Assembly: GCA_035288465.1 (NCBI GenBank) | Contig: DATEAH010000005.1 | Coordinates: forward strand, 131,636-195,635 | Reading direction: 5' to 3' | DNA: 64,000 nt | Source: Patescibacteria group bacterium | Lineage (GTDB): Bacteria > Patescibacteriota > UBA1384 > DATEAH01 | Shown: positions 1 to 64,000 of the stretch, one piece after another | How the letters are laid out: every line of letters begins with the position of its first letter | Position numbering within the stretch: the first letter of the stretch is position 1 | Made by a program: the position numbers and the translations under genes | The notes under the pieces: model-generated | Told to the model about the DNA's origin: nothing | What the model saw: only the letters and a program-made list of their open reading frames with translations | The model's database searches: none

Positions 1-85
1 TTAACGAGGAGCCACTCCGGACCTGAAGCGGTCCACAAAGCAAAAACTGCTGCGTGGACCGCTTCTTATTTTTTTTAGAACCAAT

Positions 86-1105
86 TTATATAATAAACAT
101 CGCGTCGCCAAAAGAATAGAACCGATATTTTTTCTTAATCGCCAGCTGATAGGTTTTTTTGATCAATTCTTGACCGGCAAAAGCAGAAACTAACAACAAT
201 AAACTTGATTTTGGCAAATGAAAATTAGTAATCAGACTGTCAATAAATTTAAATTTATAACAGGGAAAGATAAATAATTGCGTTTGTCCAGAATAGGGCA
301 GGAGCTGATTTTTTTGATTTGCGGCAGTTTCTAAAACTCGAGCCGTGGTGGTGCCAACCACAATAATTCTTTGGCCATTTTTCTTGGCTTTATTTAAGCG
401 TCTGGCGACCTCTTTTGATAGATTTGCCCATTCTGAATGCAGATAATGATTTTTGATATTTTTTTTGCGAATTGGCGCAAAGGTTCCTAAACCTATATGC
501 AAAGTCACAAATTCAAAATCAATTTTTTGTTTTTTTAATTTATTTATTAATTTTTTAGAAAAATGGAAACCCGCTGTCGGCGCGGCGACTGAGCCTAAAT
601 TTTTCGCATATACAGTTTGATAATCGGGAAGGGGAGTCATTTTTTTAATGTACGGCGGAGTTGGAGTTTTGCCAATTTTAAATAATATTTCTTGAAATTT
701 TTTACCACCAAGATTAAATAAAATTTGCCATTTCCCCTCTTTTTCAGGTTTTACAATCTCGCCCACCAAACCTTTTGAAAATTCAATTTTCTGCCCCACC
801 CGCCGCCGATGTCCAGAAATTAACGCTTCCCAGCCTGCCTTGCCGCAATCTCTTAATAATAAAATTTCAATTTTACCACCGGTTTGGACTCGCTTGCCGA
901 TTAACCTGGCGGGAATAACTTTGGAATCATTAAAAACTAATACATCGCCTTTTTTTAAAAAAAGTGGTAAATTATAAAAATAATCCTCTGAAATTTTGCC
1001 GGTTTGGCGATTTAGAATCATCAAGCGACAATTTTCGCGAGGTTTTATTGGTTTTTGAGCAATTAAATTTTTCGGTAACTCAAAATCGAAATCTGCAGTT
1101 TTCAT
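86..1105 (-). CDS. queA: S-adenosylmethionine:tRNA ribosyltransferase-isomerase
   Basis: 339 aa; N-terminal FDFELPKNLIAQKPIKPRENCRLM and overall QueA-like layout; TAA stop. Confidence 0.85.
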   Translation of the reverse strand: MKTADFDFELPKNLIAQKPIKPRENCRLMILNRQTGKISEDYFYNLPLFLKKGDVLVFNDSKVIPARLIGKRVQTGGKIEILLLRDCGKAGWEALISGHRRRVGQKIEFSKGLVGEIVKPEKEGKWQILFNLGGKKFQEILFKIGKTPTPPYIKKMTPLPDYQTVYAKNLGSVAAPTAGFHFSKKLINKLKKQKIDFEFVTLHIGLGTFAPIRKKNIKNHYLHSEWANLSKEVARRLNKAKKNGQRIIVVGTTTARVLETAANQKNQLLPYSGQTQLFIFPCYKFKFIDSLITNFHLPKSSLLLLVSAFAGQELIKKTYQLAIKKKYRFYSFGDAMFII

Positions 1106-1111
1106 AATTAA

Positions 1112-2026
1112 TTATTTATCATCAGGATTTTGGTTTTGATCTGGCTTTTTAACTGTCAAGTCCACAATCGTACCTTCGTGGAGCTCACCTTCGATTGGTT
1201 TTTCGGGGGTTTCGGGGGTTTCGGGGATATTTAAAACAGGTTCATTTTTATTTTCTGGAATTTTCGGAATTTGAAAATCAGGCGGGGCTGTTTTTGGAAT
1301 ATTTTCGGAAATCGGTTTTGATTCAGGTTCGATTGGGGCAGATTTGGGGGATAAATTTTCTGATTTTTCAGCACCTAAATTGGCAATTCCGCCGGGACGG
1401 CGCAAATCTTTATGATTAAAAACGCCGACAGCCCTCTCACCCAAACCCTCTGCAGTATCAATTGTTTTAAGTGCCACATTTCCAGATGGAGAAGAAATTA
1501 ATCTTTTATATTCAGAGGTTAATTTTTGGGTAAATTCGCGCGGGTGGGGAATATTGGTGAAAATAAAATTACGGGCAGTACCGGCGGTTTGAATTTCGAC
1601 ACAACCGAAATCAAGCATGGTTCCAAAAAAACCGGTCACCTTGGCCGAAACATCTTCAACGTGCAAAATATCTAATTCGTCAATGGTGCGATTAAAGAGA
1701 CCATTTTGATTAATATCAACGATTCGTTTATTGGTTAAAATGACGATGTCAAAATACAAATTGACAAAACCGAGTAAAAAGGCGGCGGAGATAAACAATA
1801 AATACATTGACGAAAATACAACCACAAAATTAATTATTGAACCTACAAAAAATTGCGGATAAAAACGAATGGAAATCATCAACAAAGCAAAGGGCACGAT
1901 GAGCATCGCGAAAATGATGATAAAAATTATTAAAAACATAAACCAATGTTTTCTGGTGAAAATTAAAACTTCTTCGTCCACGTCAGCATTAGGAAAAATT
2001 TTACGTAACCGATCTTGATCTTCCAT
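1112..2026 (-). CDS. membrane protein with YdbS/YdbT-like bacterial PH (bPH_2) domain and Pro/Glu/Thr-rich C-terminal tail
   Basis: two N-terminal TM helices followed by ...VILTNKRIVDINQNGLFNRTIDELDI... pattern typical of bPH_2; C-terminal PETPETPEKP repeats. Confidence 0.5.
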   Translation of the reverse strand: MEDQDRLRKIFPNADVDEEVLIFTRKHWFMFLIIFIIIFAMLIVPFALLMISIRFYPQFFVGSIINFVVVFSSMYLLFISAAFLLGFVNLYFDIVILTNKRIVDINQNGLFNRTIDELDILHVEDVSAKVTGFFGTMLDFGCVEIQTAGTARNFIFTNIPHPREFTQKLTSEYKRLISSPSGNVALKTIDTAEGLGERAVGVFNHKDLRRPGGIANLGAEKSENLSPKSAPIEPESKPISENIPKTAPPDFQIPKIPENKNEPVLNIPETPETPEKPIEGELHEGTIVDLTVKKPDQNQNPDDK

Positions 2027-2275
2027 TTAGCCACCTCTAAAAATTTGGGGGATAAATTCTTCGATCGACGGAAAACTGACGCTCCCCCATTTTAAACTCA
2101 ACATAATCGCTAATGAGAAAAAGATAATAATTCCGGTAACAACAATATAAGTGATCATCACTATCTTGGTCATATCACCACGAAAACCATATTTCCATAA
2201 ATGATATAAACCTAAGCCGGAAATAATAATAAAACCTAATAAAAATGCCAAATAAGCTAATAATAAAATAATCAT
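2027..2275 (-). CDS. small integral membrane protein, unknown function
   Basis: 82 aa, two hydrophobic helices, abuts upstream gene. Confidence 0.35.
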   Translation of the reverse strand: MIILLLAYLAFLLGFIIISGLGLYHLWKYGFRGDMTKIVMITYIVVTGIIIFFSLAIMLSLKWGSVSFPSIEEFIPQIFRGG

Positions 2276-2360
2276 AAGTTTGCCTTTGACTGTATCATAT
2301 CACAAAAAAGCTCAAAAATTAATGGCTAAATTAAAAAAAGAGCAAGTTTCTAAATTTTCC

Positions 2361-3360
2361 CTAAGTAGGAAACCTGCTCTGAAGGCTTGACAATTTATCG
2401 CCAAAAGCTTTGATGATATTGTCGCAAGTTAAAGCTTGAATTTGCTCCGGACTTAAACCTAAATCCTCGGGCAAAAAGCGTTCGACAAAATCTCGATAAA
2501 GATAAAGGGAAGGGATGCCAGACGGCGGATCTTGAGAAAATAGTTTTTCGCCAATGGCGTGAGGAGCATGGTCAGTTTCAACCCAATCGATTAAACCTGC
2601 TTGAAGGCATCTCCTAAGTCCTTCTACAACCGGCCAAACTCGCAAGGGAGGATTTACTTTGTAAATCAAACCATTGGCCTCTTTTTTCATAAATTCATTA
2701 GCCCACATTAAATAATGAGGAGTGACACCACAGGTAATTTTGATTTTGCCCCGAGCGTTATTAATCACATCAACTGATTCAGGGCAAGAAACATGACAAA
2801 TATGCAGGGTACCAGCAAAACCCGTCTCAATCGCGAATTTAATTTGGTCTTGAATAGATTCAATTTCAGCTTCTTTAGGTCTCGACCAAGAATGTGAAAT
2901 GGGGTTGGCGCGATTCCAAAGTTCGGGTTTCATTAAGTCTTCTTTCTCGCAATGCGCGGCTAAGACTCCCTTATACCCCAATTTGGTCAAAGTCTGATAA
3001 ACCTGATACTGTTCAGTGTGAGTGGTAACTGCTAATGGACCAACTGATCTGCCGGCAAACATTTTTAAACCTACGATTCGATGGCTAAAATGTCTTTGTC
3101 CATAACATTCAATAGCTTCTTTTATTTGTTCAGGATCCGCGGTGACTCCCATGTATAAAAAGTATCTTTGATGTTGATCGTTTGGGACAAGTTCCAAAAT
3201 ATCAATAACGTCAGGTTCGGAAATAATTGGTCTCTTTTTATTCGGCATATCAAATACCACATCAACACCCTGTTGGGTGGCTAATTCCAGACCATGCGCA
3301 ATCGTTTCTTTATGGGCTTCTTCTCTATCCCTTAAATGCTCGTGTGGATCGATTCTCATC
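2361..3360 (-). CDS. dihydroorotase-like cyclic amidohydrolase
   Basis: DPHEHLRD metal-binding motif near N-term, DHAPH motif near C-term; start moved to ATG at 3360 (MRIDPHEHL) which has an AGGAGG SD ~10 nt upstream, rather than ORF-track start 3407. Confidence 0.6.
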
Positions 3361-3444
3361 TGGTTTGTGCCTCCTGTGTGTTGAGTTGTTAATGTCCAGC
3401 TGTGCAATTATTATACTTTAAAAAAATCTTTTACTCAAGCAAAA

Positions 3445-3969
3445 TTAAGATTTATTTTTTAAACTATAAAAACAGCCGCAGTATTTTTGGCAATATAAAC
3501 CCAAATCATGAGCTTTTTGGTGACCTTGGCGAAATTGGCTAACAAAATCTCGATCAATAAATTCTAAATGATATTTTTGAGCTAATTCCCCACCGATTTG
3601 GCGAACTTTGTCTAAATTCTGATAAGGACTAACCAATAAAGTGGTGGTGAAATATTTATAGTTTTTCGCGGCCGCAATCTGGGCAGTTTTCTCTAAACGT
3701 AATTTATAGCACGCAAAACATCTTTCGGGTTTTTCGAGATTTTCGTTCGCCACAAGATGCTCTTCGGCTTCATATTTTGCCACCATGATTGGCAAATTAA
3801 TAATTTTGGCCAATTGCCTAACGGCTTTGAGTCTTTTTTGAAATTCTTTTTTGGGCTGAATATTGGGATTATAATAGAAACCTGTAACTTCAAAATCTTC
3901 AGCCCTTAATTTTTCCACCACCGAAATTGCGCAAGGCCCGCAACAAATATGAAGCAAAATTTTTTTCAT
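3445..3969 (-). CDS. queH: epoxyqueuosine reductase QueH (DUF208)
   Basis: 174 aa; LLHICCGPC N-terminal cysteine motif and conserved C-terminal Cys pattern of QueH. Confidence 0.75.
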   Translation of the reverse strand: MKKILLHICCGPCAISVVEKLRAEDFEVTGFYYNPNIQPKKEFQKRLKAVRQLAKIINLPIMVAKYEAEEHLVANENLEKPERCFACYKLRLEKTAQIAAAKNYKYFTTTLLVSPYQNLDKVRQIGGELAQKYHLEFIDRDFVSQFRQGHQKAHDLGLYCQKYCGCFYSLKNKS

Positions 3970-3970
3970 T

Positions 3971-5044
3971 TTATTTGAACAATTTTTTCTGACGACGGCT
4001 AATTTTTTCTTTTTGAGCTTTTTTGCTAACTTCTTGAGGACATTTAAAACCTAAATATTCAAAGGCTTTGCTAGTCGCCATACGGCCCTTGGGAGTTCGC
4101 TTTAAAAAGCCTAAACGCATTAAATATGGTTCATAGACTTCTTCAATGTTGGCAATATCTTCAGAAGAGGCGGCAGCTAATGTTTCCAAACCTACCGGTC
4201 CGCCTGAAAATTTTTTAATTAATATTTCTAATAATTTTCGATCAGCTTTATCCAAACCAATACTATCAATTTGGAGCATTTTTAAGGCTTTAAGACAAAT
4301 TTCTGGAGTGATTTTGCCTTGGTGCCTAACCTGGGCATAATCTCGGACACGGCGTAAAATTCGGTTGGCGATTCTAGGGGTCCTGCGGGCACTTTTGGCA
4401 ATTAATATGATTGAAGTATTATCAATTGGAATCCTTAAAATTTTAGCGGCGCGCTTTAAGATCCTTTTGACATCTTTGATTTTATAATAATCTAGCTTAA
4501 AAATTGCGCCAAACCGGTCGCGCAAAGGCGAAGAAATCCCGCCGATTTTAGTGGTGGCGCCAATGACGGTAAACTTGGGCAGTTCTAACCGCAAGGTTTT
4601 AGCAGATGGTCCTTTTCCTATTATTATATCTAAGGCATAATCTTCCATCGCCGGGTAAAGCAATTCTTCAATCAAACGACCAAGTCGATGGATTTCATCA
4701 ATAAACAAAATGTCAAAATCTGACAAACTGGTTAATATCGAAGCTAAATCTCCGGGCCGATCCAGAGTGGGACCCGAAGTAATTTTAATATTGGCAGACA
4801 TTTCATGCGCCATAATTTGCGCCATACTGGTTTTGCCAATTCCGGCTGGACCATATAAAAGAATATGCTCTAAAGGCTCTTTTCTTTTTCTAGCCGCCTC
4901 GAGCATAATTTTTAAATTTTCTTTAATATTGTCCTGTCCGGCAAATTGCGCTAAAGTGCTAGGTCTCAAAGATGAATCGGCCGGGATTTCATCGGGTTTT
5001 AATTTACCACTTACTAAACGTTTTTTTTCTTTTTTGATTGCCAT
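3971..5044 (-). CDS. ruvB: Holliday junction branch migration ATPase RuvB
   Basis: LYGPAGIGKTS Walker A, RuvB-like N-terminus LRPSTLAQFAGQD, AAA+ and winged-helix C-term. Confidence 0.9.
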   Translation of the reverse strand: MAIKKEKKRLVSGKLKPDEIPADSSLRPSTLAQFAGQDNIKENLKIMLEAARKRKEPLEHILLYGPAGIGKTSMAQIMAHEMSANIKITSGPTLDRPGDLASILTSLSDFDILFIDEIHRLGRLIEELLYPAMEDYALDIIIGKGPSAKTLRLELPKFTVIGATTKIGGISSPLRDRFGAIFKLDYYKIKDVKRILKRAAKILRIPIDNTSIILIAKSARRTPRIANRILRRVRDYAQVRHQGKITPEICLKALKMLQIDSIGLDKADRKLLEILIKKFSGGPVGLETLAAASSEDIANIEEVYEPYLMRLGFLKRTPKGRMATSKAFEYLGFKCPQEVSKKAQKEKISRRQKKLFK

Positions 5045-5200
5045 TTTAGGCTCACTTTCTCCCCTCCTTAAGGTAATGATATACTTAACGTTTACGGCCT
5101 CAGACCCCCTTTCTTTTTCGTAAAGAAAGTGTCTGACGCAAAGAAAACTAATTTGAAATCCCTATTCTGACAGAACCATGGAAAAGTTATTTTATATAAT

Positions 5201-5770
5201 TTATTTTGCCATTTGCTTTAATGCCCAAGTAATTTTTTCTTCGGCGGTTTTTAAGTTTTTAGGAGTTTTGGCTAAGATTTTTTTGGCTTCTTCGGCTTTA
5301 TAACCCAATGACTTGAGACCTTCTAAAACTTCACTATAATCCCCACCAGCGTCTAAAATGCTCAAATCGTCAACTGAGATTTTACTTTTAAGTTCGAGGA
5401 TTAATCTGGTGGCAGTTTTTCGACCCACGCCAGAAATTGCCATAAACATTTCTAAATCATTGTTTAAAATTGCGTTTTTAATTTGTCCGCATTTGGCTCG
5501 GCTCAAGATTGCCATGGCCGCTTTTGGCCCAATTCCAGAAACTGTGAGCAATAATTCAAATAATTCCAATTCCTCAAAAGTTAAAAATCCAAATAGATCT
5601 TCGCAATTTTCCCGCAGATAATGATGCAAATATAATTTACTTCTTTTTCCAGTTTTTATGCCAGTCAAAGTTTGGGAATTTGCAAAAATTTTAAAGCCAG
5701 TATCGGCAGTTTCTAGAATCACAAAGTTTGGACCAACAAAATCTATTTTACCAGCCATGGTAATAATCAT
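5201..5770 (-). CDS. ruvA: Holliday junction DNA helicase subunit RuvA
   Basis: 189 aa; OB-fold N-term, HhH motifs (ISGIGPKAAMAIL / ISGVGRKTATRLI), C-terminal RuvB-binding domain. Confidence 0.85.
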   Translation of the reverse strand: MIITMAGKIDFVGPNFVILETADTGFKIFANSQTLTGIKTGKRSKLYLHHYLRENCEDLFGFLTFEELELFELLLTVSGIGPKAAMAILSRAKCGQIKNAILNNDLEMFMAISGVGRKTATRLILELKSKISVDDLSILDAGGDYSEVLEGLKSLGYKAEEAKKILAKTPKNLKTAEEKITWALKQMAK

Positions 5771-6943
5771 TTATATCCTTGATAATAATTGTTCAACTTC
5801 TAAATTTTCCGGTAATAATTTTATTTTAGTATTTTCGGCTAAGTTTAAGATTGAGTCTAAATCTTCTAAATTTGTTTTTCCACAATATAAATTTTTAAAA
5901 TTTTGAGGATGTTGATGCAGATTATTGGTAACTTTTTTTAGACCTTGCCAATATATATTATCATACCAAAAACGAAAATTATGTGTATTTTGACAATCTG
6001 TAATGCCGCGAAAAATTCGAGCAGTCCGGCGCCAAGCTAAATCTTTTTTTATGCCTTTAGATTTTAATTTTTCAAAAGTTTCGCGAAAGTTTAAATTTTT
6101 AGAAAGGTGAAAAGCTAAAATGCTCAAAGCCTCGGAGCCAGTTTTTGGGAATCTGCATTTGCCATTCAAAACCGCCAAACCTTCTTCGCAAGTTAAAAAA
6201 TTTTTACATCCCAAGGGCATACTTAAAATAGATAAGTTTGAATTCCAACCATTTTGTTGACGCAAAACATGGGTTTCAATTTCATGGGCAACTAATTGTT
6301 GAAGTCTAATTTTAGAAACTCGATGAGAATAAGGGATTATAATTCGAGGGCTATACTGACCCTCATTAATCACGCTTACGGTTATGGCAAGTGAAAATTT
6401 TTGATCAATAACCACGTTCCAGTGTCGAAGATGATAATGGCTAAGTGCTTTTTCAAAAACTTTTTTAATGGTAGTGGCGTCAAAATTACGAGATTTAATC
6501 TTTTTACGAGCTTTAAAAATCTTTTGGGCCTTTAAAATATCATCGGTGTTAGGTTTGCCGAATAAACTTTCAGATATTTTAGAAACTTGTTCGTCATTAA
6601 TGCCGATTGCCTGAACTAATTCAATTTGCATTTTTAATTCTAATAATCTGTCAGCATACAATTTTTTAATAATTCGATTTTTTTCATTTTTTAAATCACT
6701 GAGGAAAACATCAATTAATTTTAAATAAACTTTTAATTTTGGATCGGTTTCATATTTAAAATGCGGGTTTTCAATCTTTCCAGAAAGAAAATCTTTTTTT
6801 TCAGCATCTAAATTTTTAGGTTTTACGTTAGCTAATAATAAAAACTGCGAGGCGATATCTGCTAATCTTTTTCCCCACCTTGCATCTAATTTTTCACGAT
6901 TTAATTTTAGCATGGTTTTTTCAAAGCTCTTCAAAATATTCAA
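5771..6943 (-). CDS. DUF1704 / QEGLA-motif (tyrosine/phenylalanine carboxypeptidase-like) metallopeptidase-family protein
   Basis: HEIETH (HExxH) motif plus CEEGLAV matching the QEGLA signature; overlaps the downstream ATP-grasp gene by 23 nt. Confidence 0.55.
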   Translation of the reverse strand: MNILKSFEKTMLKLNREKLDARWGKRLADIASQFLLLANVKPKNLDAEKKDFLSGKIENPHFKYETDPKLKVYLKLIDVFLSDLKNEKNRIIKKLYADRLLELKMQIELVQAIGINDEQVSKISESLFGKPNTDDILKAQKIFKARKKIKSRNFDATTIKKVFEKALSHYHLRHWNVVIDQKFSLAITVSVINEGQYSPRIIIPYSHRVSKIRLQQLVAHEIETHVLRQQNGWNSNLSILSMPLGCKNFLTCEEGLAVLNGKCRFPKTGSEALSILAFHLSKNLNFRETFEKLKSKGIKKDLAWRRTARIFRGITDCQNTHNFRFWYDNIYWQGLKKVTNNLHQHPQNFKNLYCGKTNLEDLDSILNLAENTKIKLLPENLEVEQLLSRI

Positions 6944-7787
6944 TTATTTTTTTAGCAACATTAATACCAGTAATTTTTTCAAAAGACTTGAACATTGGCC
7001 CGCGATTAGCTTCTAATAAATAGTATTTCCCTTTATGCTCTAAAACATCAACGCCCGAAATATCATTTTTTTCCGCTTGGTTCGCAGCAATGGCTAATTT
7101 GGCTAATTTTGGATTCATCGGGTAACTTTTTGAATGCACACCAGAACTGGCATTTTGACCAGCCAAGGGAATTCCATGAGCCTTAGTTCTAACCATCGCA
7201 CCTAATACCTTATTGCCAACAACAAGAATTCGAATATAACTATTGGTGGGAATAAATTCCTGAATAAGATAATTATCGACTAAATGATTTTGGAAAAATT
7301 TTTCAGCTTCGCCGAAATTGTTAATCAGATAAATATCCTTACTCTGCTTGCCCAAATTATGTTTAATAATAATTGGATAGGGGAGATTGTTAAATTTTTC
7401 TGGAGAGATTTTTTTTGCCATAAAATACCAAGTCTCAGGCTGAGGGAGATGATTTTTAGCAAATTGAAAACTGGTAAAATGTTTTCCTAGGAAAAATGGC
7501 TGTTTGGCTAAGCGTTGATCAATAACTAATCTACCATTTTCCAACATATATTTAGCCAAAATTTGAGCTTCTTCGGGGTGCTTAGTGACGCCGCGTGGTA
7601 ATAGTAAATCATATTTTTGGGCTAAATCTTCACCGTCAATATTTATTACAAGTTTAGGTTCATATTTAATTGAAAATTGTTTGTAACCGACAAGATCGGC
7701 TGAGTGCCCTCTTTTTTCTGCTTCCTCTTTCAACCTGGTAGATTCTGGCGCGCCGCCCGCTCCTAAAATTGCAATTTTCACAATCAC
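6921..7787 (-). CDS. RimK-family ATP-grasp ligase (alpha-L-glutamate ligase-like)
   Basis: 288 aa; ATP-grasp fold motifs (IIKHNLGKQSKDIYLI..., EANRGPMF); 4-nt overlap with upstream gene. Confidence 0.7.
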   Translation of the reverse strand: MIVKIAILGAGGAPESTRLKEEAEKRGHSADLVGYKQFSIKYEPKLVINIDGEDLAQKYDLLLPRGVTKHPEEAQILAKYMLENGRLVIDQRLAKQPFFLGKHFTSFQFAKNHLPQPETWYFMAKKISPEKFNNLPYPIIIKHNLGKQSKDIYLINNFGEAEKFFQNHLVDNYLIQEFIPTNSYIRILVVGNKVLGAMVRTKAHGIPLAGQNASSGVHSKSYPMNPKLAKLAIAANQAEKNDISGVDVLEHKGKYYLLEANRGPMFKSFEKITGINVAKKIIEYFEEL

Positions 7788-9094
7788 TCCTTTTTATAAA
7801 CTTGTTTTAGGGTGGTTTTTTTAGCCGGGTCAATAATAAAATTTTTCAAGTCCCTTCTGCCAATAATCATGTCGCGCCTCAAATCACCACGATTAGCAAT
7901 TGTGGCCGCGGTTTTAATTTTTTTACCCGAAATAATAAAGATTAAATTAATTAAAGGTCTCACTTGGTGACCGTGTGAAGAATGAACTTTTTTTGAACCA
8001 ATTACCTTTTTATCTAAACTCAGTTCAGCGGCAATTTTTTGATCAATGCTGGTTCTAAAAGCACCGGTATCGGTTTTTGCCACCACATCTAAGTGTTGTT
8101 TTTTGGTAATTATTTTAACAGGTTCCAACATCCCCAAAACTCTTTTACCAGAAGCATCTTGAATTTCTCTAATTATTTCCCCACCAAATAGTTCTTTGGC
8201 AACGCGAATTGCTTTTTCCGTATCTTTTATTTTAAGATCTTCGACTCTTTCCAGCCTTCTTTTTAGGGGTGATAAATTTGCTAACTGGATCGCTAATCCT
8301 GGTCTGGCATTTAATTCCAATATTTGCGGGCCATCTTCGCGATCTAAAACAATATCCACTCCCAAATAACCCAAACCCACCGCTTGCTGTGCTTCGGAGG
8401 CTAAATATAAAATTTGTTCCCATTCTGGAATCTTTAAACCATTCAACTTTCTTTTAGTGCCTGGAAAATAACGAATTGTACGATTTTTCCACCAAGCACG
8501 CGTGGTAATGCCTGAAGCAATTTCTACGCCCACTGCTACCGCGCCCTGGTGAATATTTGCCCGCCCGCCAGAATCGCGAGTCGGCAATCTTAACATCGCC
8601 ATCACCGGAATTTTGTTATAAACGATGACTCTAATATCAGGCGTGCCGCGAAATGAAATTCGTTTGAAAAAACGGTGAGTTTTAACTTTTTGTTCGATAA
8701 AAGCCGTGTCTGGAGCATTATTCATGGAAAAATTTCCATCTAAAATATCCAAAATATGCATTTTAATATCAGAAATATTAATTTCCGAACTATCTTGTTT
8801 TGACCAACCATGCTTTTTTTTACCAAAAACCACTAATATTCCCTCGCCACCAAAACCTCGAGCCGGCTTGATCACAAAACTGTTTGGTAAGCTTTTCCAA
8901 TCAAAATTATCTAAATCTTTTTTAGATTCAAAAACTTGATAGATTTTTGGGGCTGACAAATGCGCTCGTTTAAGAATTTGTTTAGTAAGCAATTTATTAT
9001 CCACCAACCTTTTGAGGCGGCGGGGATTGGAGGGAGCAATAAAAAGAAGGTTTCTAGAATTCATCCCTAATAAATTTTTGAATTTTGCCATCAA
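7784..9094 (-). CDS. alpha-L-glutamate ligase-like ATP-grasp protein fused to C-terminal retropepsin-like (putative ATP-dependent Zn protease PF05618-like) domain
   Basis: N-terminal MNSRNLLFIAPSNPRR and ATP-grasp motifs; C-terminal ~120 aa with AKTDTGAFRTS (D-T-G-A aspartyl-protease-like) motif. Confidence 0.65.
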   Translation of the reverse strand: MMAKFKNLLGMNSRNLLFIAPSNPRRLKRLVDNKLLTKQILKRAHLSAPKIYQVFESKKDLDNFDWKSLPNSFVIKPARGFGGEGILVVFGKKKHGWSKQDSSEINISDIKMHILDILDGNFSMNNAPDTAFIEQKVKTHRFFKRISFRGTPDIRVIVYNKIPVMAMLRLPTRDSGGRANIHQGAVAVGVEIASGITTRAWWKNRTIRYFPGTKRKLNGLKIPEWEQILYLASEAQQAVGLGYLGVDIVLDREDGPQILELNARPGLAIQLANLSPLKRRLERVEDLKIKDTEKAIRVAKELFGGEIIREIQDASGKRVLGMLEPVKIITKKQHLDVVAKTDTGAFRTSIDQKIAAELSLDKKVIGSKKVHSSHGHQVRPLINLIFIISGKKIKTAATIANRGDLRRDMIIGRRDLKNFIIDPAKKTTLKQVYKKE

Positions 9095-9119
9095 AACCCC
9101 CTTTACAATCTGGGATTTA

Positions 9120-9809
9120 TTATTTAGATTTAATTACTTGTTGAAAACGAAAATATTCGGTCAACCTCAAACCTGTCCAACGACCAATTAAAAAATTAAA
9201 AATTATTAAGACTAAAATTATGGCCGGGTAACTAATAATAAAATTTTGAACCATCTTGGAGACCATTAAAAAATAGCAAAAAATAGAAATTATCAAAGTC
9301 TCAATCGTCAACCAACCAGCTTCACTCCAGCCACGTTCAATCTGTAAATTTATAAATCTTTCCACCAAAACAATCATCATCAACATTGGAAAAATCGCAA
9401 TCCCAGTGAGGTTGCCAATACCTAAATTGGCGCTAAAAACAATTAACAAAAGAGTGATAAAACTTACTAAAGTCAAAATTAATGCGGCTCTGGGTAAATA
9501 TAAAAGTCTTAATTTAACTAATAAAAAGCGAAAAACCGTACCTAGAACTAAGATGATCGCAAAAAAAAGCAAACCAAATTTAATGCCAGTGGCTAAAAAT
9601 GAGATTGACAAAATCGAGGGTAAATAAATTCCCAAGCTTTTTAGGCCCACCACCTGGCGAATAAAAGCAATAATAGTGGCAATGATTGGAAACATCAAGA
9701 CCAAAATAATCATTTCGCGGGGAATTCCATTCGTGATGGCTTGGTTTATCCAATCGCTCATAAAATTAAGAGACGATAAGTTCATAAGCCTCCTTATTAA
9801 ACTAATCAA
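9120..9809 (-). CDS. 7-TM integral membrane protein (7TM domain of the ATP-grasp/7TM/retropepsin system, no transglutaminase domain)
   Basis: 229 aa, ~7 hydrophobic helices; immediately upstream of the ATP-grasp fusion gene. Confidence 0.5.
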   Translation of the reverse strand: MISLIRRLMNLSSLNFMSDWINQAITNGIPREMIILVLMFPIIATIIAFIRQVVGLKSLGIYLPSILSISFLATGIKFGLLFFAIILVLGTVFRFLLVKLRLLYLPRAALILTLVSFITLLLIVFSANLGIGNLTGIAIFPMLMMIVLVERFINLQIERGWSEAGWLTIETLIISIFCYFLMVSKMVQNFIISYPAIILVLIIFNFLIGRWTGLRLTEYFRFQQVIKSK

Positions 9810-9888
9810 AAAGGAATAATTACTTTTTTAGCTAATTATTTACTGACTTTATTCTATTGTATATGAGGACGAAAAGCAACCTAGAGAT

Positions 9889-11022
9889 TTATTTGTGGTA
9901 ATATTTTTCCGCTAAATCAGCTAACTTTGATAAAAGTTGAGCATTGCCTTCAATTTTTTCCACTGAAACATCAGCAACATGGGCGGCTTTTTCTTGGCCT
10001 TTTTCACCGACTATTTCGGATTTGAGAACTAATACTCCGGCAGCTTTTCGTCCAGCTAAAGCAGCAGTTAAGTGCGCTGCCCGCAAGGCTTTGGCATCTT
10101 GGTTACTGTCTCCCATAAAGACTGCCCCATCAAAGCCGCCTGGAGTGCCTTTGAAATATGCTTTACGCTTCGGATCGTCTTCCTGGCGATATAACTGAAT
10201 CAAACTTTTTTCCTTGCCCTGTTCCCCATATGGTGAAATTGATACTCCGCATTGCGGATTTTTAAGATCTGGATTTTTTCCAATCGTTAATTTATACAAA
10301 GGTTTTAATTCATCTGGAATATCGTGTTCATATTTTTGTTGAATAATCCCAATATATTCGTCCCATTTGGCTGGATCAACTTGATTTAAATTGTAGGTTT
10401 GCGTTAATCCCTCAGAAAAATCAGTATTAACCGCTTTTTTCTCAAGAATGACTTTTCCGGATTTAGTTTGAATTTCCGAGGTTAATTCAGGCTGATCTGT
10501 ATCAATTATAGCCTCAGTTTAGGTTAAAAATTCATTTCGAATTCCGCCAAGTAAATTTGTAATTTGTTGTGAATGCGGCTGGAATTGTTCATCAATTATG
10601 CTTTCGCCTTGAGATGGATTATTGGGGTCTGTTTTGTAAACTTCCCAACCGGCAGTCCCAACGATTATTGAACCTGGAACTTCAATTTTAGCTGCACCAT
10701 CAGCCCCGCTCCGACCAGTCATAACCACAATTGGAATTCCTGAATTTTGTAAGCGTACTAATGAGTCTTTGGCTAAAGGATCAACTTTACAGTCGCGCGG
10801 ATCTTGAGCAAATGGTAGCACGGTACCATCTAAGTCTGTCGCAAAGACTAAACTTTGAGCAGTTTTTAATATATGCTCAAATTTATCTAGACTTTCTTCA
10901 ACGGTGAGAGGTCTTTCTAATTCTGGGGTCCGAAATCTTTCTGATTGAGCGACTTTGCTAGTATTTTGTGGGGCTTTAAAATTTTCCGCTCCTTCGGGAG
11001 TATTTGATAACGTTTCGCTCAT
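9889..11022 (-). pseudogene. otsB: trehalose-6-phosphate phosphatase (HAD-IIB) interrupted by an in-frame TAA at 10519-10521
   Basis: N-terminal piece has HAD motif I ATDLDGTVLP and motif II VVMTGRS; downstream piece in the same frame has the K motif and FMGDSNQDAKA (motif IV); a single TAA separates them, and the frame is open on both sides (checked codon by codon). Confidence 0.6.
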
Positions 11023-12083
11023 TTTAGCTTTCTATCCAAAACCTGCTTATATACTTTTTCATAATCATTAGTCATTTTTTGAATAGTAAAATTATCTTCA
11101 ACATGCTTTCGGCAAGCTCTTCGATCTATTTGACCAATTTTTTTGACTGCTTCTGCCATCGCATCAATATTTCCAGGCTCAACTAAAAACCCGGTTTTAC
11201 CATCAACAACGGTTTCAGATAATGCCCCGCGATTAAAAGTAACGACCGGCGCCCCACAAGCCATGGCTTCAACCGGCACTAAACCAAAGGGTTCGTCCCA
11301 AAAAATCGGATTTAAAAGACAAATTGCGTATTTTAATAATTTATTTTTTTCCTCAAAATCTGCTTCACCGACATAGCGGATCTGCGTGCCATCAATTAAG
11401 GGTTCTATTTCTTTTTTATAGTATTCAACATCGGCTTTTGATTCTTGATCTAATTTGGCTGCCATAATTAATTTCATTTTTAACTTTTTAGCCACCAAAA
11501 TCGCTTCCTTTGTACCTTTTTCGTAAGTTATTCGTCCCATCCAAAATAAATAGTCTTTGGGCTGATTTTTAAAGGCAAATTGATCAACTTCAACACCATT
11601 ATAAACCGTCGCAATATAATTTAAATCTTTTAAGGCACGTTGAGCATTAGAAATACTCACATATAAACTATCCCTAAATGTCTTGAGCAGTCTGGTTCTT
11701 TCAGGTGGATTTTCGGCGCGATCAATATTACCATGAAGGGTGTGAATAATTGGAACGTTGCTAATTTTGCTGAAAACTGAACTATAATTAACAGCGTGGC
11801 TATGAATAATATCAGCCTTATTTTTAATCGCATATTCAACAGCTTTAGCCACATTTGTTAAACTATCAGCATAGCTTGTCCAGGCAACCCCATCACGATA
11901 TAAGGCGCGCGGATAAACTGAAACTAATTTTGCTTTTGTAATTGAATCTCCAGTTGCAAATAAGGTGACATCGTGACCGCGTTTAACCAATTCTTCGGTT
12001 AAATTTGAAACAACTCTTTCCGCACCACCATATAAAGGTGGGGGAGTTCTTTCGCGCAAACTGGAAATAACGACAATTTTCAT
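11019..12083 (-). CDS. GT4-family glycosyltransferase (paralog A)
   Basis: 354 aa; N-term KIVVISSLRERTPPPLYGGAERVV and EPFGLVPVEAMACGAPVV (E-x7-E) GT4 motifs. Confidence 0.7.
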   Translation of the reverse strand: MKIVVISSLRERTPPPLYGGAERVVSNLTEELVKRGHDVTLFATGDSITKAKLVSVYPRALYRDGVAWTSYADSLTNVAKAVEYAIKNKADIIHSHAVNYSSVFSKISNVPIIHTLHGNIDRAENPPERTRLLKTFRDSLYVSISNAQRALKDLNYIATVYNGVEVDQFAFKNQPKDYLFWMGRITYEKGTKEAILVAKKLKMKLIMAAKLDQESKADVEYYKKEIEPLIDGTQIRYVGEADFEEKNKLLKYAICLLNPIFWDEPFGLVPVEAMACGAPVVTFNRGALSETVVDGKTGFLVEPGNIDAMAEAVKKIGQIDRRACRKHVEDNFTIQKMTNDYEKVYKQVLDRKLK

Positions 12084-12094
12084 TTTCCCTCGTT

Positions 12095-13552
12095 TTATAT
12101 TTTTAACAATTCTTCAAGAAATGTCCCAGCCCATTGAAAAACATTATTTTCCGCCGCAGATCGCTTTAAAATTTGCATACGTTCAATTTTTTGTTTACGG
12201 GGCATTTCTAGGGCTAATTTAATTTTATCGGCGGTTTGTTCAATATTATAAGGGTTAATCATCACCGCCTCAGTGAGACCTTTTGAAGCACCGGCAAATT
12301 TTGAGAGCATCAAAACCCCTTCAGGTCGGCAGCTCGCGACATATTCAAAACTAGCTAAATTCATGCCATCATCTAAAGAATTCACCAGACAAAGGTCGCC
12401 GCTTTTGTAAAAAGAAACAATATCTCGAAAATTAAGTTTTTCCTCAATAAAGTAAATCGGCACCCATGTTCCCTTTTTATATTTCCGATTAATCTTATCA
12501 ATCCGATTATAGACATCTTTTCGAAGCTGACGATATTGCGGGATTTTTTCTCTCGAAGTTGCCCCTAAACCAACATAAACAAATTTTTTCTGATACTTGG
12601 GATATTTTTCCAGGAAACGATCAATGGAATCGAGCCTTTCTAAAATTCCCTTGGTATAATCAATTCTATCCACGCTCACCGCTAAATGTTTGTAAGGACT
12701 CTTGACCACATTTTTAATAAAAGGGCTTATCCTTTCTCTAATTTTTTTAGCGGTTCCGGCAAATAAATTATAATCTGTCCCAATTGGAAAAGAACGGATA
12801 TACGTCCGGCGACCATGATATCTAACGTATGAATCTTCACGGTTAACGCGAGCTTCAAATGATCTTTCAATGCTATTGAGAAAATTATTAATATGATAAT
12901 TTCGGTGAAAACCTAATAAATCATTTCCCAATAAACCTTGAAGAATTTCTCGACCCCAAGGACAGGTTCGAAAAATTTCATAGGTTGGCCAAGGAATGTG
13001 CCAGAATTGGGCAACTTTAATCTTTGGATTTTTTTCTTTTAATAATTTTGGCAACAAAGCAAATTGATAGTCTTGAACCCAAATTAAGGCTTTTTTTGAA
13101 CCAACTTCTTTGAGGATAATTTCGGCAAACTTTTCGTTAACTTTTTTATAAGCTTGCCAATATTTTTCATCAAAAGTCGGCCGTACATAAACAATATGAC
13201 ACAATGGCCAAAGGGTTTGGTTGGAAAAACCAAAATAAAAATCATTAATTTCCTGATTGGTTAACCAAATTCTTTTGAGCTGATACTTGGGATTTTTTGG
13301 CGGCAAACCAACTTTGTCATCAACATCTACCACTTTTTTATCCGTTTCACCATTGCCAATTGCGGCCCATGTCCCACCGGTTGCCTGCATCACCAAATCT
13401 AATGACGCTCCTACGCCACCTGGGGTTCGGCGGGCAAGTATTTTACCATTGCTGACATAATGCTGATACGGTTCTCGAAAGGAAACAACGATTAAATTGT
13501 AATCTTTAAACTGGTCCTTGACTAATCTTTTTAGAGAATTCAGAGTCCACAT
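12095..13552 (-). CDS. otsA: trehalose-6-phosphate synthase (GT20)
   Basis: 485 aa; OtsA-like N-term (LIVVSFREPY..., GGVGASLD) and GT20 C-terminal domain. Confidence 0.8.
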   Translation of the reverse strand: MWTLNSLKRLVKDQFKDYNLIVVSFREPYQHYVSNGKILARRTPGGVGASLDLVMQATGGTWAAIGNGETDKKVVDVDDKVGLPPKNPKYQLKRIWLTNQEINDFYFGFSNQTLWPLCHIVYVRPTFDEKYWQAYKKVNEKFAEIILKEVGSKKALIWVQDYQFALLPKLLKEKNPKIKVAQFWHIPWPTYEIFRTCPWGREILQGLLGNDLLGFHRNYHINNFLNSIERSFEARVNREDSYVRYHGRRTYIRSFPIGTDYNLFAGTAKKIRERISPFIKNVVKSPYKHLAVSVDRIDYTKGILERLDSIDRFLEKYPKYQKKFVYVGLGATSREKIPQYRQLRKDVYNRIDKINRKYKKGTWVPIYFIEEKLNFRDIVSFYKSGDLCLVNSLDDGMNLASFEYVASCRPEGVLMLSKFAGASKGLTEAVMINPYNIEQTADKIKLALEMPRKQKIERMQILKRSAAENNVFQWAGTFLEELLKI

Positions 13553-13553
13553 T

Positions 13554-14648
13554 TCAACTCCTTTTTTCCCTCGGAAAATTATTAATTATTTCAAGATATA
13601 CTTTTTCATAATCTGCAACCATCTTAGAAACTGAAAAATTTTCCATGACATGCTGACGGCAAACTTTTCGATCAATCTGGTCAATTTTTTTTAAAGTTTC
13701 AATTGCACCATCAACATCTTTTACTAAAAAACCGGTCTCGCCATCTTTGATTAATTCTGGCATTGAACCACGCTTGGTGGCAATTACAGGCGTACCAGTC
13801 GCCATGGATTCAACCGGCACTAAACCAAAAGGTTCGTCCCACTGAATTAAATTTAATAAAGCTTTGGCATTTCGCAATAATTTATTCTTCTGTTCGTGAT
13901 TTGCTTCGCCAAAATAAATGATTTGCTTATTATCAAAATGCGGCTCAACTTCTTGATGATAATATTCCATATATTCTGGGTTCATTTCGTCAATTTTGCC
14001 AGCCAAGATTAATTTTTGGCCAGTTTTTTTGGCCACTTGAATCGCTTCCCTGGGACCCTTGGATTCTGAAAATCTGCCCATCCAAAATAAATAATCTTCG
14101 GGCTGATCATTAAAATCAAATTTATCAACTTCGATGCCATTATAAACTGTGGCCACATAATTTAGATTAGGAATTTTTCGCTGAGCATTGCTAATGGTGA
14201 CCAAAGGATGCTCTCGATATTTTTCTAAAAAGATTTTTCGATTTGCTTTATCCGGTGTAGTTGGCATTTCAAAATGCATTGTTGAGACAATTGGAGTTTT
14301 TAAATACCGGGCAAAGGGCAAAACAAAATAGTCAACCCGGGTATTAAATTGGACATGAATAATATCAAATTCTTTTTCCATATCTAAAGCCTGGGTTAAA
14401 TTTAATAAAGGATATAAAAATTCATTCCAGCCAATACCCATTTCTCGTAAAGTTTTAGGGACGACCGAAACTAAACGTGCGGAGGTTTTAGAATTGCCAG
14501 AAGCAAAAACTGTCACTTTATGCCCATTTTTAACCAACCCTTCCGCGAGGTTGTAAACGACCAATTCTGTCCCACCATATTTTTCTGGCGGTACTTTTTC
14601 CCAAATAGTTGAAACAATAGCAATTTTCATTGCGAGGTTTCCTTCCAA
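13554..14648 (-). CDS. GT4-family glycosyltransferase (paralog B)
   Basis: 364 aa; paralogous to 11019..12083 (KIAIVSTIWEKVPPEKYGGTELVV; EPFGLVPVESMATGTPVI). Confidence 0.7.
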   Translation of the reverse strand: MEGNLAMKIAIVSTIWEKVPPEKYGGTELVVYNLAEGLVKNGHKVTVFASGNSKTSARLVSVVPKTLREMGIGWNEFLYPLLNLTQALDMEKEFDIIHVQFNTRVDYFVLPFARYLKTPIVSTMHFEMPTTPDKANRKIFLEKYREHPLVTISNAQRKIPNLNYVATVYNGIEVDKFDFNDQPEDYLFWMGRFSESKGPREAIQVAKKTGQKLILAGKIDEMNPEYMEYYHQEVEPHFDNKQIIYFGEANHEQKNKLLRNAKALLNLIQWDEPFGLVPVESMATGTPVIATKRGSMPELIKDGETGFLVKDVDGAIETLKKIDQIDRKVCRQHVMENFSVSKMVADYEKVYLEIINNFPREKRS

Positions 14649-14684
14649 ATTTATTAACTATTTTGTTTATGAAATCGAATTTGC

Positions 14685-15650
14685 TTATTTTTTCTTTAAG
14701 AAAAGGGCGCCGCGTTCTGGCGAAACAATATCAATTGGGATGCCGGCGCCTAATTCAAAACCGCCCCAGAAAGACATTCTCGGTGTAATCTCAATATGAA
14801 AATGATAAAAATTATTACCTTCTAAAATATCAGGTGGAGTACTGTGAATATATAGATTATATCCCGGATCACCTAATTTTATATCAATTTTGGCTAAGAC
14901 TTCGTGTAAAATTTTGGCCATGTTTTTTCTTTTAGCATCCCTAATATCTTCAAAATGCGGGATGTGATCTTTTGGAACAATCCAAGTTTCAAACGGAAAT
15001 CTGGGGGCAAAAAAGGCAAAAGCGACAAAATCATCATTTTCTAAAATAATGCGGGCTTTTTGCTTTTTTTCTTCTTGAATAATATCGCAATAAACGCATC
15101 GATGGTGTCGCTGGTGATAATTTTTAGCACCATCCATTTCTTTGGTCAAATTAATAGGAATTACCGAGGAAGCGAAAAGTTGTGAGTGAGGATGAGCGAC
15201 AGTCGCCCCAGATTCTGGACCATGATTATGAATAACCATCACATATTCAATATCTGGATCTTTATAATAATATTTCATACGCTTTTGATAAGCCATTAAA
15301 ACTTCGTCGACTGATCGTGGACTTAATTCGGAAAAGTCACGAAAATGATCTCGAAAAATTAAAACTTCATGAGCGCCAACACTATTGGTCGAAAAATAAA
15401 GGTTTGAAGCTTGAAAAATAATTTTCTTTTCCATAGTAAAAACCGGGTATTTATTGGGAATCACGAGTACATTTTTAGTTGATACTTCGGCAATAACAGT
15501 TTTTCTGGCGGCACTGTCTGGACAAAAAGGACAATCCTGAGTTGGAACCTTTGGGGGTTTAGCGCGAACATAATCTCTTGGTCTTTTCGCACGTTCTGGG
15601 GCAATAATTGAATAATCCCCAGTAATAATATTTTGTCTTAAAACTGGCAT
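14685..15650 (-). CDS. galactose-1-phosphate uridylyltransferase-family (HIT superfamily) nucleotidyltransferase
   Basis: CPFCP zinc motif near N-term and HPHSQ (His-Pro-His) active-site motif. Confidence 0.65.
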   Translation of the reverse strand: MPVLRQNIITGDYSIIAPERAKRPRDYVRAKPPKVPTQDCPFCPDSAARKTVIAEVSTKNVLVIPNKYPVFTMEKKIIFQASNLYFSTNSVGAHEVLIFRDHFRDFSELSPRSVDEVLMAYQKRMKYYYKDPDIEYVMVIHNHGPESGATVAHPHSQLFASSVIPINLTKEMDGAKNYHQRHHRCVYCDIIQEEKKQKARIILENDDFVAFAFFAPRFPFETWIVPKDHIPHFEDIRDAKRKNMAKILHEVLAKIDIKLGDPGYNLYIHSTPPDILEGNNFYHFHIEITPRMSFWGGFELGAGIPIDIVSPERGALFLKKK

Positions 15651-15723
15651 CCGTCTCCTTGCTAGGCATTTGGTTTATTTTAATATTTTTTGATATTTTT
15701 TTCAAGCCCTAACATGATAATTT

Positions 15724-16215
15724 TTAGTATTTGCAATTATTATGCCCGCAAATAGCGACTGCTAAGGCGTCAGCCGCGTCATCTGGTTTGGGTAAAAAAT
15801 CTAATTTCAAAATTGCTTTAACCATATTTTGAACTTGGACTTTATCAGCCCGACCATGACCGCAAACCGATAATTTGACTTCAAGCGGAGTAAATTCTAA
15901 AATTTCTTTTTTGGCCTTTGCCGCCGCTAATAAAACGACTCCACGCGCTTGGCCGACTGCCATCGCGGTTTTGGCATTATTGAGAAAAAAAAGCTTTTCC
16001 ACGGCAACTAAATCAGGAGAAGTCTCTTGAATGATTTGGCTAATATCCTGATAAATTTCAATTAATTTTTCCGGCAAGGGAATTTTCGGCTTGGTGGCAA
16101 TCACCCCATAATCTAATAATTTATAACAATGTTTTTCCAGTCTAACTAAACCAAAACCAGTAGTGGTGGTGCCAGGATCAATCCCTAAAATTATCATCTG
16201 ACTCCATTTTATCAA
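15724..16215 (-). CDS. ruvC: crossover junction endodeoxyribonuclease RuvC
   Basis: MIILGIDPGTTTTGFGLV N-terminal RNase H-like motif; true start may be the internal Met at ~16197. Confidence 0.85.
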   Translation of the reverse strand: MIKWSQMIILGIDPGTTTTGFGLVRLEKHCYKLLDYGVIATKPKIPLPEKLIEIYQDISQIIQETSPDLVAVEKLFFLNNAKTAMAVGQARGVVLLAAAKAKKEILEFTPLEVKLSVCGHGRADKVQVQNMVKAILKLDFLPKPDDAADALAVAICGHNNCKY

Positions 16216-16245
16216 AAAATTAAAATCAAATCTCTTTTTTTAATA

Positions 16246-16992
16246 TTAAGCCTCGGTCTCTTTGATTAAATCATCAGGAATATCAAAATTTGCCGCCACA
16301 GAAACAACTTCATCAATATTATCTAACTCGTCCATTAGTTTTAAAATTTTTTTCGCCGCACTCGCATCTTCTACCTTGACAATATTTTTGGGAATCATGC
16401 TGATTTCTGAATTAATTATTGCGAGATTTTGTTTTTGGAGTTCATTTTTAACTTTTTCTAATTCCTCGGGTTTAGTATAAATTAGGATTTCACTTCCTTC
16501 ATCTGTGACATCATCAGCGCCGGCGTCAATGGCGATCAATTCTATTTCTTCTTTGTCTTCCCGATGGGACCCCTTTGGGACAATCCTTATAATTCCTTTT
16601 TGTTCAAACATCCAACTGACTGAACCTGAACCCGCTAATTTGCCACCGGATTTATCGAGGATGTTTCTAATTTGTGAAGAGGTGCGATTTTTATTATCAG
16701 TGGTAATAGAAATTAAAATTGCCACTTTTTCTGGACCAAAGGCTTCATAAGTGGCATCTTCAAATTTGACATCACCCAGTTCACCGGTGCCGCGTTTAAT
16801 CGCTCGATCAATATTTACTGAGGGCAAATTGGCTTGTTTGGCTTTTTCAATGGCTAAACGGAGCTTGATTTCGGATTTTTCGCGCGCAGCGATAGCAATA
16901 AGATGGGCTAATTTGGTAAAAATTTTACCTTTTTTCTTGTCAGCAATTTCTTTTCTAAATTTTATATTTGACCATTTTGAATGACCCGACAT
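16246..16992 (-). CDS. yebC: YebC/PmpR-family probable transcriptional regulator
   Basis: MSGHSKWSNIKFRK... hallmark N-terminus; start placed at that Met rather than ORF-track 17043. Confidence 0.85.
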   Translation of the reverse strand: MSGHSKWSNIKFRKEIADKKKGKIFTKLAHLIAIAAREKSEIKLRLAIEKAKQANLPSVNIDRAIKRGTGELGDVKFEDATYEAFGPEKVAILISITTDNKNRTSSQIRNILDKSGGKLAGSGSVSWMFEQKGIIRIVPKGSHREDKEEIELIAIDAGADDVTDEGSEILIYTKPEELEKVKNELQKQNLAIINSEISMIPKNIVKVEDASAAKKILKLMDELDNIDEVVSVAANFDIPDDLIKETEA

Positions 16993-17144
16993 CTTCGCTC
17001 CCTTCAGTCGCTCAAAATTAAAGATTAAAAATAAAAGATTCAAGATGAATATAAAAAACGATATGCAATTTTTGAAATTTACTCTTAATTTTTGCCCTTT
17101 GCTCTTTTATTTTACTCTCTTTTGATGAAAAGTCCAGTTTTTAC

Positions 17145-17173
17145 TTGACTTTTTGATTTTGATGTGTTATAAT
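17145..17173 (+). promoter_or_regulatory. perfect sigma70-consensus promoter TTGACT-N17-TATAAT
   Basis: TTGACT 17145-17150, 17-nt spacer, TATAAT 17168-17173; followed by a ~100-nt leader with a UUCG-tetraloop hairpin (AACCC-TTCG-GGGTT, 17226-17239) and a CCGCC...GGCGG hairpin. Confidence 0.55.
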
Positions 17174-17278
17174 ATAGGCATTCGAGGCTAACTTTAGCTT
17201 CGTTCGTGATATTGTTCGTTAACAAAACCCTTCGGGGTTAAACTTTCCGCCTCTGCGGCGGAGAAGGAGGTGTTAACC

Positions 17279-18241
17279 GTGAGGTTGGCACTTGCAATCG
17301 TCGTGTTGCTCGTTGTTGCTGCGTCAGTCACATTGGCGCAGTCGGCCCCAACCTGCGTGGTCGTCGTTGACCCGCAGGCCGAGTACGGCTACGGCGGTTA
17401 TGGGGGGTACGACGGGAGCTACTATTACAGCTCCCAACTCTCCCAGATCGCCAAGCAGGAACTGGAGGCTGCGCTCAGCGAGCGCGGCTGGCTGGTTCTG
17501 CTCAATGCCTCGGACGTCGGTCCGACCCAGGAGGAGTTGCTTCTTGAGAACTCCGAATGGGGCATCAACGGCAGAAATCGCCAACCTATCGGTGATTTCA
17601 CCGGAGCAACAGAGACATTTCTTGTCTCCGCCTTCACATTTGGCGGCCGCGATTTTGAACTCGCGGCTTGGCTGGATGATGCCTATCCTTCGGTCCGACT
17701 CTCGGACCTACGGGTGAAGGCGATTATCCGGCGTTCGTCAACGCGGACCCGGGAGGTTCCCGCGGTCTATGAGGGCTACGGCTCGAAGCGGATTGTCAAA
17801 GACGTCCGCTTGGGTATCCAGTCCTCGCGGAATTTCTGGGGTGGTCTTGTTCAATTGGCAAGCCAGGCTCTCGAAGCTGGTTTAACTGATTGGCAAGACG
17901 CCGGACGAGCCGCCGCACGAGGCGCCATCGAAAATGCCCTTCGGGGTATTGAAGCGCCACGCCAACTGGCTCCCACAACCAGTTCGTCAGCTTTCACAAG
18001 CGCTGACGCGCAAACGTCAACCCCCCGGTACATTTTCCTAATGCTTTATGGTCAGGAAGTTTCCGAGGGCGACCGCTTCGGCATTTGGCGAGACAATCGT
18101 CAGATCGCCGAGGTTGAGGTCGAGTTTGTCCGCTCAGACAACCGAGCATCCTGTCGAGTACTTCGCAGCTCGGTTCCTGATCTTGGCCGCCCCGGCGACT
18201 CCGCCCGCAGTCTCACCCCGACCATCCCCATAGAGCAGTAG
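17279..18241 (+). CDS. secreted protein of unknown function, GC-rich (~60% GC) in an AT-rich backbone
   Basis: GAAGGAGG SD, GTG start at 17279 (ORF-track start 17270 sits directly on the SD); signal peptide RLALAIVVLLVVAASVTLAQS; Gly/Tyr low-complexity YGYGGYGGYDGSYYY; no recognised domain. Confidence 0.55.
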   Translation: MRLALAIVVLLVVAASVTLAQSAPTCVVVVDPQAEYGYGGYGGYDGSYYYSSQLSQIAKQELEAALSERGWLVLLNASDVGPTQEELLLENSEWGINGRNRQPIGDFTGATETFLVSAFTFGGRDFELAAWLDDAYPSVRLSDLRVKAIIRRSSTRTREVPAVYEGYGSKRIVKDVRLGIQSSRNFWGGLVQLASQALEAGLTDWQDAGRAAARGAIENALRGIEAPRQLAPTTSSSAFTSADAQTSTPRYIFLMLYGQEVSEGDRFGIWRDNRQIAEVEVEFVRSDNRASCRVLRSSVPDLGRPGDSARSLTPTIPIEQ

Positions 18242-18274
18242 CTCCACCAATCTCTCCCTAAGGGAGGTGAAACA

Positions 18275-18472
18275 ATGCACTTCGAAACTAGAGTAGTCGT
18301 TGTAGAAACTGAAGGTAGGGGCGTCAGGGCAGCAACCGAACAACTCGCCGTGGATATTGCACTGCTTGGATCCGAAGGCTGGGAGGTCAAAGGACTCAGC
18401 AGCATGCTCCCCGACGAGTACCACGGGTACCATATCTGCGTCCTCCAACGCCCCACCTCTACCAAGTCCTAA
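18275..18472 (+). CDS. small DUF4177-like protein
   Basis: 65 aa; strong SD GGGAGGTG then ATG; pattern ETRVVVVETEG.G...LGSEGWEV...LQRP resembles the DUF4177 family; GC-rich. Confidence 0.45.
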   Translation: MHFETRVVVVETEGRGVRAATEQLAVDIALLGSEGWEVKGLSSMLPDEYHGYHICVLQRPTSTKS

Positions 18473-18568
18473 CGTCTCGTCGCAAGTGAGTACATCGTGT
18501 GCATCCTCGCCCGACCCATCGAGGCCGGCTAACATTAGCGGTCTCGCTACCTGGAGTTGGATCTGATG

Positions 18569-18622
18569 ATCATAACCTCAAGGTTATGATTTAGCGGCAA
18601 ACCGCTATCTGCCTCCCGGCAG
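18569..18622 (+). terminator. cluster of three hairpins downstream of the GC-rich two-gene cassette
   Basis: ATCATAACC-TCAA-GGTTATGAT (9-bp stem), AGCGG-CAAA-CCGCT, CTGCC-TCCC-GGCAG; no strong T-run, so terminator function is inferred. Confidence 0.35.
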
Positions 18623-18836
18623 AAAATCAGACCCAGCTCCTTTTCGTTTTCAAAAAATAAATTGAGAATATAGAGCGAGGCGTCTCCTAAGAAAAGTGTC
18701 TCGAGCCAAACCCGAGGGAATTTTTTAAATAAGTTGAAAGTTTATGGTTTGGCGAAAGTCAAGTGATGATCGAGAAAATTTTATCAAACAAGAAAAAATT
18801 ATCGGAGCGTCTTTTCGTGGAGTATGTTGAGCGAAA

Positions 18837-19715
18837 TTATTTGGCGGTTTTAACTTGATAAGTTTGACCGTTAGTATTTATCTCTATGATTCCGTTTTGA
18901 TCTGTTCTCAATATTTTAATATTTGGAATTTGTTTTAATAAATCTAAAGTTTTTTTGGTGGGATGGCCATATCGATTATTTGCACCCACAGAAATTATTG
19001 CCACTTCAGGATTTACTTGACTTAAAAATTCGGTCATAAGAGCGTTTGACGAACCATGATGCGAGACTTTCAAGACTGTACTTTTAACCATTTGATTATG
19101 ACTTAAAAATTCGGTTTGTGCATCTTGTTCTAAATCGCCCATAAAAATCGCGGAAAATTTTGAATCTTCTAATCTTATCACCACCGAACTATTGTTTGGG
19201 TTATTCATAGTTTTGCCTTGTAAATTTTTAATTGGATATAAAATTTTTAGTTTAATTTGGTTTTGTTGAAAAACTATTTGCCCTATTTGAGCTTTTTTTG
19301 TTTGTATTTGTTTATTTTTTATAAGACTTAAAATTTCAGTGTATTCTGGACTGGAATAGGCGACACCGGTTAACCAGATATTTCCTATTTGATATTTATT
19401 AATAACGTCAATCAAGCCAGCTATATGATCTGCGTGCGGATGAGTAATAATTATTGACTCAATTTTTCGGTCATTAAATGGCATATTCTCGCCCAGACAC
19501 GATAAGACAGAATTATCCGGACCACCATCAATTAAAATTTGTTCATTTAATCCAGGTTCAACAATAATTGCATCCCCTTGTCCAACATCACAAAAAACTA
19601 TTTCTAAATTATTTTCCGATTGTTGGTTTTGAAAAACCGACAACCAAATTAAAATTGCAATTCCCACTAAAAACCCAAAAAATGGCGCCATAATTTTATT
19701 AGATATTTTTGGCAT
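18837..19715 (-). CDS. comEC: ComEC/Rec2 C-terminal metallo-beta-lactamase domain protein
   Basis: ITHPHADHIAGL MBL motif, VFCDVGQGDAIIVE; separate ORF from the membrane part. Confidence 0.75.
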   Translation of the reverse strand: MPKISNKIMAPFFGFLVGIAILIWLSVFQNQQSENNLEIVFCDVGQGDAIIVEPGLNEQILIDGGPDNSVLSCLGENMPFNDRKIESIIITHPHADHIAGLIDVINKYQIGNIWLTGVAYSSPEYTEILSLIKNKQIQTKKAQIGQIVFQQNQIKLKILYPIKNLQGKTMNNPNNSSVVIRLEDSKFSAIFMGDLEQDAQTEFLSHNQMVKSTVLKVSHHGSSNALMTEFLSQVNPEVAIISVGANNRYGHPTKKTLDLLKQIPNIKILRTDQNGIIEINTNGQTYQVKTAK

Positions 19716-21330
19716 TTAATTTCTTTTGTAATTTAATAATTTTTTTATCTTTTTGATAATACCAAATTAGAAAAACAGCCATTAATAAATACCAAGAAAA
19801 TAAAATTGGACTCGAAATTGTAATTTGTTCTAAAGAAGCGAAAGGAATTTTAGCAAAATTTGTGACGACTAAAATTATATATTTCAATACCAGCCAAGAA
19901 AACCAACCGACAACTTGACTAAAACTGATAAAGATAAAAGATGACATAACTGCCAAAAAACCCAAAAGCATCGCTAAGGGAATGATTGGTAAAATCAAAA
20001 CATTCACAATCGGCGCGACCACTGAAATCCTATGAAAATTAAATAAAATCAAAGGGGTAGTTAAAATTTGTGCAGATAATGTGGCTAACAGAGGTTCGGT
20101 AATAATTTTAGGAATTTTAGGATACAAACGCCAACGAGAAAAATAATTTTCTAAGATCGGGACAAACCAAATTAAACCTGCCACGGCCATAAATGAAAGT
20201 TGAAAACCTAAATCTGCCCGAATAATACGCGGATTTATTAAAACCATCAGCAGCGCGGTAATTATTAAGGCTAAACTAATATCAGATTTTCGTCCCAATC
20301 TTTCTGCCCAAATTATAAACATTGCCATCACCGCTGCCCTGACTACAGGTGGCTCAGCGCCAACCATAACCGTGAAAAGAAAAACACCAAGAACCGCGGT
20401 GATAATTGACAATTTTTTCGACCACCTTTTGGTTAAGGACATAAAAACTTTAATAATAATGGTAATATTAAAACCAGAAATTACCACAATATGGGTAGTA
20501 CCGGTTAAATTAAAAGCAGACATTAAATTTTCAGGAATTGAATTTTTCGCGCCGATGAGCAAGCCGGCTAAAAATGAGCTTTCCGGTTCCGGTAAAATTA
20601 AATTAATTTTTTGAGAAAAATTCTGTTTAGCTTTTGACAAAGCACTCAGTAAGGCTTGCCAGCTGGAGGCAACAAAATTTTGCTTAAGATCGACGGGTTT
20701 TTCAATTTCGGTAATCTTAGGATAAGACATTAGTGAATAAATTTCTGACTTGGCTAAGTATTGACCATAATCAAATTCCGAAGATGATTTTGGCTTTAAA
20801 ATTTCCCCGGAAATTTCTAACCACTGGCCCTGTTGATATTCTGGAAATCGCCTGAGCTTGATTAAAATTTTACCTTGAGCATTTTGAAAATCTTTTTGAT
20901 TTTCTGGATGAATTCGATATGTCAAAATAACAAATTGCTGCTGGTCTGATTTTATATCTGGGGTTTTGACAATTTGACCCTGAATCTGAACAGTTTGATT
21001 TTGCCAGCTCGAAAGCTGATCTGGATGGCGCATTTCATAAAAATGTGAATAAAAGATGCCAAACAAGAAAAATAAACCGGCAATGACCATAAGGCGAATT
21101 TGAAGATCTTTCCAAAATGAAATTAGCAAAATCAATAAAAAAATTAGAGCCAAGACCATAATCAAATTATTATAACCCAAAAAAGAGGCCGCAAAGATAC
21201 CAAATAGTAATGCCGCCGAAGAAATTAACAAATATCTTGATTTGCCAATTTTTTTCATTATTATTATCTTAACATATTTGACGAAACTTCGAATATTTAC
21301 TAAAATGAAAGAGAGATTAAAGGAGGGCAA
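19699..21330 (-). CDS. comEC: ComEC/Rec2 N-terminal membrane (DUF4131 + competence) domain protein
   Basis: 543 aa polytopic membrane protein with ComEC competence-domain architecture; overlaps the MBL ORF by 17 nt in a different frame. Confidence 0.7.
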   Translation of the reverse strand: MPSFNLSFILVNIRSFVKYVKIIIMKKIGKSRYLLISSAALLFGIFAASFLGYNNLIMVLALIFLLILLISFWKDLQIRLMVIAGLFFLFGIFYSHFYEMRHPDQLSSWQNQTVQIQGQIVKTPDIKSDQQQFVILTYRIHPENQKDFQNAQGKILIKLRRFPEYQQGQWLEISGEILKPKSSSEFDYGQYLAKSEIYSLMSYPKITEIEKPVDLKQNFVASSWQALLSALSKAKQNFSQKINLILPEPESSFLAGLLIGAKNSIPENLMSAFNLTGTTHIVVISGFNITIIIKVFMSLTKRWSKKLSIITAVLGVFLFTVMVGAEPPVVRAAVMAMFIIWAERLGRKSDISLALIITALLMVLINPRIIRADLGFQLSFMAVAGLIWFVPILENYFSRWRLYPKIPKIITEPLLATLSAQILTTPLILFNFHRISVVAPIVNVLILPIIPLAMLLGFLAVMSSFIFISFSQVVGWFSWLVLKYIILVVTNFAKIPFASLEQITISSPILFSWYLLMAVFLIWYYQKDKKIIKLQKKLNAKNI

Positions 21331-22023
21331 TTGGGACGAACGGTTAAAATAATAATCACGATTTTATTAATAGGGATTGTCGGTTTTGGCGGATATTATT
21401 TTTATATGCAAAGGCAGCAAAATACAACTCAGACTAACACGACCACTGATAACACCACCCCCCCTACAAACGATGGGAGCTCAACAACCAGTACTGAAAT
21501 TAAAACGATAATCACTGTCAATCCGCAAGATTATGACAACGCTCTTCAAAAAAATTTTGATACCGCTTCCCAAAAAGCTAGCCAATGGCAAAGTGATGCT
21601 AAATTTGTATATTTACAAATAGATTTGCCAAATAATTTAAATCCAGATAAAGCTAATGAAACTTATGTTTTTATCTCTGCAAAATCACCCTCAAATTATT
21701 GGACGATTGCTCAAAATTTAGCTGGAGAATATATTCGAGCAATTATTCCCAAAACTGATTTTTTAAAAAACGGAAGTCCTAAAGAAATTTTTACAAAATA
21801 TTGGAAAACTGATTGGATAACGGCTTTTCAAAAAGCCGATTTAGAATCTGGAAAAGCCTTTCGAGAAAAATATCCCAATGATCTGGAAATTTCTGCCAAT
21901 CTTACACATGGCGGCCCCAATGATTATTTGACTTGGATTATCAAGTACAATGCACCCAAAGCTGGCGAAAAACTTGAGGTTCAGGTTGATGCGGCGACTG
22001 GTGAAATTAATCAATCTTCATAA
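21331..22023 (+). CDS. secreted/membrane-anchored protein, unknown function
   Basis: N-terminal hydrophobic anchor then Thr/Asn-rich linker; start codon uncertain (AAGGAGGG SD is only 3 nt from the annotated TTG). Confidence 0.4.
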   Translation: MGRTVKIIITILLIGIVGFGGYYFYMQRQQNTTQTNTTTDNTTPPTNDGSSTTSTEIKTIITVNPQDYDNALQKNFDTASQKASQWQSDAKFVYLQIDLPNNLNPDKANETYVFISAKSPSNYWTIAQNLAGEYIRAIIPKTDFLKNGSPKEIFTKYWKTDWITAFQKADLESGKAFREKYPNDLEISANLTHGGPNDYLTWIIKYNAPKAGEKLEVQVDAATGEINQSS

Positions 22024-22089
22024 TATTTTTTACAAATTGACAATTATTCTAAATAGATTAAGATAAAAAGAGAAAGAAAGGAGCGGGAT

Positions 22090-22614
22090 TTGAACTCTCC
22101 CAGCTGGGATTTATTTATTATTATCTTTTTAGCAATTGCCACCGGCTATGGTTTTATTTTGCAAAAAGAAAAAGCCGCCGCGACTTTAATCAGCACTTAT
22201 ATCGCCTTAGCTGTCACCTCGGTTTGGGGCGAAGCGGTTTATAATATTTTATCCGGCAACACCATTTTATTTAATCAGGTTTGGTTTCAATCACATTTAA
22301 GCATCTTTACGGTTAAAGCGATTATGTTTGGTGCTTTTATTGTTTTGCTCTCCTTAAAAGGGGAGTATCTTAGTTCCAGAACCGGCACCGTCGGCTCAAC
22401 GATTCTTCTATTCCTATATAGTTTCTTAAATGCTGGCTTGATTGTGGCGACAATAATTTCATTTATGGATGAAGCGGCGAGAACTAACCTACTTTTGCAA
22501 TCCCAAGCCGCAGAAATGATTTTTAAATATCAAAATTATTGGATCGCGTTGCCGGCAATTATTTTAATTGTGGCTGGTTTTCGCAAAAAATCTAATTCCC
22601 AATCCGAACAATAA
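22090..22614 (+). CDS. integral membrane protein, unknown function
   Basis: 174 aa, 4-5 hydrophobic helices; TTG start after AAGGAGCGGGA. Confidence 0.45.
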   Translation: MNSPSWDLFIIIFLAIATGYGFILQKEKAAATLISTYIALAVTSVWGEAVYNILSGNTILFNQVWFQSHLSIFTVKAIMFGAFIVLLSLKGEYLSSRTGTVGSTILLFLYSFLNAGLIVATIISFMDEAARTNLLLQSQAAEMIFKYQNYWIALPAIILIVAGFRKKSNSQSEQ

Positions 22615-22678
22615 ATTGACTTTAGTCTCCAAATTTGGTATTATAATTTTGAATTTGGAGATTTTTTATTATTAACGA

Positions 22679-22750
22679 GGGCCCGTAGCTCAGTGGTAGA
22701 GCGACAGCCTTTTAAGCTGTGCGTCGCGGGTTCGATCCCCGCCGGGCCCT
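22679..22750 (+). tRNA. tRNA-Lys (anticodon TTT)
   Basis: acceptor GGGCCCG/CGGGCCC, D-arm GCTCAGTGGTAGAGC, anticodon loop CTTTTAA, T-arm GCGGGTTCGATCCCCGC. Confidence 0.9.
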
Positions 22751-22945
22751 TTTTCAAGAATAACCTCTTTTGAGGTTTTTCTGAAAAATGCTAGGTGTGG
22801 CGAGAACTCGCTGGCGATAAGCAATATATTAAACAAAATATCATTCAAAACAGAAATTTATGATCTATTTTTTTGATATTCGTGGATATTAAAATATGGC
22901 CACCCGAAGGTAGCCATATTTATTAAGAAGATTTTATCAAATCAT

Positions 22946-23272
22946 TTATTGTGTTTTGGGGGCAGCCGGAGCAGAACCGACTTTGCCATATTTCTTGACC
23001 ACCATAAAGTAGTAAAGTAAGTCGGCTAACCAAAGGAAACCCAATAATAATCCCAAAATCATCACAATTAACCAAGTGGTTTTTTCAGGAAAATCTCTTT
23101 TACTCAAATCAATTACCAGGATAATCCACCAGATAAAAAATAACAGACCTATTAAACCGGCGATGATCCAAAAAATTAACATTCCACCCAAAATAGTAGC
23201 ACCGGCAGCGGCCGCGGCAGCATCAGTAGCTTCAGTAGAAGTGTCTGTCAACTGCGCTAATAATGAAAACAT
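22946..23272 (-). CDS. small membrane protein (possibly PLD-nuclease N-terminal-like 2-TM domain)
   Basis: 108 aa; Ala-rich N-term, two TM helices with W/Y-rich pattern. Confidence 0.4.
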   Translation of the reverse strand: MFSLLAQLTDTSTEATDAAAAAAGATILGGMLIFWIIAGLIGLLFFIWWIILVIDLSKRDFPEKTTWLIVMILGLLLGFLWLADLLYYFMVVKKYGKVGSAPAAPKTQ

Positions 23273-23409
23273 TGCCCTCCTTAATTTAACACCTAAAATT
23301 CAAAGCTCTGAATTGGTGTTGATTATTAATTAACTATATTTTTACTTTATCAAACTCTTTTGAGTTGTCAACCCGCCTCGCCTCATCGGCGAGCCGAGGC
23401 CTGGTCCGT

Positions 23410-25197
23410 CTATTTTAGAAATTTCCAAAAAACATCTTTGTCTAATTTTATATTTGCCGCCATTTTCATTCTTTTCTTGCCAGCTTTTTGTTTTTCTAAA
23501 AGTTTTCTTTTGCGGGTATAATCCCCGCCATACAATTTGGCAATCACATCTTTGCGGAGTGGGGGAATGTTTTCCCTGGCAATAACCTTAGCACCGGTGA
23601 CTGCTTGAATTGAAACTTCAAATAACTGTCTGGGAATAATTTTTTTAAGCTTGGCAACTTGAGCTCGGCTTAATCGGAATAAATCGTCTTGATAGACAAT
23701 TTGGGAAAAAGCAGGGAATTTTTGTCCGGAGATTAAAAAATCTAATTTAACCAAATTGGCTGGTTGATATCGCAAAAAACGCCAATTATATGAACCTAAA
23801 CCCGAAGTTAAGGTTTTTAATTGATCGTAAAAACCCCAAATCAAGTTTGATAAGGGAATCTCATAGGTTAATAAACTTCGGTCCTCGGCTAAATTTTGAG
23901 AGGTTAAAAATTTAGCTCGTTGTAATTTTAACAATTCAGCCACCGGTCCCAAATATTGGTTTGGGACCAAGAGGGTAATCTCCATAATTGGTTCTGAGAT
24001 TTCTAAAATTTGCGAACGGTCTGGAAATTGATCTGGATTGTTAACTTTAAGGATTTCTTTTTGGGTTGTCAAAACGTTGTACGACACGGAAGGCGTGGTA
24101 AAGACAATCCCTAAGTGATATTCTCTTTCTATTCTTAACTTCACTATTTCTAAATGCAGCATGCCTAAAAAACCACCACGAAATCCAGAGCCAAACAGGG
24201 AAGAGTGCTCAGGCTGAAATTGCAAAGAACTGTCATTTAATTTTAATTGCGAGAGGGCATTTTTTAATTTTTCTGACTCCCCTTTTTCAGAAAATAATGA
24301 AACAAAAATATTTGGTCGGGGCTCTAAATAGCCTGGTAATTTTTTAAAATTTTTCGGGATAGGGGAGAGGGCAATCGTATCGCCCACTTGACAATTTTCA
24401 GTTTTTTTAATATTAGTGGCAAGATAACCGATTTCGCCGGCTGATAATTTTCCTTTTTCTAAATAATCCGGGGCAAAGACCCCCACTGAGCCGACTTTAG
24501 TTTCAGTGTCCGTAGCTAAAAATTTAATATTTTGATTGGTGGAAATTTCACCTGCAAAAACCCTCACATAAGCAATTGCGCCTTGATATGGATTATAAAT
24601 TGAATCAAAAATTAAGGCCTTGAAATCTGAACTGCAATCAATTTTTGGAGCGGGAATATTGGTAATTATTTTATTTAATAACTCCCCTACTCCTAGGCCG
24701 GTTTTGGCGGAAATTTTTAAAATTTCTTTAGTTTCGACATTTAATAATTTAGCTAATTCAGCTTGTCTCTTGTCAGTTTCGGCTTGAGGTAAATCTATTT
24801 TGTTAATAACTGGGATAATTTCAAGCTTTAGTTTCTGGGCTTGTTCGAGAACGGCTAAAGTTTGGGCTTGGATGCCTTTGACGGCGTCGACTAACAAAAC
24901 TGCACCTTCAACGGCAGCCAAGCTGCGAGAAACTTCATAAGAAAAATCAACATGTCCCGGGGTATCAATTAAATTTAAAGTATACGGCTCGGAATTATAA
25001 AGATATTGCATTCGGACCGGCGCTAATTTAATCGTAATCTGTTTTTCTTTCTCAAGTTCTAAACTATCTAAATATTGAGGATGCATCCGATTTTCGGGAA
25101 TGGTTTTAGTAATTTCTAAAAAACGATCCGCGAGCGTGGATTTGCCATGATCGATATGCGCAATAATCACAAAATTTCGAATCTTATTTTGATCCAT
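23410..25197 (-). CDS. lepA: elongation factor 4 (LepA)
   Basis: 595 aa; AHIDHGKSTLADR G1 motif, DTPGHVDF, LepA C-terminal domain. Confidence 0.9.
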   Translation of the reverse strand: MDQNKIRNFVIIAHIDHGKSTLADRFLEITKTIPENRMHPQYLDSLELEKEKQITIKLAPVRMQYLYNSEPYTLNLIDTPGHVDFSYEVSRSLAAVEGAVLLVDAVKGIQAQTLAVLEQAQKLKLEIIPVINKIDLPQAETDKRQAELAKLLNVETKEILKISAKTGLGVGELLNKIITNIPAPKIDCSSDFKALIFDSIYNPYQGAIAYVRVFAGEISTNQNIKFLATDTETKVGSVGVFAPDYLEKGKLSAGEIGYLATNIKKTENCQVGDTIALSPIPKNFKKLPGYLEPRPNIFVSLFSEKGESEKLKNALSQLKLNDSSLQFQPEHSSLFGSGFRGGFLGMLHLEIVKLRIEREYHLGIVFTTPSVSYNVLTTQKEILKVNNPDQFPDRSQILEISEPIMEITLLVPNQYLGPVAELLKLQRAKFLTSQNLAEDRSLLTYEIPLSNLIWGFYDQLKTLTSGLGSYNWRFLRYQPANLVKLDFLISGQKFPAFSQIVYQDDLFRLSRAQVAKLKKIIPRQLFEVSIQAVTGAKVIARENIPPLRKDVIAKLYGGDYTRKRKLLEKQKAGKKRMKMAANIKLDKDVFWKFLK

Positions 25198-25223
25198 ATT
25201 CCAATCAATTTTCTAATTAATAA

Positions 25224-25385
25224 TTATGGGGTCATTTCGGCATTATCTTCTTTGGGAGTAAAACAATTGGCAATACAATCTTCAGAACTGCGATCATTTT
25301 CGATTAATTTGTCTTCCGAAGCCATACAATAACCCATCAAATCGTCTTTGAATTTAAAATTTTGGCAATCTTGGCATGTAGGCAT
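25224..25385 (-). CDS. possible small Cys-rich protein (53 aa) not in the ORF track
   Basis: ATG preceded by AAAGGAG at 6-nt spacing; MPTCQDCQNF...C...C...C, 5 Cys including CxxC; plausible small zinc-ribbon-like protein but unverified. Confidence 0.3.
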   Translation of the reverse strand: MPTCQDCQNFKFKDDLMGYCMASEDKLIENDRSSEDCIANCFTPKEDNAEMTP

Positions 25386-25411
25386 AAACGCTCCTTTATA
25401 TTATATGCGTA

Positions 25412-27085
25412 TTATTCTTGTTGGGATTGTTTAGCACCAACAGTCTGGTCAACGGCAATATCATCGGGCGGGGTAACTCTTTTTTTAAAAACCTCTAAAA
25501 ATGCGGAAAATTCCTCACATTTTAACAAATAGGTAATTAATAAATAAAACCCAAAACTAATTACAATCGTAGCTGTGGTTTTTAATAATACTCCCTGGAA
25601 AGTCTGCATGTTAACTTGCCAACCAATGTAATATTTTATCAGCTGAGCCACAAAGCCTAAAACTACGCTCGCAAAAAGATATTTAAAAACCGTTTTCGCA
25701 AAATCAAAACCATCCGCGTATTTTAATTTTATCCTCAATAAAATCGCCAAAACTACCACGTTAAAAATTGAACCTAAACTTACGGCTAAAGCTAAACCAA
25801 CCGCTTTTAAGGGAAAGTCTAAGCTCAGATTTGCAAATGATAAATGCCCAAGATTAATTCGGCTTAAAACAAAGCTTAAAATAATGGTGACGATTGCAGA
25901 AATTATCCCCGCAATTGCCGGGGTCCGAGTGTCTTCATAAGCATAAAAGGCTCGAGCCAATAACTGCACTAAGCTAGCCGCCCAAATCCCAATCGCGAAG
26001 GCGCCCAAAGAGTTTGCAGTTGCCACTGTGGCCGACCAGCTAAAATGACCAGTTCCTAAGGTTAGTCTGACGATTTCTGATCTTAACAAAAAGAGCAATA
26101 CCGAACAAGGAATAATAAAATATAAAATTTGCTTTGCGGCTAAATTTAAAGATTCCAAAAATTTCTTCTTATCGCCATCGGCGGCAAAATCGGCTAAAAA
26201 GGGAAAGACGGCGATTGCAAAAGAAGCGCCAAAAACCACCGAGAAAAAGGTTTGAATATCATTGGCAAAATTGAAATAGGTGACATTCCCCTTCCAGGTT
26301 GAGGCTAAAAACGTCACCACAATTAAAATTAACTGGTTGGCACCCAAACCGATCATACGAGGCACCATTAATTTGCCAATTCGCCGAACTGATTTATGGC
26401 GAAAATCCGCCACCGGTTGCCAATGAAAACCTAATTTTACTACCGTGGGAATTTGAATTACCATATGCAAAAATGCACCACCTACGACTCCAAACACTAC
26501 CCCCATGACGCCATAGTGATCCGCTAACAATAAAGTAGCTATAATAATTGATAAATTATAAATTAATGGTGATAAACTGTAAACAATGAATCTTTTAAAG
26601 GAATTTAGGATGCCACCCATAATATAACTGATACCGAAAAATAAAGGTGTCAGCAATAACCAACGTGAAAGCTGGGTAGTTTGTAATTGCTGAGATTCGT
26701 TAAAACCTGGAACCAATAAAGGAGTAATATGAGGCATAAAAATTGCTAAAATAATTGGCACAATTGTTAAAACAATGATAGCGATATTTATCACCGAACT
26801 GGCAACATGCCACGCGGTTTGATAATCTTTACGACGCAAATAATTTACAAAGACCGGAATAAAGGCTGAAGAAATCGCCCCTAAAATTAGCAAATTAAAA
26901 ATTAAATCTGGGATTCGAAAGGCTGCTAAATAAGTATCCAAATTGGCTGGAGTAATTTTTTGGGCTAAAAAACGATTTCTAAAAAGTCCTAAAATATTAG
27001 AGCTCACCAGCGTTGCCATTAATATTAAGCTCGCGCCCTTAATCGAATTTTTTCTCATAAAAAGAGTACGAAAAAATCTAATCAC
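25412..27085 (-). CDS. murJ: lipid II flippase MurJ/MviN
   Basis: 557 aa, ~14 TM helices, MurJ-like N-terminal region. Confidence 0.8.
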   Translation of the reverse strand: MIRFFRTLFMRKNSIKGASLILMATLVSSNILGLFRNRFLAQKITPANLDTYLAAFRIPDLIFNLLILGAISSAFIPVFVNYLRRKDYQTAWHVASSVINIAIIVLTIVPIILAIFMPHITPLLVPGFNESQQLQTTQLSRWLLLTPLFFGISYIMGGILNSFKRFIVYSLSPLIYNLSIIIATLLLADHYGVMGVVFGVVGGAFLHMVIQIPTVVKLGFHWQPVADFRHKSVRRIGKLMVPRMIGLGANQLILIVVTFLASTWKGNVTYFNFANDIQTFFSVVFGASFAIAVFPFLADFAADGDKKKFLESLNLAAKQILYFIIPCSVLLFLLRSEIVRLTLGTGHFSWSATVATANSLGAFAIGIWAASLVQLLARAFYAYEDTRTPAIAGIISAIVTIILSFVLSRINLGHLSFANLSLDFPLKAVGLALAVSLGSIFNVVVLAILLRIKLKYADGFDFAKTVFKYLFASVVLGFVAQLIKYYIGWQVNMQTFQGVLLKTTATIVISFGFYLLITYLLKCEEFSAFLEVFKKRVTPPDDIAVDQTVGAKQSQQE

Positions 27086-27128
27086 AACTTTATAATTCCT
27101 TATTATTGCTTATTTTGGCAAATTAGTT

Positions 27129-28949
27129 TTATTTTTTTGCTAATGATTTTGGAAAAAATTTATTAAATTCGTCAGCATACATAGTTTCTTTCTCGAGTAA
27201 TGTTTTAGCGATTTTTTCCCAAACCGATCGGTACTTCAACAAAACTGCATTGGATTTTTTCTCTGCAATCCGGATAATTTTTGCTACTTCATCGTCTATT
27301 TCCGCGGCAACTTTTTCAGAATATGTTTTTTGTTCGGCTAATTCCTTGCCCAAAAAAGTCATTTCTTCTCTTTCGCCAAAAGTCTCGGGACCTAGTTTTT
27401 CACTCATCCCAAAATCAGTCACCATTTTTCGAGCGAGCTTGGTTACCCGACGTAAATCATTTTCAGCACCAGTTGTGATTTCGTGAAATTTAATCTTTTC
27501 TGCAATCCGACCTGCCAAAAATGAAGCAATATCGTCTTCAAACTTACTCTTAGAGTACAAATGTGAATCTTCAGAGGGTAAATTCCAAGTATAGCCCAAG
27601 GCCATACCACGGGAAATAATAGATATTTTATGAACCGGGTCACAATCTGGCAAAACATGAGCAACAACCGCATGACCTGCTTCGTGAAAAGCAGTGATTT
27701 CTTTTTCTTTTTTAGACAAAACTCTGGATTTTCTTTCCGGTCCAAGCATCACTTTTTCAATCGCATCTTCTAAATCATGCATTTCTAATTTTTTCTGATT
27801 GCGGCGAGCCGCTAATATTGCGGCTTCATTGGCTAAATTCTTCAAATCCGCACCAGAAAATCCAATTGAGCTTCGAGCAATTTTTTCTAAATGAATGTTG
27901 CCAGCTAAAGGCTTATTCTTAACATAAATGTTTAAAATGTCCAAACGTTCCTTAAAGTCAGGCAAATCTAATACTATTCGGCGATCAAATCTACCTGGTC
28001 GCAATAAAGCGGGATCTAAAACATCGGGTCGGTTGGTAGCAGCCATAATAATGACATTAGTATCGGTTTCAAAACCATCCATTTCGACTAAAATTTGGTT
28101 TAAGGTCTGTTCCCTTTCATCATGACTGCCGCCTAAACCTGCGCCCCTAAGACGACCGATCGCATCTAATTCATCAATAAAAATAATCGCTGGTGCATTA
28201 CGCTTAGCTTTGTCGAACATATCACGTACCCGAGCCGCACCCACACCAACAAACATTTCCACAAATTCAGAGGCAGATATTGAAAAAAATGGCACTTGAG
28301 CTTCACCAGCCACAGCTCGGGCCAATAAAGTCTTACCAGTGCCAGGAGGCCCAACCAACAAAACGCCTTTGGGAATTTCGGCGCCCAGTTTTTTAAATTT
28401 TTGTGGACTTTTTAAAAATTCAACGATTTCCCAAAGCTCTTGTTTCGGCTCCAATAAACCCGCGATATCGGAAAATTTAACTCGGGATTGGCCAATTCCT
28501 AAAAGTCTGGCTCGAGATTGACCAAAAGACATCGCCCGATTATTTCCGGCTTGTGCTGATCTGAGCATAAAATAAATAAAACCGGCGATTAATAATACCG
28601 GTAAAACTCCAGATAAAACCGCGATCCAAATACTATTTGAGGAGGTGCTTTTGATATCAAGCTGGACGGCATCAAGATTAATATTGGCATCTTTGAGAAT
28701 TTGGACAAAAGAAGATTGTTGTTCAATCGCCGATTTCTGCAAATTGCCATTTTTTAAAACAATTTGTAAATTTTGACCATTAACCGTGATTTTGTTAACT
28801 TCTTTCTTTTTTACTTCATCAATGACTTGATTTAAAGGCACGGTTTGCTGATTTGTATTTTTCACAAAAAATAAATTATAAATTACATATAACGAGAGCA
28901 ATAAAACGACAAAATATAAAATAGTTCTACCCGAACAATATTTTTGCAT
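27129..28949 (-). CDS. ftsH: ATP-dependent zinc metalloprotease FtsH
   Basis: N-terminal TM + periplasmic domain, [18 protein letters not shown] Walker A, HEAGHAVV zinc motif. Confidence 0.9.
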
Positions 28950-28996
28950 TATAAATCTCCTCTAAGTTTAATTATTGGCTTTCGGCTCGAAATTTG

Positions 28997-29068
28997 TGGC
29001 TGGGGTGGGGCTCGAACCCACAACCTACAGCTTATGAGTCTGTTGCTCTACCATTGAGCTACCCAGCC
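28997..29068 (-). tRNA. tRNA-Met/Ile2 (anticodon CAT), elongator-type
   Basis: GGCTGGG...CCCAGCC acceptor, D-arm GCTCAATGGTAGAGC, loop CTCATAA, T-arm GTGGGTTCGAGCCCCAC. Confidence 0.8.
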
Positions 29069-29194
29069 ATGTCGCGACAACCTCCACATTGTTCGCTCTG
29101 ATGTGCAAATAATACATCATAGCTCATTAGCTATAGTGTCGTTCCTTTCCAAAAATCAAAGATTTTTGGTTTTTTCAGATTTCGAATTTGTATA

Positions 29195-29265
29195 TAGCGG
29201 GGCCTGGATTTGCACCAGGGTCTACTGCTTATGAGACAGTCGAGGTACTACTCCTCCACCCCGCA
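29195..29265 (-). tRNA. tRNA-Met (anticodon CAT), initiator-like
   Basis: 5' ...GCGGGGTGGAG resembles bacterial tRNA-fMet; position 1-72 mismatch; T-loop TGCAAATCC; anticodon loop CTCATAA. Confidence 0.7.
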
Positions 29266-29283
29266 GCGCTAATAATTTATAAA

Positions 29284-29679
29284 TTATTTAAAAACAAACT
29301 GCCACCAACGAATCAGGTTTGAGCGATTATTTTGTGTTTGGTTATTAGCAATTTCAGTCTTTTCTTCAGTCACAGGTTGGTTGTTGCTTGCCGAAACAAT
29401 AAAAACTTTTTCGCCCGGTTTTTGATAGCCAAGCTTTAAACGAGCTTGTTGTTCTTTGTAGGTACTACTTTGATAATATTCAATTTGCTTTTGTAATTCC
29501 TGATTATGATCTCGGAGCTGCTGCATTTCATTATCTAAATTAGTAACTTCAAGATTAATATTATAGTTTTGCCAAACTGCTTTTCCCAGCAAAAAAAGAA
29601 TATAAGCAATAATCAAAAAAAATGGTACCAAACGTAGTTTTGGGATGAATTTTTTAAAAGCTTTTCTATTGTTTGACAA
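29284..29679 (-). CDS. FtsB/DivIC-like septum formation initiator (TM + coiled coil)
   Basis: 131 aa; N-terminal TM helix, coiled-coil LEVTNLDNEMQQLRDHNQELQKQIEYYQ. Confidence 0.45.
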   Translation of the reverse strand: MSNNRKAFKKFIPKLRLVPFFLIIAYILFLLGKAVWQNYNINLEVTNLDNEMQQLRDHNQELQKQIEYYQSSTYKEQQARLKLGYQKPGEKVFIVSASNNQPVTEEKTEIANNQTQNNRSNLIRWWQFVFK

Positions 29680-29787
29680 ATTCCCCTCGCTCTCTTAAAA
29701 ATACCATGATTTCAATTTAAAATCAAGCCCAAAATTGGTTTGGAAATTATAATTTACCAAAATATTTAATTTGCAATGAAGAAATAA

Positions 29788-31620
29788 TTATTTTTTTCGA
29801 GATGAGGCTTTTTTATTTTCTTGCCAGCCAACATACCAATAGTATACCCAAAAAGCGATTACTAAAGCAGCTAAAATTATGCCAATAATAAGTGGCCAAT
29901 TTGTGGGTGCCTCTTCGGTTGTTTTTTCGCCCTCAACTGTGCCTTCGTCTTCTAAGGGTGTCGGGGTTGGTTCAGCAACAGCGGGAGCAGGTTTAGTTTC
30001 AACCACTGCTGAAGCAATTTGGGGTTGTTGAGTTTCAGTTCCAACCCGGGTGACGCTGGCCGGCATATCTGGCGCAATTATAATTAATTTTGGAGTAGCA
30101 GAGATGGTAACTTCATTAGATTTATTACCGGCTAAATCAAAGGCAATAATTTTATAAATATAGGTCTTACCGCCAATGACGCTGGTATCTTTATAGAAAT
30201 TATCGGTTGTGTCTGCAATCCATTTAAAGGGACTACCGCTACGATAAATCATATAATATGCCGCATCTAAGTCATCAGCCCAATAAAGAGATATGTATCC
30301 TTCACCAGAAATAGCCAATAAATTTTGTGGTGCTTGCGGCGGAACATTATCCTCAATAGTTAAATCGGCGGTGCTTTGTGAGAGATTATTAGCTGAATCT
30401 AAAATATTAATTGTCAAACTATAAATCTGGTTCGTGTTATTTATTAGGTTTGGGTAAAAAACAAGAGAATAAATATTATCTCCAGCAGTTTGATCACCAT
30501 TGGTGCCATCGTCATAGAGCGACGAAATACCCAAACCGCTATCCACAGCCGTTAAATCAATATTGACACTCCCAATACTAATATTGTCAGTAATTTCAGC
30601 AGTAATTAAAACCGGCTGAGAACCATTACCTTTAACTGTATTGGGGGTAAGAATTATATTGGAAATTTCGGGTAAAACCGTATCAATATCAAGATTATTA
30701 CCAGAAGATTGGCCCACATCAGAAATATTTCCGGCAGGGTCGATTAAAGTAGCATCTAAAATTTCAACATTATCTGCTGAAAAATCACTTGCCAAGACCG
30801 TGTAGGTGGCAGAATAAGTGCCATCGCCATTATCTGTCCATGACAAAGTTTGGCCGTTAAAAGAACCATTAGCGGTTAGACCTGCTTCCAGATTTTCAGC
30901 CGTAATGGTAATTTGAATCTGACCACCAATTCCCAATAAGGCTGAACTGGGATTAAAGGTGATTTGGCTAATTTGAGGCGTGGTAATATCTAAAAAAACG
31001 GTCGCTGAATAATGCGGTGAATAACTATATCCTGAGCTAATAAATGTCCTAAATTGAACGTACACAATTCTTGGCCCGTCTGTGCCAGCAGCTAATGTCC
31101 AATTTCTAGTTGTCGAATACGCCTCAAAAACTGAAAAATGGATATCATCATTTGAAAATCTCATTTCATCGGGCGTCACGTCGTTTCGGCTGCCAGAAAT
31201 AGTTAAAACCACTTCCCTATTAATATCAGTGGCATAAGTGGCTCCGCCGTCAATCAAAATCGAACCCACCCAAGAAACTACCTGGGGTTGAATTTGCGAA
31301 GAGCTGGCTTTGACTGGCAGGGTTGATGAGATAGTTCGGGTCGGTTGGGTTGAGGCAGTAATTGATTTGATGGGTACGTCTTTAACTTTGGGTAAGGTCG
31401 GCTGGTTGTCGACATCTTTAACTTGCGGTAAAGTTTCAAAATCATCATTTGTTTGAGATTCATTTGTTAAATTCGCTTCAGAATTTTCCGATTGGGCAAG
31501 ATTTTTTACAGCCCCAATATTTTGTACCGCCGCTCTCGCAACCCCCACAAAAGTAAATTGGCTCATTAAGCTCAAAGCTAATAAATAAGATAATAATTTT
31601 TTCACCACTTCCTCCTTCAT
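29788..31620 (-). CDS. large cell-surface protein with Ig-like/fibronectin-like repeats and C-terminal TM anchor
   Basis: signal peptide MKEEVVKKLLSYLLALSLMS, beta-rich repeats, C-terminal WPLIIGIILAALVIAFWVYYWY; start trimmed relative to ORF-track 31710 because upstream is a structured leader. Confidence 0.5.
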   Translation of the reverse strand: MKEEVVKKLLSYLLALSLMSQFTFVGVARAAVQNIGAVKNLAQSENSEANLTNESQTNDDFETLPQVKDVDNQPTLPKVKDVPIKSITASTQPTRTISSTLPVKASSSQIQPQVVSWVGSILIDGGATYATDINREVVLTISGSRNDVTPDEMRFSNDDIHFSVFEAYSTTRNWTLAAGTDGPRIVYVQFRTFISSGYSYSPHYSATVFLDITTPQISQITFNPSSALLGIGGQIQITITAENLEAGLTANGSFNGQTLSWTDNGDGTYSATYTVLASDFSADNVEILDATLIDPAGNISDVGQSSGNNLDIDTVLPEISNIILTPNTVKGNGSQPVLITAEITDNISIGSVNIDLTAVDSGLGISSLYDDGTNGDQTAGDNIYSLVFYPNLINNTNQIYSLTINILDSANNLSQSTADLTIEDNVPPQAPQNLLAISGEGYISLYWADDLDAAYYMIYRSGSPFKWIADTTDNFYKDTSVIGGKTYIYKIIAFDLAGNKSNEVTISATPKLIIIAPDMPASVTRVGTETQQPQIASAVVETKPAPAVAEPTPTPLEDEGTVEGEKTTEEAPTNWPLIIGIILAALVIAFWVYYWYVGWQENKKASSRKK

Positions 31621-31984
31621 CTCGAGCTTAGTCGAGAGATTATTTTTAATTTTTAACCCGCCTTCGTCCCCCACTAACAGCCGGGGGCTTAGGCGAGGTT
31701 TTCGCTCCAACTTGGCAGAGCTTCAAAAACCACAAATCAATAAAAGCAACCTTGGCTGCTCAAACTGATTTGTGGTTGGTCTCACTATTTTGCACCCATA
31801 ATTCCAAGTGGCCGAATAAAGAATCATAGGTTAAAGTTAAACCACGAAATTTTTCAATCTCACCCTAAGACTGGTGTCCTAAGACGCAAAAAAAAGAGGT
31901 TTCCCCTCCCTTTATTATAAAACCTTTTTTACAATTTAATTGTATTATTTATATTCCTACTGTCAAGCCTGACTTATCCACAGA

Positions 31985-32707
31985 TTATTTAAAAACTAAT
32001 AAAAGGTTTTTAGTAAAAATTTTTCTAAAATTAGTGGCAGTGTCTAACCATGAATTTGCATATTTTTCCATAAATTTTCCCCAGATTTTAAATTCATTAA
32101 AATTATCACCTTGAGGATTGGTGGGGATAGAAGTATTTTGATTTAATACTGAACTTGAATGAGTTGGAACAGATTTGGTAATATCGCGATTGGCGGCTTG
32201 AGGAGCTGGACCAATTTGAGTCCCAAACATTTGCACCACCACCGTGGTATTAGAACCTGAAAATTCACCACTCATAACTGCAATTCCAATTTCATTAAAA
32301 TCAGGATCTAAAATATTGGCACGGTGAGAAGGGCTGTTCATCCAAGCCGCAAAAACGGTATTGGAATCTTCAAAATCAATCGCTAAGTTTTCGCCGGCAG
32401 TGCGGTAATTATAACCCACAAGCTTAAACCAATACCAAGAAGTTAAACCTTCGGGAGAGGCATGGGCAAAATAATCTTTGGCAAGCATGTCATTGGCTTT
32501 GGCGGCAGCGGCTTGGTTTAATTTTGAATTTATTGATAAGGGAGCAACCCTATTATCTAAGCGAGCCGAGTTAGTTAAACTAAAAATACTATTGGTGCTA
32601 ATTTGCGCCAAAACAGTTTGAGGAACTAAACCGACAATAATAAAAGAAATCGAGAGAGCAACGACTTTGAATTGGTTTAAAATTTTATTTTTGTTTTGAG
32701 AATTCAT
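31985..32707 (-). CDS. CAP/SCP (PR-1-like) domain secreted protein
   Basis: GENLA...AWMNSPSHRANIL CAP signature; signal peptide after internal Met (start placed at 32707). Confidence 0.6.
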   Translation of the reverse strand: MNSQNKNKILNQFKVVALSISFIIVGLVPQTVLAQISTNSIFSLTNSARLDNRVAPLSINSKLNQAAAAKANDMLAKDYFAHASPEGLTSWYWFKLVGYNYRTAGENLAIDFEDSNTVFAAWMNSPSHRANILDPDFNEIGIAVMSGEFSGSNTTVVVQMFGTQIGPAPQAANRDITKSVPTHSSSVLNQNTSIPTNPQGDNFNEFKIWGKFMEKYANSWLDTATNFRKIFTKNLLLVFK

Positions 32708-32954
32708 AAAAACCCTGTCCGGATCGGCCCTCAACCTTCCATTGGGGTTTTTAAACATTATATTATTATATCAAAAAAATTATCATTTGTCAACCCAAGA
32801 TGAATTATCGCAATTTTTAAATTTTTAATGATCACTAAAAACGAAGCTAAAATTAGGCTATCCCCAAGTTATCCACTTGCCAAAACCTTATTTTGCAAAT
32901 AAAATGCAATTGGGAATAGTTTGCAGAATATTAATTAACCTGTGGATAACTATA

Positions 32955-33367
32955 TGGATAACTTTCAAAATAAATACAAATGGCAAAAGCTGACTAACCA
33001 ACGCACGCAGATTTTGGAATTTTTACAAACGAATTTAAACCACCCCACGGCCGAAGAAATCCATCAAGCTATCAGGCCATATTTAGCCAGGCTAAGTTTA
33101 TCAACTATATATAGGAACCTGAGAAGCTTAGAATCAGAAGGAGTGGTTAGCTCAATTAAGACTCCGGATAGAAAAATTCATTTTGAACATGCTGGTGCTG
33201 ATCACGCCCATTTTTATTGCCTTTTTTGCCGAAAATTGATCCAACTGCCTCTAGCCGAAATTATTGACATTAAAAAACGCCTGGCGATTAAAAATTACCA
33301 GGTTCAAAAAGTTGATATTATTTTTGAAGGCATCTGCCCAGATTGTGTTTTAAAAAAACTTGAGTAA
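32955..33367 (+). CDS. fur: Fur-family metal-responsive transcriptional regulator
   Basis: winged-helix N-term, HAGADHAHFYCLFC and CPDC metal-site motifs. Confidence 0.75.
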
Positions 33368-33790
33368 ATTATTTTTTATTTTATAAGAATTGCAATGCCC
33401 CAATAAGCCCAGATAAGAAGACAAATTTTTATGATTAATCTTTTTAAACATCCTTTTTTGGGTTTTAGCTCTTAAGAGCCGATAATGTGGCAAAACCACA
33501 TAGCCCAAGAAATCTATACCTTGTCTTAATTTACGAATGATGATTTTGTTTGGATATAAATTCAAGCTGAGTTTTTTGTTTAAAAAATTTATAATAGGAT
33601 TTAATAACTTTATTAAGTTATCTCTGTCAGCGTCTAAAAACACAAAGTCATCGCAATAGCGAAGATAATACTTAATTTTCAAATAGTGCTTTATGAATTT
33701 ATCCAGCTCGCCAAGATAAATATTGGCGAAAAGTTGGGAGGTTAAATTGCCGATTGGAATTCCCCTTTTCCACCTTCCGCCAGCTGGCGG
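33350..33790 (-). pseudogene. N-terminally truncated reverse transcriptase, DGR-type (motif 4 IGNLTSQ)
   Basis: open frame gives ...RGIPIGNLTSQLFANIYL (motif 4 with [I]GxxxSQ, the DGR hallmark), YCDDFVFL (motif 5), GIDFLGY (motif 7); frame closed by a stop ~33790, so motifs 1-3 are missing. Confidence 0.55.
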
Positions 33791-33953
33791 AGTGGATTTT
33801 GTCCCACGAAAGTGGGATTATAGGTGCATCCCGCACTTAGCGAGAATTGTCCATATTTTAGCATAGCTCAGTTAAAAAGTTAAGACCAAAAACGAAAATT
33901 AGTTATTTTAAACTATTATAAACTTTTATGTTAAAATGAAATCAAGAGGGAAA

Positions 33954-35633
33954 ATGCTGAATAAAATTGCGAAAAATTTATTAAACTTTGTTTTTTTAGC
34001 GATTTTATTAATTTTACCTATCAAATCACATGCCCAAACAGAAGCGATTAGAAATCTTAACGCCGAAATTACAGTTGAAAAAACAGGTTTAGTCGATATT
34101 GTGGAAACAATTGACTATTATTTTCCTACTGCCAAACATGGCATTTATCGCTATATTCCAAATCGATTCAAAGAGAGCTCTGGCCGCAAATTCAAAACTG
34201 AGCTCAAAATTCTAAAAATTAAGAATGAAAAAGGGAAGTCTATCCCCTACACCACTAGTCAAAATGGCGATAATTTAGAAATTAAAATCGGTGATGCCAA
34301 CAAAACGGTTAATGGTGATTATCAATATCAAATTCATTATCAAATTTCTGGTGTAATCAATAGTTTTTCAGATCATGATGAGCTGTACTGGAATGTCACC
34401 GGCACTGGCTGGGAAGTACCAATTGAAAAAGCCCAAGCGCGAGTGGTTTTACCAGATGTGATAAATCCCGCCAGTCTTCAAGATCGCTGTTTCACTGGTT
34501 CACAAGGTGCCACAAATGAAAATTGTTCAAAAAGTATCAATCAAAATCTGGTCGATTTTTCAGCCAGCGGAAATTTAACCGTGGTGGTAGGCTGGGAAAA
34601 AGGGGTAGTCACAATCCCCGCTCGAGAATATGTTTTTTCCGGTTTTAATTCTTGGTGGTTAATGATAATTCCATTTGTGGTTTTTTTGCTCTTTTCCTAT
34701 ATATTATTAAAATTTGGCCGAGATCCCAAAAAAATCACCACCATTGCCCCGGAATTTTCGCCACCGCAAAATTTGACAATTCCGGAAATGGGCACGATTT
34801 TGGATGACCGCGTCGAACCTGCTGATTTGACTTCGCAAATAATTTTTTGGGCCACCAAAGGATATATTAAAATCAAAGAGGAAGAAAAAACCTTTTTGCG
34901 GGGCCAAAATTATACTTTAATCAAACTCAAGGATCTGCCCCAACATGCCAAATCTTTTGAAAAAATGTTTTTTGAAGCCTTATTTGAAAACCAACAAAAA
35001 GTGAAGCTTTCCGAACTTAAAGTAAAAACCACTTTTTATAAAAAGTGGCGAGAAATTTCACAAAAAATTTATACAGATTTAATGATCGAAAAGTATTTTC
35101 CCCAAAATCCAGATAAAATTCGAAAAAAATATCTTTGGATTGGCCTTGGCATTATCATTGCCGCCGCGATCGCGGGCCCGTTACTTTTATCATATACTTT
35201 GGGCATTGCCCTATTTCTAACTGCCGCAACCGTGATGATTTTTGGCTATTTTATGCCCAGAAAAACCTTAAAAGGTGTAGCGGCTTTGCAAAAAATATTG
35301 GGTTTTAAAGAATATATTACTAAGGTAGAAAAATATCGCACGCATTGGGCAGAAGATGAAAATATTTTCTTGGATTTTCTGCCATACGCAATTTTGTTTG
35401 GCGTGGGTGATAAATGGGCAAAAACTTTTAAAGATATTTACAAAGAACAACCCGACTGGTATGAGGGTAATTGGACGACTTTTAACACCATGGTTTTTAT
35501 AAGTAATTTAAATGGTTTTAATAGCACTTGGTCTGGGGCAGTTTCCGGAGCAGCTTCAGGTTCGTCTGGTTTTTCGGGTGGTGGTGGTTTTTCTGGCGGT
35601 GGTTTTGGCGGTGGCGGTGGCGGCAGCTGGTAA
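33954..35633 (+). CDS. DUF2207-family membrane protein with Gly-rich C-terminal tail
   Basis: N-terminal signal/anchor, extracellular domain, central TM helices, C-terminal SGFSGGGGFSGGGFGGGGGGSW; start at second ATG (AAGAGGG SD). Confidence 0.6.
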   Translation: MLNKIAKNLLNFVFLAILLILPIKSHAQTEAIRNLNAEITVEKTGLVDIVETIDYYFPTAKHGIYRYIPNRFKESSGRKFKTELKILKIKNEKGKSIPYTTSQNGDNLEIKIGDANKTVNGDYQYQIHYQISGVINSFSDHDELYWNVTGTGWEVPIEKAQARVVLPDVINPASLQDRCFTGSQGATNENCSKSINQNLVDFSASGNLTVVVGWEKGVVTIPAREYVFSGFNSWWLMIIPFVVFLLFSYILLKFGRDPKKITTIAPEFSPPQNLTIPEMGTILDDRVEPADLTSQIIFWATKGYIKIKEEEKTFLRGQNYTLIKLKDLPQHAKSFEKMFFEALFENQQKVKLSELKVKTTFYKKWREISQKIYTDLMIEKYFPQNPDKIRKKYLWIGLGIIIAAAIAGPLLLSYTLGIALFLTAATVMIFGYFMPRKTLKGVAALQKILGFKEYITKVEKYRTHWAEDENIFLDFLPYAILFGVGDKWAKTFKDIYKEQPDWYEGNWTTFNTMVFISNLNGFNSTWSGAVSGAASGSSGFSGGGGFSGGGFGGGGGGSW

Positions 35634-35650
35634 AATTGTAAACAAAAAAT

Positions 35651-35721
35651 GGGCCTGGCAGGGATCGAACCTGCGACATGACGCTTATAAGACGTCCGCT
35701 CTGCCACTGAGCTACAGGCCC
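35651..35721 (-). tRNA. tRNA-Ile (anticodon TAT)
   Basis: GGGCCTG/CAGGCCC acceptor, D-arm GCTCAGTGGCAGAGC, anticodon loop CTTATAA (UAU), T-arm GCAGGTTCGATCCCTGC, discriminator A. Confidence 0.7.
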
Positions 35722-35770
35722 CCATTTATACCTAATTATACTTAAAATTGCTCTAAAAGGCAATTTTTTA

Positions 35771-35799
35771 TTGTCTTTATCAAATAATCATGCTATGAT
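35771..35799 (+). promoter_or_regulatory. sigma70-like promoter TTGTCT-N17-TATGAT (TGn extended -10)
   Basis: upstream of the three-gene GC-rich operon starting 35854. Confidence 0.4.
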
Positions 35800-35853
35800 T
35801 TATTTAATCCCGCGACACCTGCCGTAACGCCAGAAACCCGGAGGTAAACCGCG

Positions 35854-36348
35854 ATGTCAAACCCAAGAACTCCCTTAACCCAAATTGGCGAATTGCTTGG
35901 AATTGGTGACTTGGCCGAATACATCTTGCACGATCTGAATCCTGAATACCCTGCCTTGTCCCTTAGAATATCTGACTTAAACCGCGAAGTGGTGTATCAG
36001 TCTTTGCTCGAGATGGTTCTTCAAGCTTTAGAGGGCGACCGGATCATCAACCAGCCCACTTCTCCACTTAGATTGGCAATCGGTCCAGCAGTAGAAGCCT
36101 GCCGAGCCTACAATATTCTTTATGGCACGCTTGGTCGCCGCGGCACGCTTGGTTTACCGGAAAAACATTTTAGCGAAATGATTTGGCCCTATCAACTGGC
36201 CCTGACCAATTTCTTGGAACGTCCAGCAGATAAAACAGATGAAAACGAAGTTAAGATTTTAACTGAGTTCTTGGAAGGACTTCTTGGGTTCTTGGTCTGG
36301 GCAACTGCGATGATTCAGGAAGGATCTGACCCCTTTGACAGAAAATAG
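35854..36348 (+). CDS. hypothetical protein (164 aa), no recognisable domain
   Basis: GGAGGT SD + ATG; ~47% GC versus ~34% backbone. Confidence 0.5.
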   Translation: MSNPRTPLTQIGELLGIGDLAEYILHDLNPEYPALSLRISDLNREVVYQSLLEMVLQALEGDRIINQPTSPLRLAIGPAVEACRAYNILYGTLGRRGTLGLPEKHFSEMIWPYQLALTNFLERPADKTDENEVKILTEFLEGLLGFLVWATAMIQEGSDPFDRK

Positions 36349-36409
36349 TTTCATACGTTATCCATTTCGCCTGATGCGCACCGCGAGCAACCAGCAGAGG
36401 TGAGCTGAG

Positions 36410-36880
36410 ATGGCAGATAATGACGCAGTATCGCAAGTTGCTAATGCTTTTAATCTTGCTGCAGTAGTCGAGGCGATTCTTTATGAAGATTGGGAGACAC
36501 TTTTCAGCGGTCAAGGACATGCTAAAGGTGGGGCGGCAGAATATGAAGCTAATCGATTGGAAAGATTATCACACGTTACTGCGTTTCTTGAATCGGCAAT
36601 AATCGGTTATGAAATAATTATTGACCCAGGCCAAGCTACTAGATACGAAGGTGATTCAGCAAATACCTTTTGTAATAACTTCAGATTAGTTCAGTCTGCT
36701 TTTGAGAAAAATGAAATTAAAGATATTGAGCAGGCTTATCGGCATCTTCTGAATTTAGTTGAAATATTAAAAACCGTCCCCGAAATCATAACTAAATTAT
36801 TCGAGCTTCGTAATTCCTTAGGAGCGCTTGAAAGTCAATTACGAGACCAAGCCAAACAAACTCTTGGAGTGGAGGGGTGA
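36410..36880 (+). CDS. hypothetical protein (156 aa), no recognisable domain
   Basis: SD/start cassette AGGTGAGCTGAGATGG. Confidence 0.5.
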   Translation: MADNDAVSQVANAFNLAAVVEAILYEDWETLFSGQGHAKGGAAEYEANRLERLSHVTAFLESAIIGYEIIIDPGQATRYEGDSANTFCNNFRLVQSAFEKNEIKDIEQAYRHLLNLVEILKTVPEIITKLFELRNSLGALESQLRDQAKQTLGVEG

Positions 36881-36886
36881 GCTGAA

Positions 36887-37411
36887 ATGGATCAGCGAGA
36901 GCTTGAGAAGAAGCATAAACCCGAAAGGTATCCAGAACTTTATGGCGAGGAGTTGATTCGGAAAACACACGAAGCGGCAATGGCAATATTTCGAACTACG
37001 GCATTTATTAAAGATCAAACTATTAGAGATTATCCCGAAAGTGTTGTCCCACAATTTGAAATTCTCTGCCAATTTCTAATTGCCTCAGGGTGCGCCTTTA
37101 AACATTTTATGACTGATCCGAACGAACGAAGTTCTATCCCGCCAACCTTTAATCATTTTGAGATGATACAGTTTTTCGTCAGATTCGCCCACACCTTTGA
37201 CAATAAATTCAGTCCCGAAATCAAAGATTATAAAGATGGTTTCGAACCTCTGACCCAACTTCTGCAGAGATTCGAACTGGCCCTTTTCAATTATATGCAT
37301 AACCCAACCCTGACTGTCACCGATGATTTTCGACAATTGGTCATTTGTATTTCTCGGACCTACGAAGCTTATTATAATGAAGGTTTTAGGCGCCATCGCC
37401 TAGCTGCATAA
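36887..37411 (+). CDS. hypothetical protein (174 aa), no recognisable domain
   Basis: SD/start cassette GGGGTGAGCTGAAATGG that contains the TGA stop of the upstream gene. Confidence 0.5.
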   Translation: MDQRELEKKHKPERYPELYGEELIRKTHEAAMAIFRTTAFIKDQTIRDYPESVVPQFEILCQFLIASGCAFKHFMTDPNERSSIPPTFNHFEMIQFFVRFAHTFDNKFSPEIKDYKDGFEPLTQLLQRFELALFNYMHNPTLTVTDDFRQLVICISRTYEAYYNEGFRRHRLAA

Positions 37412-37426
37412 TTAGAATTATCACCT

Positions 37427-37479
37427 GCCCCGTGAGGCTAAAAACACTTTTTTGCCCTGCGGGGATTTTTTTATAGGCT
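37427..37479 (+). terminator. terminator-like hairpin + T-run after the three-gene operon
   Basis: CCCCG...CGGGG stem followed by ATTTTTTTAT. Confidence 0.4.
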
Positions 37480-37533
37480 CGGTGCCCATAATCCCGCCTT
37501 CCAAGCGTTATGACAGGTAACTTTGCGGGGTGA
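37475..37533 (+). repeat. island-associated repeat copy 1 (TGCCCATAATCCCGC ... GCGGGGTGAT hairpin element)
   Basis: ~75% identical over ~90 bp to the copy at 40515-40612; shares the ATAATCCCGC...GCGGGAT hairpin with 45499-45546. Confidence 0.5.
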
Positions 37534-37673
37534 TTCAACTCGATGGCGATAATCCCGATTTTACCTCCTTGACCCCGCACAATATTTAATATTCGCGAAG
37601 ATCTACGTTCTCGACTCAAGCGTCATATATGCGGGGTCTACGCCCCGCTCCGTGCGTAGCTCTGGTGTGGGGC

Positions 37674-37702
37674 TTGACAAACCCATTTTATTTTGCTATA
37701 AT
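37674..37702 (+). promoter_or_regulatory. perfect sigma70-consensus promoter TTGACA-N17-TATAAT
   Basis: TTGACA 37674-37679, 17-nt spacer, TATAAT 37697-37702; preceded by GCGGGG-TCTAC-GCCCCGC hairpin; drives the L,D-transpeptidase gene. Confidence 0.5.
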
Positions 37703-37796
37703 GGTATAATTTGAAAAATGTCTCGTCAACCATTGATTGAGACACGGTCCTCAATAAGGAGGGGGCTGTCAAAAACAAAAATAGAAAAGGAAAAAA

Positions 37797-39269
37797 ATGA
37801 ACGTGAAAGTTGGCAGTTTGACTTTTGGCAATAATTCCAAAGTCATCACTCAAAAACAAAATGTAAAAAATCAAAAAGCGGTTACTTTTTGGAATCACAA
37901 AGCGGTTAAACCTACTTTAGGCATTATGACCTTTTTAGCTGTCACTCTTTTAGGCTATGGCTCATTCGCCTATGCTTTTCAACACAAGATTTATCCGGGT
38001 GTTAATGTGGCCGGAATTAATTTGGGCGGAAAAACTAAAGACGAAGCGCTTCAGCTTTTAGGCCAAAAATACAAAGAATGGTCAAGCCAAAAAATGACGG
38101 TGGCAGTTGGTGATACCAAAGTGACGGAAAAATTAACCAACATCGGCGTTAGTTATAGCCCTGGCGACTTAGCTGATAAAGCGTTTGCGGTTGGTCATAG
38201 TCAAAATTGGTTTGAAAACGCCAAATCAACGGTGAATTTAGCTTTCAACGAAGTTAGTTTTAATCCTACCTATAATATTAGTAAAAAGAAATGGAACAAT
38301 TATTTAAATCAATTAAGTTCTAAAATTGAAAAAAAGGCCGAAGATCCCCACTTAGAATTAGCCAATGGTAAAACCAAGATCGTTTTAGGCCAAACTGGCA
38401 TTACTTTAGAAACTGATAAATTAAAAGACCAAATTTTTACCAAAGCTCAAGCTGGCACTTTAGATGAGATTCAAGCTCCAGTGACCAAAAGCCAAATTGC
38501 AGTTCCTGATGATCAAGCGGCTCAAATTACCCAAACTGCGGATAATTATTTAGCCCATACAATTTCTTTAACCTATGAAAATCAAAATTATGTGGCTTCA
38601 AAAAGTGAAATTTTCACTTGGTTAATTTTAACTAAAAATGGTGAAGATTTCAGTTTAAGCCTTTCTAGCCAAACCATTGCCGGTTTTGTGAGTTCTGCTG
38701 CCCGTCATATTGATAAAGCGGCAATTGCTAAAGAAGTCACTCCTGCTGGACAAGTTTTATCTGAAGGTGCGGCTGGTCAAGCAGTTAATCAATCTGCGGC
38801 AGTGTCGGCGGTTAAAGCGGCTTTAGCCGGTAAGGGTTCAGACCAAATCGCTTTAGCGGTATCACCAGTTCAACCATCGGTTCGCACTATTTACCCTGCT
38901 GGGACTCCTGGTTTATTCCCTGGCAAATACATTGAAATTGTGCTTTCTAAACAAACCTTATATGCTTTTGATGGACAAACTTTAGTCAGATCGTTCTTAA
39001 TTTCTTCTGGAGTTGCAAGTCACCCTTCTCCTGTTGGTATGTTCGCCATCTATTCAAAATCACGTTCTGTTTTAATGTCTGGCCCTGACTATTATTTACC
39101 TAATGTTCAATGGGTTAACAGATTTTACGGCCCTTATTCAATTCACGGCACTTACTGGCATAGCAACTTCGGTCACCCCATGAGCCATGGATGTATCAAC
39201 GCGACTAACGGCGATGCTGCCTTCATCTACACTTGGGCGCCAATGGGTACTCCGGTCGTAATTCACTAA
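37797..39269 (+). CDS. L,D-transpeptidase (YkuD domain) with N-terminal TM anchor and extended periplasmic region
   Basis: C-terminal YkuD catalytic motif HPMSHGCINATNGDAAFIY; N-terminal TM helix. Confidence 0.8.
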   Translation: MNVKVGSLTFGNNSKVITQKQNVKNQKAVTFWNHKAVKPTLGIMTFLAVTLLGYGSFAYAFQHKIYPGVNVAGINLGGKTKDEALQLLGQKYKEWSSQKMTVAVGDTKVTEKLTNIGVSYSPGDLADKAFAVGHSQNWFENAKSTVNLAFNEVSFNPTYNISKKKWNNYLNQLSSKIEKKAEDPHLELANGKTKIVLGQTGITLETDKLKDQIFTKAQAGTLDEIQAPVTKSQIAVPDDQAAQITQTADNYLAHTISLTYENQNYVASKSEIFTWLILTKNGEDFSLSLSSQTIAGFVSSAARHIDKAAIAKEVTPAGQVLSEGAAGQAVNQSAAVSAVKAALAGKGSDQIALAVSPVQPSVRTIYPAGTPGLFPGKYIEIVLSKQTLYAFDGQTLVRSFLISSGVASHPSPVGMFAIYSKSRSVLMSGPDYYLPNVQWVNRFYGPYSIHGTYWHSNFGHPMSHGCINATNGDAAFIYTWAPMGTPVVIH

Positions 39270-39297
39270 CAAAAATTAGAAATATCAAATAAAAAAA

Positions 39298-39328
39298 GGG
39301 CTCCGAAAATTCGGGGCTCTTTTTTTTG
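39298..39328 (+). terminator. rho-independent terminator
   Basis: A-run, CTCCGA-AAAT-TCGGGG hairpin, then TTTTTTTT. Confidence 0.7.
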
Positions 39329-39393
39329 TGCTTAAATTGAGGTATAATTAGGATAATTTCCAGGACTTTAACAACTTATTAAAAACAAGGGGG

Positions 39394-39573
39394 ATGAAGT
39401 CGATAGCTAAAGGAATGCGGCGCTCTAAAAAATTTGCGAGATTAAGGGCAGAATGCCAGGTTGCTACGGTAATTCAAAATTTCGGTAATGGAGAAATGAT
39501 TGAGCTAATCCAAAAACTTAACGATGAATCCAGGAGAAAGTATAATGGATATAAACGTCGAAGGAGGAGATAA
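39394..39573 (+). CDS. small basic protein (59 aa, C-terminal RRRRR), not in ORF track
   Basis: AAGGGGG SD + ATG; stop 6 nt before the next ATG; next gene's SD GAAGGAGGAG lies inside its 3' end. Confidence 0.35.
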   Translation: MKSIAKGMRRSKKFARLRAECQVATVIQNFGNGEMIELIQKLNDESRRKYNGYKRRRRR

Positions 39574-39579
39574 ATCTAG

Positions 39580-39852
39580 ATGCCTAGAGCGCAGAAATGG
39601 GACAAAGATAGAGCGGAATTTTGCGCTGCGCGAGATTTGCATCATGCTCTTAAACCTTATTATTCCGATAAAGTCTTGGCAGGAGTTTTGCCTGGCCGCA
39701 AAGAAGAACTTTCAGCCAGAAAAGGAAGAAAAAGAAAACGTCGAGAAGCAGAAGCTACTGGAAGTGTAAGAATTGTCGGAGAAAATTCCACTCCGAAACA
39801 AAAACCCGAAAAAACAATAATACCAAGACGAAAGAAAGGTGATCCGAAATGA
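39580..39852 (+). CDS. small Lys/Arg-rich protein (90 aa), unknown function
   Basis: GAAGGAGGAG SD + ATG; stop overlaps the next start (ATGA). Confidence 0.45.
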   Translation: MPRAQKWDKDRAEFCAARDLHHALKPYYSDKVLAGVLPGRKEELSARKGRKRKRREAEATGSVRIVGENSTPKQKPEKTIIPRRKKGDPK

Positions 39853-40346
39853 TCTGGCTACTCTTCGTGGAAACGCCGATTGCTTGGATATTGAGCGGTT
39901 ATATGCTATATTGGGTTTTTTCTTCTTCGCTGCCGACATCTGAAAGAAAAAGATTATTCCTGACCCAATTTTTACCTCTGTTTTTTGTACATTTTGTCGC
40001 TAAATATATTGGCCAAACCCGTTTTTATACTCCGCTATATATCGAAAAAGGTCCTCTATTTAGCGATGTTATGATCTGTATGCTTTTAGGCTGGTGGATA
40101 TATGTAATCGCATTCTACTGGTTTGAACTAAAGAAAAAGTCGACATCAACCCAAAGGGATTTCCTTCAAGTGCATGCGCTCCTCGGTTTCTTGCTGGCTT
40201 TTGTTGGTTATTTTGGCTTTTTGTTCTACTACCACGATTTATATATTGCAATTCCTGTTTTTTGGGTTTATCTGGTCTTTTCTCTTATGCTTTGGATTGC
40301 AGGAGAACATCTAGATCTAAAACTTAAACCCAAGGAGACAAAATAA
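39849..40346 (+). CDS. integral membrane protein (165 aa), unknown function
   Basis: 4-5 TM helices; translationally coupled to the upstream ORF. Confidence 0.5.
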   Translation: MIWLLFVETPIAWILSGYMLYWVFSSSLPTSERKRLFLTQFLPLFFVHFVAKYIGQTRFYTPLYIEKGPLFSDVMICMLLGWWIYVIAFYWFELKKKSTSTQRDFLQVHALLGFLLAFVGYFGFLFYYHDLYIAIPVFWVYLVFSLMLWIAGEHLDLKLKPKETK

Positions 40347-40349
40347 GCC

Positions 40350-40508
40350 GATGAAAACAGCGTCAAAAAGATCGTTAATACGGACGCCGCTGAGGGCTAG
40401 ATTTTATTGCTTGAGAGAAATGGCTCTTCGGACTCGTCTTTGGCCAACGGAATTAGTTAGATTCCCGGAAAAATCCCAAATTAAAACCAAATTAAATCCA
40501 AGAACCTG
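40350..40508 (+). CDS. possible small Arg-rich protein (52 aa)
   Basis: AAGGAGA SD + ATG 3 nt after the upstream stop; speculative. Confidence 0.25.
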
Positions 40509-40514
40509 ATTGGT

Positions 40515-40612
40515 GTATCATTTTTTGCCCACACCTGTTAGGTTCTTTTTTTATGGGTTCGATGCCCATAATCCCGCATTCCTCGCGTCACGATAGGAAA
40601 ATCTGCGGGATA
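40515..40612 (+). repeat. island-associated repeat copy 2 (T-run + GGGTTCGATGCCCATAATCCCGC ... GCGGGAT)
   Basis: aligns with 37440-37535. Confidence 0.5.
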
Positions 40613-40622
40613 ACTTGCGAGA

Positions 40623-41615
40623 TCAATTTTTTTCGCAGACGCGCATTTTGGCGGAGCGGCTTTTGGGATTTTGCTCAATTTCTGCAGGTGCAGGTACCAG
40701 AGGTTTTGAGGTCAAGATTTTAATTTTGGGTTTTTTGCCGCAAACGCAAACCGGCGCTTTTGGCGGACATTCGCAAGGATTAGCGAGCTGACGGAAAGTT
40801 TTTTTCACTAAGCGATCTTCGAGGGAATGAAAAGAGATAATTATTAATCTCGCGCCGGGCATTAAAACATCAGCAAATTCAAAAATGGCTTTTTCTAAAT
40901 TTTCAAGCTCTGAATTTACTGCCATTCGCAAAGCGCGAAAGATATTTGTCGCAAAATGTTTTTCGCGGCTATATCGCCACTTTGGCGGGGTAGCGGTTTT
41001 GATAATTTCCACTAATTGATTGGTAAAAGTTATTTTTTGGGTTTTTCTGGTAATAATAATTTGCTTTGCAATCCGACCAGCAAATGGGGACTCCCCTAAC
41101 TTTGAAAAAATATCCCGCAATTTGGATTCTGGCCATTCGTTGACTATAAGTTCTGCAGTTAGGGTTAGGGTTTGACTTTGGTCTAATCTCATATCAAGTT
41201 TGGCGAGCACATTAAAACTAAAACCGCGGCTGGCAGTTTCTAATTGATGAGTTGAAACGCCTAAATCCAACAAAGCGCCGGAAATTTGTTTTATTTTTAA
41301 TTTTGATAAAATTTGTTTGATATTAGAAAAATTATCCTGTACAAAAATTATTCGCTTTCCAAATTTAGCTAATTTTTTTTGAGAAGCCTTAATCGCTTCT
41401 ATATCCAAATCAATCCCAATAACATTACAGTTTTGAGATTTTCCGCCCGAGGCGGATCCACCTTTGACGGAGAGTTTGGAGATTTGAGTTTTTTCGAGTA
41501 GAGCTCGCGTATGGCCACCGCCGCCCAAAGTCCCATCAACAAAAAAACCACCCTTTTGAGGCTGGAAAAAATTCAAAACTTCATTTGGCATCACCGAAAG
41601 ATGATATTGTTTCAT
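40623..41615 (-). CDS. rsmH: 16S rRNA (cytosine1402-N4)-methyltransferase RsmH (MraW)
   Basis: VDGTLGGGGHTRALLEK SAM-binding motif and RsmH layout, with a Gly/Ser-rich insertion. Confidence 0.8.
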   Translation of the reverse strand: MKQYHLSVMPNEVLNFFQPQKGGFFVDGTLGGGGHTRALLEKTQISKLSVKGGSASGGKSQNCNVIGIDLDIEAIKASQKKLAKFGKRIIFVQDNFSNIKQILSKLKIKQISGALLDLGVSTHQLETASRGFSFNVLAKLDMRLDQSQTLTLTAELIVNEWPESKLRDIFSKLGESPFAGRIAKQIIITRKTQKITFTNQLVEIIKTATPPKWRYSREKHFATNIFRALRMAVNSELENLEKAIFEFADVLMPGARLIIISFHSLEDRLVKKTFRQLANPCECPPKAPVCVCGKKPKIKILTSKPLVPAPAEIEQNPKSRSAKMRVCEKN

Positions 41616-41761
41616 GTTATTATCTAAGGAAAAGGTAAATTAAAAAACCAATCCCGATCGCGATCGCGAGATATAACAAACCGTTATTTTTAGAATTGCG
41701 ATCATCTTGTTCTCTTAATTTGTCCTTGGTATAATCTCGATCCAAAATTCCCATTTTTACC

Positions 41762-42400
41762 TCAATTATTTGGCTGATATTTTAAAGCTTCATCGAAAAC
41801 TTTTTTATTAATTTCATGAAATTTTTCATTCAAACTCTCAGCTACCGCCTGCCAGGCAATTTCTGGCTTAATCGGTAAAATCCCCAAACCAACCGCCATT
41901 CCAAAAAAATAAATATTAGTAGACATTTTATCACCAGTTATTTCCAAAACCTTGTCTTCGACGGCGACTTTAATGACTTTTTTGGCTGATTGATTTATTT
42001 GCGTTTCAAGTTCTTCTAAGTTTACCTGATCGTCATATGGCCAGAATATTCCGGATTCAGCCAGGATAGTAGTTTTTTGCGGTTTTGCCCAATTCTTGGC
42101 ACGGACAGCTTCAATGAAATCCATACCAATAATTAAATCTGCATCGTTATCGGCAACTTGTGGGGAAAAAACTACTTCACCAAATCTAATTTGACATTGC
42201 AAGCTACCACCGCGCTGAGCTAAACCATGTAATTCACTTTCTAAAACCTGAAAACTTTGTTTTTGCGCCGCTGCCGTGACTAATTTTGCCAAAGTGATTA
42301 CACCTTGACCGCCATAACCGGTTAAAATTAAATTAAAAGTTTTATTATCCGAGGCTTGTTTTGTCCCAAAAATTGATTTTATTTTATTTAGCATTTTCAC
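41762..42400 (-). CDS. iorB: indolepyruvate/2-oxoacid:ferredoxin oxidoreductase beta (gamma-type) subunit
   Basis: LILTGYGGQGVITLAKLV motif of OFOR gamma-domain proteins; overlaps iorA. Confidence 0.65.
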   Translation of the reverse strand: MKMLNKIKSIFGTKQASDNKTFNLILTGYGGQGVITLAKLVTAAAQKQSFQVLESELHGLAQRGGSLQCQIRFGEVVFSPQVADNDADLIIGMDFIEAVRAKNWAKPQKTTILAESGIFWPYDDQVNLEELETQINQSAKKVIKVAVEDKVLEITGDKMSTNIYFFGMAVGLGILPIKPEIAWQAVAESLNEKFHEINKKVFDEALKYQPNN

Positions 42401-44234
42401 CTTCTTTCATGATTTCGACTGAATTTGGGGCGAGCTGCTTGCAAACTGAACAGCCAGTACAAGTGGCCGGATCAATGGCAAGGCCGTTGTCTGTTTCAAT
42501 AAAGGCTGGGCAATGATAAGCGCGTAAAATTTTATTATCTGTCTCGTTTTGTTTTACAATTTGGAATATTGGCAATTTTTGACCTGAATCTTTGGCTTTT
42601 TTGACGGTCATAAGCCGGCACTCGCCTTTGGCGACAAAGACGCTCACGCCTTTTTGGGCATAAGCTGATTTAATGGCCTCAACCGCGTTATTAAAATCAT
42701 AAATGGAAATTGTCTGAACTGCATCAACGCCGCAAGCTTTGACAATCGGTTCAATATCAATTTTTTTCACTACATCGCCTTCGCCGGTGAGGCCAGTGCT
42801 AGGATTGGGCTGATGGCCAGTCATAGCGGTGTAGTTATTATCCATAATGATTAATAAAATATCGCTTTGGTTGTAGACTAAATTAACTAAGGCTGGCAAA
42901 CCGGCGTGGAAAAAGGTTGAATCACCAATAAAGGCGACTGGTTTTTGACTAGTTGTTTTGGAGATGCCATGAGCGATCCCCACGCCAGCACCCATCGCCA
43001 CAACCCAATCCAACATTTGAATTGGTTTGTAAGCGCCGATCATATAACAACCAATATCCCCGCCATATATTTTATCTTCGCCTAAGGCTTTTTTGACCGC
43101 GTTAAAGGTAGCACGGTGCGGACAACCATGGCATAAAAATGGCAAACGGGTCGCCACTTCATTTTTTGCCGGGTTTTCGGCCGGGCTAATCGCCTGAGAA
43201 GCAATGGCTTTGGGCAAATTATCGGCAATGATTTTGGCATTTAGCTCGCCGATTTTGGGAAAATATTTTTCACCGACAATTTGGAGTTTTATGTTTTGAT
43301 CTTGAGCAATTCTTTTTAATTCATTTTCTAAAACCGGCTCTAATTCCTCAATAACGATCACTTTGGTTAATTTTGACATAAACGCGGCGGCTTTTTGGTC
43401 GGGAAATGGTGCGGATAGACCAATTTTAAAAACCGGTAGATTCCTGGCTGATTCTAACATCACTTCTTGTAAATATTGCCAGCTCACCCCTGAAACTGCC
43501 ACTCCAATTTTGCCTTTTTGATTATTCACAAAATTCAAAGGATCAGTTTCTGAAACCTCATTTTTGATTTTGATCATTTTATCTAAGATTTTCGCATGCA
43601 AAGCCACGGTTTGGCTAGCACCCATTTTAAAGCCTTCGGGATTTTTTTCAAACTTGCCTTGAGTCTGATATGAATCTGGAAGTTGGTCAAAATTAACCAA
43701 GCCGCGCACATAGGAAACTCGGGTGGTCATTCTTAAAATCACCGGGATTTTATATTTTGCCGAAACTTCAAAAGCTTTTTTAGTCATGATTCGCGCTTCT
43801 TCGGGGTTTGAAGGCTCTAAAACTGGCAAATGTCCAATTTTAGCTAACAATCTGGAGTCTTGTTCGGTTTGCACCGAACTATAAGATCCCGGATCATCTG
43901 CCACCACCACCACCAATGGGCATCCTAAATATCCCAAAGGCAATAATGAATCCAAGGCAACATTTAAGCCATAATGTTTCATTACCACCATTGATTTGAC
44001 GCCAGCAAATGCCGCACCGGCGGCCGCTTCTAAGGCGATTTTTTCATTGGTGCTATATTCAAAATAAATGCCGACTTTTTTAGCAATTTGGCCGGCGGTA
44101 TCGGAAATTTCTGAAGCTGGTGTTCCAGGATAGCCGGAAATAAAACCCACGCCAGCCTCTAAAGCGCCTCGCACCACCGCTTCATTGCCAAAAATTATTT
44201 CACCTTTTGAATCGCCGATCAAACCATCAGACAT
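42384..44234 (-). CDS. iorA: indolepyruvate ferredoxin oxidoreductase alpha subunit (TPP-binding, 4Fe-4S)
   Basis: 616 aa; TPP-binding region GDSTFFHAG, ferredoxin cysteines CHGCPHRA and CTGCSVC. Confidence 0.75.
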   Translation of the reverse strand: MSDGLIGDSKGEIIFGNEAVVRGALEAGVGFISGYPGTPASEISDTAGQIAKKVGIYFEYSTNEKIALEAAAGAAFAGVKSMVVMKHYGLNVALDSLLPLGYLGCPLVVVVADDPGSYSSVQTEQDSRLLAKIGHLPVLEPSNPEEARIMTKKAFEVSAKYKIPVILRMTTRVSYVRGLVNFDQLPDSYQTQGKFEKNPEGFKMGASQTVALHAKILDKMIKIKNEVSETDPLNFVNNQKGKIGVAVSGVSWQYLQEVMLESARNLPVFKIGLSAPFPDQKAAAFMSKLTKVIVIEELEPVLENELKRIAQDQNIKLQIVGEKYFPKIGELNAKIIADNLPKAIASQAISPAENPAKNEVATRLPFLCHGCPHRATFNAVKKALGEDKIYGGDIGCYMIGAYKPIQMLDWVVAMGAGVGIAHGISKTTSQKPVAFIGDSTFFHAGLPALVNLVYNQSDILLIIMDNNYTAMTGHQPNPSTGLTGEGDVVKKIDIEPIVKACGVDAVQTISIYDFNNAVEAIKSAYAQKGVSVFVAKGECRLMTVKKAKDSGQKLPIFQIVKQNETDNKILRAYHCPAFIETDNGLAIDPATCTGCSVCKQLAPNSVEIMKEGENAK

Positions 44235-44320
44235 GTGCCTCTCCTTTAAGAACTATTTCGATTATTTTCTATTTCCATTATAACATATTTATTTCGCCAA
44301 AATCCTGGTATAGTATTAAT

Positions 44321-44803
44321 ATGAATTATTTGAAAAAATTAGCAAAAATCATCGGTTTGTTTTTAGCATTGGCAATGGCTGTGGCGGTCATCATTTTTGG
44401 CTATTATTTTATTCAAGCCTTGCGCCAACAAAATTTAAAGGCTGAGGTGATGATAAAAAATCAACAATATCAAGTTGAAATGGTCAAAACTCCCATAAAA
44501 ATGGCTGAGGGATTATCGGGCAGAAATGAATTAGCGACAAATTCAGGGATGCTTTTTGTTTATGACGACAAACAAAAGCGTGATTTTTGGATGAATAAGA
44601 TGAATTTTGATTTGGATATAATTTTTATTGACGATAGTCGCGTGGTAGATTTTGTTACCCTGAAAAAACCGGAAAGTTCAAACAAAATTCCAAAATATAC
44701 CAATCTGAAACCGGCAAATTTTGTTTTAGAAATACCTGCTGGTGAAGCGAAAAAATTAGGGCTAAAAATTGGCGACATGGTTGAAATTAATCAATCTCAA
44801 TAA
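44321..44803 (+). CDS. DUF192-family protein
   Basis: signal/TM then PIKMAEGLSGRNELATNSGMLFVYD pattern typical of DUF192; start placed at MNYLKK. Confidence 0.6.
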   Translation: MNYLKKLAKIIGLFLALAMAVAVIIFGYYFIQALRQQNLKAEVMIKNQQYQVEMVKTPIKMAEGLSGRNELATNSGMLFVYDDKQKRDFWMNKMNFDLDIIFIDDSRVVDFVTLKKPESSNKIPKYTNLKPANFVLEIPAGEAKKLGLKIGDMVEINQSQ

Positions 44804-45008
44804 TTTTGTGGCGCGATTTTTCGCCTTTTTGAATAGTGATTTGGCTTTTTTTAATTTTAAAATAATCAGCTAAAATTTCAACGAGAGCCTTGTTGGCTTT
44901 ATTTTTTTGGGCAGGTTTGGTTAAATAAACTTTTAAGCCGTCTTCGGTTTCTTTGACGGTATTTAGTTTGGCTTTGGGAATAACTTTCACTTTAATAATT
45001 TTAGTCAT
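44787..45008 (-). CDS. DUF167 (YggU/UPF0235) protein
   Basis: 73 aa; KVKVIPKAK...ANKALVEILA pattern. Confidence 0.55.
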   Translation of the reverse strand: MTKIIKVKVIPKAKLNTVKETEDGLKVYLTKPAQKNKANKALVEILADYFKIKKSQITIQKGEKSRHKIIEID

Positions 45009-45429
45009 TTTCTAAAAATAGCCCCTCTAAACCGGTTTTAGGTTCTAATTTGCGAATCATTTTAAGGTTTGATTTTAATAGTACAATTTCTCCGGTAGTT
45101 TCAATGGTGCCGGAAATTAAATGTCCACCAAGGGTTTTTTTATTTTCATCGCCCAAAACTGCGTGTAAATGGAATTTATAATCTGATTTTTGTTCTGAAA
45201 TCATACCAGATAGTTGTAAAAGCTCATGGGCTTTTTTAAAATTTTGGGGTAAATATTCAGCTTTGGTTTTAAAAAAACCGAGCTCAAAATTTTTTAATTG
45301 TCCTAAAGCGGAAATAATAATGGCGGTTTGGATATGGTGATTTTGGCAAATTTGCTCTAAACTTTTGAACAAGTCTTTGTCTGGAAATAATCTGGTAATA
45401 ATGAGATTGTTATTTTCTTGAGATTGCAT
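45001..45429 (-). CDS. PPC/DUF296 domain protein
   Basis: YKFHLHAVLGDENKKTLGGHLISG conserved-His motif of DUF296. Confidence 0.5.
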   Translation of the reverse strand: MQSQENNNLIITRLFPDKDLFKSLEQICQNHHIQTAIIISALGQLKNFELGFFKTKAEYLPQNFKKAHELLQLSGMISEQKSDYKFHLHAVLGDENKKTLGGHLISGTIETTGEIVLLKSNLKMIRKLEPKTGLEGLFLEND

Positions 45430-45498
45430 TTTCGCCTCCTTGGATATTATATTGGAATTTTAAATCTGATTCAAATTATTCGATGTCGTCATTAAGGG

Positions 45499-45546
45499 AT
45501 ATAATCCCGCAAAGTTTTCTATTCTGACGCAGGGAAAGCGGGATTG
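45499..45546 (+). repeat. island-associated repeat copy 3 (ATAATCCCGC-loop-GCGGGAT hairpin)
   Basis: same stem sequences as copies 1 and 2; followed by CCCC-TTCG-GGGG tetraloop hairpin at ~45612-45624. Confidence 0.45.
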
Positions 45547-45705
45547 TGAGTATCAAACCCATAAGAACCTCTCGCTTCGCTCGAGAACCTTGTTGCGTGC
45601 TTGCGCTACCCCTTCGGGGCGGCGGCTTCGCCTGGCAAGCGATGCAATAAAAAAATCCCGTCAAGGTAAAAAGTAAAAACCCTAACGGGTGACAAATTGG
45701 TTTAA

Positions 45706-46629
45706 TTATTTAGCTAAAGTGCGTGAGGGACATTTCGGTTTTTTGGGTTTCGGCTGATATGTAGTTGGATCATCATATGGAGTACGCTTTCTATTATGGA
45801 TCAGCCATTCTCGCAATTCTCGTTGATATTGTATTTCAGCATATTCATAATTTAACAGTTCCTGGGCGCAATTTTTAATTTGTTCGCAATTTTCAATTTC
45901 CAAACCATTCTCGAGCCGCAAGACTCCAGCCAAATCATATCGTGACCGGTCTGTCCAATCAGCTTGTATCTCTTGGAAGGCTTGTTCTGGATTCGCAATC
46001 AACTCTTGCAATTCGGAAAATCTTTTGACTTCATATTCTTTCTCTATCTCACTAGCTTTAAATGTGCCGATTGTGTAACTTGTGACGCCAGCATCAAGAA
46101 GTTCTTGCCTTCTGATAATCCATTTCAGTAAAATTGTACCAGCAGTTCGATAGTAATAAACCATTTCCCGATGATTTGGAGATGATTGGTGAAGATGTTT
46201 TCTCAAATCCGAATCTTCAAAATAACCGAAAACCTGACCTTTTTGGGGCATAATCTCTGATAATTCTCGATGCTTGGTCAGCAATTCATCTTCCGGGACA
46301 TCAGGTGAGGCTAGCACTAAATCTACGATTTCCTGCAAAAGGCTTCTCGCCTGATCCGCAATGACTCGGTCAGTGGTGAGCTGCTTGACGGCCATTTGCG
46401 ACACCTCCGGTGGTTGGGTTTTCAGTCGATCTGTATCAAAACCCGAAAGAAGATGCACGGCTCGTTCTGCTTCTCGTTGTTCTGCCTCGTTAACGCAATA
46501 TGTTCCACCAGAATTATTGGGATGTTTTATCTGCGCTCGAATTCGTTCAAATTTTGCATGAATCGGCGTCCAAACCCGGTTTGGCCGTCGTTTTCGCAAA
46601 CCTCTCACCTCCGTAGGCATTAATAACAT
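45706..46629 (-). CDS. hypothetical protein (307 aa), GC-richer than backbone, no recognisable domain
   Basis: long ORF; a GGAGGTGA SD sits before an internal TTG, so the start is uncertain; divergent from the structured GC-rich RNA region. Confidence 0.45.
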   Translation of the reverse strand: MLLMPTEVRGLRKRRPNRVWTPIHAKFERIRAQIKHPNNSGGTYCVNEAEQREAERAVHLLSGFDTDRLKTQPPEVSQMAVKQLTTDRVIADQARSLLQEIVDLVLASPDVPEDELLTKHRELSEIMPQKGQVFGYFEDSDLRKHLHQSSPNHREMVYYYRTAGTILLKWIIRRQELLDAGVTSYTIGTFKASEIEKEYEVKRFSELQELIANPEQAFQEIQADWTDRSRYDLAGVLRLENGLEIENCEQIKNCAQELLNYEYAEIQYQRELREWLIHNRKRTPYDDPTTYQPKPKKPKCPSRTLAK

Positions 46630-46673
46630 TATAATTTAAAATTTTCAAAATGCAAATAAAAATTAGAAAAAAT

Positions 46674-46701
46674 TTGACTTTTGGAAATATCATTATAAAA
46701 T
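46674..46701 (+). promoter_or_regulatory. sigma70-like promoter TTGACT-N16-TAAAAT
   Basis: points into the GC-rich non-coding region. Confidence 0.4.
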
Positions 46702-46704
46702 TAT

Positions 46705-47527
46705 ATTTAAGGAGAAAATTACCAGCAACACAGTGCTGGTTGATATACGCACAAACAGATGGTCAAGCCTTGTTGTCAAGAAGTGAGAGGGCTTGGCAGT
46801 TCTGTTTGATCCTGTCACAGAAGGAGGTGATAGATAGACCACACCAAGAGGATGCCGTTAGACAGGACTCGGTCAGGGATCTCAGGGAACTCGGATCAAG
46901 AATCGGATGACGGGATCTACTGGGTCAGAAAGTGCTTCGGATCACGTGGACAGGTGGATCGGTCACAGATCGTGGTCGTGTTGTACCCGGGGGAGGATGC
47001 TCTAAGGTCGACAACGCGGTCAATGAGGATGTCGTAGTCCAAGTGGAAATGCCCATGCGGGCTTGTGGTCCAAGTAGTCTCGCATCCTCCCCCAGTCGCT
47101 CTTCCAGCTTCACCCTGATACACCCGACGACCAAACGTCGTTCCTGCCGGCTAAACCCGTAAATTCGTGCGGGTTTATGCCCCGGCCATCCTTCTCCAGT
47201 TGTGGAGAAAAACACCATGAAGAAGCTCGCCCTCTGCTGACGATCTACACCGTGGTCAACCCCAAACCTTCTCACCCCCGCATCGTTGCGGGACGCCGAC
47301 CCTACTAAGGGAAGGATCACCAGTCTAACTGGAATCGTCGCACCTTCCCTTAGGCCCTCATCGCCTACACGTCTTGGCGCCAGCCAAGAGCACGACCAGA
47401 GGTCGGAGAGGTTCGTCCTCACCCCTCGCCCCGGCTATTGGAGTACTACAAAGAGCATCCTTAGCTGGAGCACCCCCGAGAGTACGAGAGCTTAGCGCGC
47501 TTTCATGCCCCCGGGGTTTCTTTTTTA
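46705..47527 (+). ncRNA. candidate large (~820 nt) highly structured GC-rich ncRNA, class unknown
   Basis: no dominant reading frame (short overlapping ORFs on both strands); many nested inverted repeats, e.g. GGGGGAGGATGC...GCATCCTCCCCC, AAGGGAAGG...CCTTCCCTT enclosing CCAGT-CTAA-CTGG, ACCAGCA...TGCTGGT; bounded by a promoter and a T-run. Confidence 0.4.
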
Positions 47528-47546
47528 TTTAGAACAAAAAAATAAA

Positions 47547-48353
47547 TTATGAGACCATAATATCCCTTTTAGAAAACCAAGCAGCACCAATAACAATTAC
47601 AACCGCGGAAATGCCGATAAAAACTAAATACCCCCAGTGATCAATTTGATTATGGATTAGAGCTTTGGAAGGATTAAAATAATAAAAGAATGAGACATAT
47701 TTTAGATCAGCAAGTTGCTCTTTAATTGAAGAAACAATATTTAAAACGTACATGACCACCAACAAGGCCCCGGAAATAAAATAGACTTTGCCTTTATCAG
47801 AAAAAATTGCCGACAAGAACATCCCAATGCTATAAATGACCAAACCAAATAAAAATGCCAAAAGCGCCATGGTGGCAAAATTTTCAAAAGTATAAGAAAT
47901 TTTAAAAATCTCAATAATGGGAATGGCGATAAAGACCGAGAAAATGACAAAAACCACTAAGCTGGCTAGACCGGCCAAATATCGGCTAATAAATAATTTT
48001 AACCTTGAAATTGGCTGAGCTAACAAAATTTCAATCGTGCCTTTTTCAATTTCGCCAGCAAAAGCCGTGCCGGCAAAACCAACTGACATCAAAACTACTA
48101 ATAATGGCCACATAAACGAAAATTGTTCGGTCGATAAAAAACCTTCAATAGTAGTGAAGTTGGCAATATCGAAATTAAAAGCCTTTAAAAAAGACTCGGG
48201 ATAACTTTTAAACAATTGCTCCATGGCCGCTGATTGGTCTTTAAATGATGGGAACAAAGAAATATACATTAATAACAAGCCAATATTGACTAAAATATAC
48301 ACTAAAAAGACTGATTGTCGATCTTTTAAAATCCGCCAAAACACTGCTTTCAT
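47547..48353 (-). CDS. ABC-2 type transporter permease
   Basis: 268 aa, 6 TM helices, adjacent to the ABC ATPase. Confidence 0.6.
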   Translation of the reverse strand: MKAVFWRILKDRQSVFLVYILVNIGLLLMYISLFPSFKDQSAAMEQLFKSYPESFLKAFNFDIANFTTIEGFLSTEQFSFMWPLLVVLMSVGFAGTAFAGEIEKGTIEILLAQPISRLKLFISRYLAGLASLVVFVIFSVFIAIPIIEIFKISYTFENFATMALLAFLFGLVIYSIGMFLSAIFSDKGKVYFISGALLVVMYVLNIVSSIKEQLADLKYVSFFYYFNPSKALIHNQIDHWGYLVFIGISAVVIVIGAAWFSKRDIMVS

Positions 48354-49234
48354 TATTTTTCTCCGCCACGATAAAATTCTAAAAAGACTTCTTCTAAAGT
48401 CGCATGGGTGATTTCTAAATCTTTAATTTGGTTTTTAGCTAATTTCTGCAACACTATATTAATATCGCCTTTAGAATTTAAAACTAAGCCATCTGGCAAA
48501 ACTCGCTCAATAGCAACCTCTTTGGAAATAAAATCATTTTTATTGAATGTATTTTCAAAAATAACCGTAATAATGTGCGTTTTTTTGGCATGAAGTTTTT
48601 CAATATCTTCAAGCGCGATTAATTTGCCAGCTTTAATAATGCCAACTCGACGGCAAAGCCTTTCGACCTCAGCTAAATTATGAGATGACATAAAAATAGT
48701 GGTGCCTGATTTCTCTAAATCTTCTAAAATTTCATAAATGGTATTTTGTAATAACGGATCAAGCCCGACTGTGGGTTCATCCATAATGAGAATTTGCGGA
48801 TTAGACATTAAAGCTAAAATTAAACCTAATTTTTGTTTATTGCCGGTTGATAAATGCTTAAATTTTAATTTGGGGTTAAAGTCTAATTTTTTACACAACT
48901 CGCGGACATTTTGAGACTTACCACGGATCGATTCCACAAAATCAATATGCTCCTGACCAGTCCAGCCATCATAAAGTTGAACGTTGCCGGGTAAATAACC
49001 GACTTTGTCCATTATTTTCACGCTTTGTTTTTGAGCGTCTTGGCTTAAAATTTTAATTTCGCCTGAGGTGGGTTTGATAAAATTCATTAGGCAACGGATA
49101 GTGGTGGTTTTACCAGCACCATTGGGTCCTAAAAAGCCAAAAATTTCGCCTTTTTCGACTTCAAAAGAAATGCCATCAACGGCTTTAGTTTTGCCAAAAT
49201 GTTTTTTGAGATTTGAAACTTCAATCGCTTTCAT
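48353..49234 (-). CDS. ABC transporter ATP-binding protein
   Basis: GPNGAGKTTT Walker A, LSTGNKQKLGL signature, ILIMDEPTVGLD Walker B. Confidence 0.85.
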   Translation of the reverse strand: MKAIEVSNLKKHFGKTKAVDGISFEVEKGEIFGFLGPNGAGKTTTIRCLMNFIKPTSGEIKILSQDAQKQSVKIMDKVGYLPGNVQLYDGWTGQEHIDFVESIRGKSQNVRELCKKLDFNPKLKFKHLSTGNKQKLGLILALMSNPQILIMDEPTVGLDPLLQNTIYEILEDLEKSGTTIFMSSHNLAEVERLCRRVGIIKAGKLIALEDIEKLHAKKTHIITVIFENTFNKNDFISKEVAIERVLPDGLVLNSKGDINIVLQKLAKNQIKDLEITHATLEEVFLEFYRGGEK

Positions 49235-49246
49235 TATTTTACAATA

Positions 49247-49825
49247 TTATCTAGTTAGCCTAACTGGAATTTGAATTAAACCGATTTCACTGCTGTCAGC
49301 TTCAGAAACATCAAACAACTCCAGAATTGCATCCATTGGTGAACGACTTAAAGTTAAAGTGATCGTTTTGCGGTAAGGGGCGTTTTCAAAACTATCGCCG
49401 GTGACAGAAACAGCACCTTGCTTCAAAATTGGGCCGCGGCAATCTCTGAGTCGGTAATTAAATTCGCCTTCAAAAACCGTCGCCGTACCAGAAAAAGTCA
49501 AACTTAACCCAGAATTAATTGAATAATCCGCAGGGGATGTAACTTTAATGGTTGTACCCTTGGTCGGATTTTGAAGACAATGAACACTTTTTACGGTCTG
49601 ACTAGTGCCTTGTGAAGTTGCTGAAGAGTTAGTTGATGTGCTTGTGTCAGAAGTGCTTGAGGTTGATTCTTCAGCATTTTTTTTCAAGGTATCAATTTCT
49701 CGGCGCAAATTTTCAATTTCCGTGCTGGCTTTTTTGCTTTGAGCGCGATAATAATAAACCCCATAGCTTGTGGCAACCAACAATAATACTAAAAGGATCG
49801 AACCAACGATTTTTAATATTTTCAT
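49247..49825 (-). CDS. membrane-anchored Ser/Thr-rich secreted protein, unknown function
   Basis: N-terminal TM, coiled-coil, STSDTSTSTNSSATSQGTSQ linker, beta-rich C-term. Confidence 0.45.
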   Translation of the reverse strand: MKILKIVGSILLVLLLVATSYGVYYYRAQSKKASTEIENLRREIDTLKKNAEESTSSTSDTSTSTNSSATSQGTSQTVKSVHCLQNPTKGTTIKVTSPADYSINSGLSLTFSGTATVFEGEFNYRLRDCRGPILKQGAVSVTGDSFENAPYRKTITLTLSRSPMDAILELFDVSEADSSEIGLIQIPVRLTR

Positions 49826-49887
49826 ATTTCCCTCATTAATATTATATCAATTTTTATAAAATCTAAAAGCGGGAAGAATCTTAAATT

Positions 49888-49912
49888 GGCGGAAAAAAAG
49901 AGCCGAGGCTCG
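49888..49912 (-). terminator. rho-independent terminator after the 7-gene island operon
   Basis: minus strand CGAGCC-TC-GGCTC then TTTTTTT. Confidence 0.45.
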
Positions 49913-49951
49913 AAAACTGGTGTTGTTGTCGAACAACGGCTGTTAATTTTT

Positions 49952-50134
49952 TTAAAATTGTAATTTTTTAATTGCTAAGGCAAGTCCCGAAATAATAATG
50001 GCAATTGCCAGAAGATACAACCCTAAACAAATCCAAATGTGTAGATTTTGCCCCAGAGAAATAGCGGCTCCAATCATTGAGAAACATCCACAAACAAACA
50101 TAAAAATGCCTAAGCCAAACCAGGTTATCTTCAT
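49952..50134 (-). CDS. island operon gene 7: small 2-TM membrane protein (60 aa)
   Basis: ATG overlaps upstream TGA (ATGA); preceded by GGAGGGATAAGAG. Confidence 0.5.
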   Translation of the reverse strand: MKITWFGLGIFMFVCGCFSMIGAAISLGQNLHIWICLGLYLLAIAIIISGLALAIKKLQF

Positions 50135-50412
50135 CTCTTATCCCTCCAGATTGATACTTTTTTAACTGTTTTGGCTTTTAGGATTTTATTTTCTGTGTCA
50201 AATTCTAAAATTTCAAATGTCTGTGCATCTACTTCAAACACAGTTACTTTCTGACCCGTGAATTGATTGGTTGCAAATGCTGTAGCGAGAATCATTTGTA
50301 AATTTAGTCCTTGTACTTTTTCAATACGACATTTCTTAGCATCATCTATATAAACGTCCACATAATCCCCAGCATACACCGTGAGAAGAGATATTTTTTC
50401 TGCCGTTGCCAT
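50131..50412 (-). CDS. island operon gene 6: hypothetical protein (93 aa)
   Basis: preceded by CCAGGAGGCGATGAGAG-ATG cassette. Confidence 0.55.
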   Translation of the reverse strand: MATAEKISLLTVYAGDYVDVYIDDAKKCRIEKVQGLNLQMILATAFATNQFTGQKVTVFEVDAQTFEILEFDTENKILKAKTVKKVSIWRDKR

Positions 50413-50450
50413 CTCTCATCGCCTCCTGGAGTTTGTGGTTCGGCTTGATT

Positions 50451-50891
50451 CTAATCTTGCAACCGTGTTACGACTTGATTGCAAAGAACTTCAAACCGTT
50501 TGATTGCATCATGCGATAACCTTAAACTTGAAAGAGAAATTTTCCCATTATTATCGATGGCTTGGATAATCTCTTGGCAAGTAGGCACAACCACTTCTTG
50601 CAATTTATCAATTGCCTCGAGGTCATAATTGCCTTCCAAAGGAATTGAGAGATTGGCAGCTTGTTTGGAACAAATATCTCTGACTTCTGCCGAAAGCTCC
50701 TCAAATTTTGCTGGAAATGTGGTTAAAGGACGGCGATCATCTTCGTTGAGTTGCTCAAGAAAGTATTTAAGCTCTTCGGGCCCATGCATATGCATCTTCC
50801 AGACGCATTCAAGAATTTCCATAACTTCATTGGCTCTCACGAGATAAGCAGCAAGCATAATCCGAGTGACGACCGCTGGCATCTGTTCCAT
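50451..50891 (-). CDS. island operon gene 5: hypothetical protein (146 aa)
   Basis: preceded by TGGAGACGATGAGAG-ATG; the upstream gene's TGA lies inside the cassette. Confidence 0.55.
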   Translation of the reverse strand: MEQMPAVVTRIMLAAYLVRANEVMEILECVWKMHMHGPEELKYFLEQLNEDDRRPLTTFPAKFEELSAEVRDICSKQAANLSIPLEGNYDLEAIDKLQEVVVPTCQEIIQAIDNNGKISLSSLRLSHDAIKRFEVLCNQVVTRLQD

Positions 50892-50894
50892 CTC

Positions 50895-51356
50895 TCATCG
50901 TCTCCATAAGTCTTCGATTTGATCTTGAACTTCTTGAGCCAAAGCCTTACCTTTATCGGTTAAAACCACCAAATCTTGATCATTTATTTCAACAATTCCA
51001 GCAACTACAGCTTCGTCAAGAATCGTGAGAGGATGATTGGCATCAAGTAAAATCGCAATTCCATAATCTGCTGATTTTACGATGACTGCTTGAAGTAATT
51101 CCAAATGTTTCTCACGAATAAGACAACTCATAACTTCATTAGAAACACCTAGATGATACGAGATTACATTTTCAATACCTTTCATAAACCCTGTAATGGT
51201 TTCTGGGCAGAGAATTTGCAAACGTGCTCTTTGGTAATCTTCTTCAGGCATACGACGGGTCCACATATCAATATAACAACACCCGCTTGCCTCTATTTTG
51301 TGTAAATCGTCAACTAGATCACCCAAAGTTTTTCTGGCTTGATTGTTTTCGCTCAT
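50895..51356 (-). CDS. island operon gene 4: hypothetical protein (153 aa)
   Basis: preceded by CCAGGAGGCGATGAGAG-ATG. Confidence 0.55.
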   Translation of the reverse strand: MSENNQARKTLGDLVDDLHKIEASGCCYIDMWTRRMPEEDYQRARLQILCPETITGFMKGIENVISYHLGVSNEVMSCLIREKHLELLQAVIVKSADYGIAILLDANHPLTILDEAVVAGIVEINDQDLVVLTDKGKALAQEVQDQIEDLWRR

Positions 51357-51405
51357 CTCTCATCGCCTCCTGGGTAGGGGTTGTAAAAACCTGGACGGGC
51401 GAATA

Positions 51406-52167
51406 TTACTGTTGATTTTGAAGATTCATAATCTCACGTGCGAGCATGTTTAAGTAAGTGCAAGCATAAGTTCTCATTAAAAATGCTTGAGGAACGCGAT
51501 ACCCGCCATGAATCTCTGCCCGCAAAACATCAAAAATACCATGCCAAGAATCATCTGATCCGGAAAAATCGCCCTTGGCGAAAGGCTCAACTGTTTGGCG
51601 TTTACAATTGATCTCACTGCGTTCCAATTCTACATCTCTTTCGAGAACAAAATTAGAGGTATCAGTGTAGGGCGGGAATTTAATTAAGAGCAGGGCGCCT
51701 GAACCTGGACCAAGACTGATATAATCAGAATCAACCCAATTACATTTTCGATCATGACCATTATCAGCGTCCAAAAATTCACCAAGCCATTTCATTCTTT
51801 CTTTAATGGGAATATATTTTAATATTCGGGAAATTGGCGAATAAATTTCCTCGCCGACTCTTTCTCTGAGTTTTGTCGGTTCAGTGGGAGAATTTATCCA
51901 TCTGCCTATGTCTTCAATAAACCCATCAAGACATTCTCCAAAAGCATTTCTTTCGATTTGGCAATTCTGCTCATGAGATATTTTTCCGGAAGAAATCGCT
52001 TCGATAATCGGTGGCCAAATCAGGATCGGCGCAATTTCAATTTGATAGCCAACCTTTTCCTCGCAAGGCGGTTTTGCCCTTCCATAATGGCATCGGCATT
52101 GATGACGAAAAGGAGTCATTGCCATGGGGAAGTTAAAACGATGCAGATAGGGCATAGGGTCTGCCAT
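51406..52167 (-). CDS. island operon gene 3: hypothetical Cys-rich protein (254 aa)
   Basis: start moved to ATG at 52167 (MADPMPYLHRF) preceded by CGGAGGCAATCGAG; the ORF-track GTG start 52209 has no SD. Confidence 0.5.
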   Translation of the reverse strand: MADPMPYLHRFNFPMAMTPFRHQCRCHYGRAKPPCEEKVGYQIEIAPILIWPPIIEAISSGKISHEQNCQIERNAFGECLDGFIEDIGRWINSPTEPTKLRERVGEEIYSPISRILKYIPIKERMKWLGEFLDADNGHDRKCNWVDSDYISLGPGSGALLLIKFPPYTDTSNFVLERDVELERSEINCKRQTVEPFAKGDFSGSDDSWHGIFDVLRAEIHGGYRVPQAFLMRTYACTYLNMLAREIMNLQNQQ

Positions 52168-52201
52168 CTCGATTGCCTCCGTGGTGAGTTTTGAATCAGA
52201 A

Positions 52202-52420
52202 TCAAGCACTTATTTCAAATACATTATCACCAACAGGCGTCACATGAAATGTCATACTATAATCAAAGAGTAGAGACACTGTCAACACGTTAATTTGTTT
52301 GTATGTTCCTTTAATTTTAACCTTACCGTTATTCTTTAATATAAAAGAATGCAAATCATCAACGGTAAGCGAACCAGCATCAAGAACCTCCTGCTCTTGA
52401 CGAGATTCTGCCTCTGCCAT
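52202..52420 (-). CDS. island operon gene 2: hypothetical protein (72 aa)
   Basis: preceded by CAAGGAGGCGATCGAG-ATG. Confidence 0.5.
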   Translation of the reverse strand: MAEAESRQEQEVLDAGSLTVDDLHSFILKNNGKVKIKGTYKQINVLTVSLLFDYSMTFHVTPVGDNVFEISA

Positions 52421-52443
52421 CTCGATCGCCTCCTTGTGGTGTC

Positions 52444-52551
52444 GGATTACTATGTTTGCGCAAAACGTAAAAATTCAACAAGCAGCCATCCTACAAAAGT
52501 AGTATCAAAAAGGATAACAGAAAGACACACCATCGCTTCTTTGACACTCAT
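52444..52551 (-). CDS. island operon gene 1: small hydrophobic peptide (35 aa), not in ORF track
   Basis: CCAGGAGGCGATCGAG-ATGAGT; MSVKEAMVCLSVILFDTTFVGWLLVEFLRFAQT. Confidence 0.4.
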
Positions 52552-52619
52552 CTCGATCGCCTCCTGGGGAGTTTGGGATTCCAAATTGTTAAAGTACTGG
52601 CTCTTCGTAATTAGGTAAA

Positions 52620-52628
52620 TTATAGCAT
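52620..52628 (-). promoter_or_regulatory. extended -10 element TGCTATAAT upstream of the island operon
   Basis: minus-strand TGnTATAAT ~45 nt upstream of the first cassette. Confidence 0.35.
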
Positions 52629-52739
52629 AATTTGGGAAAAATAAAAATAGGAACTGTCAAAGTTCCCCAAATTTTCAATTTTAGATTTGTTGTTTGTAAT
52701 CTATTGTTGATTATCCACTGTTAATTGCTTACTGTTAAT

Positions 52740-53282
52740 CTATTCTATGCAGCAGTCGATCACTTTTTTAACCAAATCTCCCATTTTGCCGAGAACGCCT
52801 TTTTTGCTTTTGTCGTGAACATTTAAAGCTTGACCGCCAATTTTGCTAATTCCGGCCACGTCAATGGCACCCATATTAAGGCCCCAAAATAAAGAATAAA
52901 GTTGATATGATTTTGAAAAATAATCTTCAGCTTCTTTGTCTTTACCCATGGTTTGCGCTTTGGTGCCAACTTCCATCAAACGCATGGCGGCGGCTAACAA
53001 ATGCTTTGACAGACACCAAATTTCGCCTTCCGGATTTTTGACTAATTTTTTAAGCAATTCTTTGCGCATTTCGCGGACTAAATTTAACATTTTTAAATAC
53101 TTGGCTTTGCCGGTTTTTTCCGCGGTAAAGAAAAAATGTTCTTCAATTGAGACTAAATTCATGACGGCAATTGATAAATCTTGGTCGGATGACAGATCTA
53201 ATTTCTGCTCCTTTTTCATCTTGCTTACTTTAGCTAATAATTGATCAAGTTTATCTTTTTGAGAAGAATTTTTTTTCGGCAT
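52740..53282 (-). CDS. hypothetical protein (180 aa)
   Basis: long ORF, Lys-rich, no recognised motif. Confidence 0.45.
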   Translation of the reverse strand: MPKKNSSQKDKLDQLLAKVSKMKKEQKLDLSSDQDLSIAVMNLVSIEEHFFFTAEKTGKAKYLKMLNLVREMRKELLKKLVKNPEGEIWCLSKHLLAAAMRLMEVGTKAQTMGKDKEAEDYFSKSYQLYSLFWGLNMGAIDVAGISKIGGQALNVHDKSKKGVLGKMGDLVKKVIDCCIE

Positions 53283-53450
53283 AAGACCTCACTTTACTAA
53301 ATTTCTAATTATTCTAATTGACCTAATTAACCTAACCAATCCCCAATTATTAAATGTCCAATGTCTAAATTTTGGTCATTTTTTTATTTTATTATTGGGA
53401 TTTGATTAGAATAATTAGACTAATTGGGTTAATTCGACATTTTCCCTATT

Positions 53451-53981
53451 TTATTTTCTAGTGACAAAATAAAAAACTACGGTTAATAGAGCTAAGGGCA
53501 AAATTGGCATCACAATTTTTTGGAAGGCAAAATAAGCCCTGCCGCCATGACGTTTTTTCAAAAACGCATAAGTTAAATCACCAGCCAAAAAGAAAATGCT
53601 GCCGACGGCAAGTCCGAAAATAAGCTTATCAATTCCCCAAATTTTGTTTAAGGGATGTCCCAAGATTTCGGTATAATATAACGGAATTAAAATCGAGGTA
53701 TAATAAACCAAAGCGACCACCAATAAATCGCCGGGGAAAGTGTAATGCCTTTTTTTCATCCAAGAATATGTCCACAGGGTCGTGGAAACAATTAAACCGC
53801 CAATCCAAAGACCGGAAATAGTATCATCAACGCCCAACCAACGCGAAAGTCCTAAGCTGGCGCCAACCGCGATTGTGCAAACCGGACAAACCGCCCCAAC
53901 CTTGGCAATTGGCAAAAAAATTCCCACTAGGGGCGCTAAAATATATGAGAAAAATTTAATTAATTTAAATGATTTTTTCAT
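53451..53981 (-). CDS. integral membrane protein, unknown function
   Basis: 176 aa, ~5 TM helices, CPVC motif. Confidence 0.45.
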   Translation of the reverse strand: MKKSFKLIKFFSYILAPLVGIFLPIAKVGAVCPVCTIAVGASLGLSRWLGVDDTISGLWIGGLIVSTTLWTYSWMKKRHYTFPGDLLVVALVYYTSILIPLYYTEILGHPLNKIWGIDKLIFGLAVGSIFFLAGDLTYAFLKKRHGGRAYFAFQKIVMPILPLALLTVVFYFVTRK

Positions 53982-54016
53982 AGCTTAAGATTTAGTATAC
54001 TATATTTGGAAATAAA

Positions 54017-54844
54017 TTAAAAGCCTAAGTTTTCTTTGAATTTGTCTAGGGTATCAGTACCTCGAACTCGAACTCGAGTTAATTCATAATTTTTTGACTG
54101 GTAATTATATCGGCCGACCTTGGTCGTGACCGCACCTAAATAGCCGGCATCTTCGACTAATTTAATAATTTCATCGTTATATTGGCCAGATGGGTAGCAG
54201 AAGAAGCTGGCAGTTATGCCCAAACGAGATTCGAGTTGGGATTTGCTTTGGAAAATTTCTTTGGAGGCTTTATCGAGGCTGGCATTGGTTAAGTTTGGAT
54301 GAGACAAAGTATGAGAACCGATAGACCAACCGGCATTTTTTAATGCCACCAAATCGTCCCAAGTCAAATATCTAGTTTTGCCAACATCATTGACAATGAC
54401 AAAAACCGTGGCTGAATATTGGAATTTTTGCAGAATTGGCAAAGCATTTTCAATGATATCTTTATAGCCATCATCAAAAGTGATGATAAATTTTCGAGCC
54501 TCTCTTTTAGTAAATAATTCATCTAAATTAATGGTGCTAAAACCTAAGCTTTTCAAATAGCCGATTTGTTCTTCAAATTTGACCGGTGACAAACTCAAGC
54601 TTTGTTCGAGTTGGCTATCGGGACTTGGGTTGATTCGAATATGGTGATACATCAAAATTGGCGATAAACTCCAAACACCATTTGTGCTCACTTCTGGCAA
54701 ATTCGCCTCCGGGCCAGCGGGAATCGCGTAAAAAGGATAAGAATTATTGGTAATAGGATTTTGATTTTCATAAAAAAAGAAGGCTAACGCGGAAATTAAA
54801 AGCAAACCAAAAATTGTAATCACGATGATTGCCGCGACTCTCAA
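54017..54844 (-). CDS. polysaccharide deacetylase (NodB/CE4 domain)
   Basis: ITFDDGYKD motif and His-containing CE4 motifs; N-terminal TM. Confidence 0.75.
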   Translation of the reverse strand: MRVAAIIVITIFGLLLISALAFFFYENQNPITNNSYPFYAIPAGPEANLPEVSTNGVWSLSPILMYHHIRINPSPDSQLEQSLSLSPVKFEEQIGYLKSLGFSTINLDELFTKREARKFIITFDDGYKDIIENALPILQKFQYSATVFVIVNDVGKTRYLTWDDLVALKNAGWSIGSHTLSHPNLTNASLDKASKEIFQSKSQLESRLGITASFFCYPSGQYNDEIIKLVEDAGYLGAVTTKVGRYNYQSKNYELTRVRVRGTDTLDKFKENLGF

Positions 54845-54882
54845 TTTTTCTCCAATTTTTTGAAGATTTGAAATATTATAAA

Positions 54883-55452
54883 TTATTTACTGTTATTTAT
54901 AACGCCGTTGGCCGCTTCCACGATGACTCTAGCTAATCTTTTTGCCTGAGAAATATCGGTTTGGTTCCAAGCCCAATTTACTGTCGAGGTAAACTGAGAA
55001 TTGCCGGTGGCTTGCGCCAAGGCATACCCACGGTCATATTCGGCTTGAGAAATATTTTGCAAACCATCATGCAAATCAATAATTTCGCCCAGATATTTTA
55101 GAAAATTTGCATAAGCGGTGGCGGTGGTGTTTTGTGATACGTAGGTTTTGTTAGCATCTGCTAAAGTCTTTTTCTCTGCATCAAGTTTAGTTTTGGCAGT
55201 TTGGCAGGTTTTTAGTTGATCTTTAAGCTGATTAGTAAGATCTGTTGAAGATGAGGTCGCTGAAGAAAGTTGATTTTCTAAATTTTCTTTTTCTTGGGCT
55301 AAGGTTTTATACAATTGACGTTGGTGATAATACAAATAACCTAAAGCACCCGCTCCTAAGAAAAAGACAATTGTCAGCACTAACATTAAAATAAAAATTC
55401 GCTTGGACTTGACGGGGTCGTTTACAAACTCCATTTCCCTCCTTTTTCCCAC
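54883..55452 (-). CDS. membrane-anchored coiled-coil protein, unknown function
   Basis: TM helix then Q/T/K-rich coiled-coil. Confidence 0.4.
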   Translation of the reverse strand: MGKRREMEFVNDPVKSKRIFILMLVLTIVFFLGAGALGYLYYHQRQLYKTLAQEKENLENQLSSATSSSTDLTNQLKDQLKTCQTAKTKLDAEKKTLADANKTYVSQNTTATAYANFLKYLGEIIDLHDGLQNISQAEYDRGYALAQATGNSQFTSTVNWAWNQTDISQAKRLARVIVEAANGVINNSK

Positions 55453-55757
55453 ATATTAGGGAAAATAACAAAATAATATTATCTAATTTAATAATGCAAT
55501 AATTTATAAAATTGTCAAATAACCAAAAAGGCCATAAAAAAATCCGCCTCGGGCAATATTTGCCTCCTAGAGGCGGACTTGGCTCTTCCTCATAAATGAG
55601 GAATGAGATCGAGTCTGCATTTCTAATCTTATTATACTCTATTGTTTTTTATTGTCAAGCCGGTTGTTGGTTCTAAAAAAATAAATTGACTATAATATTA
55701 TTTTCGCAACCTTTGCTGAGAAAACGCTTAAAATTCAGTAATTTATATTCTTGGGAT

Positions 55758-58211
55758 TTACCCTAACCTCAATTGCCTGGGCTTTTTAGCTTTGATAATT
55801 TTAATTATTTCAACCCAAAAGATTGCTAAGAAACAAACTCCAATTACGAGCAACCAATAAGCGGCCGGCAATGGCGTTGTTCCCAAAACTTTATTAATAT
55901 ATGGGGCATAAACTGCCATAAAAACCAACACAAAACCCAAGGCAATGGTAATTATTAAAATGTAATTTTCAAAAAAATGAGCAGTTTTCAAGATGGTTTG
56001 CTTTAGATTTTTAAAAGCAAAGATATAGATTAAACTTGAAGACGCAACTGCGGCGAAAACCACGGTTCTGGCCAATTCTAAGCTGGCGTTAATATGTAAA
56101 AGGTACCAAAAGATAAAAAGCCCTGATAAGCCGACTGTAAAACTAACTGTCAAAATCAAAAAGATCGTGGAACGGTCAAAAATCTCTGTTTTTTGAGTTT
56201 GAAGCGGGGTTTGCGCCATTAAACCATCTTCTCTGGCTTCAAAACCTAAAACAATACCAGGCGGACCGTCACAAATCAAATTGGACCACAAAATTAAAAC
56301 AATAGTAAGAGGCGCGGGAAAATTCAATAACATAGCGCCAAAAATTAGTAAGATTTCGGCGAAAGAATTAGACAAAACATAACTAATGACTTTTCTGATA
56401 TTGGAAAGAATTAAACGACCTTCTTCGCAGGCAGCGACAATGGTTTTAAAATTGCTATCAAGCAAAATTAGATCCGAAACTTCTTTGGCCACATCCGAGG
56501 CATTTTCTACAACCACGGCAATATCAGCTTTTTTTAAAGCTAAAGCGTCGTTAACCCCATCTCCAGTCATTGCCACCACTTCGCCATTTTCTTGCAAGGC
56601 TTCAATAATTTTTAATTTTTGGTGCGGGGTAATTCGAGAAAAGATAATAATTTTATCTACCCTTTCCCTTAACTCATGGGTGGTGATTTTTTCTAATTCC
56701 TCAGCTTCCATGATATTTTCCGGTCCAATTTTAAAACCTAAATTCTGGGCCACTTTTTCGGCGGTGACGCGGTAATCACCGGTCACAATTTTAATTTTTA
56801 TGCCAGCCTGCCGACATTCATCAATGGCATGTTTTACCTCGGGTCTGAGGGGATCGGCAATTCCGACCAAGCCCAACCAAGTAAAATTTTCTTTTAATTT
56901 TAAATCACCCCGAGACTTATAAGCCGAACCTAAGACTTTTAAGCCAAGTTTGGCCCATTGTTCAACCTTGGCTATAATGATTTCTTTCTCTTCGTGATTG
57001 TGTTTGCAAAAATTCAAGACAATTTCTGGTGCTCCTAAAATATAGGCGGCCGTATCACGATTAATCTTTCTAATCACCAAAGAATGTTTTTTGTCGCTAT
57101 CAAAGGGTTCTTCATAAATTTTATAGCTTGAGTCTAAAATTTTTTGCGGATCAAATGAATCTTGCGTTTTAGCCCAATCCCAAAGACTTAATTCTAAGCT
57201 GTCTTTTTGTTGGTTGGATAAAATTAAGGAAAGTAAAAACTGCTTTGGTTTTTGGGTAAAAACTTCAGTAACTTGCATTTTGCCTTGAGTTAAGGTGCCG
57301 GTTTTATCGGTGCAGATGACTGAAGTTGAGCCTAAGGTTTCAACAGAAAGTAATTTTCTAACTAAACCTTTTCTTTTGAGAATTCTTTTCATGCCCAAGG
57401 ACAAAATTACCGTTACCGCCACCGGTAAGCCCTCAGGAATAGCTGCGACTGCCAAAACCGTGGCAACTCGCAAGATGTGCCAAATATTATCATTTTGAAA
57501 CAGGCCAAAAATAAAAATAGTAATGCAGATGAAGGCAACAATATAGGCTAATTTTTGCGAGAATTTTTCCAATTTTATTTGCAAAGGAGTTTTTTCAGTT
57601 TTTATTTCGGAGAGGCTTTTACTAATCTTGCCCATTTCTGTATTCGCGCCGATTTCGGTGACTTTAAGAATTGCTTGACCTGCCACCACCGTGGTACCCA
57701 TGAAAACTTGGTTTTTCCGGCCCATATCCTTTTCAACCGCTTCTTCTTCTCCGGTCAAGATTGCTTCTGAAACCAATAAATTATTAGCCTCCACTAATTT
57801 GCCATCGGCAGGAATCATATCGCCGGCAGTTAAGACCACTAAATCACCTGGCACTAAATTTATAATCTCAATTTCCTGACGTTTTGCCTCGCGAATCACG
57901 AAAGCTTTAGGTTTTAAAATATTTTTTAAAGCGGCCATGGTTTTTTGCGCTTTGTATTCTTGATAAAAACCCATCAAGGCATTAAAAGTGATGACAATTA
58001 AAATCAGGCTTAAATCAGTGTATTCTCGAAAAATTAGAGAAATCACGGCGGCAAAAAGTAAAACATAAATTAAAGGGCTTTCAAACTGGGCAAGAAATAA
58101 CAAAACGGCCCCAGGCCCCTCCTTTTGGGCTAAAATGTTGAGTCCGTGTTTTTTTCTCAATTCCAAAACTTGGTTTTGAGTCAAACCTGAAAATCTAGTC
58201 ATTCTACACAT
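55758..58211 (-). CDS. P2-type cation-transporting ATPase (Ca2+-ATPase-like)
   Basis: ICTDKTGTLT phosphorylation site, PEGLP, MTGDGVNDALALKKADI; 817 aa. Confidence 0.85.
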   Translation of the reverse strand: MCRMTRFSGLTQNQVLELRKKHGLNILAQKEGPGAVLLFLAQFESPLIYVLLFAAVISLIFREYTDLSLILIVITFNALMGFYQEYKAQKTMAALKNILKPKAFVIREAKRQEIEIINLVPGDLVVLTAGDMIPADGKLVEANNLLVSEAILTGEEEAVEKDMGRKNQVFMGTTVVAGQAILKVTEIGANTEMGKISKSLSEIKTEKTPLQIKLEKFSQKLAYIVAFICITIFIFGLFQNDNIWHILRVATVLAVAAIPEGLPVAVTVILSLGMKRILKRKGLVRKLLSVETLGSTSVICTDKTGTLTQGKMQVTEVFTQKPKQFLLSLILSNQQKDSLELSLWDWAKTQDSFDPQKILDSSYKIYEEPFDSDKKHSLVIRKINRDTAAYILGAPEIVLNFCKHNHEEKEIIIAKVEQWAKLGLKVLGSAYKSRGDLKLKENFTWLGLVGIADPLRPEVKHAIDECRQAGIKIKIVTGDYRVTAEKVAQNLGFKIGPENIMEAEELEKITTHELRERVDKIIIFSRITPHQKLKIIEALQENGEVVAMTGDGVNDALALKKADIAVVVENASDVAKEVSDLILLDSNFKTIVAACEEGRLILSNIRKVISYVLSNSFAEILLIFGAMLLNFPAPLTIVLILWSNLICDGPPGIVLGFEAREDGLMAQTPLQTQKTEIFDRSTIFLILTVSFTVGLSGLFIFWYLLHINASLELARTVVFAAVASSSLIYIFAFKNLKQTILKTAHFFENYILIITIALGFVLVFMAVYAPYINKVLGTTPLPAAYWLLVIGVCFLAIFWVEIIKIIKAKKPRQLRLG

Positions 58212-58247
58212 TATTATAAACGAATTTTTGGATAAAAACCAATAAAT

Positions 58248-58964
58248 TTAAAGAGCAAAATGGATTACTAAATACAAAACTGCCATTCCTAAAATTGTCA
58301 TAAAGGTTGTCCAAATTGTGGGATGACGATGGTGGCTTTCTGGAATTAGATCAGAAGCACCAACATAAAAGAACAATCCCGTGAAAATAGCCAAAATTAA
58401 ACCTAAAATTGATTCGGAAATAGTTATAAATAAAGTCATAAATATGCCCACAGCTGGTGCTAAAGCATTTAAAACCAACCAAGAGATTGCTTCTTTCCGA
58501 TGGCCTTTATTTTTCAGAATCATACTTACTGAATTAATTCCATCAGAAAAGGAATGAGATAAAACTGCGGCTGCGACAACCCAACCTACGGCCGGTGAGA
58601 CTTTAAAGGCCATGCCAATACCAAAACCATCTAAAAAGCTATGAAACGATAAAGTCGCCGCCCCAAGCTTGCCGCGATGACTTGGTTTTTCGCAATCATC
58701 TTTTTGGTGCACATGCAAAGAAAAGGCACGGTCTAAAATCATATATAATGAAAAGCCTATCGCCATAAAAAGTGCCACAAAATTAAAGCTATAATCTTTG
58801 GTAGCCAATTCGATCGACTCGGGTAATAAATCGAAAAAAGCCACGCCAATCACTGCGCCAGCGGAAAAACCTAAAATTAGATGAAGCTTGTCTCGAAAAC
58901 GAATTGCGAACAAGCCGCCTAGCAAGATGCTTAAAATTATAATTACGATGACTAATAAAATCAT
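58248..58964 (-). CDS. ZIP-family metal transporter (ZupT-like)
   Basis: 238 aa, 8 TM helices, HSFSDGI motif. Confidence 0.7.
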   Translation of the reverse strand: MILLVIVIIILSILLGGLFAIRFRDKLHLILGFSAGAVIGVAFFDLLPESIELATKDYSFNFVALFMAIGFSLYMILDRAFSLHVHQKDDCEKPSHRGKLGAATLSFHSFLDGFGIGMAFKVSPAVGWVVAAAVLSHSFSDGINSVSMILKNKGHRKEAISWLVLNALAPAVGIFMTLFITISESILGLILAIFTGLFFYVGASDLIPESHHRHPTIWTTFMTILGMAVLYLVIHFAL

Positions 58965-59071
58965 TTTCGACCCCTTTTTACCAACCTCTTATATCTTATT
59001 TTAACACAAAAAAGGGCATTAAAGGGATTTAATCATATCAAATCACTCCAATGTCCTTAATTTCAATTAAA

Positions 59072-59596
59072 TTATTTTTCAGAAATTTTTTCAATTTCAC
59101 TAATTTTCCAACGGTTGCTTGCAAGGCTTAATCTAAACTTCCAAATTACTTCTTTGGGAGCAGTATAAAACTCGCCCTTAACCTTAACAAGGGCTTCGTT
59201 TTCAATAGCCACTTCGGAAATAATTGAGTAACTTTTTGGCCCATTGGCAACTTGATAGCTTTTCGGCAAGGTTGGATTTTGGAAGGTGGGATTAACAATT
59301 AAATTTACTTTTTCAGGGACAACATAGCCCTTGGCCTTAACATAATCAACATTAGAATTTGGCAGACTGGCTAAAGTTAATTTCAAGAATGTTTCGACGG
59401 TTTGTGCGGGGGTTAGGGTTGGTTTTAAAGGATTATTTTCAGATTCTTGGGAAGTTGAAATGCGACTGAAGCAAACTTTTTGCCAACAATAAAATCCCAA
59501 AGTTGTTAATATCGCTAAAACAGAAAAAATAATAACAATAATCAAGAAAAACTTAAAGCGACGATTTTTTTTAGATTGTGCCATCATCTCTCCCAA
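59072..59596 (-). CDS. membrane-anchored hypothetical protein
   Basis: N-terminal TM, no motif. Confidence 0.4.
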   Translation of the reverse strand: MGEMMAQSKKNRRFKFFLIIVIIFSVLAILTTLGFYCWQKVCFSRISTSQESENNPLKPTLTPAQTVETFLKLTLASLPNSNVDYVKAKGYVVPEKVNLIVNPTFQNPTLPKSYQVANGPKSYSIISEVAIENEALVKVKGEFYTAPKEVIWKFRLSLASNRWKISEIEKISEK

Positions 59597-59603
59597 ATTT
59601 TGG

Positions 59604-61559
59604 TTATTGAGTTAATTGAAAGGTATTTGCAGAATCAATTGACCAATCCCAGTCTTGACGATATCCTTGGCCATCTTCTCGCCAAATCCACCATTCGATT
59701 CCATCTACATCAATAAAAGCGCCGGGCGGTGCCCAAGACAAACCATTATGCCAAGTATCTCTGACGGCATAAAATTGATTATTACTTTGGTCCACATAAT
59801 AGCCAAAGGCAACCACCGAATGACCAACCACGCCATCAGGTGAATCTGCAAAGACACTGAACATTACCGGTCTGTCAGCATCAATTTCGCTTTTAAAATT
59901 ATCATAAGTATAATTATCGTAAAAAATATCCTTAAGTGTGGCAGTGTTCTGATAAGCTTCTTTTAATGGGCTTGGCAAGGCTGGATCATCCCAAGCGGCA
60001 TAATCATGCAAACCTGGCGCGGCCATTGAGGTGTATGTCAAATAACCAACTGTCTGCATAAAATCTGCTAATGATTGCGGATTATGACCCACATAAGTAT
60101 TTCCAGCATCGACAAAAGCCTGACTCGCCACCATCGCTTGAGTCCTTGCATTCCAAACATTGGCATCGCCAATAAATAGATTTTGATATTGCGAAAATTG
60201 GTCCCAATATGCAATCATATTTCCACCAGAAGTTGGGGTGCAACCATGATACCAAGGATAATCAGTCATACCAGATAGAACTTTTTTGTTTTGTCCTGAA
60301 CACCCTTCATCAACTAAACCCGAACAATTATCGTCAATACCATTTGAACAAGTCTCAGTGACTCCAGGATGTATCGAAGCGTTATTGTCATTGCAGTCAT
60401 TGCCCCCTTCACCAGCTGAGCCATAATTATCACTGTCAGCATCAATAATGGTATTTAAAACATACCATCTTTGAGAAGTAGTGCTTATTACTCTAACTAA
60501 TGAAATTTCGTCATGATTATCACCTTTAAAATCGCCGAGATACCAAACATCTCTCGAATTACCAAAATCCGCAGCCCAAATTTTTAAGTTTTCGAAAACA
60601 ACACCGTTTGAATAAAAAATATACCATCTTTTAACAATACTGCTCACGTTTCGAACCATGACCAAATCTGAACGATTGTCTTTATTGAAATCTCCCACAA
60701 ACCATGAGTCACCTAAATTGCCAAAATCCGGTGCCCAGATAGTGGGAGCTAAAAAACTGGTTCCAGACGATAGCGAAATATACCATCTTTGAACTCCAGC
60801 ACTGACATTTCGCACCAGGGCTAAATCTGAGCGGCTGTCAGCGTTGAAATCTCCCGCAAACCATTTATCGCCTAAATTGCCAAAGTCGGGAGCCCAAATA
60901 GCGGCGGTGCCAAAATCTGAACCTGATGATAAAATTGTATACCATTTTTGGGTGCCGGCGCTGATATTTTTTACCAAAGCTAAATCTGAGCGGCTATCAG
61001 CGTTGAAATCGCCGACAAACCATTTGTCACCTAAATTGCCAAAATCCGCTTCCCAAATTGCGGCCGCGCCAAATTCAGTACCGGTTGAGGGTAAAACATA
61101 CCAGCGTTGTGCGGCTGAGGAAACATTTCGCACTAAAGCTAAATCATCCTTGCCGTCCCCGGTAAAATCTCCCACAAACCAGGAATCACCTAAGTTGCCA
61201 AAATCCGCTTCCCAAATTGCGGCCGCGCCAAAACTTGTCCCAGTTGATAATTTAACATACCAACGTTGGGTAGAAATGGAAACATTTTTAACAAAAGCCA
61301 AATCATCTTTGCCGTCTCCGGAAAAATCACCCACAAACCAGAAATCTTGGGAGGTATTTGCCGAGTTTGACCAGACTGGAGCTGCTCCAGAAAGAGCAGA
61401 TGCCAAAGTGCCAGCTTCTAATTTTTGGACAATCCGAGGCAGGACAAATTTTAAACATTTATCCAAATATAAATATTCAATCGCAAAAACGACCACTAAA
61501 AGCAAAAAAATGATGGTTAATTTTGAGAAACGATTTGTCTTATTATCCTTGGATTTCAT
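59604..61559 (-). CDS. FG-GAP/VCBS-repeat protein with Cys-rich metal-binding-like linker and C-terminal papain-like (C39-like) cysteine peptidase domain
   Basis: six repeats of FGNLGD(S/K)WF(V/A)GDF(T/N)(G/A)D(G/S)(K/R)(D/S)DLALV(R/K)NVS; DNCS...CS Cys cluster; YHGCTPTSGGNMIAY (Cys) and VVGHSVVAFGYY (His). Confidence 0.55.
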   Translation of the reverse strand: MKSKDNKTNRFSKLTIIFLLLVVVFAIEYLYLDKCLKFVLPRIVQKLEAGTLASALSGAAPVWSNSANTSQDFWFVGDFSGDGKDDLAFVKNVSISTQRWYVKLSTGTSFGAAAIWEADFGNLGDSWFVGDFTGDGKDDLALVRNVSSAAQRWYVLPSTGTEFGAAAIWEADFGNLGDKWFVGDFNADSRSDLALVKNISAGTQKWYTILSSGSDFGTAAIWAPDFGNLGDKWFAGDFNADSRSDLALVRNVSAGVQRWYISLSSGTSFLAPTIWAPDFGNLGDSWFVGDFNKDNRSDLVMVRNVSSIVKRWYIFYSNGVVFENLKIWAADFGNSRDVWYLGDFKGDNHDEISLVRVISTTSQRWYVLNTIIDADSDNYGSAGEGGNDCNDNNASIHPGVTETCSNGIDDNCSGLVDEGCSGQNKKVLSGMTDYPWYHGCTPTSGGNMIAYWDQFSQYQNLFIGDANVWNARTQAMVASQAFVDAGNTYVGHNPQSLADFMQTVGYLTYTSMAAPGLHDYAAWDDPALPSPLKEAYQNTATLKDIFYDNYTYDNFKSEIDADRPVMFSVFADSPDGVVGHSVVAFGYYVDQSNNQFYAVRDTWHNGLSWAPPGAFIDVDGIEWWIWREDGQGYRQDWDWSIDSANTFQLTQ

Positions 61560-61719
61560 TGATTCGGTAATTAAATAGAACCAGATTTCAATATATATCT
61601 TAATTTAATTGTATGTTATTCAAATCACCTGTCAAGTTGAGATAAATTTGTGATTTTTAACATATCAATCAAATAATTTTTGGGTTAAAATGGAGTTAAT
61701 AATAATATTTGGAGGTAAA

Positions 61720-61875
61720 ATGGCGGAAAATGAAATCGGAATGGGCTCAGATAAAAAAGGCTCATACTACCATAAAAGGCCAGTCTGGCAATGGATTTTA
61801 ATTTATTTGATAGCGGCTGGCGTGATTTACTATTTGGTTTATTTGCTCTTTTTTAATAATAAAATTAGCTACTAA
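61720..61875 (+). CDS. small membrane protein (51 aa)
   Basis: GGAGGTAAA-ATG; one TM helix. Confidence 0.3.
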   Translation: MAENEIGMGSDKKGSYYHKRPVWQWILIYLIAAGVIYYLVYLLFFNNKISY

Positions 61876-61933
61876 AAATAAAAAAAGCCGCGAATTGGGC
61901 AAAAGTTGGTGTGCCTAATTGCGGCTGGTTGGA

Positions 61934-62398
61934 TTAAGGTTGTTGGTGTTCTAATGTTTTGATACGGAGTTTCTTGGTTTCTTGATCGAATATTCTTGCG
62001 ATCTTCATTAAAGTTGTCTGAGTGTCAGGAGAATATTTAGATGTCTGACTCAAATATCTGCCACGACGGACTGATTCCTGAAGCATTACTGCTTCCTGAT
62101 CGTTATAACCAAAGAACTCACCATGGACGACAACAGCATTTCCACTTGCCTGAAGATTACCGAATGCTTCATGGATATAATAACAATGCGGACCCCGAGG
62201 AGTTGGGTTAAAATGCAAACATTTACTGTCAAGAAACCGGTAACAATCTTCTTTGGTTTGGAAAAGTGCGTTCATCATCGCTTGTGTCGGAACCACCCAA
62301 AAGCGTCCGTCAGGTGGAATTATAGAAAACGCCATCACTGATTGAATAATCTCATACAAACTCAAGCGATTGTCTATGGCAGTTGCCTGATCAGTCAT
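61934..62398 (-). CDS. hypothetical protein (154 aa), mid-GC
   Basis: GGGAGGAATCAGCCG-ATG initiation context similar in style to the island cassettes. Confidence 0.45.
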   Translation of the reverse strand: MTDQATAIDNRLSLYEIIQSVMAFSIIPPDGRFWVVPTQAMMNALFQTKEDCYRFLDSKCLHFNPTPRGPHCYYIHEAFGNLQASGNAVVVHGEFFGYNDQEAVMLQESVRRGRYLSQTSKYSPDTQTTLMKIARIFDQETKKLRIKTLEHQQP

Positions 62399-62504
62399 CG
62401 GCTGATTCCTCCCGGGGGGTCTGATAATGAATCAGTTAATTTATTATCTCAAATAAATTTGAAAAAATCAAGATTATATAGTAAAATAATGATATAAAAT
62501 TTGA

Positions 62505-62781
62505 TCCGGTGTAGCTCAGTGGTAGAGCAGCTCGCTGTATATCGTTGCAGCCCCCAAAGGTAACTTTGAGGTGAAAATCGGGTTAATTGTCGGGAAGCCC
62601 CGCTTAAGTGAGGTAATCCGCAGCCAAGCCCGCCGAAGAGGCGTGGAAGGTTCAGAGACTATACGCCCGATTCCGCACCCGTCAATTTGACGGACGGAAA
62701 TGAGATAGTCCACTCCTAAAGGTAACTTTAGGGTAAAGTGTAACGAGAAGGTCGCTGGTTCGAATCCAGCCACCGGAGCCA
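62505..62781 (+). tRNA. tRNA-Asn (anticodon GTT) interrupted by a ~202-nt intron in the anticodon loop; CCA encoded
   Basis: 5' exon TCCGGTGTAGCTCAGTGGTAGAGCAGCTCGCTGT, 3' exon TAACGAGAAGGTCGCTGGTTCGAATCCAGCCACCGGAGCCA; spliced loop CTGTTAA; closely resembles E. coli tRNA-Asn. Confidence 0.7.
62539..62740 (+). ncRNA. group-I-like intron within tRNA-Asn (between anticodon-loop positions 35/36)
   Basis: 5' exon ends in U pairing with G of an intron GCAG guide-like sequence (U.G); intron ends in G; contains AGAGACTATAC P7-like element; no ORF. Confidence 0.55.
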
Positions 62782-63061
62782 AATCAAAACATCTCAATTT
62801 TATGAGAAATTTTGATTTGTTTTGGCAAGGGCGAGAACCCATGGCGTAAAACATCGTCAAATAAAAAAGTGACATTTTAGCAAAAAGTTTAAAGAATTAA
62901 AACATTTTTGTATCGAGACGGGCTTTAGCCCTTTGAATCGCCTCATCGGCGATCCAGCGAAGAGGTGAATCCCTGCCCCGGAGCCACGAAAAATGACTCA
63001 GCCATAAAATGACTCAGCCACGCTTCGCTGTCTCGTAGCGATAGAAAGGACGCAAATAATC

Positions 63062-63916
63062 ATGCCCAACCCAGAAGAAGAACAGCCATATCTTACTCCA
63101 AAAGAAGTCGCCCGCTTTGATCCCTATGGAGTTAGAAAACAAGCTTTAGCCAAAGAAGCTGAGTCTTTAGAATCCCAAACCCCAGAACCAACTCCAGAAG
63201 AAGCAGTTGAAAGACCAGATATTATTGAAGCTTCTGAGATTATGAAAGATGACTTTTTTGGTCCAGAAGAAATAGGGAAAGCCTTTCAAGTAGAACTAGA
63301 TCCAAATGAAATCCCGGCTCAGCCCTTCTCAAGAGAAGAACTCAAACACTTTCAACAAGAAGGATATTTTCTCTCCCTTAGAATTGATCATGATAAAGAT
63401 GGTAAGCCTTTAACTATTCAACAGCTTAAATCTCTCTATGAACTAGACCCCAAAGATCAAGCTGTCAGAATCTTCTATCAACAAGATTGGTATGAAAAAC
63501 CAGAAAACTCTGATCCTTTCTACACCACCCAAATCCCTAAAGTCCAATGGGCTTTAACTAAAAAAGAAATCCTGCCTGATTCAACCTCTAAAACTCATCA
63601 AGATCAAGAAACCCTCTTGAACCAATATACTCAACAACAATCTCCTCACTTAGAATCAGATCATACTATCCAAAGAAGAGAAGCCGTAGACATCGCCTAT
63701 GATCTAGCATTAGCCTATTTATCCAAAGGTCAAAAACAACTCCCTACAAGATATGATTGGTCTAAAACCCAACTTACTCAAGGGGCGGTTTCCGGCTTCT
63801 TTGCTCCTCTTGGCCACTTTGATGCGAGGGGTTTCGTTGTTCATGCGGTTCGAACTGGGGATTCTGATGGCGATTTGGGGGTTTGCCCCTCGGTAGTTTC
63901 TGAAATTGAGACTTGA
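63062..63916 (+). CDS. hypothetical acidic protein (284 aa)
   Basis: long ORF, Glu/Pro-rich N-term, no recognised domain; mid-GC. Confidence 0.45.
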   Translation: MPNPEEEQPYLTPKEVARFDPYGVRKQALAKEAESLESQTPEPTPEEAVERPDIIEASEIMKDDFFGPEEIGKAFQVELDPNEIPAQPFSREELKHFQQEGYFLSLRIDHDKDGKPLTIQQLKSLYELDPKDQAVRIFYQQDWYEKPENSDPFYTTQIPKVQWALTKKEILPDSTSKTHQDQETLLNQYTQQQSPHLESDHTIQRREAVDIAYDLALAYLSKGQKQLPTRYDWSKTQLTQGAVSGFFAPLGHFDARGFVVHAVRTGDSDGDLGVCPSVVSEIET

Positions 63917-64000
63917 TCTTTGAATTTTTGATATCTTTTGTCTCTTTTGATGTTTTGGTTTTCGTTTTTTTGAAATTTAAATGAGACACTCATCAATCCC

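Follow-up and report, generated by a model that had tools for sequence, protein, structure and literature searches.

A candidate peptide ligase/peptidase system in Patescibacteria that joins an ATP-grasp-retropepsin fusion and a 7TM protein to RimK-family and MATCAP-like accessories

Introduction

Bacterial ATP-grasp peptide-tagging systems were reportedly predicted in 2009 by Iyer, Abhiman, Burroughs and Aravind in Mol Biosyst (cited in PMC3495828), and their logic, said to unite an ATP-grasp peptide ligase, a tag-reversing peptidase and a 7TM/transglutaminase protein, is shared by the locus described here. To our knowledge, the activity of MATCAP was not yet known at that time. The resemblance of this locus to the ATP-grasp, 7TM and retropepsin family, pointed out in the original prediction, is real, and that system is now named RloABC, after its description in Pseudomonas aeruginosa and P. 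fluorescens (Lormand et al. 2025, PMC12239564). There, RloA cleaves Glu-rich sequences, and the rloA1-3 mutant is rescued by loss of rloB or rloC. The RimK/RimB system combines an ATP-grasp glutamate ligase with a retropepsin-like endopeptidase of the cytoplasm, as separate partners or, in the RimBK hybrid of Desulfotalea psychrophila (DP2392), as one protein. The protease RimB cuts poly-Glu and boosts the synthesis of poly-alpha-Glu by RimK, and the hybrid has proteolytic activity (PMC11957791).

A different peptidase opposes ATP-grasp ligases in eukaryotes. The tubulin carboxypeptidases MATCAP and TMCP1-2 (KIAA0895L / KIAA0895; PDB 7z5g) are HExxxH carboxypeptidases with deglutamylase activity that act on the acidic C-terminal tails of proteins, with MATCAP opposing TTL/TTLL (PMC10499314). 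MATCAP-like genes also neighbour ATP-grasp genes in Proteobacteria, where DUF1704 genes of the QEGLA type (TIGR02421) adjoin GshB-like ligases on a Mesorhizobium plasmid and in Photobacterium, and in Photobacterium damselae both genes are induced at low salinity (PMC10308900).

Here we analyse a four-gene cluster within a 64,000-nucleotide stretch of Patescibacteria DNA (the window). As judged from sequence, the cluster is homologous to RloBC/RloA and to RimK/RimB. The Rlo/Rim type of ligase, retropepsin and 7TM protein is already known, and the Patescibacteria variant adds an in-protein fusion, a second ligase and a MATCAP relative.

Results

Gene order of the cluster

Four tightly packed ORFs occupy the minus strand where they had been predicted, and the features of the locus are as follows.

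9809..9120, minus strand: 7TM gene, 229 aa (ORF)
9094..7784, minus strand: fusion gene (ATP-grasp plus retropepsin), 436 aa (ORF; likely start ATG 9091)
8195..9094, minus strand: ATP-grasp ligase domain, residues ~1-300 of the fusion protein (PF14397, TIGR02291, alignment)
7805..8149, minus strand: retropepsin-like aspartic peptidase domain, residues ~316-430 of the fusion protein (PF05618, profile and fold matches)
7787..6921, minus strand: RimK-family gene, 288 aa (ORF; GTG 7781 a possible start)
6943..5771, minus strand: MATCAP-like gene, 390 aa as ORF (likely start ATG 6913, giving 380 aa)
5770..5201, minus strand: ruvA, context, no demonstrated system component (ORF and junction sequence)
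5044..3971, minus strand: ruvB, context (ORF translation)
17043..16246, minus strand: yebC, context (jackhmmer match in the window and ORF)
16215..15724, minus strand: ruvC, context (jackhmmer match in the window and ORF)

The overlaps of 4 to 23 nt that had been proposed hold only in part, although the packing is tight. Between the 7TM and fusion genes there is no overlap but a gap of 25-28 nt that carries a Shine-Dalgarno-like GGGGG run. A 4-nt GTGA overlap is possible at the fusion/RimK junction, and the 23-nt overlap between the RimK-family and MATCAP-like genes requires a doubtful TTG start; in the public annotation the gene (P0121, 380 aa) begins at ATG 6913, 7 nt past the RimK stop. The cluster lies directly upstream of ruvAB, as predicted: the MATCAP-like stop codon and the ruvA ATG are 0 nt apart, ruvB follows, and ruvA is probably co-transcribed with the four genes. 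The surrounding yebC-ruvC...ruvAB array is split: yebC and ruvC, the upstream half of the usual yebC-ruvC-ruvAB arrangement, lie ~10 kb away from ruvAB, and sugar-metabolism genes fill the interval together with the cluster.

GT20, GT4, GalT-like and HAD genes are found upstream of the cluster within the window. An upstream 136-aa ORF, considered as a small substrate gene, was rejected as the end piece of a HAD phosphatase gene that has been interrupted, and the operon and neighbourhood comparison revealed no acceptor protein or co-conserved small substrate ORF.

Components and their relation to described systems

All four family assignments stand, with domain matches well above chance level. 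The 7TM protein matches PF14402 (7TM_transglut) at 8.4e-34 over profile positions 56-247 only, and the 508-position NCBIfam RloB model at 314-507 only, so by sequence it is the C-terminal module of RloB alone. Because only these C-terminal stretches match, the protein is without the periplasmic, inactive transglutaminase domain of RloB, in agreement with the original prediction; it is also without the PKD ectodomain that takes the place of transglutaminase in longer Patescibacteria 7TM forms. Its cytoplasmic C-terminal motif (G209..G213-L-R215..E218..R221-F222) is almost invariant in a 78-sequence alignment, and the tail that follows ends in the basic ...QQVIKSK.

The 436-aa fusion protein falls within the ATP-grasp superfamily, as had been proposed, with a PF14397 (ATPgrasp_ST) match of 1.6e-73 and a match to TIGR02291, the RloC-type ligase common to both systems, of 5e-93 (311.5 bits against a cutoff of 314.2). 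Invariant residues in a 27-sequence alignment include K76, G82-G83-x-G85, D247, E260 and N262, the last three forming an intact Mg/ATP motif D..E-x-N. A database copy of 435 aa (P0001) is 100% identical, and the AF2 model (pLDDT 85.2) resolves into two domains, with a linker of low confidence between them at residues 306-314. For the ligase domain, Foldseek ranked RimK (4iwx/5zct), ArgX/LysX and cyanophycin synthetase highest among PDB structures; each of these enzymes ligates onto a peptide or protein carboxylate. We know of no RloC-type ligase and no bacterial DUF1704 protein with known biochemical activity, so glutamate is assigned to this system by analogy only.

Both sequence profile and predicted fold back the proposed C-terminal retropepsin domain. 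It carries an intact DTGA at residues 342-345 and an I-I-G-R-R-D-L motif, and matches PF05618 at residues 351-427 (30.7 bits, cutoff 27). A profile search found RloA 9g58 at 7.6e-6, RloA2 9g59 at 4e-5, 2pma and Ddi1, while Foldseek matched the domain model to foamy-virus protease, RloA, Lpg0085, ApRick, HIV-1 protease and Ddi1. The domain is strongly basic, which fits acidic substrates: its 121 aa carry a net charge of +16, compared with 1.3 +/- 3.9 per 100 aa as the background for the window, although the charge is weaker in homologues (mean +4.4 per 100 aa, 72% positive). Unlike the secreted RloA, it lacks a signal peptide and forms one protein with a cytoplasmic ligase, so the reaction topology differs from the Pseudomonas model. 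It also differs from RimBK, in which the protease is N-terminal on a true RimK, in being C-terminal on an RloC-type (PF14397) ligase with a 7TM partner.

The 288-aa protein is, as predicted, a second, RimK-type ATP-grasp ligase (PF08443, 8.7e-25) with a D..E-x-N motif (GVDVLEHKGKYYLLEAN). Although RimK-family, it falls below the trusted cutoffs of the named models TIGR00768 (119 bits, cutoff 143) and PRK10446; the score for the E. coli RimK equivalog is just 55 bits (cutoff 331). The LysX model gives 106 bits, and those of MptN and CofF 85 and 68 bits. Its sequence matches in the PDB are LysX 3vpd, ArgX 3vpb and RimK 4iwx/5zct, at ~1e-11.

The last gene encodes a member of PF08014 (MATCAP, formerly DUF1704 or QEGLA; 7.6e-33), so the predicted family stands; the predicted HExxH motif is instead HExxxH (H220-E-I-E-T-H225, followed by E253-E-G-L-A), as in MATCAP/TMCP (PMC10499314). 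In an alignment to human MATCAP 7z5g, HEIETH lies opposite HEIGTH and EEGLA opposite EEGLA, a likeness that is weak (E 5e-8) and confined to the C-terminal half. The host, unlike those of MATCAP/TMCP, is without microtubules. The protein reaches 119 bits against the TIGR02421 trusted cutoff of 339, and in the proteobacterial QEGLA clusters an N-formylglutamate amidohydrolase replaces the retropepsin and 7TM protein. The RloABC components are likewise encoded together; however, the RimK-family and MATCAP-like genes are additions here, and RloB was reported to be 96% proteobacterial (PMC12239564), in contrast to the Patescibacteria host of this cluster.

Conservation across Patescibacteria

A gene-neighbourhood survey of 80 species-level Patescibacteria loci indicates that the four genes, which had been expected to form one co-conserved unit, do not do so. 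Overall, the 7TM and fusion pair alone is constant, with the 7TM gene directly upstream of the fusion gene in 76 of 78 loci, and the RimK-like and MATCAP-like genes are its variable accessories. The ligase-retropepsin fusion, thought to be distinctive of this window, is standard in Patescibacteria (the best 120 database matches and 80/80 loci). Additional RimK-like ligases were counted in 38/66 loci, and MATCAP-like genes in 23/80. Two close relatives, L085 and L087, have all four genes in exactly this order, at 35-57% protein identity, and the close relatives L081 and L083 are without RimK, MATCAP or both. In all four, ruvA follows the system, with ruvB in the same order in L083, L085 and L087.

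Single-protein ATP-grasp-retropepsin-MATCAP triple fusions, of the Rosetta-stone kind, occur in 13/80 loci and also in 26 of the 150 top-ranking cluster representatives of MATCAP-like proteins. In counts that ignore phylogeny, the D-[TS]-G motif of the retropepsin is preserved at 57/59 loci that lack MATCAP, at 9/10 where MATCAP is a separate gene and in 3/13 triple fusions, that is, decayed in 10/13 triple fusions against 3/69 other loci. Such decay upon MATCAP fusion suggests that the two peptidases fill interchangeable "eraser" jobs, although the link may stem from a single event, or a handful of them, in the evolution of related lineages.

Discussion

The proposal that the system ligates peptides at the expense of ATP and has peptidases to undo the ligation appears reasonable. 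In its favoured form, to which we give a probability of roughly 55%, it is a membrane-docked cycle of ligases and peptidases in the cytoplasm that acts on acidic alpha-peptide chains, probably rich in Glu, and is a Patescibacteria form of the Rlo/Rim type. We infer that the RloC-type domain docks at the cytoplasmic membrane face through the conserved 7TM C-terminal motif and uses ATP to join amino acids, with L-glutamate the most likely one, into alpha-linked acidic chains that would be free or carried on an acceptor's C-terminal carboxylate. The RimK-family paralog may be a second ligase that primes or extends these chains. The retropepsin domain, fused in cis and presumably active as a dimer, would act as an endopeptidase on Glu-rich chains, like RimB and RloA, and probably also tunes ligase turnover, while the MATCAP-like enzyme would trim single residues from the C terminus, as MATCAP/TMCP do on acidic tubulin tails. 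Together, ligases and peptidases would act as a write/erase cycle controlling how much acidic peptide is present or how long it is, probably for envelope or osmotic homeostasis by analogy with Rlo.

The same enzymes could instead reversibly tag the C terminus of one protein (the 7TM partner, at its own cytoplasmic tail, and ribosomal protein S6 are possible targets) with Glu or other residues that the MATCAP-like carboxypeptidase and the retropepsin remove, as a bacterial counterpart of the tubulin TTL/TTLL-MATCAP cycle. We consider this fairly unlikely. The nearest structures, RimK and LysX/ArgX, are like TTL in being enzymes that lengthen proteins at a C-terminal Glu, and the substrates of MATCAP/TMCP are acidic protein tails (PMC10499314). 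The 7TM C-terminal motif is almost invariant, and 7TM proteins end in -EE/-EEE at 7/11 triple-fusion loci, compared with 7/56 loci without MATCAP and 0/10 with a separate MATCAP, a pattern confounded by phylogeny. However, the 7TM tail in the window is basic, as are most across the loci, and the RimK paralog scores far below the E. coli RimK cutoff.

It is unlikely, too, that the ATP-grasps amidate or extend a cofactor, osmolyte, peptidoglycan stem peptide or glycan, with the 7TM protein exporting or flipping the product and the peptidases recycling it. One point against this reading is that retropepsins are endopeptidases that need several peptide residues. The RimK family does include the cofactor glutamyl ligases MptN and CofF, PF14397 is named "sugar-transfer associated", and the GshB-like ligases and N-formylglutamate amidohydrolase beside proteobacterial QEGLA genes point the same way, as do the cell-shape and beta-lactam phenotypes of Rlo mutants (PMC12239564). 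Of the GT20, GT4, GalT-like and HAD genes upstream, however, the GT4 has homologues near the system in 4/80 loci only. In 19/80 loci a PBP1A-like gene is found downstream in the same orientation, but mostly in the same loci that have ruvC directly upstream of the 7TM gene (25/80), so both linkages may reflect inherited gene order alone.

That the RimK paralog and MATCAP-like protein are mere neighbours engaged in unrelated processes, such as S6 glutamylation by the RimK paralog, would suit the many loci without these genes, including close relatives that are without one or both, yet it is highly improbable. The four-gene order is kept despite the protein divergence noted above, and the MATCAP domain is covalently fused to the ligase-retropepsin protein in 13/80 loci, most of which have a decayed retropepsin motif. 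The RimK-like genes, where present, directly follow the pair in the same orientation, and often there are two of them.

Fusion of a ligase and a retropepsin-like domain in a compact gene cluster

Four co-directional minus-strand ORFs of 229, 436, 288 and 390 aa were called at window positions 5771-9809, and Pfam and NCBIfam profile searches confirmed them, with minor corrections, as the predicted set of a 7TM protein, an ATP-grasp–retropepsin fusion, a RimK paralog and a MATCAP-like protein (PF08014, formerly DUF1704). The genes are as tightly packed as the original prediction had it, and a 4-nt GTGA overlap is possible between the fusion and RimK genes, but its overlaps of 4-23 nt do not hold throughout. 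The 7TM and fusion genes are separated by a gap of 25-28 nt containing a GGGGG run, and the 23-nt overlap requires a TTG start, whereas the public call for the MATCAP-like gene (P0121, 380 aa) begins at ATG 6913, 7 nt past the RimK stop. The stop codon of the MATCAP-like gene directly abuts the ruvA ATG. In this AT-rich DNA, promoter-like sites were no more numerous than shuffling would predict, and a terminator scan found no convincing candidate inside the cluster.

The 436-aa fusion protein is real and well supported. Its N-terminal part matches PF14397 (ATPgrasp_ST; 247.8 bits, 1.6e-73) and, over residues 6-296, positions 10-303 of the 317-position TIGR02291 'alpha-L-glutamate ligase-like' model (311.5 bits, E 5e-93), 2.7 bits under a curated cutoff of 314.2 that was set for unfused proteins. 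Its nearest structures in Foldseek are RimK, ArgX/LysX and cyanophycin synthetase, and all of the first 50 matches to the whole protein are ATP-grasp enzymes, in agreement with the predicted assignment. In an alignment of 27 homologs, K76, G82-G83-x-G85, D247, E260 and N262 of the ATP-grasp part are invariant.

The retropepsin-like domain predicted at the C-terminus of this ligase is likewise found by three approaches. PF05618 (retropepsin-like 'Zn_protease', now RimB-like) aligns at residues 351-427 (30.7 bits, cutoff 27). A family profile matches RloA (9g58, 7.6e-6), RloA2 (9g59), Lpg0085 (2pma) and Ddi1 in the PDB over residues 332-429; such a profile was needed, as a single-sequence search of the PDB with the fusion returned no match. 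The AlphaFold2 model of the fusion (mean pLDDT 85.2) comprises two domains with a low-confidence linker between them (residues 306-314), and the C-terminal domain, modelled separately for Foldseek (pLDDT 76), matches foamy-virus protease, RloA, ApRick, HIV-1 protease and Ddi1. The DTGA motif lies at residues 342-345; D342, A345, G375, R379, R402 and G412 are invariant among the 27 homologs, T343 and G344 are conserved in at least 90%, and G412 falls within a retropepsin-type I-I-G-R-R-D-L motif. The N-terminal 300 residues are a cytoplasmic-type ATP-grasp and the linker contains no hydrophobic segment, which places the retropepsin domain in the cytoplasm as well. With a net charge of +16 over 121 aa, this domain would fit an acidic substrate.

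Two loci from our one-genome-per-species scan of relatives encode a free-standing, extra retropepsin-like gene directly after the fusion (L019, 7119-7664 (+), PF05618 5e-11; L070, 2831-3331 (+)) and therefore carry two protease-domain copies.

A conserved 7TM–fusion core across Patescibacteria

The fusion is not peculiar to this genome, although it had originally been singled out as a distinguishing feature. All of the 120 best database matches are full-length (427-492 aa), those with organism names are Patescibacteria MAGs, and a protein 100% identical to that of the window exists in public databases. The scan of one genome per species yielded at least 597 relatives; locus counts given here refer to the best 80 of these, all of which encode the fusion, with ORFs called and searched using iterated profiles of the window proteins. 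The 7TM gene lies directly upstream of the fusion in 76 of 78 evaluable loci. Of 66 loci, 38 have at least one downstream RimK-like ligase and 16 have two or more; a MATCAP-like gene occurs in 23 of 80, and the two accessories are found together in seven. Because the 7TM pairing is near-constant and the RimK-like and MATCAP-like genes are frequent yet optional, the core of the system is the 7TM–fusion pair, and the expectation that all four genes would be conserved as a unit does not hold. The architecture, motif integrity and conserved linkage of the system are direct observations.

The complete arrangement of 7TM, fusion, RimK, MATCAP, ruvA, ruvB and queH is nevertheless retained in one relative (L085), the fusion of which is 57% identical to that of the window. 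Another (L087) keeps RimK, MATCAP, ruvA, ruvB and queH on a contig that ends inside an unannotated 359-aa gene upstream of RimK, with a MATCAP-like protein 35% identical. Among closer relatives, one (L083) has no MATCAP-like gene and one (L081) carries a GNAT acetyltransferase in place of both accessories. A co-conserved small substrate ORF, which the original prediction had proposed looking for, was not found: unbiased clustering of the other ORFs from -5 to +6 kb of the fusion in the 80 loci gave no additional conserved small partner, only ruvC, yebC, a PBP1A-like gene, ribosomal protein genes and antisense artefacts.

Several fusion-bearing MAGs are labelled 'uncultured Gammaproteobacteria', 'Bdellovibrionales', 'Pseudomonadales' or 'Candidatus Fimivivens' (L006, L008, L012, L016, L023, L024, L026, L031 and others). 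Patescibacteria loci show the gene order seen in these MAGs (yebC-ruvC-7TM-fusion-PBP1A is one example), and the labels may be placeholders or binning errors.

The 7TM protein and the RimK paralog

The 229-aa protein matches PF14402 (7TM_transglut, 8.4e-34), and the 508-position RloB model NF052267 aligns at positions 314-507 only, that is, over the 7TM part. As predicted, profile searches detected no transglutaminase domain in this protein, nor was one detected in longer relatives. The 7TM proteins fall into size classes of approximately 225 aa (the window's), 300 aa and 520 aa, and the long forms sampled carry an N-terminal PKD domain and no transglutaminase. Across 78 7TM sequences the cytoplasmic C-terminal motif G..G-L-R..E..R-F is nearly invariant. 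The C-terminal peptide of the window protein is GRWTGLRLTEYFRFQQVIKSK, with basic residues at its end. Ends in -EE or -EEE, such as ...RHVEEE and ...KDDEEE, occur in L042, L043, L045, L048, L050, L052-L054, L057, L076, L078 and L080.

The 288-aa paralog resembles the RimK family, as anticipated (PF08443, 9e-25), with scores below the cutoffs of its more specific models: 119 bits for TIGR00768 (cutoff 143) and 55 bits for the E. coli-type PRK10446 (cutoff 331). It scores 106 bits against LysX, and its PDB matches are RimK and LysX at approximately 1e-11. Some loci encode downstream RimK-like ligases of 505-640 aa with 200-300 extra residues (L004 at 3045, L005 at 5213, L016 at 8395-10308, L043 at 8299, L061 at 9450 and L068 at 6072). 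These residues are possibly further fused partner domains; in the one case tested, L016, they have no Pfam match.

MATCAP-like peptidases and decay of the retropepsin motif

The last protein of the cluster matches PF08014 over profile positions 7-334 of 365 (114.4 bits, 7.6e-33, cutoff 27), placing it in the predicted family. Against the TIGR02421 (QEGLA) 'flavohemoglobin expression-modulating' equivalog it scores 119.1 bits with a cutoff of 338.65, and is thus related to that equivalog without being a member of it. The HExxH motif originally described is in fact HEIETH, an HExxxH: in the alignment with human MATCAP (7z5g), H220-EIET-H225 falls opposite HEIGTH, and E253-EGLA opposite EEGLA. 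HExxxH is present in 22 of 25 MATCAP-like ORFs of related loci, and is the extended motif that defines MATCAP/TMCP enzymes (PMC10499314).

In 13 of the best 80 loci, a MATCAP-like domain is joined to the C-terminus of the ligase–retropepsin protein, giving triple fusions of 760-840 aa; Pfam confirmed this architecture in L022, L045, L050 and L069. A word-indexed homolog search with the window's MATCAP-like protein returned only two matches, and an exhaustive search was then used, which yielded 1469 cluster representatives; 26 of the best 150 are triple fusions or N-terminally cut pieces of them. Of the 13 triple fusions, 10 have a retropepsin D-[TS]-G motif that has degenerated or been lost. 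By contrast, the motif is preserved in 57 of 59 loci lacking MATCAP and in 9 of 10 loci where MATCAP is encoded separately. Read most simply, the MATCAP-like peptidase can substitute for the retropepsin, and both would therefore remove the product of the ligase. Since the triple-fusion lineages appear related, the decay pattern may reflect few evolutionary events. This apparent replacement and the covalent link between ligase and MATCAP are the most interesting elements of the system.

In Proteobacteria, QEGLA genes adjoin a GshB-like ATP-grasp ligase gene, with an N-formylglutamate amidohydrolase gene adjacent or fused. Low salinity strongly induces three genes in Photobacterium damselae: the QEGLA gene, its 'GshB' neighbour and rimK (PMC10308900).

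Relation to Rlo, Rim and MATCAP/TMCP systems

The predicted resemblance to ATP-grasp/7TM/retropepsin systems is borne out by matches to all three components of RloABC. RloA, a secreted retropepsin, cuts within Glu-rich sequences, RloB combines an inactive transglutaminase with a 7TM module, and RloC is a cytoplasmic ATP-grasp; the product of RloB and RloC is not known (PMC12239564). The window encodes the RloC-type ATP-grasp (TIGR02291, PF14397), the 7TM module of RloB (PF14402) and the retropepsin fold of RloA with its catalytic D-T/S-G. On the other hand, the periplasmic inactive transglutaminase domain of RloB is absent, and whereas RloA is a separate protein secreted by means of an N-terminal signal peptide, the window's retropepsin is the C-terminal part of a cytoplasmic-type fusion. 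Topology is thus the key difference from the Pseudomonas system: ligase and protease share one side of the membrane, as they do in RimK/RimB, and the window system therefore resembles a Rim/Rlo hybrid.

RimK makes poly-alpha-L-glutamate and glutamylates ribosomal protein S6, and the retropepsin-like endopeptidase RimB, besides stimulating RimK, cleaves poly-Glu at terminal as well as internal positions (PMC11957791). A proteolytically active RimB-RimK hybrid is known from Desulfotalea, with the protease N-terminal of RimK; in the window the order is ligase then protease, and the ligase is of the PF14397/TIGR02291 type and not RimK proper (PMC11957791). The gluzincin motif of MATCAP/TMCP, HExxxH with a downstream Glu ligand (EEGLA/QEGLA), is present in the window protein; MATCAP/TMCP enzymes take single C-terminal residues off acidic tubulin tails and also deglutamylate (PMC10499314). 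Bacterial operons of ATP-grasp ligases and peptidases had already been proposed by Iyer et al. 2009, as cited in PMC3495828, to be peptide-tagging systems akin to tubulin-modifying enzymes. The window system belongs among the Rlo/Rim relatives, and its Patescibacteria form is undescribed as far as the searchable literature shows; our searches found no paper on the Patescibacteria fusion or on the function of bacterial DUF1704 proteins.

Genomic neighbourhood

The system forms part of a minus-strand array in the order yebC, ruvC, GalT-like, GT4, GT20, second GT4, HAD phosphatase, the four-gene system, ruvA, ruvB and queH:

15724-17043 (-), yebC-ruvC, approximately 6 kb upstream of the system
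14685-15650 (-), GalT/HIT-like gene
13554-14648 (-), GT4
12095-13552 (-), GT20, trehalose-6-phosphate synthase family (PF00982, 3e-117)
11019-12083 (-), second GT4
9889-11022 (-), HAD/S6PP-type sugar-phosphate phosphatase, approximately 377 aa, interrupted; N-terminal half matches PF08282
5771-9809 (-), four-gene system
3971-5770 (-), ruvA-ruvB, immediately downstream of the system

The canonical yebC-ruvC-ruvAB neighbourhood is split here because the sugar cassette and the system sit inside it. The position directly upstream of ruvAB is as predicted, and the linkage is conserved well beyond this genome, since in 25 of the 80 other loci the gene immediately upstream of the 7TM gene, in the same orientation, is ruvC, with yebC further upstream in 18 (L002-L074). 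The linkage may be functional or may simply reflect inherited gene order.

The sugar cassette may make a compatible solute, beside a system whose relatives act in osmotic stress. A conserved association of the system with sugar transfer was considered and rejected, as only 4 of 80 loci have a homolog of the window GT4 close to the system; the linkage is particular to the lineage of the window. A 136-aa ORF at 9889-10299, considered as a small substrate, was also rejected: it is in frame with a 167-aa ORF at 10519-11022, from which a single in-frame TAA at 10519-10521 (-) separates it, and together they appear to form one HAD/S6PP-like gene. Relatives carry a 387-aa S6PP gene at this position, and the interruption could stem from pseudogene formation, gene splitting or a sequencing error.

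Downstream of the fusion, 19 of 80 loci carry a PBP1A-like (class A penicillin-binding protein) gene of approximately 850 aa at a distance of 1-4 kb, and 18 of the 19 have it on the same strand. These loci include L003, L005, L009, L010, L014-L016, L020, L021, L023, L024, L026, L028, L035, L036, L070 and L074. The linkage is of interest because Pseudomonas rlo mutants show cell-shape and beta-lactam phenotypes, but gene order may simply have been inherited.

Proposed mechanism and alternatives

The original reading of the cluster as a ligation system with two peptidases largely stands. Drawing its chemistry, acceptor and physiological role from homologs, we propose that the RloC-type ligase would be held at the inner membrane face by its 7TM partner, where it would build acidic, probably Glu-rich, alpha-peptide chains that the RimK paralog may prime or extend. 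The fused retropepsin, as a dimer, would cut these chains internally, and the MATCAP-like enzyme would trim them from the C-terminus. As for physiology, Rlo in Pseudomonas has effects on osmotic tolerance, biofilm formation, cell shape and sensitivity to antibiotics. Its genetic phenotype is known from Pseudomonas only: deletion of rloB or rloC there rescues a triple protease mutant from hypo-osmotic lethality (PMC12239564).

The ligases and peptidases might instead tag a specific protein tail reversibly, which is possible though unlikely. The 7TM protein ends in -EE or -EEE in 7 of 11 triple-fusion loci, compared with 7 of 56 loci without MATCAP and none of 10 with a separate MATCAP gene, and such ends recall those of detyrosinated tubulin and of S6. 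They hint that the 7TM tail may be a substrate of ligase and carboxypeptidase, but the pattern is confounded by phylogeny, and the window's own 7TM end is basic. In an extension of this idea, to which we give a distinctly low probability, the ATP-grasp ligases would be the writers and the MATCAP-like peptidase the eraser in a genuine bacterial pair that modifies the C-terminal tail of a protein. The strongest candidate is the cytoplasmic tail of the 7TM protein, whose last residues are -EE in most lineages with the triple fusion. Such a pair would be a prokaryotic precursor of the tubulin tyrosination/glutamylation cycle (TTL/TTLL versus MATCAP), widespread in Patescibacteria, with a membrane sensor coupled to reversible tail modification.

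Modification of a small molecule or envelope precursor, to which the downstream PBP1A-like gene and the sugar-metabolism genes upstream in the window might point, seems unlikely given that retropepsins need peptide substrates and that the GT4 linkage is so rare. That the RimK paralog and the MATCAP-like protein are unrelated neighbours of the core pair is very unlikely, as the fusions weigh strongly against it. A role in defence was rejected, the four proteins giving zero matches to PADLOC models at E <= 1e-3.

The Patescibacteria variants amount to natural fusion experiments: they place the protease on the cytoplasmic side with the ligase, show the transglutaminase ectodomain to be dispensable, and tie a MATCAP-family peptidase covalently to the ligase, in which case the retropepsin decays. 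The prediction for bacterial DUF1704/MATCAP proteins is that they trim ligase-made C-terminal residues, and a compact system of three or four proteins is suited to in-vitro reconstitution. The system also hints at the origin of the eukaryotic tubulin-tail eraser, and it is common in Patescibacteria, whose envelope and stress physiology is almost unstudied.

Other features of the window

Beyond yebC, an island of approximately 1.4 kb at 55-62% GC (window ~17250-18650 (+); genome ~36% GC) encodes a 323-aa ORF (17270-18241) that lacks Pfam matches and has a stretch rich in Gly and Tyr as well as a hydrophobic N-terminus; horizontal acquisition or a chimeric assembly could account for the island. 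A 651-aa protein at 59604-61559 (-), with FG-GAP-like repeats, a MopE-type metal-binding motif and a weak C39-like peptidase region, is probably secreted or surface-located and unrelated to the four-gene system.

A group I intron lies at 62451-62732 (+) (RF00028, 81 bits), with flanks at ~62420-62790 and no rRNA around it. When approximately 285 nt are removed in silico, ARAGORN folds the flanks as a tRNA, most often tRNA-Leu(CAA), with the T-arm and an encoded CCA in the 3' flank, which indicates an intron-interrupted tRNA gene missed by the standard tRNA scan. Two neighbouring tRNA(CAT) genes are located at 28996-29265 (-), and a tRNA-Ile with anticodon TAT (UAU), uncommon in bacteria, at 35650-35721 (-).

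Follow-up and report, generated by a model that had tools for sequence, protein, structure and literature searches.

Between yebC and comEC, in a 64,000-nucleotide stretch of a Patescibacteria group bacterium (the window, meaning the whole of the DNA analysed), a compositional island occupies positions 17240..18640, assigned to neither strand, with 55–62% GC against 33–37% GC in the chromosome. In 300-nt windows, GC is 0.55–0.62 over approximately 17250–18600 and 0.27–0.42 in the flanks; the highest other 1-kb bin across the 64-kb window reaches at most 0.457. The main gene, ORF A, has 59% GC compared with about 36% in the host. Its GC3 of 0.64 is the sole value above 0.39 among the 36 window ORFs, host genes lying at 0.17–0.39, and composition jumps sharply at the island border in each of the three codon positions. 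The upstream neighbour is YebC; downstream, a separate metallo-β-lactamase-fold (MBL) ORF sits between the island and ComEC. No tRNA lies closer than 4 kb. No direct repeats bracketing the island were found, and no mobility genes occur at it, the neighbours being yebC and MBL/comEC. A preliminary description of this DNA had reported an abrupt GC-rich island in AT-rich DNA (here 17.25–18.64 kb by windowed GC), flanking yebC and comEC, a TTGACT-N17-TATAAT promoter, a leader of about 100 nt with UUCG and CCGCC/GGCGG hairpins, two ORFs with Shine-Dalgarno (SD) sequences and three consecutive 3′ hairpins; each of these was recovered.

Elsewhere in the window, at 46.7–47.5 kb, is a second transcript-like unit that is GC-rich, structured and apparently non-coding. 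Its conservation was sought through the neighbours of the adjacent ABC permease in two relatives, whose neighbourhoods proved to be different.

The predicted sigma-70-type promoter (17145..17173, + strand) comprises a −35 element TTGACT (17145–17150), a 17-nt spacer and an extended −10 element TGtTATAAT (17165–17173), in which TG precedes the hexamer TATAAT (17168–17173). It agrees with 11/12 consensus positions in addition to the TG extension, and a 4-kb scan (16–20 kb) found no other match above 9/12. Transcription is predicted to start near 17180. The pattern TTGACw-N17-TGnTATAwT stands at the equivalent position in the related loci L001, L006, L007/L009, L008, L093, L094 and L097.

A structured 5′ leader of about 99 nt follows (17180..17278, + strand). 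Three hairpins are predicted: a 5′-terminal one at 17183–17202, the C(UUCG)G hairpin at 17226–17239 and the CCGCC/GGCGG hairpin at 17244–17264, the last two surrounded by a GTTAACA/TGTTAAC stem (17218–17224 with 17271–17277). The leader has an MFE of −33.7 kcal/mol (z −3.07), and 1 of 200 shuffles folds equally well. In 7 of 9 related loci a hairpin starts 0–3 nt from the predicted +1, with differing sequences; L007 and L009 have no 5′ hairpin. The SD of ORF A, AAGGAGGTG (17264–17272), lies 9 nt 5′ of the GTG at 17279. The ribosome-binding region, with a predicted unpaired probability of 0.18–0.54, would not be especially open, contrary to a simple maximal-output design.

ORF A (17279..18241, + strand, GTG start) encodes a predicted secreted protein of 320 aa. 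Its N-terminus is a hydrophobic signal-like segment, and the low-complexity segment noted earlier is a YGYGGYGGYDGSYYY stretch. The layout continues with a loop rich in Tyr and Gly, an α/β domain resembling those of PelC/CsgG/LptE, a helical hairpin and, at the C-terminus, a small β-barrel domain that ends in a conserved ...LTPTIPVE; the AF2 model, built from 7 input sequences, has modest confidence (pLDDT 63). Searches against Pfam and PDB sequences gave no match, the gathering threshold of Pfam CsgG (PF03783) not being reached. A lipobox is absent; the Cys is not conserved, and Val stands there in P0007. Bacteria of the host lineage are generally regarded as having no outer membrane. Judged from its signal-like N-terminus, the protein would be located at the cell surface, and ORF A defines a previously unnamed family of CsgG/PelC-like, predicted secreted proteins.

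By its substitution pattern, the protein is clearly under purifying selection. Differences between orthologues amount to 0.30–0.63 at third, 0.13–0.37 at first and 0.10–0.29 at second codon positions. The pN/pS ratio is about 0.34–0.48 when uncorrected for saturation, and the Jukes-Cantor-corrected dN/dS is below 0.3; a GC2 dip is present in every ORF A orthologue. A large non-coding RNA in place of a gene is ruled out by codon periodicity, dN << dS and homologues in several architectures. No Rfam family matched the cassette, either at the gathering threshold or at E≤10.

A small accessory ORF, ORF B, comes next with its SD (18262..18472, + strand), with the SD GGGAGGTG at 18262–18269 and an ATG at 18275 opening a 65-aa frame (18275–18472). 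ORF B is restricted to the window and L001, being missing from L006–L009, L093, L094, L096 and L097, and the L001 copy is interrupted by an in-frame TAG (...SNRV*YTFLLQRKA). It had been called DUF4177-like; no Pfam family matched at E≤1, its sole database relative is ORF B itself, and of that label a resemblance around ...EGWEV... is what remains.

The 3′ end carries a predicted compound terminator-like element (18553..18652, + strand). The three hairpins already described (18568–18591, 18592–18607 and 18608–18623) are enclosed by a 14-bp outer stem, 18553–18567 with 18626–18640, directly followed by a U-rich tract at 18641–18652 (sequence CUUUUCGUUUUC). The element has an MFE of −50.1 kcal/mol (z −8.8), and 0/200 shuffles fold equally well. 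Its GC-rich stem and immediate U-tract are, by sequence, those of an intrinsic (Rho-independent) terminator; with a three-hairpin insert in place of a simple “loop”, it escaped a simple terminator scan. An outer stem with 1–3 variable inner hairpins and a T-run is also present in L001, L006, L007, L008, L009 and L094. The 3′ arm of the outer stem, ATCAGACCCAGCTC, forms the conserved right-hand boundary of the cassette and is conserved in sequence more than pairing alone needs. The sequence ATCAGACCCAG is found a single time in each cassette locus and is otherwise missing from the 99 fetched loci and from the remaining window. A tRNA-like reading of the three-hairpin element was rejected: neither ARAGORN nor Rfam reports a hit, and different loci have between 1 and 3 inner hairpins.

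Conservation, composition and exchange of the cassette

The gene order at the locus is stable. In every readable related contig, a GC-enriched gene X takes up the same slot (galT-ruvC-yebC, then X, then MBL-comEC). The matching slot and promoter type are found in L001, L003–5, L008, L094, L096 and L097, and a GC-enriched gene in the yebC/MBL slot in L001, L008, L094, L096 and L097. All ten cassettes read as DNA have AT-rich flanks, with yebC and/or MBL as neighbours where the flanks are annotatable. Homologues of ORF A at the same locus are 56–62% identical, come from sister genomes and appear in independent assemblies (NCBI, ENA, JGI, Logan); 6 contigs carry the locus in identical form. Flanking host proteins are 53–69% identical, so their divergence is about equal to that of the cassette.

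The high GC content has been kept across lineages. Synonymous sites are saturated between orthologues (pS 0.57–0.76), and GC3 is still 0.53–0.73 in the six orthologues; four-fold degenerate sites are C-rich (0.29–0.49). In the closest pair, 18 polarised synonymous changes run S>W and 11 W>S, whereas host mutational bias predicts about 7:1, and this balance does not have the look of ongoing amelioration. Along the window and L001 lineages, 53 GC-to-AT and 17 AT-to-GC changes were counted by parsimony, which is unreliable at such saturation. Some GC erosion may have occurred in the window, L001 and L094 lineages, L094 being the weakest case (GC3 0.37, z −3.4).

The cassette family is tiny and patchy. 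No ORF A relatives were found among 185,579 GTDB species representatives and no cassette relatives in IMG/VR; the latter result led to rejection of a phage origin. A clean “empty site” was sought through GTDB yebC, where the best match (51%, L015) was non-syntenic on the island side. By the usual tests for a genomic island, the composition is atypical, the gene is present at the relatives' site, and neither mobility signatures nor amelioration were found.

The preliminary description had put forward recent transfer from a high-GC donor and an assembly chimera as candidate origins, and had itself named uniform read support with close homologues at the same locus in sister genomes as an argument for a stable native gene. 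Such homologues are present. Together with synonymous sites that are saturated at high GC3 and the balanced 18 versus 11 changes, they speak against recent transfer, and the same architecture with AT-rich flanks in the JGI, ENA, NCBI and Logan assemblies speaks against a chimera. On this comparative evidence, the island is a native gene and neither a recent transfer nor a chimera.

Within the conserved site, the coding segment itself changes. L001 and L094 have flanks of 88–89% identity, of which the left one reaches to the start codon; between there and the 3′ arm nothing is alignable, and similarity resumes exactly at that arm. Judged from this pair, the coding segment is exchangeable among close relatives inside a conserved expression site. 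Alleles at the site include the PelC/LptE-like domain with the β-barrel (window), a CsgG domain with the same β-barrel, and an M48 peptidase with a PelC-like domain. The earlier view of a self-contained expression module fits well, as predicted promoter, leader, SD, ORFs and terminator are all present and the whole behaves as a cassette. An inserted cassette, the third origin proposed, is borne out in that the coding segment can be exchanged; it is not of the integron or transposon type. The boundary ATCAGACCCAGCTC has no GTTRRRY, attC-like core, the cassette has its own promoter, no integrase is adjacent, and flanking repeats are missing.

Folding of the coding RNA

Ten cassette coding regions, comprising the six orthologues and four other cassettes, were compared with synonymous-codon shuffles; all structure evidence is thermodynamic prediction (ViennaRNA MFE). 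The z-scores range from −5.5 to −13.4 in the orthologues and from −3.4 to −13.8 in the others, with an MFE excess over synonymous shuffles of 9–33% across the ten. Against dinucleotide shuffles, z is −7.2. Controls lie at +3.0 to −4.3 for the 35 other window ORFs, −1.5 to +1.8 for flanking host genes, and +1.0 to −1.6 for GC-rich genes of GC-rich MAGs; no comparable signal is seen for the window's remaining secreted or membrane proteins. This apparently selected RNA structure throughout the coding region is the main anomaly of the locus, and the preliminary description had passed over it.

About 71% of the ORF A coding RNA is predicted to be base-paired, in local hairpins that follow one another as a chain. 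Pairs have a median span of 25–32 nt, and 75–85% of them span less than 60 nt; such short spans rule out rod-like global pairing of the viroid or Obelisk kind. Structure is even over the entire CDS and both UTRs, with no peak at the signal peptide or at domain borders.

Foldedness is conserved far more than any particular fold. Orthologues with about 60% amino acid identity have 10–35% of their predicted pairs in common, and the RNAalifold consensus reaches −105 kcal (154 pairs) compared with −364 to −550 for individual sequences. A single conserved CDS fold was therefore rejected, since only three hairpins are kept in at least 5/6 orthologues and the others are lineage-specific. Between L007 and L009, divergence is 0.14 at paired and 0.29 at unpaired sites, and 14/17 double changes preserve the pair; RNAalifold reports 35 pairs with compensatory change. 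Some stems in L007 and L009 extend to 19–20 uninterrupted bp. Stems of this length could be RNase III substrates, working against stability. Taken as predictions, these patterns, seen in at least ten related lineages, point to an mRNA that is itself selected to stay GC-rich and folded.

Interpretation and rival explanations

The explanation that we consider best, and hold to be somewhat probable, is a fixed, high-output site at which exchangeable envelope proteins of CsgG/PelC-like type are expressed. Selection would have made their mRNA GC-rich and densely folded, with stability as the probable benefit. The site would be native to Patescibacteria (CPR), placed between yebC and the MBL-comEC operon. 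Its fixed parts would be the near-consensus extended −10 promoter, a leader usually bearing a 5′-terminal hairpin and a strong SD; the compound terminator with its invariant 3′ arm would be fixed in one subclade only. The variable part would be the coding segment, represented by deeply diverged alleles with differing domain make-ups. Synonymous codons would be arranged so that the sense transcript forms a dense chain of local hairpins, which turn over individually while foldedness is kept. The most likely purpose would be a very long-lived, nuclease-resistant and hence abundant mRNA for a major cell-surface protein, with a hairpin guarding its 5′ end, the multi-hairpin terminator its 3′ end and pervasive pairing its body. 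We infer transcription from the promoter, high expression and mRNA stability as the selected trait; promoter strength, SD, UTR design and signal peptide suggest a highly expressed major surface protein.

The transcript might instead have a role of its own beyond coding, as a scaffold, sponge or decoy, in survival outside the cell or in the host of this likely episymbiont, or in storage through dormancy. The pervasive structure would be selected for that role, as in the genome-scale ordered RNA structure (GORS) of persistent RNA viruses. This account is possible without being probable. The excess stability of 9–33% equals or exceeds the approximately 8–10% of GORS viruses; the structure is pervasive, not position-conserved and sense-biased, the 3′ arm is conserved beyond pairing, and the window holds a second GC-rich, structured, apparently non-coding unit. 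On the other hand, purifying selection and a sensible envelope fold mean that coding alone justifies the gene, and no known RNA family in Rfam matches it.

Structure or GC might also tune translation or transcription, by slowing elongation for co-translational secretion or folding, or by hiding a C-rich nascent RNA from Rho whenever translation falls behind transcription. The signal peptide on the product, the C-rich four-fold sites and the partly sequestered ribosome-binding site would suit such a function. We regard it as unlikely, however, given that structure is even over CDS and UTRs and that the other secreted or membrane proteins of the window have no such signal.

Also unlikely is an unsampled GC-rich reservoir, whether organism or mobile element, from which the gene would be imported repeatedly by homologous recombination, too recently to ameliorate. 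Whole-cassette swapping between near-identical flanks, the GC-to-AT excess in the window and L001, and the tiny, patchy family are in line with it. Against this stand ten of ten cassettes in AT-rich flanks, the lack of relatives among the GTDB species representatives and in IMG/VR, the ordinary genes of GC-rich genomes, which have no structural excess, and a cassette divergence that follows that of the flanking genes.

The hairpins could in principle act as DNA, as cruciforms or single-strand hairpins that promote recombination or the exchange of cassettes, or that form a barrier to replication or transcription near comEC. Cassette exchange does occur, and folding of the antisense strand likewise surpasses that of shuffles (z −0.8 to −11.3), as any Watson-Crick palindrome would. 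Yet the sense-strand stability gain exceeds the antisense gain in 8/8 cassettes, G-U pairs make up 9–14% of helix pairs, where the opposite strand would have A-C mismatches, and the hairpins are short and imperfect, with no long palindromes. The selected entity appears, from these folding predictions, to be RNA rather than DNA, and an action at the DNA level is very unlikely.

Recent horizontal transfer from a high-GC donor has the abrupt border at all three codon positions in its favour; synteny, saturation with kept GC3, balanced changes and the lack of mobility genes, a tRNA junction or repeats make it highly improbable. An assembly chimera, which has nothing but the composition jump in its favour, may be dismissed, as the borders coincide with the predicted promoter and terminator and the locus recurs in independent assemblies and identically on 6 contigs.

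If the expression-site reading is right, several consequences follow. Deviant base composition is routinely taken as a sign of foreign DNA or mis-assembly; here it would mark a native gene with strong selection beyond the protein. The bacteria concerned are CPR members, ultra-small and uncultivated. The locus would offer a natural case of a bacterial mRNA “armoured” by structure along its whole length, a principle now engineered into therapeutic mRNAs for a longer functional half-life. A hypervariable expression site for what is probably a major surface component, it may also help to determine host attachment or phage recognition. A GC3 outlier combined with a synonymous-shuffle z-score provides a simple, transferable screen for further genes of this kind.

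Comparison with known systems

Like horizontal-transfer islands, the locus has an abrupt GC shift and sharp borders. Unlike them, it is conserved in place and lacks mobility machinery, and there is no decay of its composition towards that of the host. The protein differs from CsgG/PelC/LptE/LpoB-type lipoproteins in having no lipobox, no sequence match and an extra C-terminal β-barrel.

At the level of the transcript ends, 5′-terminal stem-loop stabilisers are known from the E. coli ompA and the B. subtilis aprE and ermC leaders, and terminators act as 3′ protectors. The hairpin near the predicted 5′ end in 7/9 loci and the GC-rich stem with U-tract at the 3′ end resemble these. Unlike simple terminators, the 3′ element is a closed multi-branch, with an outer stem over 1–3 hairpins and an invariant 3′ arm.

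S-layer and surface-protein expression sites (Lactobacillus slpA, Caulobacter rsaA, Aeromonas vapA and the Clostridioides difficile S-layer cassette) combine a strong promoter with a long structured leader, which is credited with a long half-life. The present locus resembles them, as predicted from sequence, in its strong promoter, structured leader, strong SD, secreted envelope protein and allelic cassettes in conserved flanks. It differs in that the whole coding region is structured and of atypical GC, and in that the protein is about 300 aa long with a CsgG/PelC-like fold, which to our knowledge is not a known S-layer fold.

A parallel for the message as a whole lies with GORS viruses, in which excess folding stability is about 8–10%. 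Literature searches gave no earlier description, and found GORS described for viruses only. The cassette differs in being a chromosomal, DNA-encoded bacterial mRNA with no viral relatives, replicase, capsid or virus-like context; of the features by which GORS is recognised, an MFE excess and poor positional conservation were found, and an RNA-virus genome and persistence were not. We advance only tentatively, as a real but lesser chance, that this is a cellular mRNA under GORS-type selection, which has to date been described from RNA viruses alone, with almost all of a 1.4-kb transcript GC-rich and packed with hairpins at a dedicated cassette-swapping site in genomes of 33–37% GC. If so, the RNA itself would have a special fate: it might last extremely long through dormancy, persist outside the cell or in the partner cell of an episymbiont, or escape RNases or RNA-targeting defences. 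CPR may then also hold a small class of “armoured” transcripts, to which the unit at 46.7–47.5 kb might belong. In common with GORS in persistent positive-strand RNA viruses, and with the highly folded ssRNA phage genomes, the cassette has a large, coding-wide folding excess that is poorly conserved in position; it works like GORS without being a GORS member.

Composition and native standing of the GC-rich unit

The GC-rich unit at about 17.25-18.64 kb of the window is sharply bordered, as a preliminary description had proposed. In 300-nt windows, GC content jumps from 0.31 (16950-17249) to 0.62 (17250-17549), stays at 0.55-0.59 up to about 18600 and is again 0.33-0.38 by 18600-19050; elsewhere in the 64-kb window, every 1-kb bin has a GC of at most 0.457. 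The predicted promoter (+ strand), with TTGACT at 17145-17150, a 17-nt spacer and TATAAT at 17168-17173 preceded by TG, is the sole match scoring above 9 of 12 across 4 kb; matches at 9 of 12 are about as frequent there as chance predicts (10 against 7.7). The leader (about 17180-17278, +) is predicted to form 5'-terminal, C(UUCG)G and CCGCC/GGCGG hairpins (z -3.1). Both elements had been named in that description and hold.

ORF A (17279-18241, +; 320 aa) begins at the GTG at 17279, 9 nt past the GGAGG core of AAGGAGGTG, and its product has a signal-like N-terminus and a Tyr/Gly-rich stretch, consistent with the secreted, low-complexity-bearing protein first described. ORF B (18275-18472, +; 65 aa) is preceded by GGGAGGTG. 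The three perfect hairpins reported downstream are present and are additionally enclosed in an outer 14-bp stem (18553-18567 with 18626-18640, +), followed by CUUUUCGUUUUC. This 3' element folds at -50.1 kcal/mol (z -8.8; 0 of 200 shuffles as stable), and as a whole it is a compound terminator-like structure. YebC lies on one side and ComEC on the other, as stated before, the latter together with a metallo-beta-lactamase-fold (MBL) ORF. On the minus strand (18837-21330), ComEC function is split: a separate 292-aa MBL-fold ORF shares 17 nt with the end of another, 543-aa ORF (DUF4131 plus Competence), an arrangement also seen in the related loci L001, L094 and L003. About 60 nt past the cassette's own terminator, a terminator-like hairpin (CTCGGGTTTGGCTCGAG, 18700-18716, -) with a T-rich tail plausibly ends the convergent comEC-MBL operon; both units would then terminate back to back.

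ORF B is accessory. It occurs solely in the window and in L001 (GCA_004196255.1), whose copy carries an in-frame TAG. The suggested DUF4177 likeness is the one descriptive detail left unsupported: no Pfam domain matches at E<=1, and the only database relative is ORF B itself. In L001 (8931-9075), homology runs on past the TAG (...SNRV*YTFLLQRKA, window ...YHICVLQRPTS), indicating either small-ORF decay or stop-codon read-through. In cassettes lacking ORF B, a hairpin, GGTCGAGTAGCGC...GCGCTACTCGACC (L006 1302-1340, L008 1197-1230, L009 1305-1340, L094 4855-4890), includes the ORF A stop codon in its 5' arm; its arms covary between loci and its loop holds a conserved CCAAUG.

ORF A shows coding periodicity (GC1/2/3 = 0.64/0.49/0.64), and the other frames are each broken by 6-12 stops. 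A word-indexed search of 5.8e9 proteins returned only seven clusters, ORF A itself and six at 56-60% identity; an exhaustive profile search of 1.84e9 representatives returned 21 relatives, none with a Pfam domain in the region common with ORF A. Codon comparisons between all pairs of the six orthologues gave pS of 0.57-0.76, that is, saturated synonymous sites (Jukes-Cantor dS >1 or undefined), and pN of 0.22-0.33; the closest pair, L007/L009, stands at 0.35 and 0.12. Differences fall mostly at third codon positions. The L001 orthologue occupies the same place (galT-ruvC-yebC / gene / MBL-comEC), the MBL gene likewise lies 3' of the L008 homologue, and three JGI samples together yield six contigs that carry the window's own locus. 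Between the window and L001, flanking proteins are 53-69% identical and ORF A 62%; ORF A thus diverged roughly in step with its neighbours. By the preliminary description's own criterion, homologues at the same place in sister genomes, the locus is stable and native, neither the recent transfer nor the assembly chimera considered there.

The host is a member of the Patescibacteria. An ABC permease elsewhere in the window has an identical protein labelled 'Patescibacteria group bacterium' and relatives of 57-64% identity labelled Candidatus Berkelbacteria. Among GTDB species representatives none is close (best YebC match 51% identical), and none has ORF A. The window also holds a tRNA-Ile with a UAU anticodon (35650-35721, -); most bacteria read AUA codons with a lysidine-modified CAU tRNA instead. 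At 62506-62781 (+), a group I intron (62427-62732; Rfam RF00028 at 82 bits) splits a tRNA gene and is flanked by the tRNA-like halves TCCGGTGTAGCTCAGTGGTAGAGCA... and ...GGTTCGAATCCAGCCACCGGAGCCA; ARAGORN makes no call for this interrupted tRNA.

Exchangeable coding segments within a conserved frame

Distant relatives from the profile search sit in the same slot. P0019 (L094) lies between yebC and MBL-comEC and P0021 (L097) 3' of yebC; both combine a Pfam CsgG N-domain with the C-terminal domain of ORF A. P0011 (L096), with MBL 3' of it, is a Peptidase_M48 fused to the PelC-like domain, a fusion shared by seven further relatives. P0008 (L093), bordered by AT-rich DNA, is full-length and distantly related. 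These four cassettes have GC contents of 0.46-0.57 and structural z scores (synonymous shuffles, see below) of -3.4, -6.8, -7.1 and -13.8, while their neighbours are neither GC-enriched nor over-structured. A TTGACw-N17-TGnTATAAT promoter is common to them wherever upstream sequence exists.

L001 and L094 come from one and the same metagenome. Their identity is 88-89% over galT, ruvC, yebC, the promoter and the entire leader, ending at the start codon (L001:8004); it resumes at the 3' arm ...ATCAGACCCAGCTC (L001:9171) and continues through MBL-comEC. Between these points blastn finds no alignable DNA. The coding segment has thus either been exchanged inside a conserved expression frame or persisted there as an ancient polymorphism. 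Each cassette locus of this subclade has a single copy of the 3'-arm motif, which is absent elsewhere in the 99 fetched loci and the window. L007 and L009 have a short 28-nt leader lacking the 5' hairpin; alone among cassette loci, they also carry, 5' of the promoter, about 100 nt of GC-rich DNA, AGGGGGTGCGATGTGCCCAAGCGAAGAAAACATCCCGCAGGCCGAGCAGGCATGATCCCCGCACC (L007 840-930, L009 100-190).

An AF2 model of ORF A, built from 7 sequences and of modest confidence (pLDDT 63, core strands >=80), comprises an N-terminal alpha/beta domain, a hairpin of helices and, at the C-terminus, a small beta-barrel. The signal peptide has no lipobox, and the nearby Cys is Val in the relative P0007. The C-terminal end ...ARPLTPTIPVE is kept even in CsgG-type alleles. 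We infer a secreted, possibly ring-forming envelope component. The diversity of its alleles suggests that phage or the partner cell subject it to diversifying pressure.

Maintained GC content and RNA structure

Every orthologue is GC-rich within AT-rich flanks (gene GC 0.53-0.63; GC3 0.53-0.73 vs 0.17-0.39 in host genes). In our two-state model, with a host equilibrium GC3 of about 0.27, one synonymous substitution per site removes roughly 90% of the excess, yet the excess is kept in all cassettes with saturated synonymous sites. Synonymous third-position changes between L007 and L009 (pS 0.35), polarised by L006, number 18 GC-to-AT vs 11 AT-to-GC, where unopposed host-like mutation at GC3 0.72 predicts about 7:1 and parsimony should, if anything, over-count GC-to-AT changes. 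The window/L001 comparison, saturated and hence less reliable, gives 53 vs 17; some GC erosion may be under way in these two cassettes. High GC is a maintained property of these genes and not a remnant. A hidden GC-rich reservoir is an unlikely rival explanation of this composition.

Each coding sequence was folded against shuffles in which synonymous codons are permuted among sites of the same amino acid, protein and codon counts being fixed. The z scores are -8.3 (window), -5.5 (L001), -8.6 (L006), -13.4 (L007), -10.1 (L008) and -13.2 (L009), vs -1.5 to +1.8 for flanking galT, MBL and yebC genes of the window and relatives. In a window-wide run, ORF A scored -9.9 and the other 35 ORFs of at least 200 aa +3.0 to -4.3; its predicted fold was -0.48 kcal/mol per nt vs -0.16 to -0.30 (six orthologues, -0.40 to -0.58). 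An independent tool using dinucleotide shuffles gave z -7.2 for the window sequence. Since genes of 62-66% GC from GC-rich MAGs show no excess (+1.0 to -1.6), high GC does not by itself produce the effect.

Predicted pairs have a median span of 25-32 nt, 75-85% of them bridge fewer than 60 nt, and pairing involves 68-74% of nucleotides. A rod-like fold is ruled out by these spans; the structure is a chain of local hairpins. Most of it is specific to a lineage: at about 60% identity, orthologues have 10-35% of predicted pairs in common (L007/L009, 60%), just three hairpins (35 pairs) are present in five or more of the six orthologues, and the RNAalifold consensus is -105 kcal vs -364 to -550 for single sequences. 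Signs of constraint can still be seen. From L007 to L009, paired sites diverge less than unpaired ones (0.14 vs 0.29), and 14 of 17 pairs altered on both sides are still canonical; compensatory changes mark 35 pairs of the alignment fold. Within the coding sequence, a C(UUCG)G hairpin recurs in 6 of 10 cassettes (0.1 expected from shuffles). In 8 of 8 cassettes, the sense strand gains more stability relative to shuffles (-24 to -123 kcal) than the reverse complement does (-5 to -95 kcal), and 9-14% of the pairs in helices are G-U. Strand bias and G-U pairs point to the transcript, not DNA, as the probable selected entity, against a reading in terms of DNA-level hairpins.

A second GC-rich island, at 46674-47525 (+), has GC of 0.53-0.59 across about 750 nt between flanks of about 0.33. 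A TTGACT promoter-like site and a 5' hairpin lie ahead of it; it carries an SD-like GAAGGAGGTGAT and ends in CCCCGGGG and a T-run. On its + strand no ORF exceeds 86 aa and codon periodicity is absent; GC skew changes sign midway, a 12-bp long-range stem joins GGGGGAGGAUGC and GCAUCCUCCCCC, and z is -4.4 against dinucleotide shuffles. No Rfam family matches at E<=1, and no counterpart was found in two relatives or any fetched locus. A structured non-coding RNA of about 800 nt is one candidate reading of this island, a decayed cassette the other.

Proposed message stabilisation

The locus is best modelled as a conserved cassette-swapping expression site, whose coding RNA is kept GC-rich and hairpin-packed against the genome's mutational grain. 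A fixed, strong predicted promoter and SD would drive the encoded envelope protein. The terminal hairpin (predicted in 7 of 9 loci) would shield the 5' end of the mRNA, the compound terminator its 3' end, and dense pairing, which needs elevated GC, all of the body in between; the message would thus be unusually stable and abundant. This mechanism has weak points: predictions do not give an open ribosome-binding region, RNase III could be drawn to some of the helices, which reach 19-20 bp, and L094 gives only a weak signal. The structure might alternatively belong to an RNA with an independent function, or serve translation or Rho tuning.

The pervasive, position-unconserved structure of the cassettes (MFE excess 9-33%) resembles the genome-scale ordered RNA structure of virology, a term that our literature search found used for viruses only, and there is a fair chance that the phenomenon is so far undescribed for cellular mRNAs. 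Leaders of the ompA and S-layer type follow a known logic of message stabilisation. By analogy, the site may belong to the same theme, a stabilised message for a major envelope protein, with the logic extended here from the leader to the whole transcript.

Follow-up and report, generated by a model that had tools for sequence, protein, structure and literature searches.

A probable non-functional reverse transcriptase remnant of a CPR-type diversity-generating retroelement next to fur, and frame-setting repeat tracts in the genes of its relatives

Next to fur in a Patescibacteria genome, the minus strand carries an open frame that resembles a part of the reverse transcriptase (RT) of a diversity-generating retroelement (DGR). 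The locus raises the question of what this piece of RT is, how it came to lack the rest of the gene, and whether a hypervariation system still acts in its surroundings. A sequence-only reading of the 64,000 nucleotides that were analysed (the window) had called it a decayed copy and had proposed candidate target genes nearby. Our analysis indicates, with a probability of roughly 0.8, that positions 33350-33817 of the minus strand are a non-functional, cleanly 5'-truncated RT gene remnant of the CPR-type DGR clade.

Translation showed that the minus-strand frame is open from 33817 to 33353 and ends in a stop codon at 33350-33352. It comprised 155 codons, of which 137 were homologous to RTs, in place of the fragment of 147 aa that had been proposed, and the stop that closes it upstream was a TAA at 33818-33820 and not one around 33790. 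The frame translates as SHFRGTKSTPPAGGRWKRGIPIGNLTSQLFANIYLGELDKFIKHYLKIKYYLRYCDDFVFLD...LRQGIDFLGYVV..., with a further stretch LRQGIDFLGYVVLPHYRLLRAKTQKRM. The C-terminal half of a DGR-type RT, consisting of motifs 4-7 and the thumb, occupies 33350-33766 of the minus strand including the stop codon; this assignment was based on the translation, Pfam RVT_1, a match to the solved structure 8ub7_A, a profile HMM of the C-terminal halves of the family and the identity to homologs. Motif 4 (GIPIGNLTSQLFANIYL) was followed by motif 5 (YCDD), motif 6 and motif 7 (GIDFLGY), which bears out the four motifs that had been seen on this strand. RVT_1 matched the remnant with profile positions 116-204 of 205 (E 2.7e-7, 30.9 bits with a cut-off of 29.6), and the family C-half HMM had only one match in the six-frame translation of the window, at 33817-33353 (E 4.8e-61). 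With these two values the RT homology of the remnant is far beyond chance.

The retained half of the RT is not decayed. Of the 41 columns with a conservation of 90% or more in the family, it deviated at one, by an H to Y change in motif 6, and one deviation is also the family median. The sequence-only reading is right in substance, but its description as a decayed copy does not hold for this surviving half. The sole in-frame start codon in the open reading frame table was a TTG at 33682, which lies 3' of motif 4 and opens an ORF of 110 aa. Neither a start codon nor a ribosome-binding context was found 5' of motif 4 in the remnant frame.

The class of the RT was determined from motif 4, solved structures and homologs. 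The form [I/L/V]GxxxSQ of motif 4 marks DGR RTs, whereas group II and retroviral RTs have QGxxxSP at this place; the remnant has IGNLTSQ and hence the DGR form. The best match among solved structures was 8ub7_A (residues 178-284 of 328, E 4.8e-18), while the best group II RT was matched with an E value of 4.4e-9, and in the printed alignments bRT showed IGSLTSQ at motif 4 and the group II chain QGGVISP. The matched segment of 8ub7_A was 100% identical, in the part tested, to brt of Bordetella phage BPP-1, whose product bRT is the prototype DGR RT. The remnant and bRT (PDB 8ub7 series) belong to the same RT subfamily and share IGxLTSQ at motif 4, followed by YxDD and GI(N/D)FLGY. A protein search with the remnant returned 1419 homologs, the best of them at 60-74% identity and mostly from Patescibacteria/CPR. 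Because of the match to bRT, the form of motif 4 and the occurrence of the homologs in cassettes with TR/VR and avd, the remnant is a DGR-type RT, as the sequence-only reading had called it, and not one of a group II intron or a retron. As a DGR-type RT remnant it is ordinary.

The DNA of relatives, comprising 80 metagenome loci and several named contigs, was used to establish the layout of the intact cassette. A search that used the two halves (N and C) of a single reconstructed RT as probes found them side by side in 84 loci. TR/VR pairs were detected by our own A-wildcard diagonal scan, which was validated on 35 positive loci and replaced a plain blastn self-comparison that had missed pairs even in loci later proven positive. 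Pairs were present in 35 of the 48 loci of at least 4 kb, with 4-14 adenine-specific mismatches and almost no others per 50-nt segment scanned. A distance of ∼450-550 nt separated the TR from the RT downstream of it, the VR preceded the TR by about as much, and in about 75 of roughly 90 loci bAvd was directly upstream of the RT on the opposite strand. The cassette of the relatives therefore reads target/VR, TR, avd on the opposite strand and then RT. This layout is consistent with the architecture-B variant 'B3', which makes up 90% of the CPR DGR set of Wu et al. (2018; PMC5758913).

The comparison with intact DGRs of related genomes that had been suggested was made with the closest full-length relative (L096), which has all parts: a target with its VR at 1606-1645, the TR at 2073-2112, bAvd on the minus strand at 2161-2502 and an intact RT of 351 aa. 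Its TR and VR differed by 11 mismatches, all at A, and by no others. The RT of L096 aligned with bRT over bRT residues 5-160 and 173-284 (E 1.4e-40). The CPR clade differs from BPP-1 in the orientation of avd, which is on the opposite strand, and in a variable insert that adds 2-44 aa at about bRT residues 161-172.

In contrast to such CPR-type cassettes, the window keeps only the 3' 468 nt of the RT gene, and RT homology stops at 33817. Profile HMMs built from 74 N-halves, 86 C-halves and 64 Avd proteins were run against the six-frame translation of the window. Motifs 1-3 were found nowhere in the 64 kb, either by tblastn with six near-full-length relatives or by the N-half HMM (best E 3), and the same was true of avd (Avd HMM best E 0.26, tblastn best E 0.67). 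The self-similarity search for a TR/VR pair that had been proposed was carried out over the whole window with the A-wildcard diagonal scan, and no pair was found. Compared with BPP-1, the window copy is without an equivalent of bRT residues 1-172, of avd and of the TR. The locus hence holds an RT of the DGR subfamily, but no complete RT with motifs 1-7, no TR/VR pair and no adjoining avd.

The truncation junction spans 33818-33935, where the TAA at 33818-33820 closes the frame and 118 nt without RT homology form the upstream region of the following DUF2207 gene. Local alignment of this segment with the 3' ends of the N-halves of 14 relatives gave no similarity (z -1.8 to +1.0). A hint from MAFFT that it might be a decayed motif-3 region was rejected, with z values of ∼0 in local alignments against shuffled sequences. 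An independent JGI assembly from another sample (L003) was 100% identical over 5369 nt that include fur, the fragment, the junction and the DUF2207 gene, and therefore the junction is not an assembly error. The absence of motifs 1-3 and the 5' truncation of the gene that had been read from the sequence were in this way upheld, and no full-length frame could be restored by the correction of sequencing errors. Since motifs 1-3 are gone and no start codon precedes motif 4, an active RT and mutagenic retrohoming from this locus would be impossible. The fragment could instead be kept for some use, as its frame is open and its catalytic residues are fully conserved.

The break lies in the linker between motif 3 (...SF) and motif 4 (GxPxGN), at about bRT residues 161-172. 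The last 51 nt of this linker survive at 33767-33817 of the minus strand, in frame with the RT, and contain two GC-rich hairpins; they were recognized from the sequence, the RNA fold and their homology to the linkers of L096 and a second relative (L097). Hairpin 1 (TCCCAC-TTTC-GTGGGA) occupies 33802-33817, and RT homology ends at its 5' edge, that is at its base. Hairpin 2 (CCAC(T)CCGCC-AGCT-GGCGG(AA)GGTGG) occupies 33770-33795, with the core CCGCCAGCTGGCGG at 33777-33790. The predicted RNA fold of 33755-33860 (106 nt) had an energy of -39.6 kcal/mol and a z score of -3.9. The linkers of L096 and L097 have a homologous hairpin, TCCCGC-TTTC-GCGGGA (read as SRFRG), in the same place and frame as hairpin 1 of the remnant, and the two forms are related by a compensatory pair change from CCCGC/GCGGG to CCCAC/GTGGG. 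Across the 84 loci the linker measured 6-132 nt, and those of the CPR relatives hold GC-rich hairpins or long (GA)n/(CT)n repeats. In the AlphaFold model of one relative (P0004) the linker insert had a pLDDT of 45-58 and the flanking segments 88-98. In this prediction, the linker looks like a tolerant, disordered loop.

Palindromic elements of Rickettsia, which Ogata and colleagues reportedly found in 2000 to be inserted in frame into protein genes, resemble the hairpins of the remnant in being GC-rich, in frame in AT-rich coding sequence and in a predicted disordered loop. They differ in that the hairpins of the remnant are unique in the window, with no multi-copy family and no mobility seen. 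A multi-copy MITE of this genome was rejected for the same reason.

The upstream part of the RT may have been lost by a single deletion or rearrangement with its end at the base of the GC-rich hairpin in the linker. The loss of the 5' part of the RT, of avd and of the TR would have been clean, and probably recent, because the surviving half is as conserved as that of intact family members. That instability of the linker caused the break at 33818 is conceivable, but we regard it as rather doubtful.

A search for possible targets of a former system gave a negative result for the neighbours of the remnant and, unexpectedly, a candidate at a distance. The Ig-like repeat protein (29788-31710) and the CAP protein (31985-32758), which the sequence-only reading had put forward as targets, contained no VR or TR, took part in no pair when the whole window was scanned, and did not resemble the proteins encoded upstream in 26 related cassettes. 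By contrast, a gene of 284 aa at 63062-63916 (plus strand) belongs to a DGR target family, to which it was assigned by its homology to the VR-bearing target of another relative (L036, E 2e-15) and to P0242-P0248. Its product had seven homologs at 61-88% identity that have the scaffold GA.SG.FA.LG.FDA.GF.V.A..P..S....LGVCPSVVS in common, its fixed residues being separated by hypervariable positions. The VR of this gene was placed at 63782-63877 (plus strand). In comparison with a relative that is 92% identical (L101), 25 of the 96 nt of this segment differed, and 21 of these changes fell at codon positions 1-2; in the rest of the gene 54 of 759 nt differed, with 31 of the changes at position 3. 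The A content was 9% in the VR and 38% in the rest of the gene. Judged by this pattern, 63782-63877 bears the signature of a DGR variable region. The target of L096 is also 284 aa long, which is a coincidence, and the two proteins are not homologous.

No TR, avd or RT that could serve this VR was found in the window, in the 2.6 kb past the window end that are covered by another assembly (L093), or downstream of the gene in L101 and L102. A tblastn match of the N-half downstream of the VR gene in L093 (E 0.083) was not supported by the N-half HMM. The VR was identical in the window and four other assemblies (L092-L095), and it now appears to be a static, remote target. The gene, which lies 29 kb from the RT remnant, may once have served as a remote target and since have become frozen. 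The grounds for connecting it with the remnant are circumstantial, and we regard such a link as plausible but unproven.

The history of the site can be read from the genes that flank the remnant. The fur gene (32942-33367, plus strand; open reading frame table, Pfam FUR, E 3e-24) converges with the RT remnant, and their 3' ends overlap by 18 nt. On the other side, a gene for a DUF2207 membrane protein (33936-35633, plus strand; Pfam DUF2207 and DUF2207_C) sits where the N-half of the RT, avd and the TR are expected. Only one syntenic relative was found (L098), in which fur is 68% and DUF2207 about 52% identical at the amino acid level; a second locus considered for this comparison (P0123) was not syntenic. 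Between fur and DUF2207 the syntenic relative has a membrane ORF of 173 aa and no RT, avd or TR. Because of this arrangement, the RT piece may have arrived already truncated and not have decayed in place. According to this explanation it was never part of a resident DGR, and was brought by illegitimate recombination or horizontal transfer into a variable gap between fur and DUF2207. That no other DGR part adjoins the fragment, and that its GC content of 0.28-0.30 is slightly below that of the neighbouring genes (0.33-0.40), would agree with such an arrival. However, a single relative whose proteins are about 52-68% identical is a poor guide to the recent ancestor, and the presence of a VR gene of the matching target class in the same region of the genome argues that the lineage had DGR activity. 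We consider arrival in a truncated state rather unlikely, although worth keeping in view. A TR/VR system may once have existed at the fur-DUF2207 site. Arrival as a truncated piece and loss in place leave the same dead remnant.

A split or rearranged RT is considerably less probable. In that case the N-half, avd and the TR would lie elsewhere, for example after an inversion that broke the linker, and the two halves or another intact DGR would still serve the VR at 63782-63877. The undecayed state of the retained half and the presence of a real VR gene are compatible with this, and so is the fact that three of the four other assemblies end at most 135 nt downstream of the VR gene, perhaps because strains are heterogeneous there. 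On the other hand, neither an N-half nor Avd was present in the 64 kb or in the 2.6 kb past the window end, the half that remains has no start codon or ribosome-binding context before motif 4, and the VR is identical in all five assemblies, as expected if diversification has stopped. We know of no split DGR RT.

An origin of the fragment from a group II intron, a retron or a defence (DRT/Abi) RT is very improbable. The top NCBIfam matches of the remnant did belong to group II RT/maturase, Drt3a, Drt2 and retron St85 (E 1e-14 to 8e-11), but with scores far below the cut-offs of these models (54 vs 300, 44 vs 200, 43 vs 390 and 42 vs 235 bits, in the same order). The group II model TIGR04416 reached 54.3 bits with a cut-off of 300, which is no assignment, and the retron and defence models, including Drt2, Drt3 and Drt4, reached 16.6-44.3 bits with cut-offs of 200-450. 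With every score far under its cut-off and no DGR RT family among the NCBIfam matches, this resource was uninformative for telling DGR from group II RTs. An assignment to group II or retron RTs, which had been named beforehand as evidence against the DGR call, was thus not obtained. Moreover, bRT led the solved-structure matches by nine orders of magnitude, the homologs at 60-74% identity are found in TR/VR/avd cassettes, and an Rfam scan of the window revealed no group II intron RNA and no retron RNA. Finally, DGR loci often break assemblies at their TR/VR repeats, but a chimeric join inside the RT gene through assembly or binning is scarcely credible, given the independent assembly that is identical across the junction and the adjacency of fur and DUF2207 in the syntenic relative as well.

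The linkers of the relatives showed a second feature. In 14 of the 84 RT genes the two halves were in different frames, and in 12 of these 14 the linker contained a tract of 8-21 dinucleotide units, (CT)n in L084 and L085 and (GA)n in the others. The remaining two had no tract: one (L017) had an insertion of 3.4 kb in the linker with terminal inverted repeats of 18 bp, and the other (L035) had a G9 run and GC-rich hairpins. All 12 shifted tract genes were restored to an uninterrupted ORF by the addition or removal of one repeat unit, and in the ten with a complete N-terminal half on the contig the restored ORFs were 318-358 aa long. Five more genes had a tract and were in frame, and the resulting ratio of 12:5 is the one that random tract length predicts. 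Dinucleotide repeats of at least 6 units occurred 19 times in the 550 kb of these loci, 17 times in the RT linker, twice just upstream of RT starts and nowhere else. As a control, viral contigs with 80 more distantly related DGR RT loci (390 kb) were analysed; the halves of these RTs were all in frame and no such repeat was present.

The frame-shifted RT genes were as conserved as those in frame (0-3 deviations at the 41 columns), and six of their loci still had diversified TR/VR pairs. Two near-identical loci, L084 and L085 (99.65% identity over 6.6 kb), had (CT)16 and (CT)21, respectively. In one cluster at 90% identity (P0062), members that share an identical C-half include an ON form of 348 aa (...SFNS-RERE-YLPAG...) as well as both OFF frames (...KVSI-RERERE-... 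and ...KFQF-ERERE-...), and other clusters at this identity had (RE)3, (RE)4 and (RE)5. An RE tract was present in 38 of the top 120 cluster representatives, and only 3 of these were in frame with motifs 2-3, a ratio that the choice of representatives may bias. The RTs with tracts were scattered in a rough neighbour-joining tree, had different flanks and used two repeat motifs, which suggests, as far as sequence comparison goes, that the tracts arose repeatedly or have long been maintained. Separate translation of the C-half in OFF alleles, as in a split enzyme, was considered and rejected; inspection by eye of L001, L051, L067 and L068 showed no consistent in-frame start after the tract.

The polymorphism in repeat length, together with the switching of the frame, is very probably real, and the best reading of the tracts in the relatives is a putative slipped-strand ON/OFF switching of the RT. 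Slipped-strand changes in the (GA)n/(CT)n tract would toggle the frame of the RT between ON and OFF, as at times would G-runs, hairpins or insertions of mobile elements, and the hypermutation engine of the DGR would be under the control of a second hypermutable element. The tracts could also stem from neutral inactivation that recurs in an insertion-tolerant loop, and one of the tract loci (L001) is also without a TR. We see even odds that the linker tract is a selected, reversible switch and not the trace of such neutral inactivation. The wider proposal is just as finely poised: throughout the CPR DGR clade the linker would act as a dedicated, hypermutable switch by which DGR mutagenesis would be put under stochastic ON/OFF phase variation, and the clean truncation at the linker hairpin in the window would be a terminal by-product of this fragile site. 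The phase-variable RT is a lead that concerns the relatives and not the locus in the window.

Simple sequence repeat contingency loci are known as dinucleotide or homopolymer tracts in genes of Helicobacter, Neisseria, Haemophilus and Campylobacter (PMC11868660, PMC3315296). The CPR relatives resemble them in that a (GA)n/(CT)n tract inside the ORF sets the downstream frame and varies in length between near-identical strains, that all three frames occur, and that every tract-bearing OFF allele is one unit away from ON. They differ in that the switched gene is a DGR RT, that is a hypermutation engine, and not a surface or restriction-modification gene, and in that the hosts are CPR bacteria. 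The RT of the window, unlike these loci, has no repeat tract, and no dinucleotide repeat of at least 6 units is present anywhere in the window. A literature search, with many subscription papers beyond its reach, found no mention of repeat-driven or phase-variable DGR RTs.

For the organism of the window, these results mean that the locus is a dead DGR piece, that it stands for no active hypervariation system and that the nearby surface proteins are not DGR targets, by which a false annotation is averted. The segment at 63782-63877 would be an orphaned VR and a natural example of a frozen target. For the family, the relatives reveal a pattern that was absent from the DGR surveys searched, in which a long dinucleotide repeat puts about two-thirds of otherwise intact RT genes out of frame. 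If phase variation is true, surveys that demand an intact RT ORF would undercount the DGRs of CPR bacteria, and the switching would account for the way in which organisms with such small genomes keep the cost of targeted hypermutation down.

At L017, a related metagenome/CPR locus, the linker between motifs 3 and 4 of the DGR reverse transcriptase (RT) was found to hold, exactly within its limits, a 3.4-kb element (1595-5000), which was bounded by perfect 18-bp terminal inverted repeats (ATATACTTAATTACCCTA...). The linker of a second related locus, L097, contained nested GC-rich palindromes (300-470), one of them inserted in another's loop, and the RT ORF was split by stop codons. The RT of the P0027 protein cluster (Candidatus Nealsonbacteria, PIP21459.1) carried, besides its RE tract, a second insert, SAKGGCASGA, which was placed in frame between motifs 4 and 5.

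A DGR-like cassette was located between dnaN and recF, adjoining dnaA, on an 807-kb CPR contig (L001, 4374-6516). It comprised a VR-like target end, the accessory protein bAvd and an RT that was frame-shifted and contained (GA)11. The cassette had no TR, and it lacked the segment of roughly 450 nt in which L096, the closest full-length relative with a complete cassette, carries its TR. Across 550 kb of related loci, long dinucleotide repeats occurred outside the linker only twice, as a (TG)7 tract in L066 (955-968) and a (GT)12 tract in L082 (2965-2988), situated 20-55 nt upstream of the respective RT starts.

Within the window, a group I intron was detected on the plus strand at 62451-62732 (Rfam, 81 bits, E 4e-19), inside a tRNA gene spanning about 62420-62800. 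ARAGORN did not find this split tRNA in the unprocessed window and called it as tRNA-Leu once the intron had been excised in silico. On the minus strand were a tRNA-Ile with anticodon UAU (35650-35721) and two neighbouring tRNAs with anticodon CAU (28996-29068 and 29195-29265).

The product of the minus-strand gene at 59604-61559 is 651 aa long and combines FG-GAP repeats with a MopE metal-binding motif and a Peptidase_C39-like domain; the gene itself includes five tandem 159-nt repeats (60518-61256) of 65-75% mutual identity. A 64-nt direct repeat (TTTTTTTATAGGCTCGGTGCCCATAATCCCGCC...) occurred at 37466-37529 and 40546-40609, its copies 3 kb apart and 81% identical. The similar stretches 11049-11626 and 13596-14167 (72-76% identity, 2.5 kb apart) are probably tandem paralogous genes.

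The window also contained a DGR target gene (63062-63916, plus strand) with an A-poor VR at 63782-63877 and no TR within reach. In three of the four other assemblies the contig ended at most 135 nt downstream of this gene, which may mark strain heterogeneity near it.
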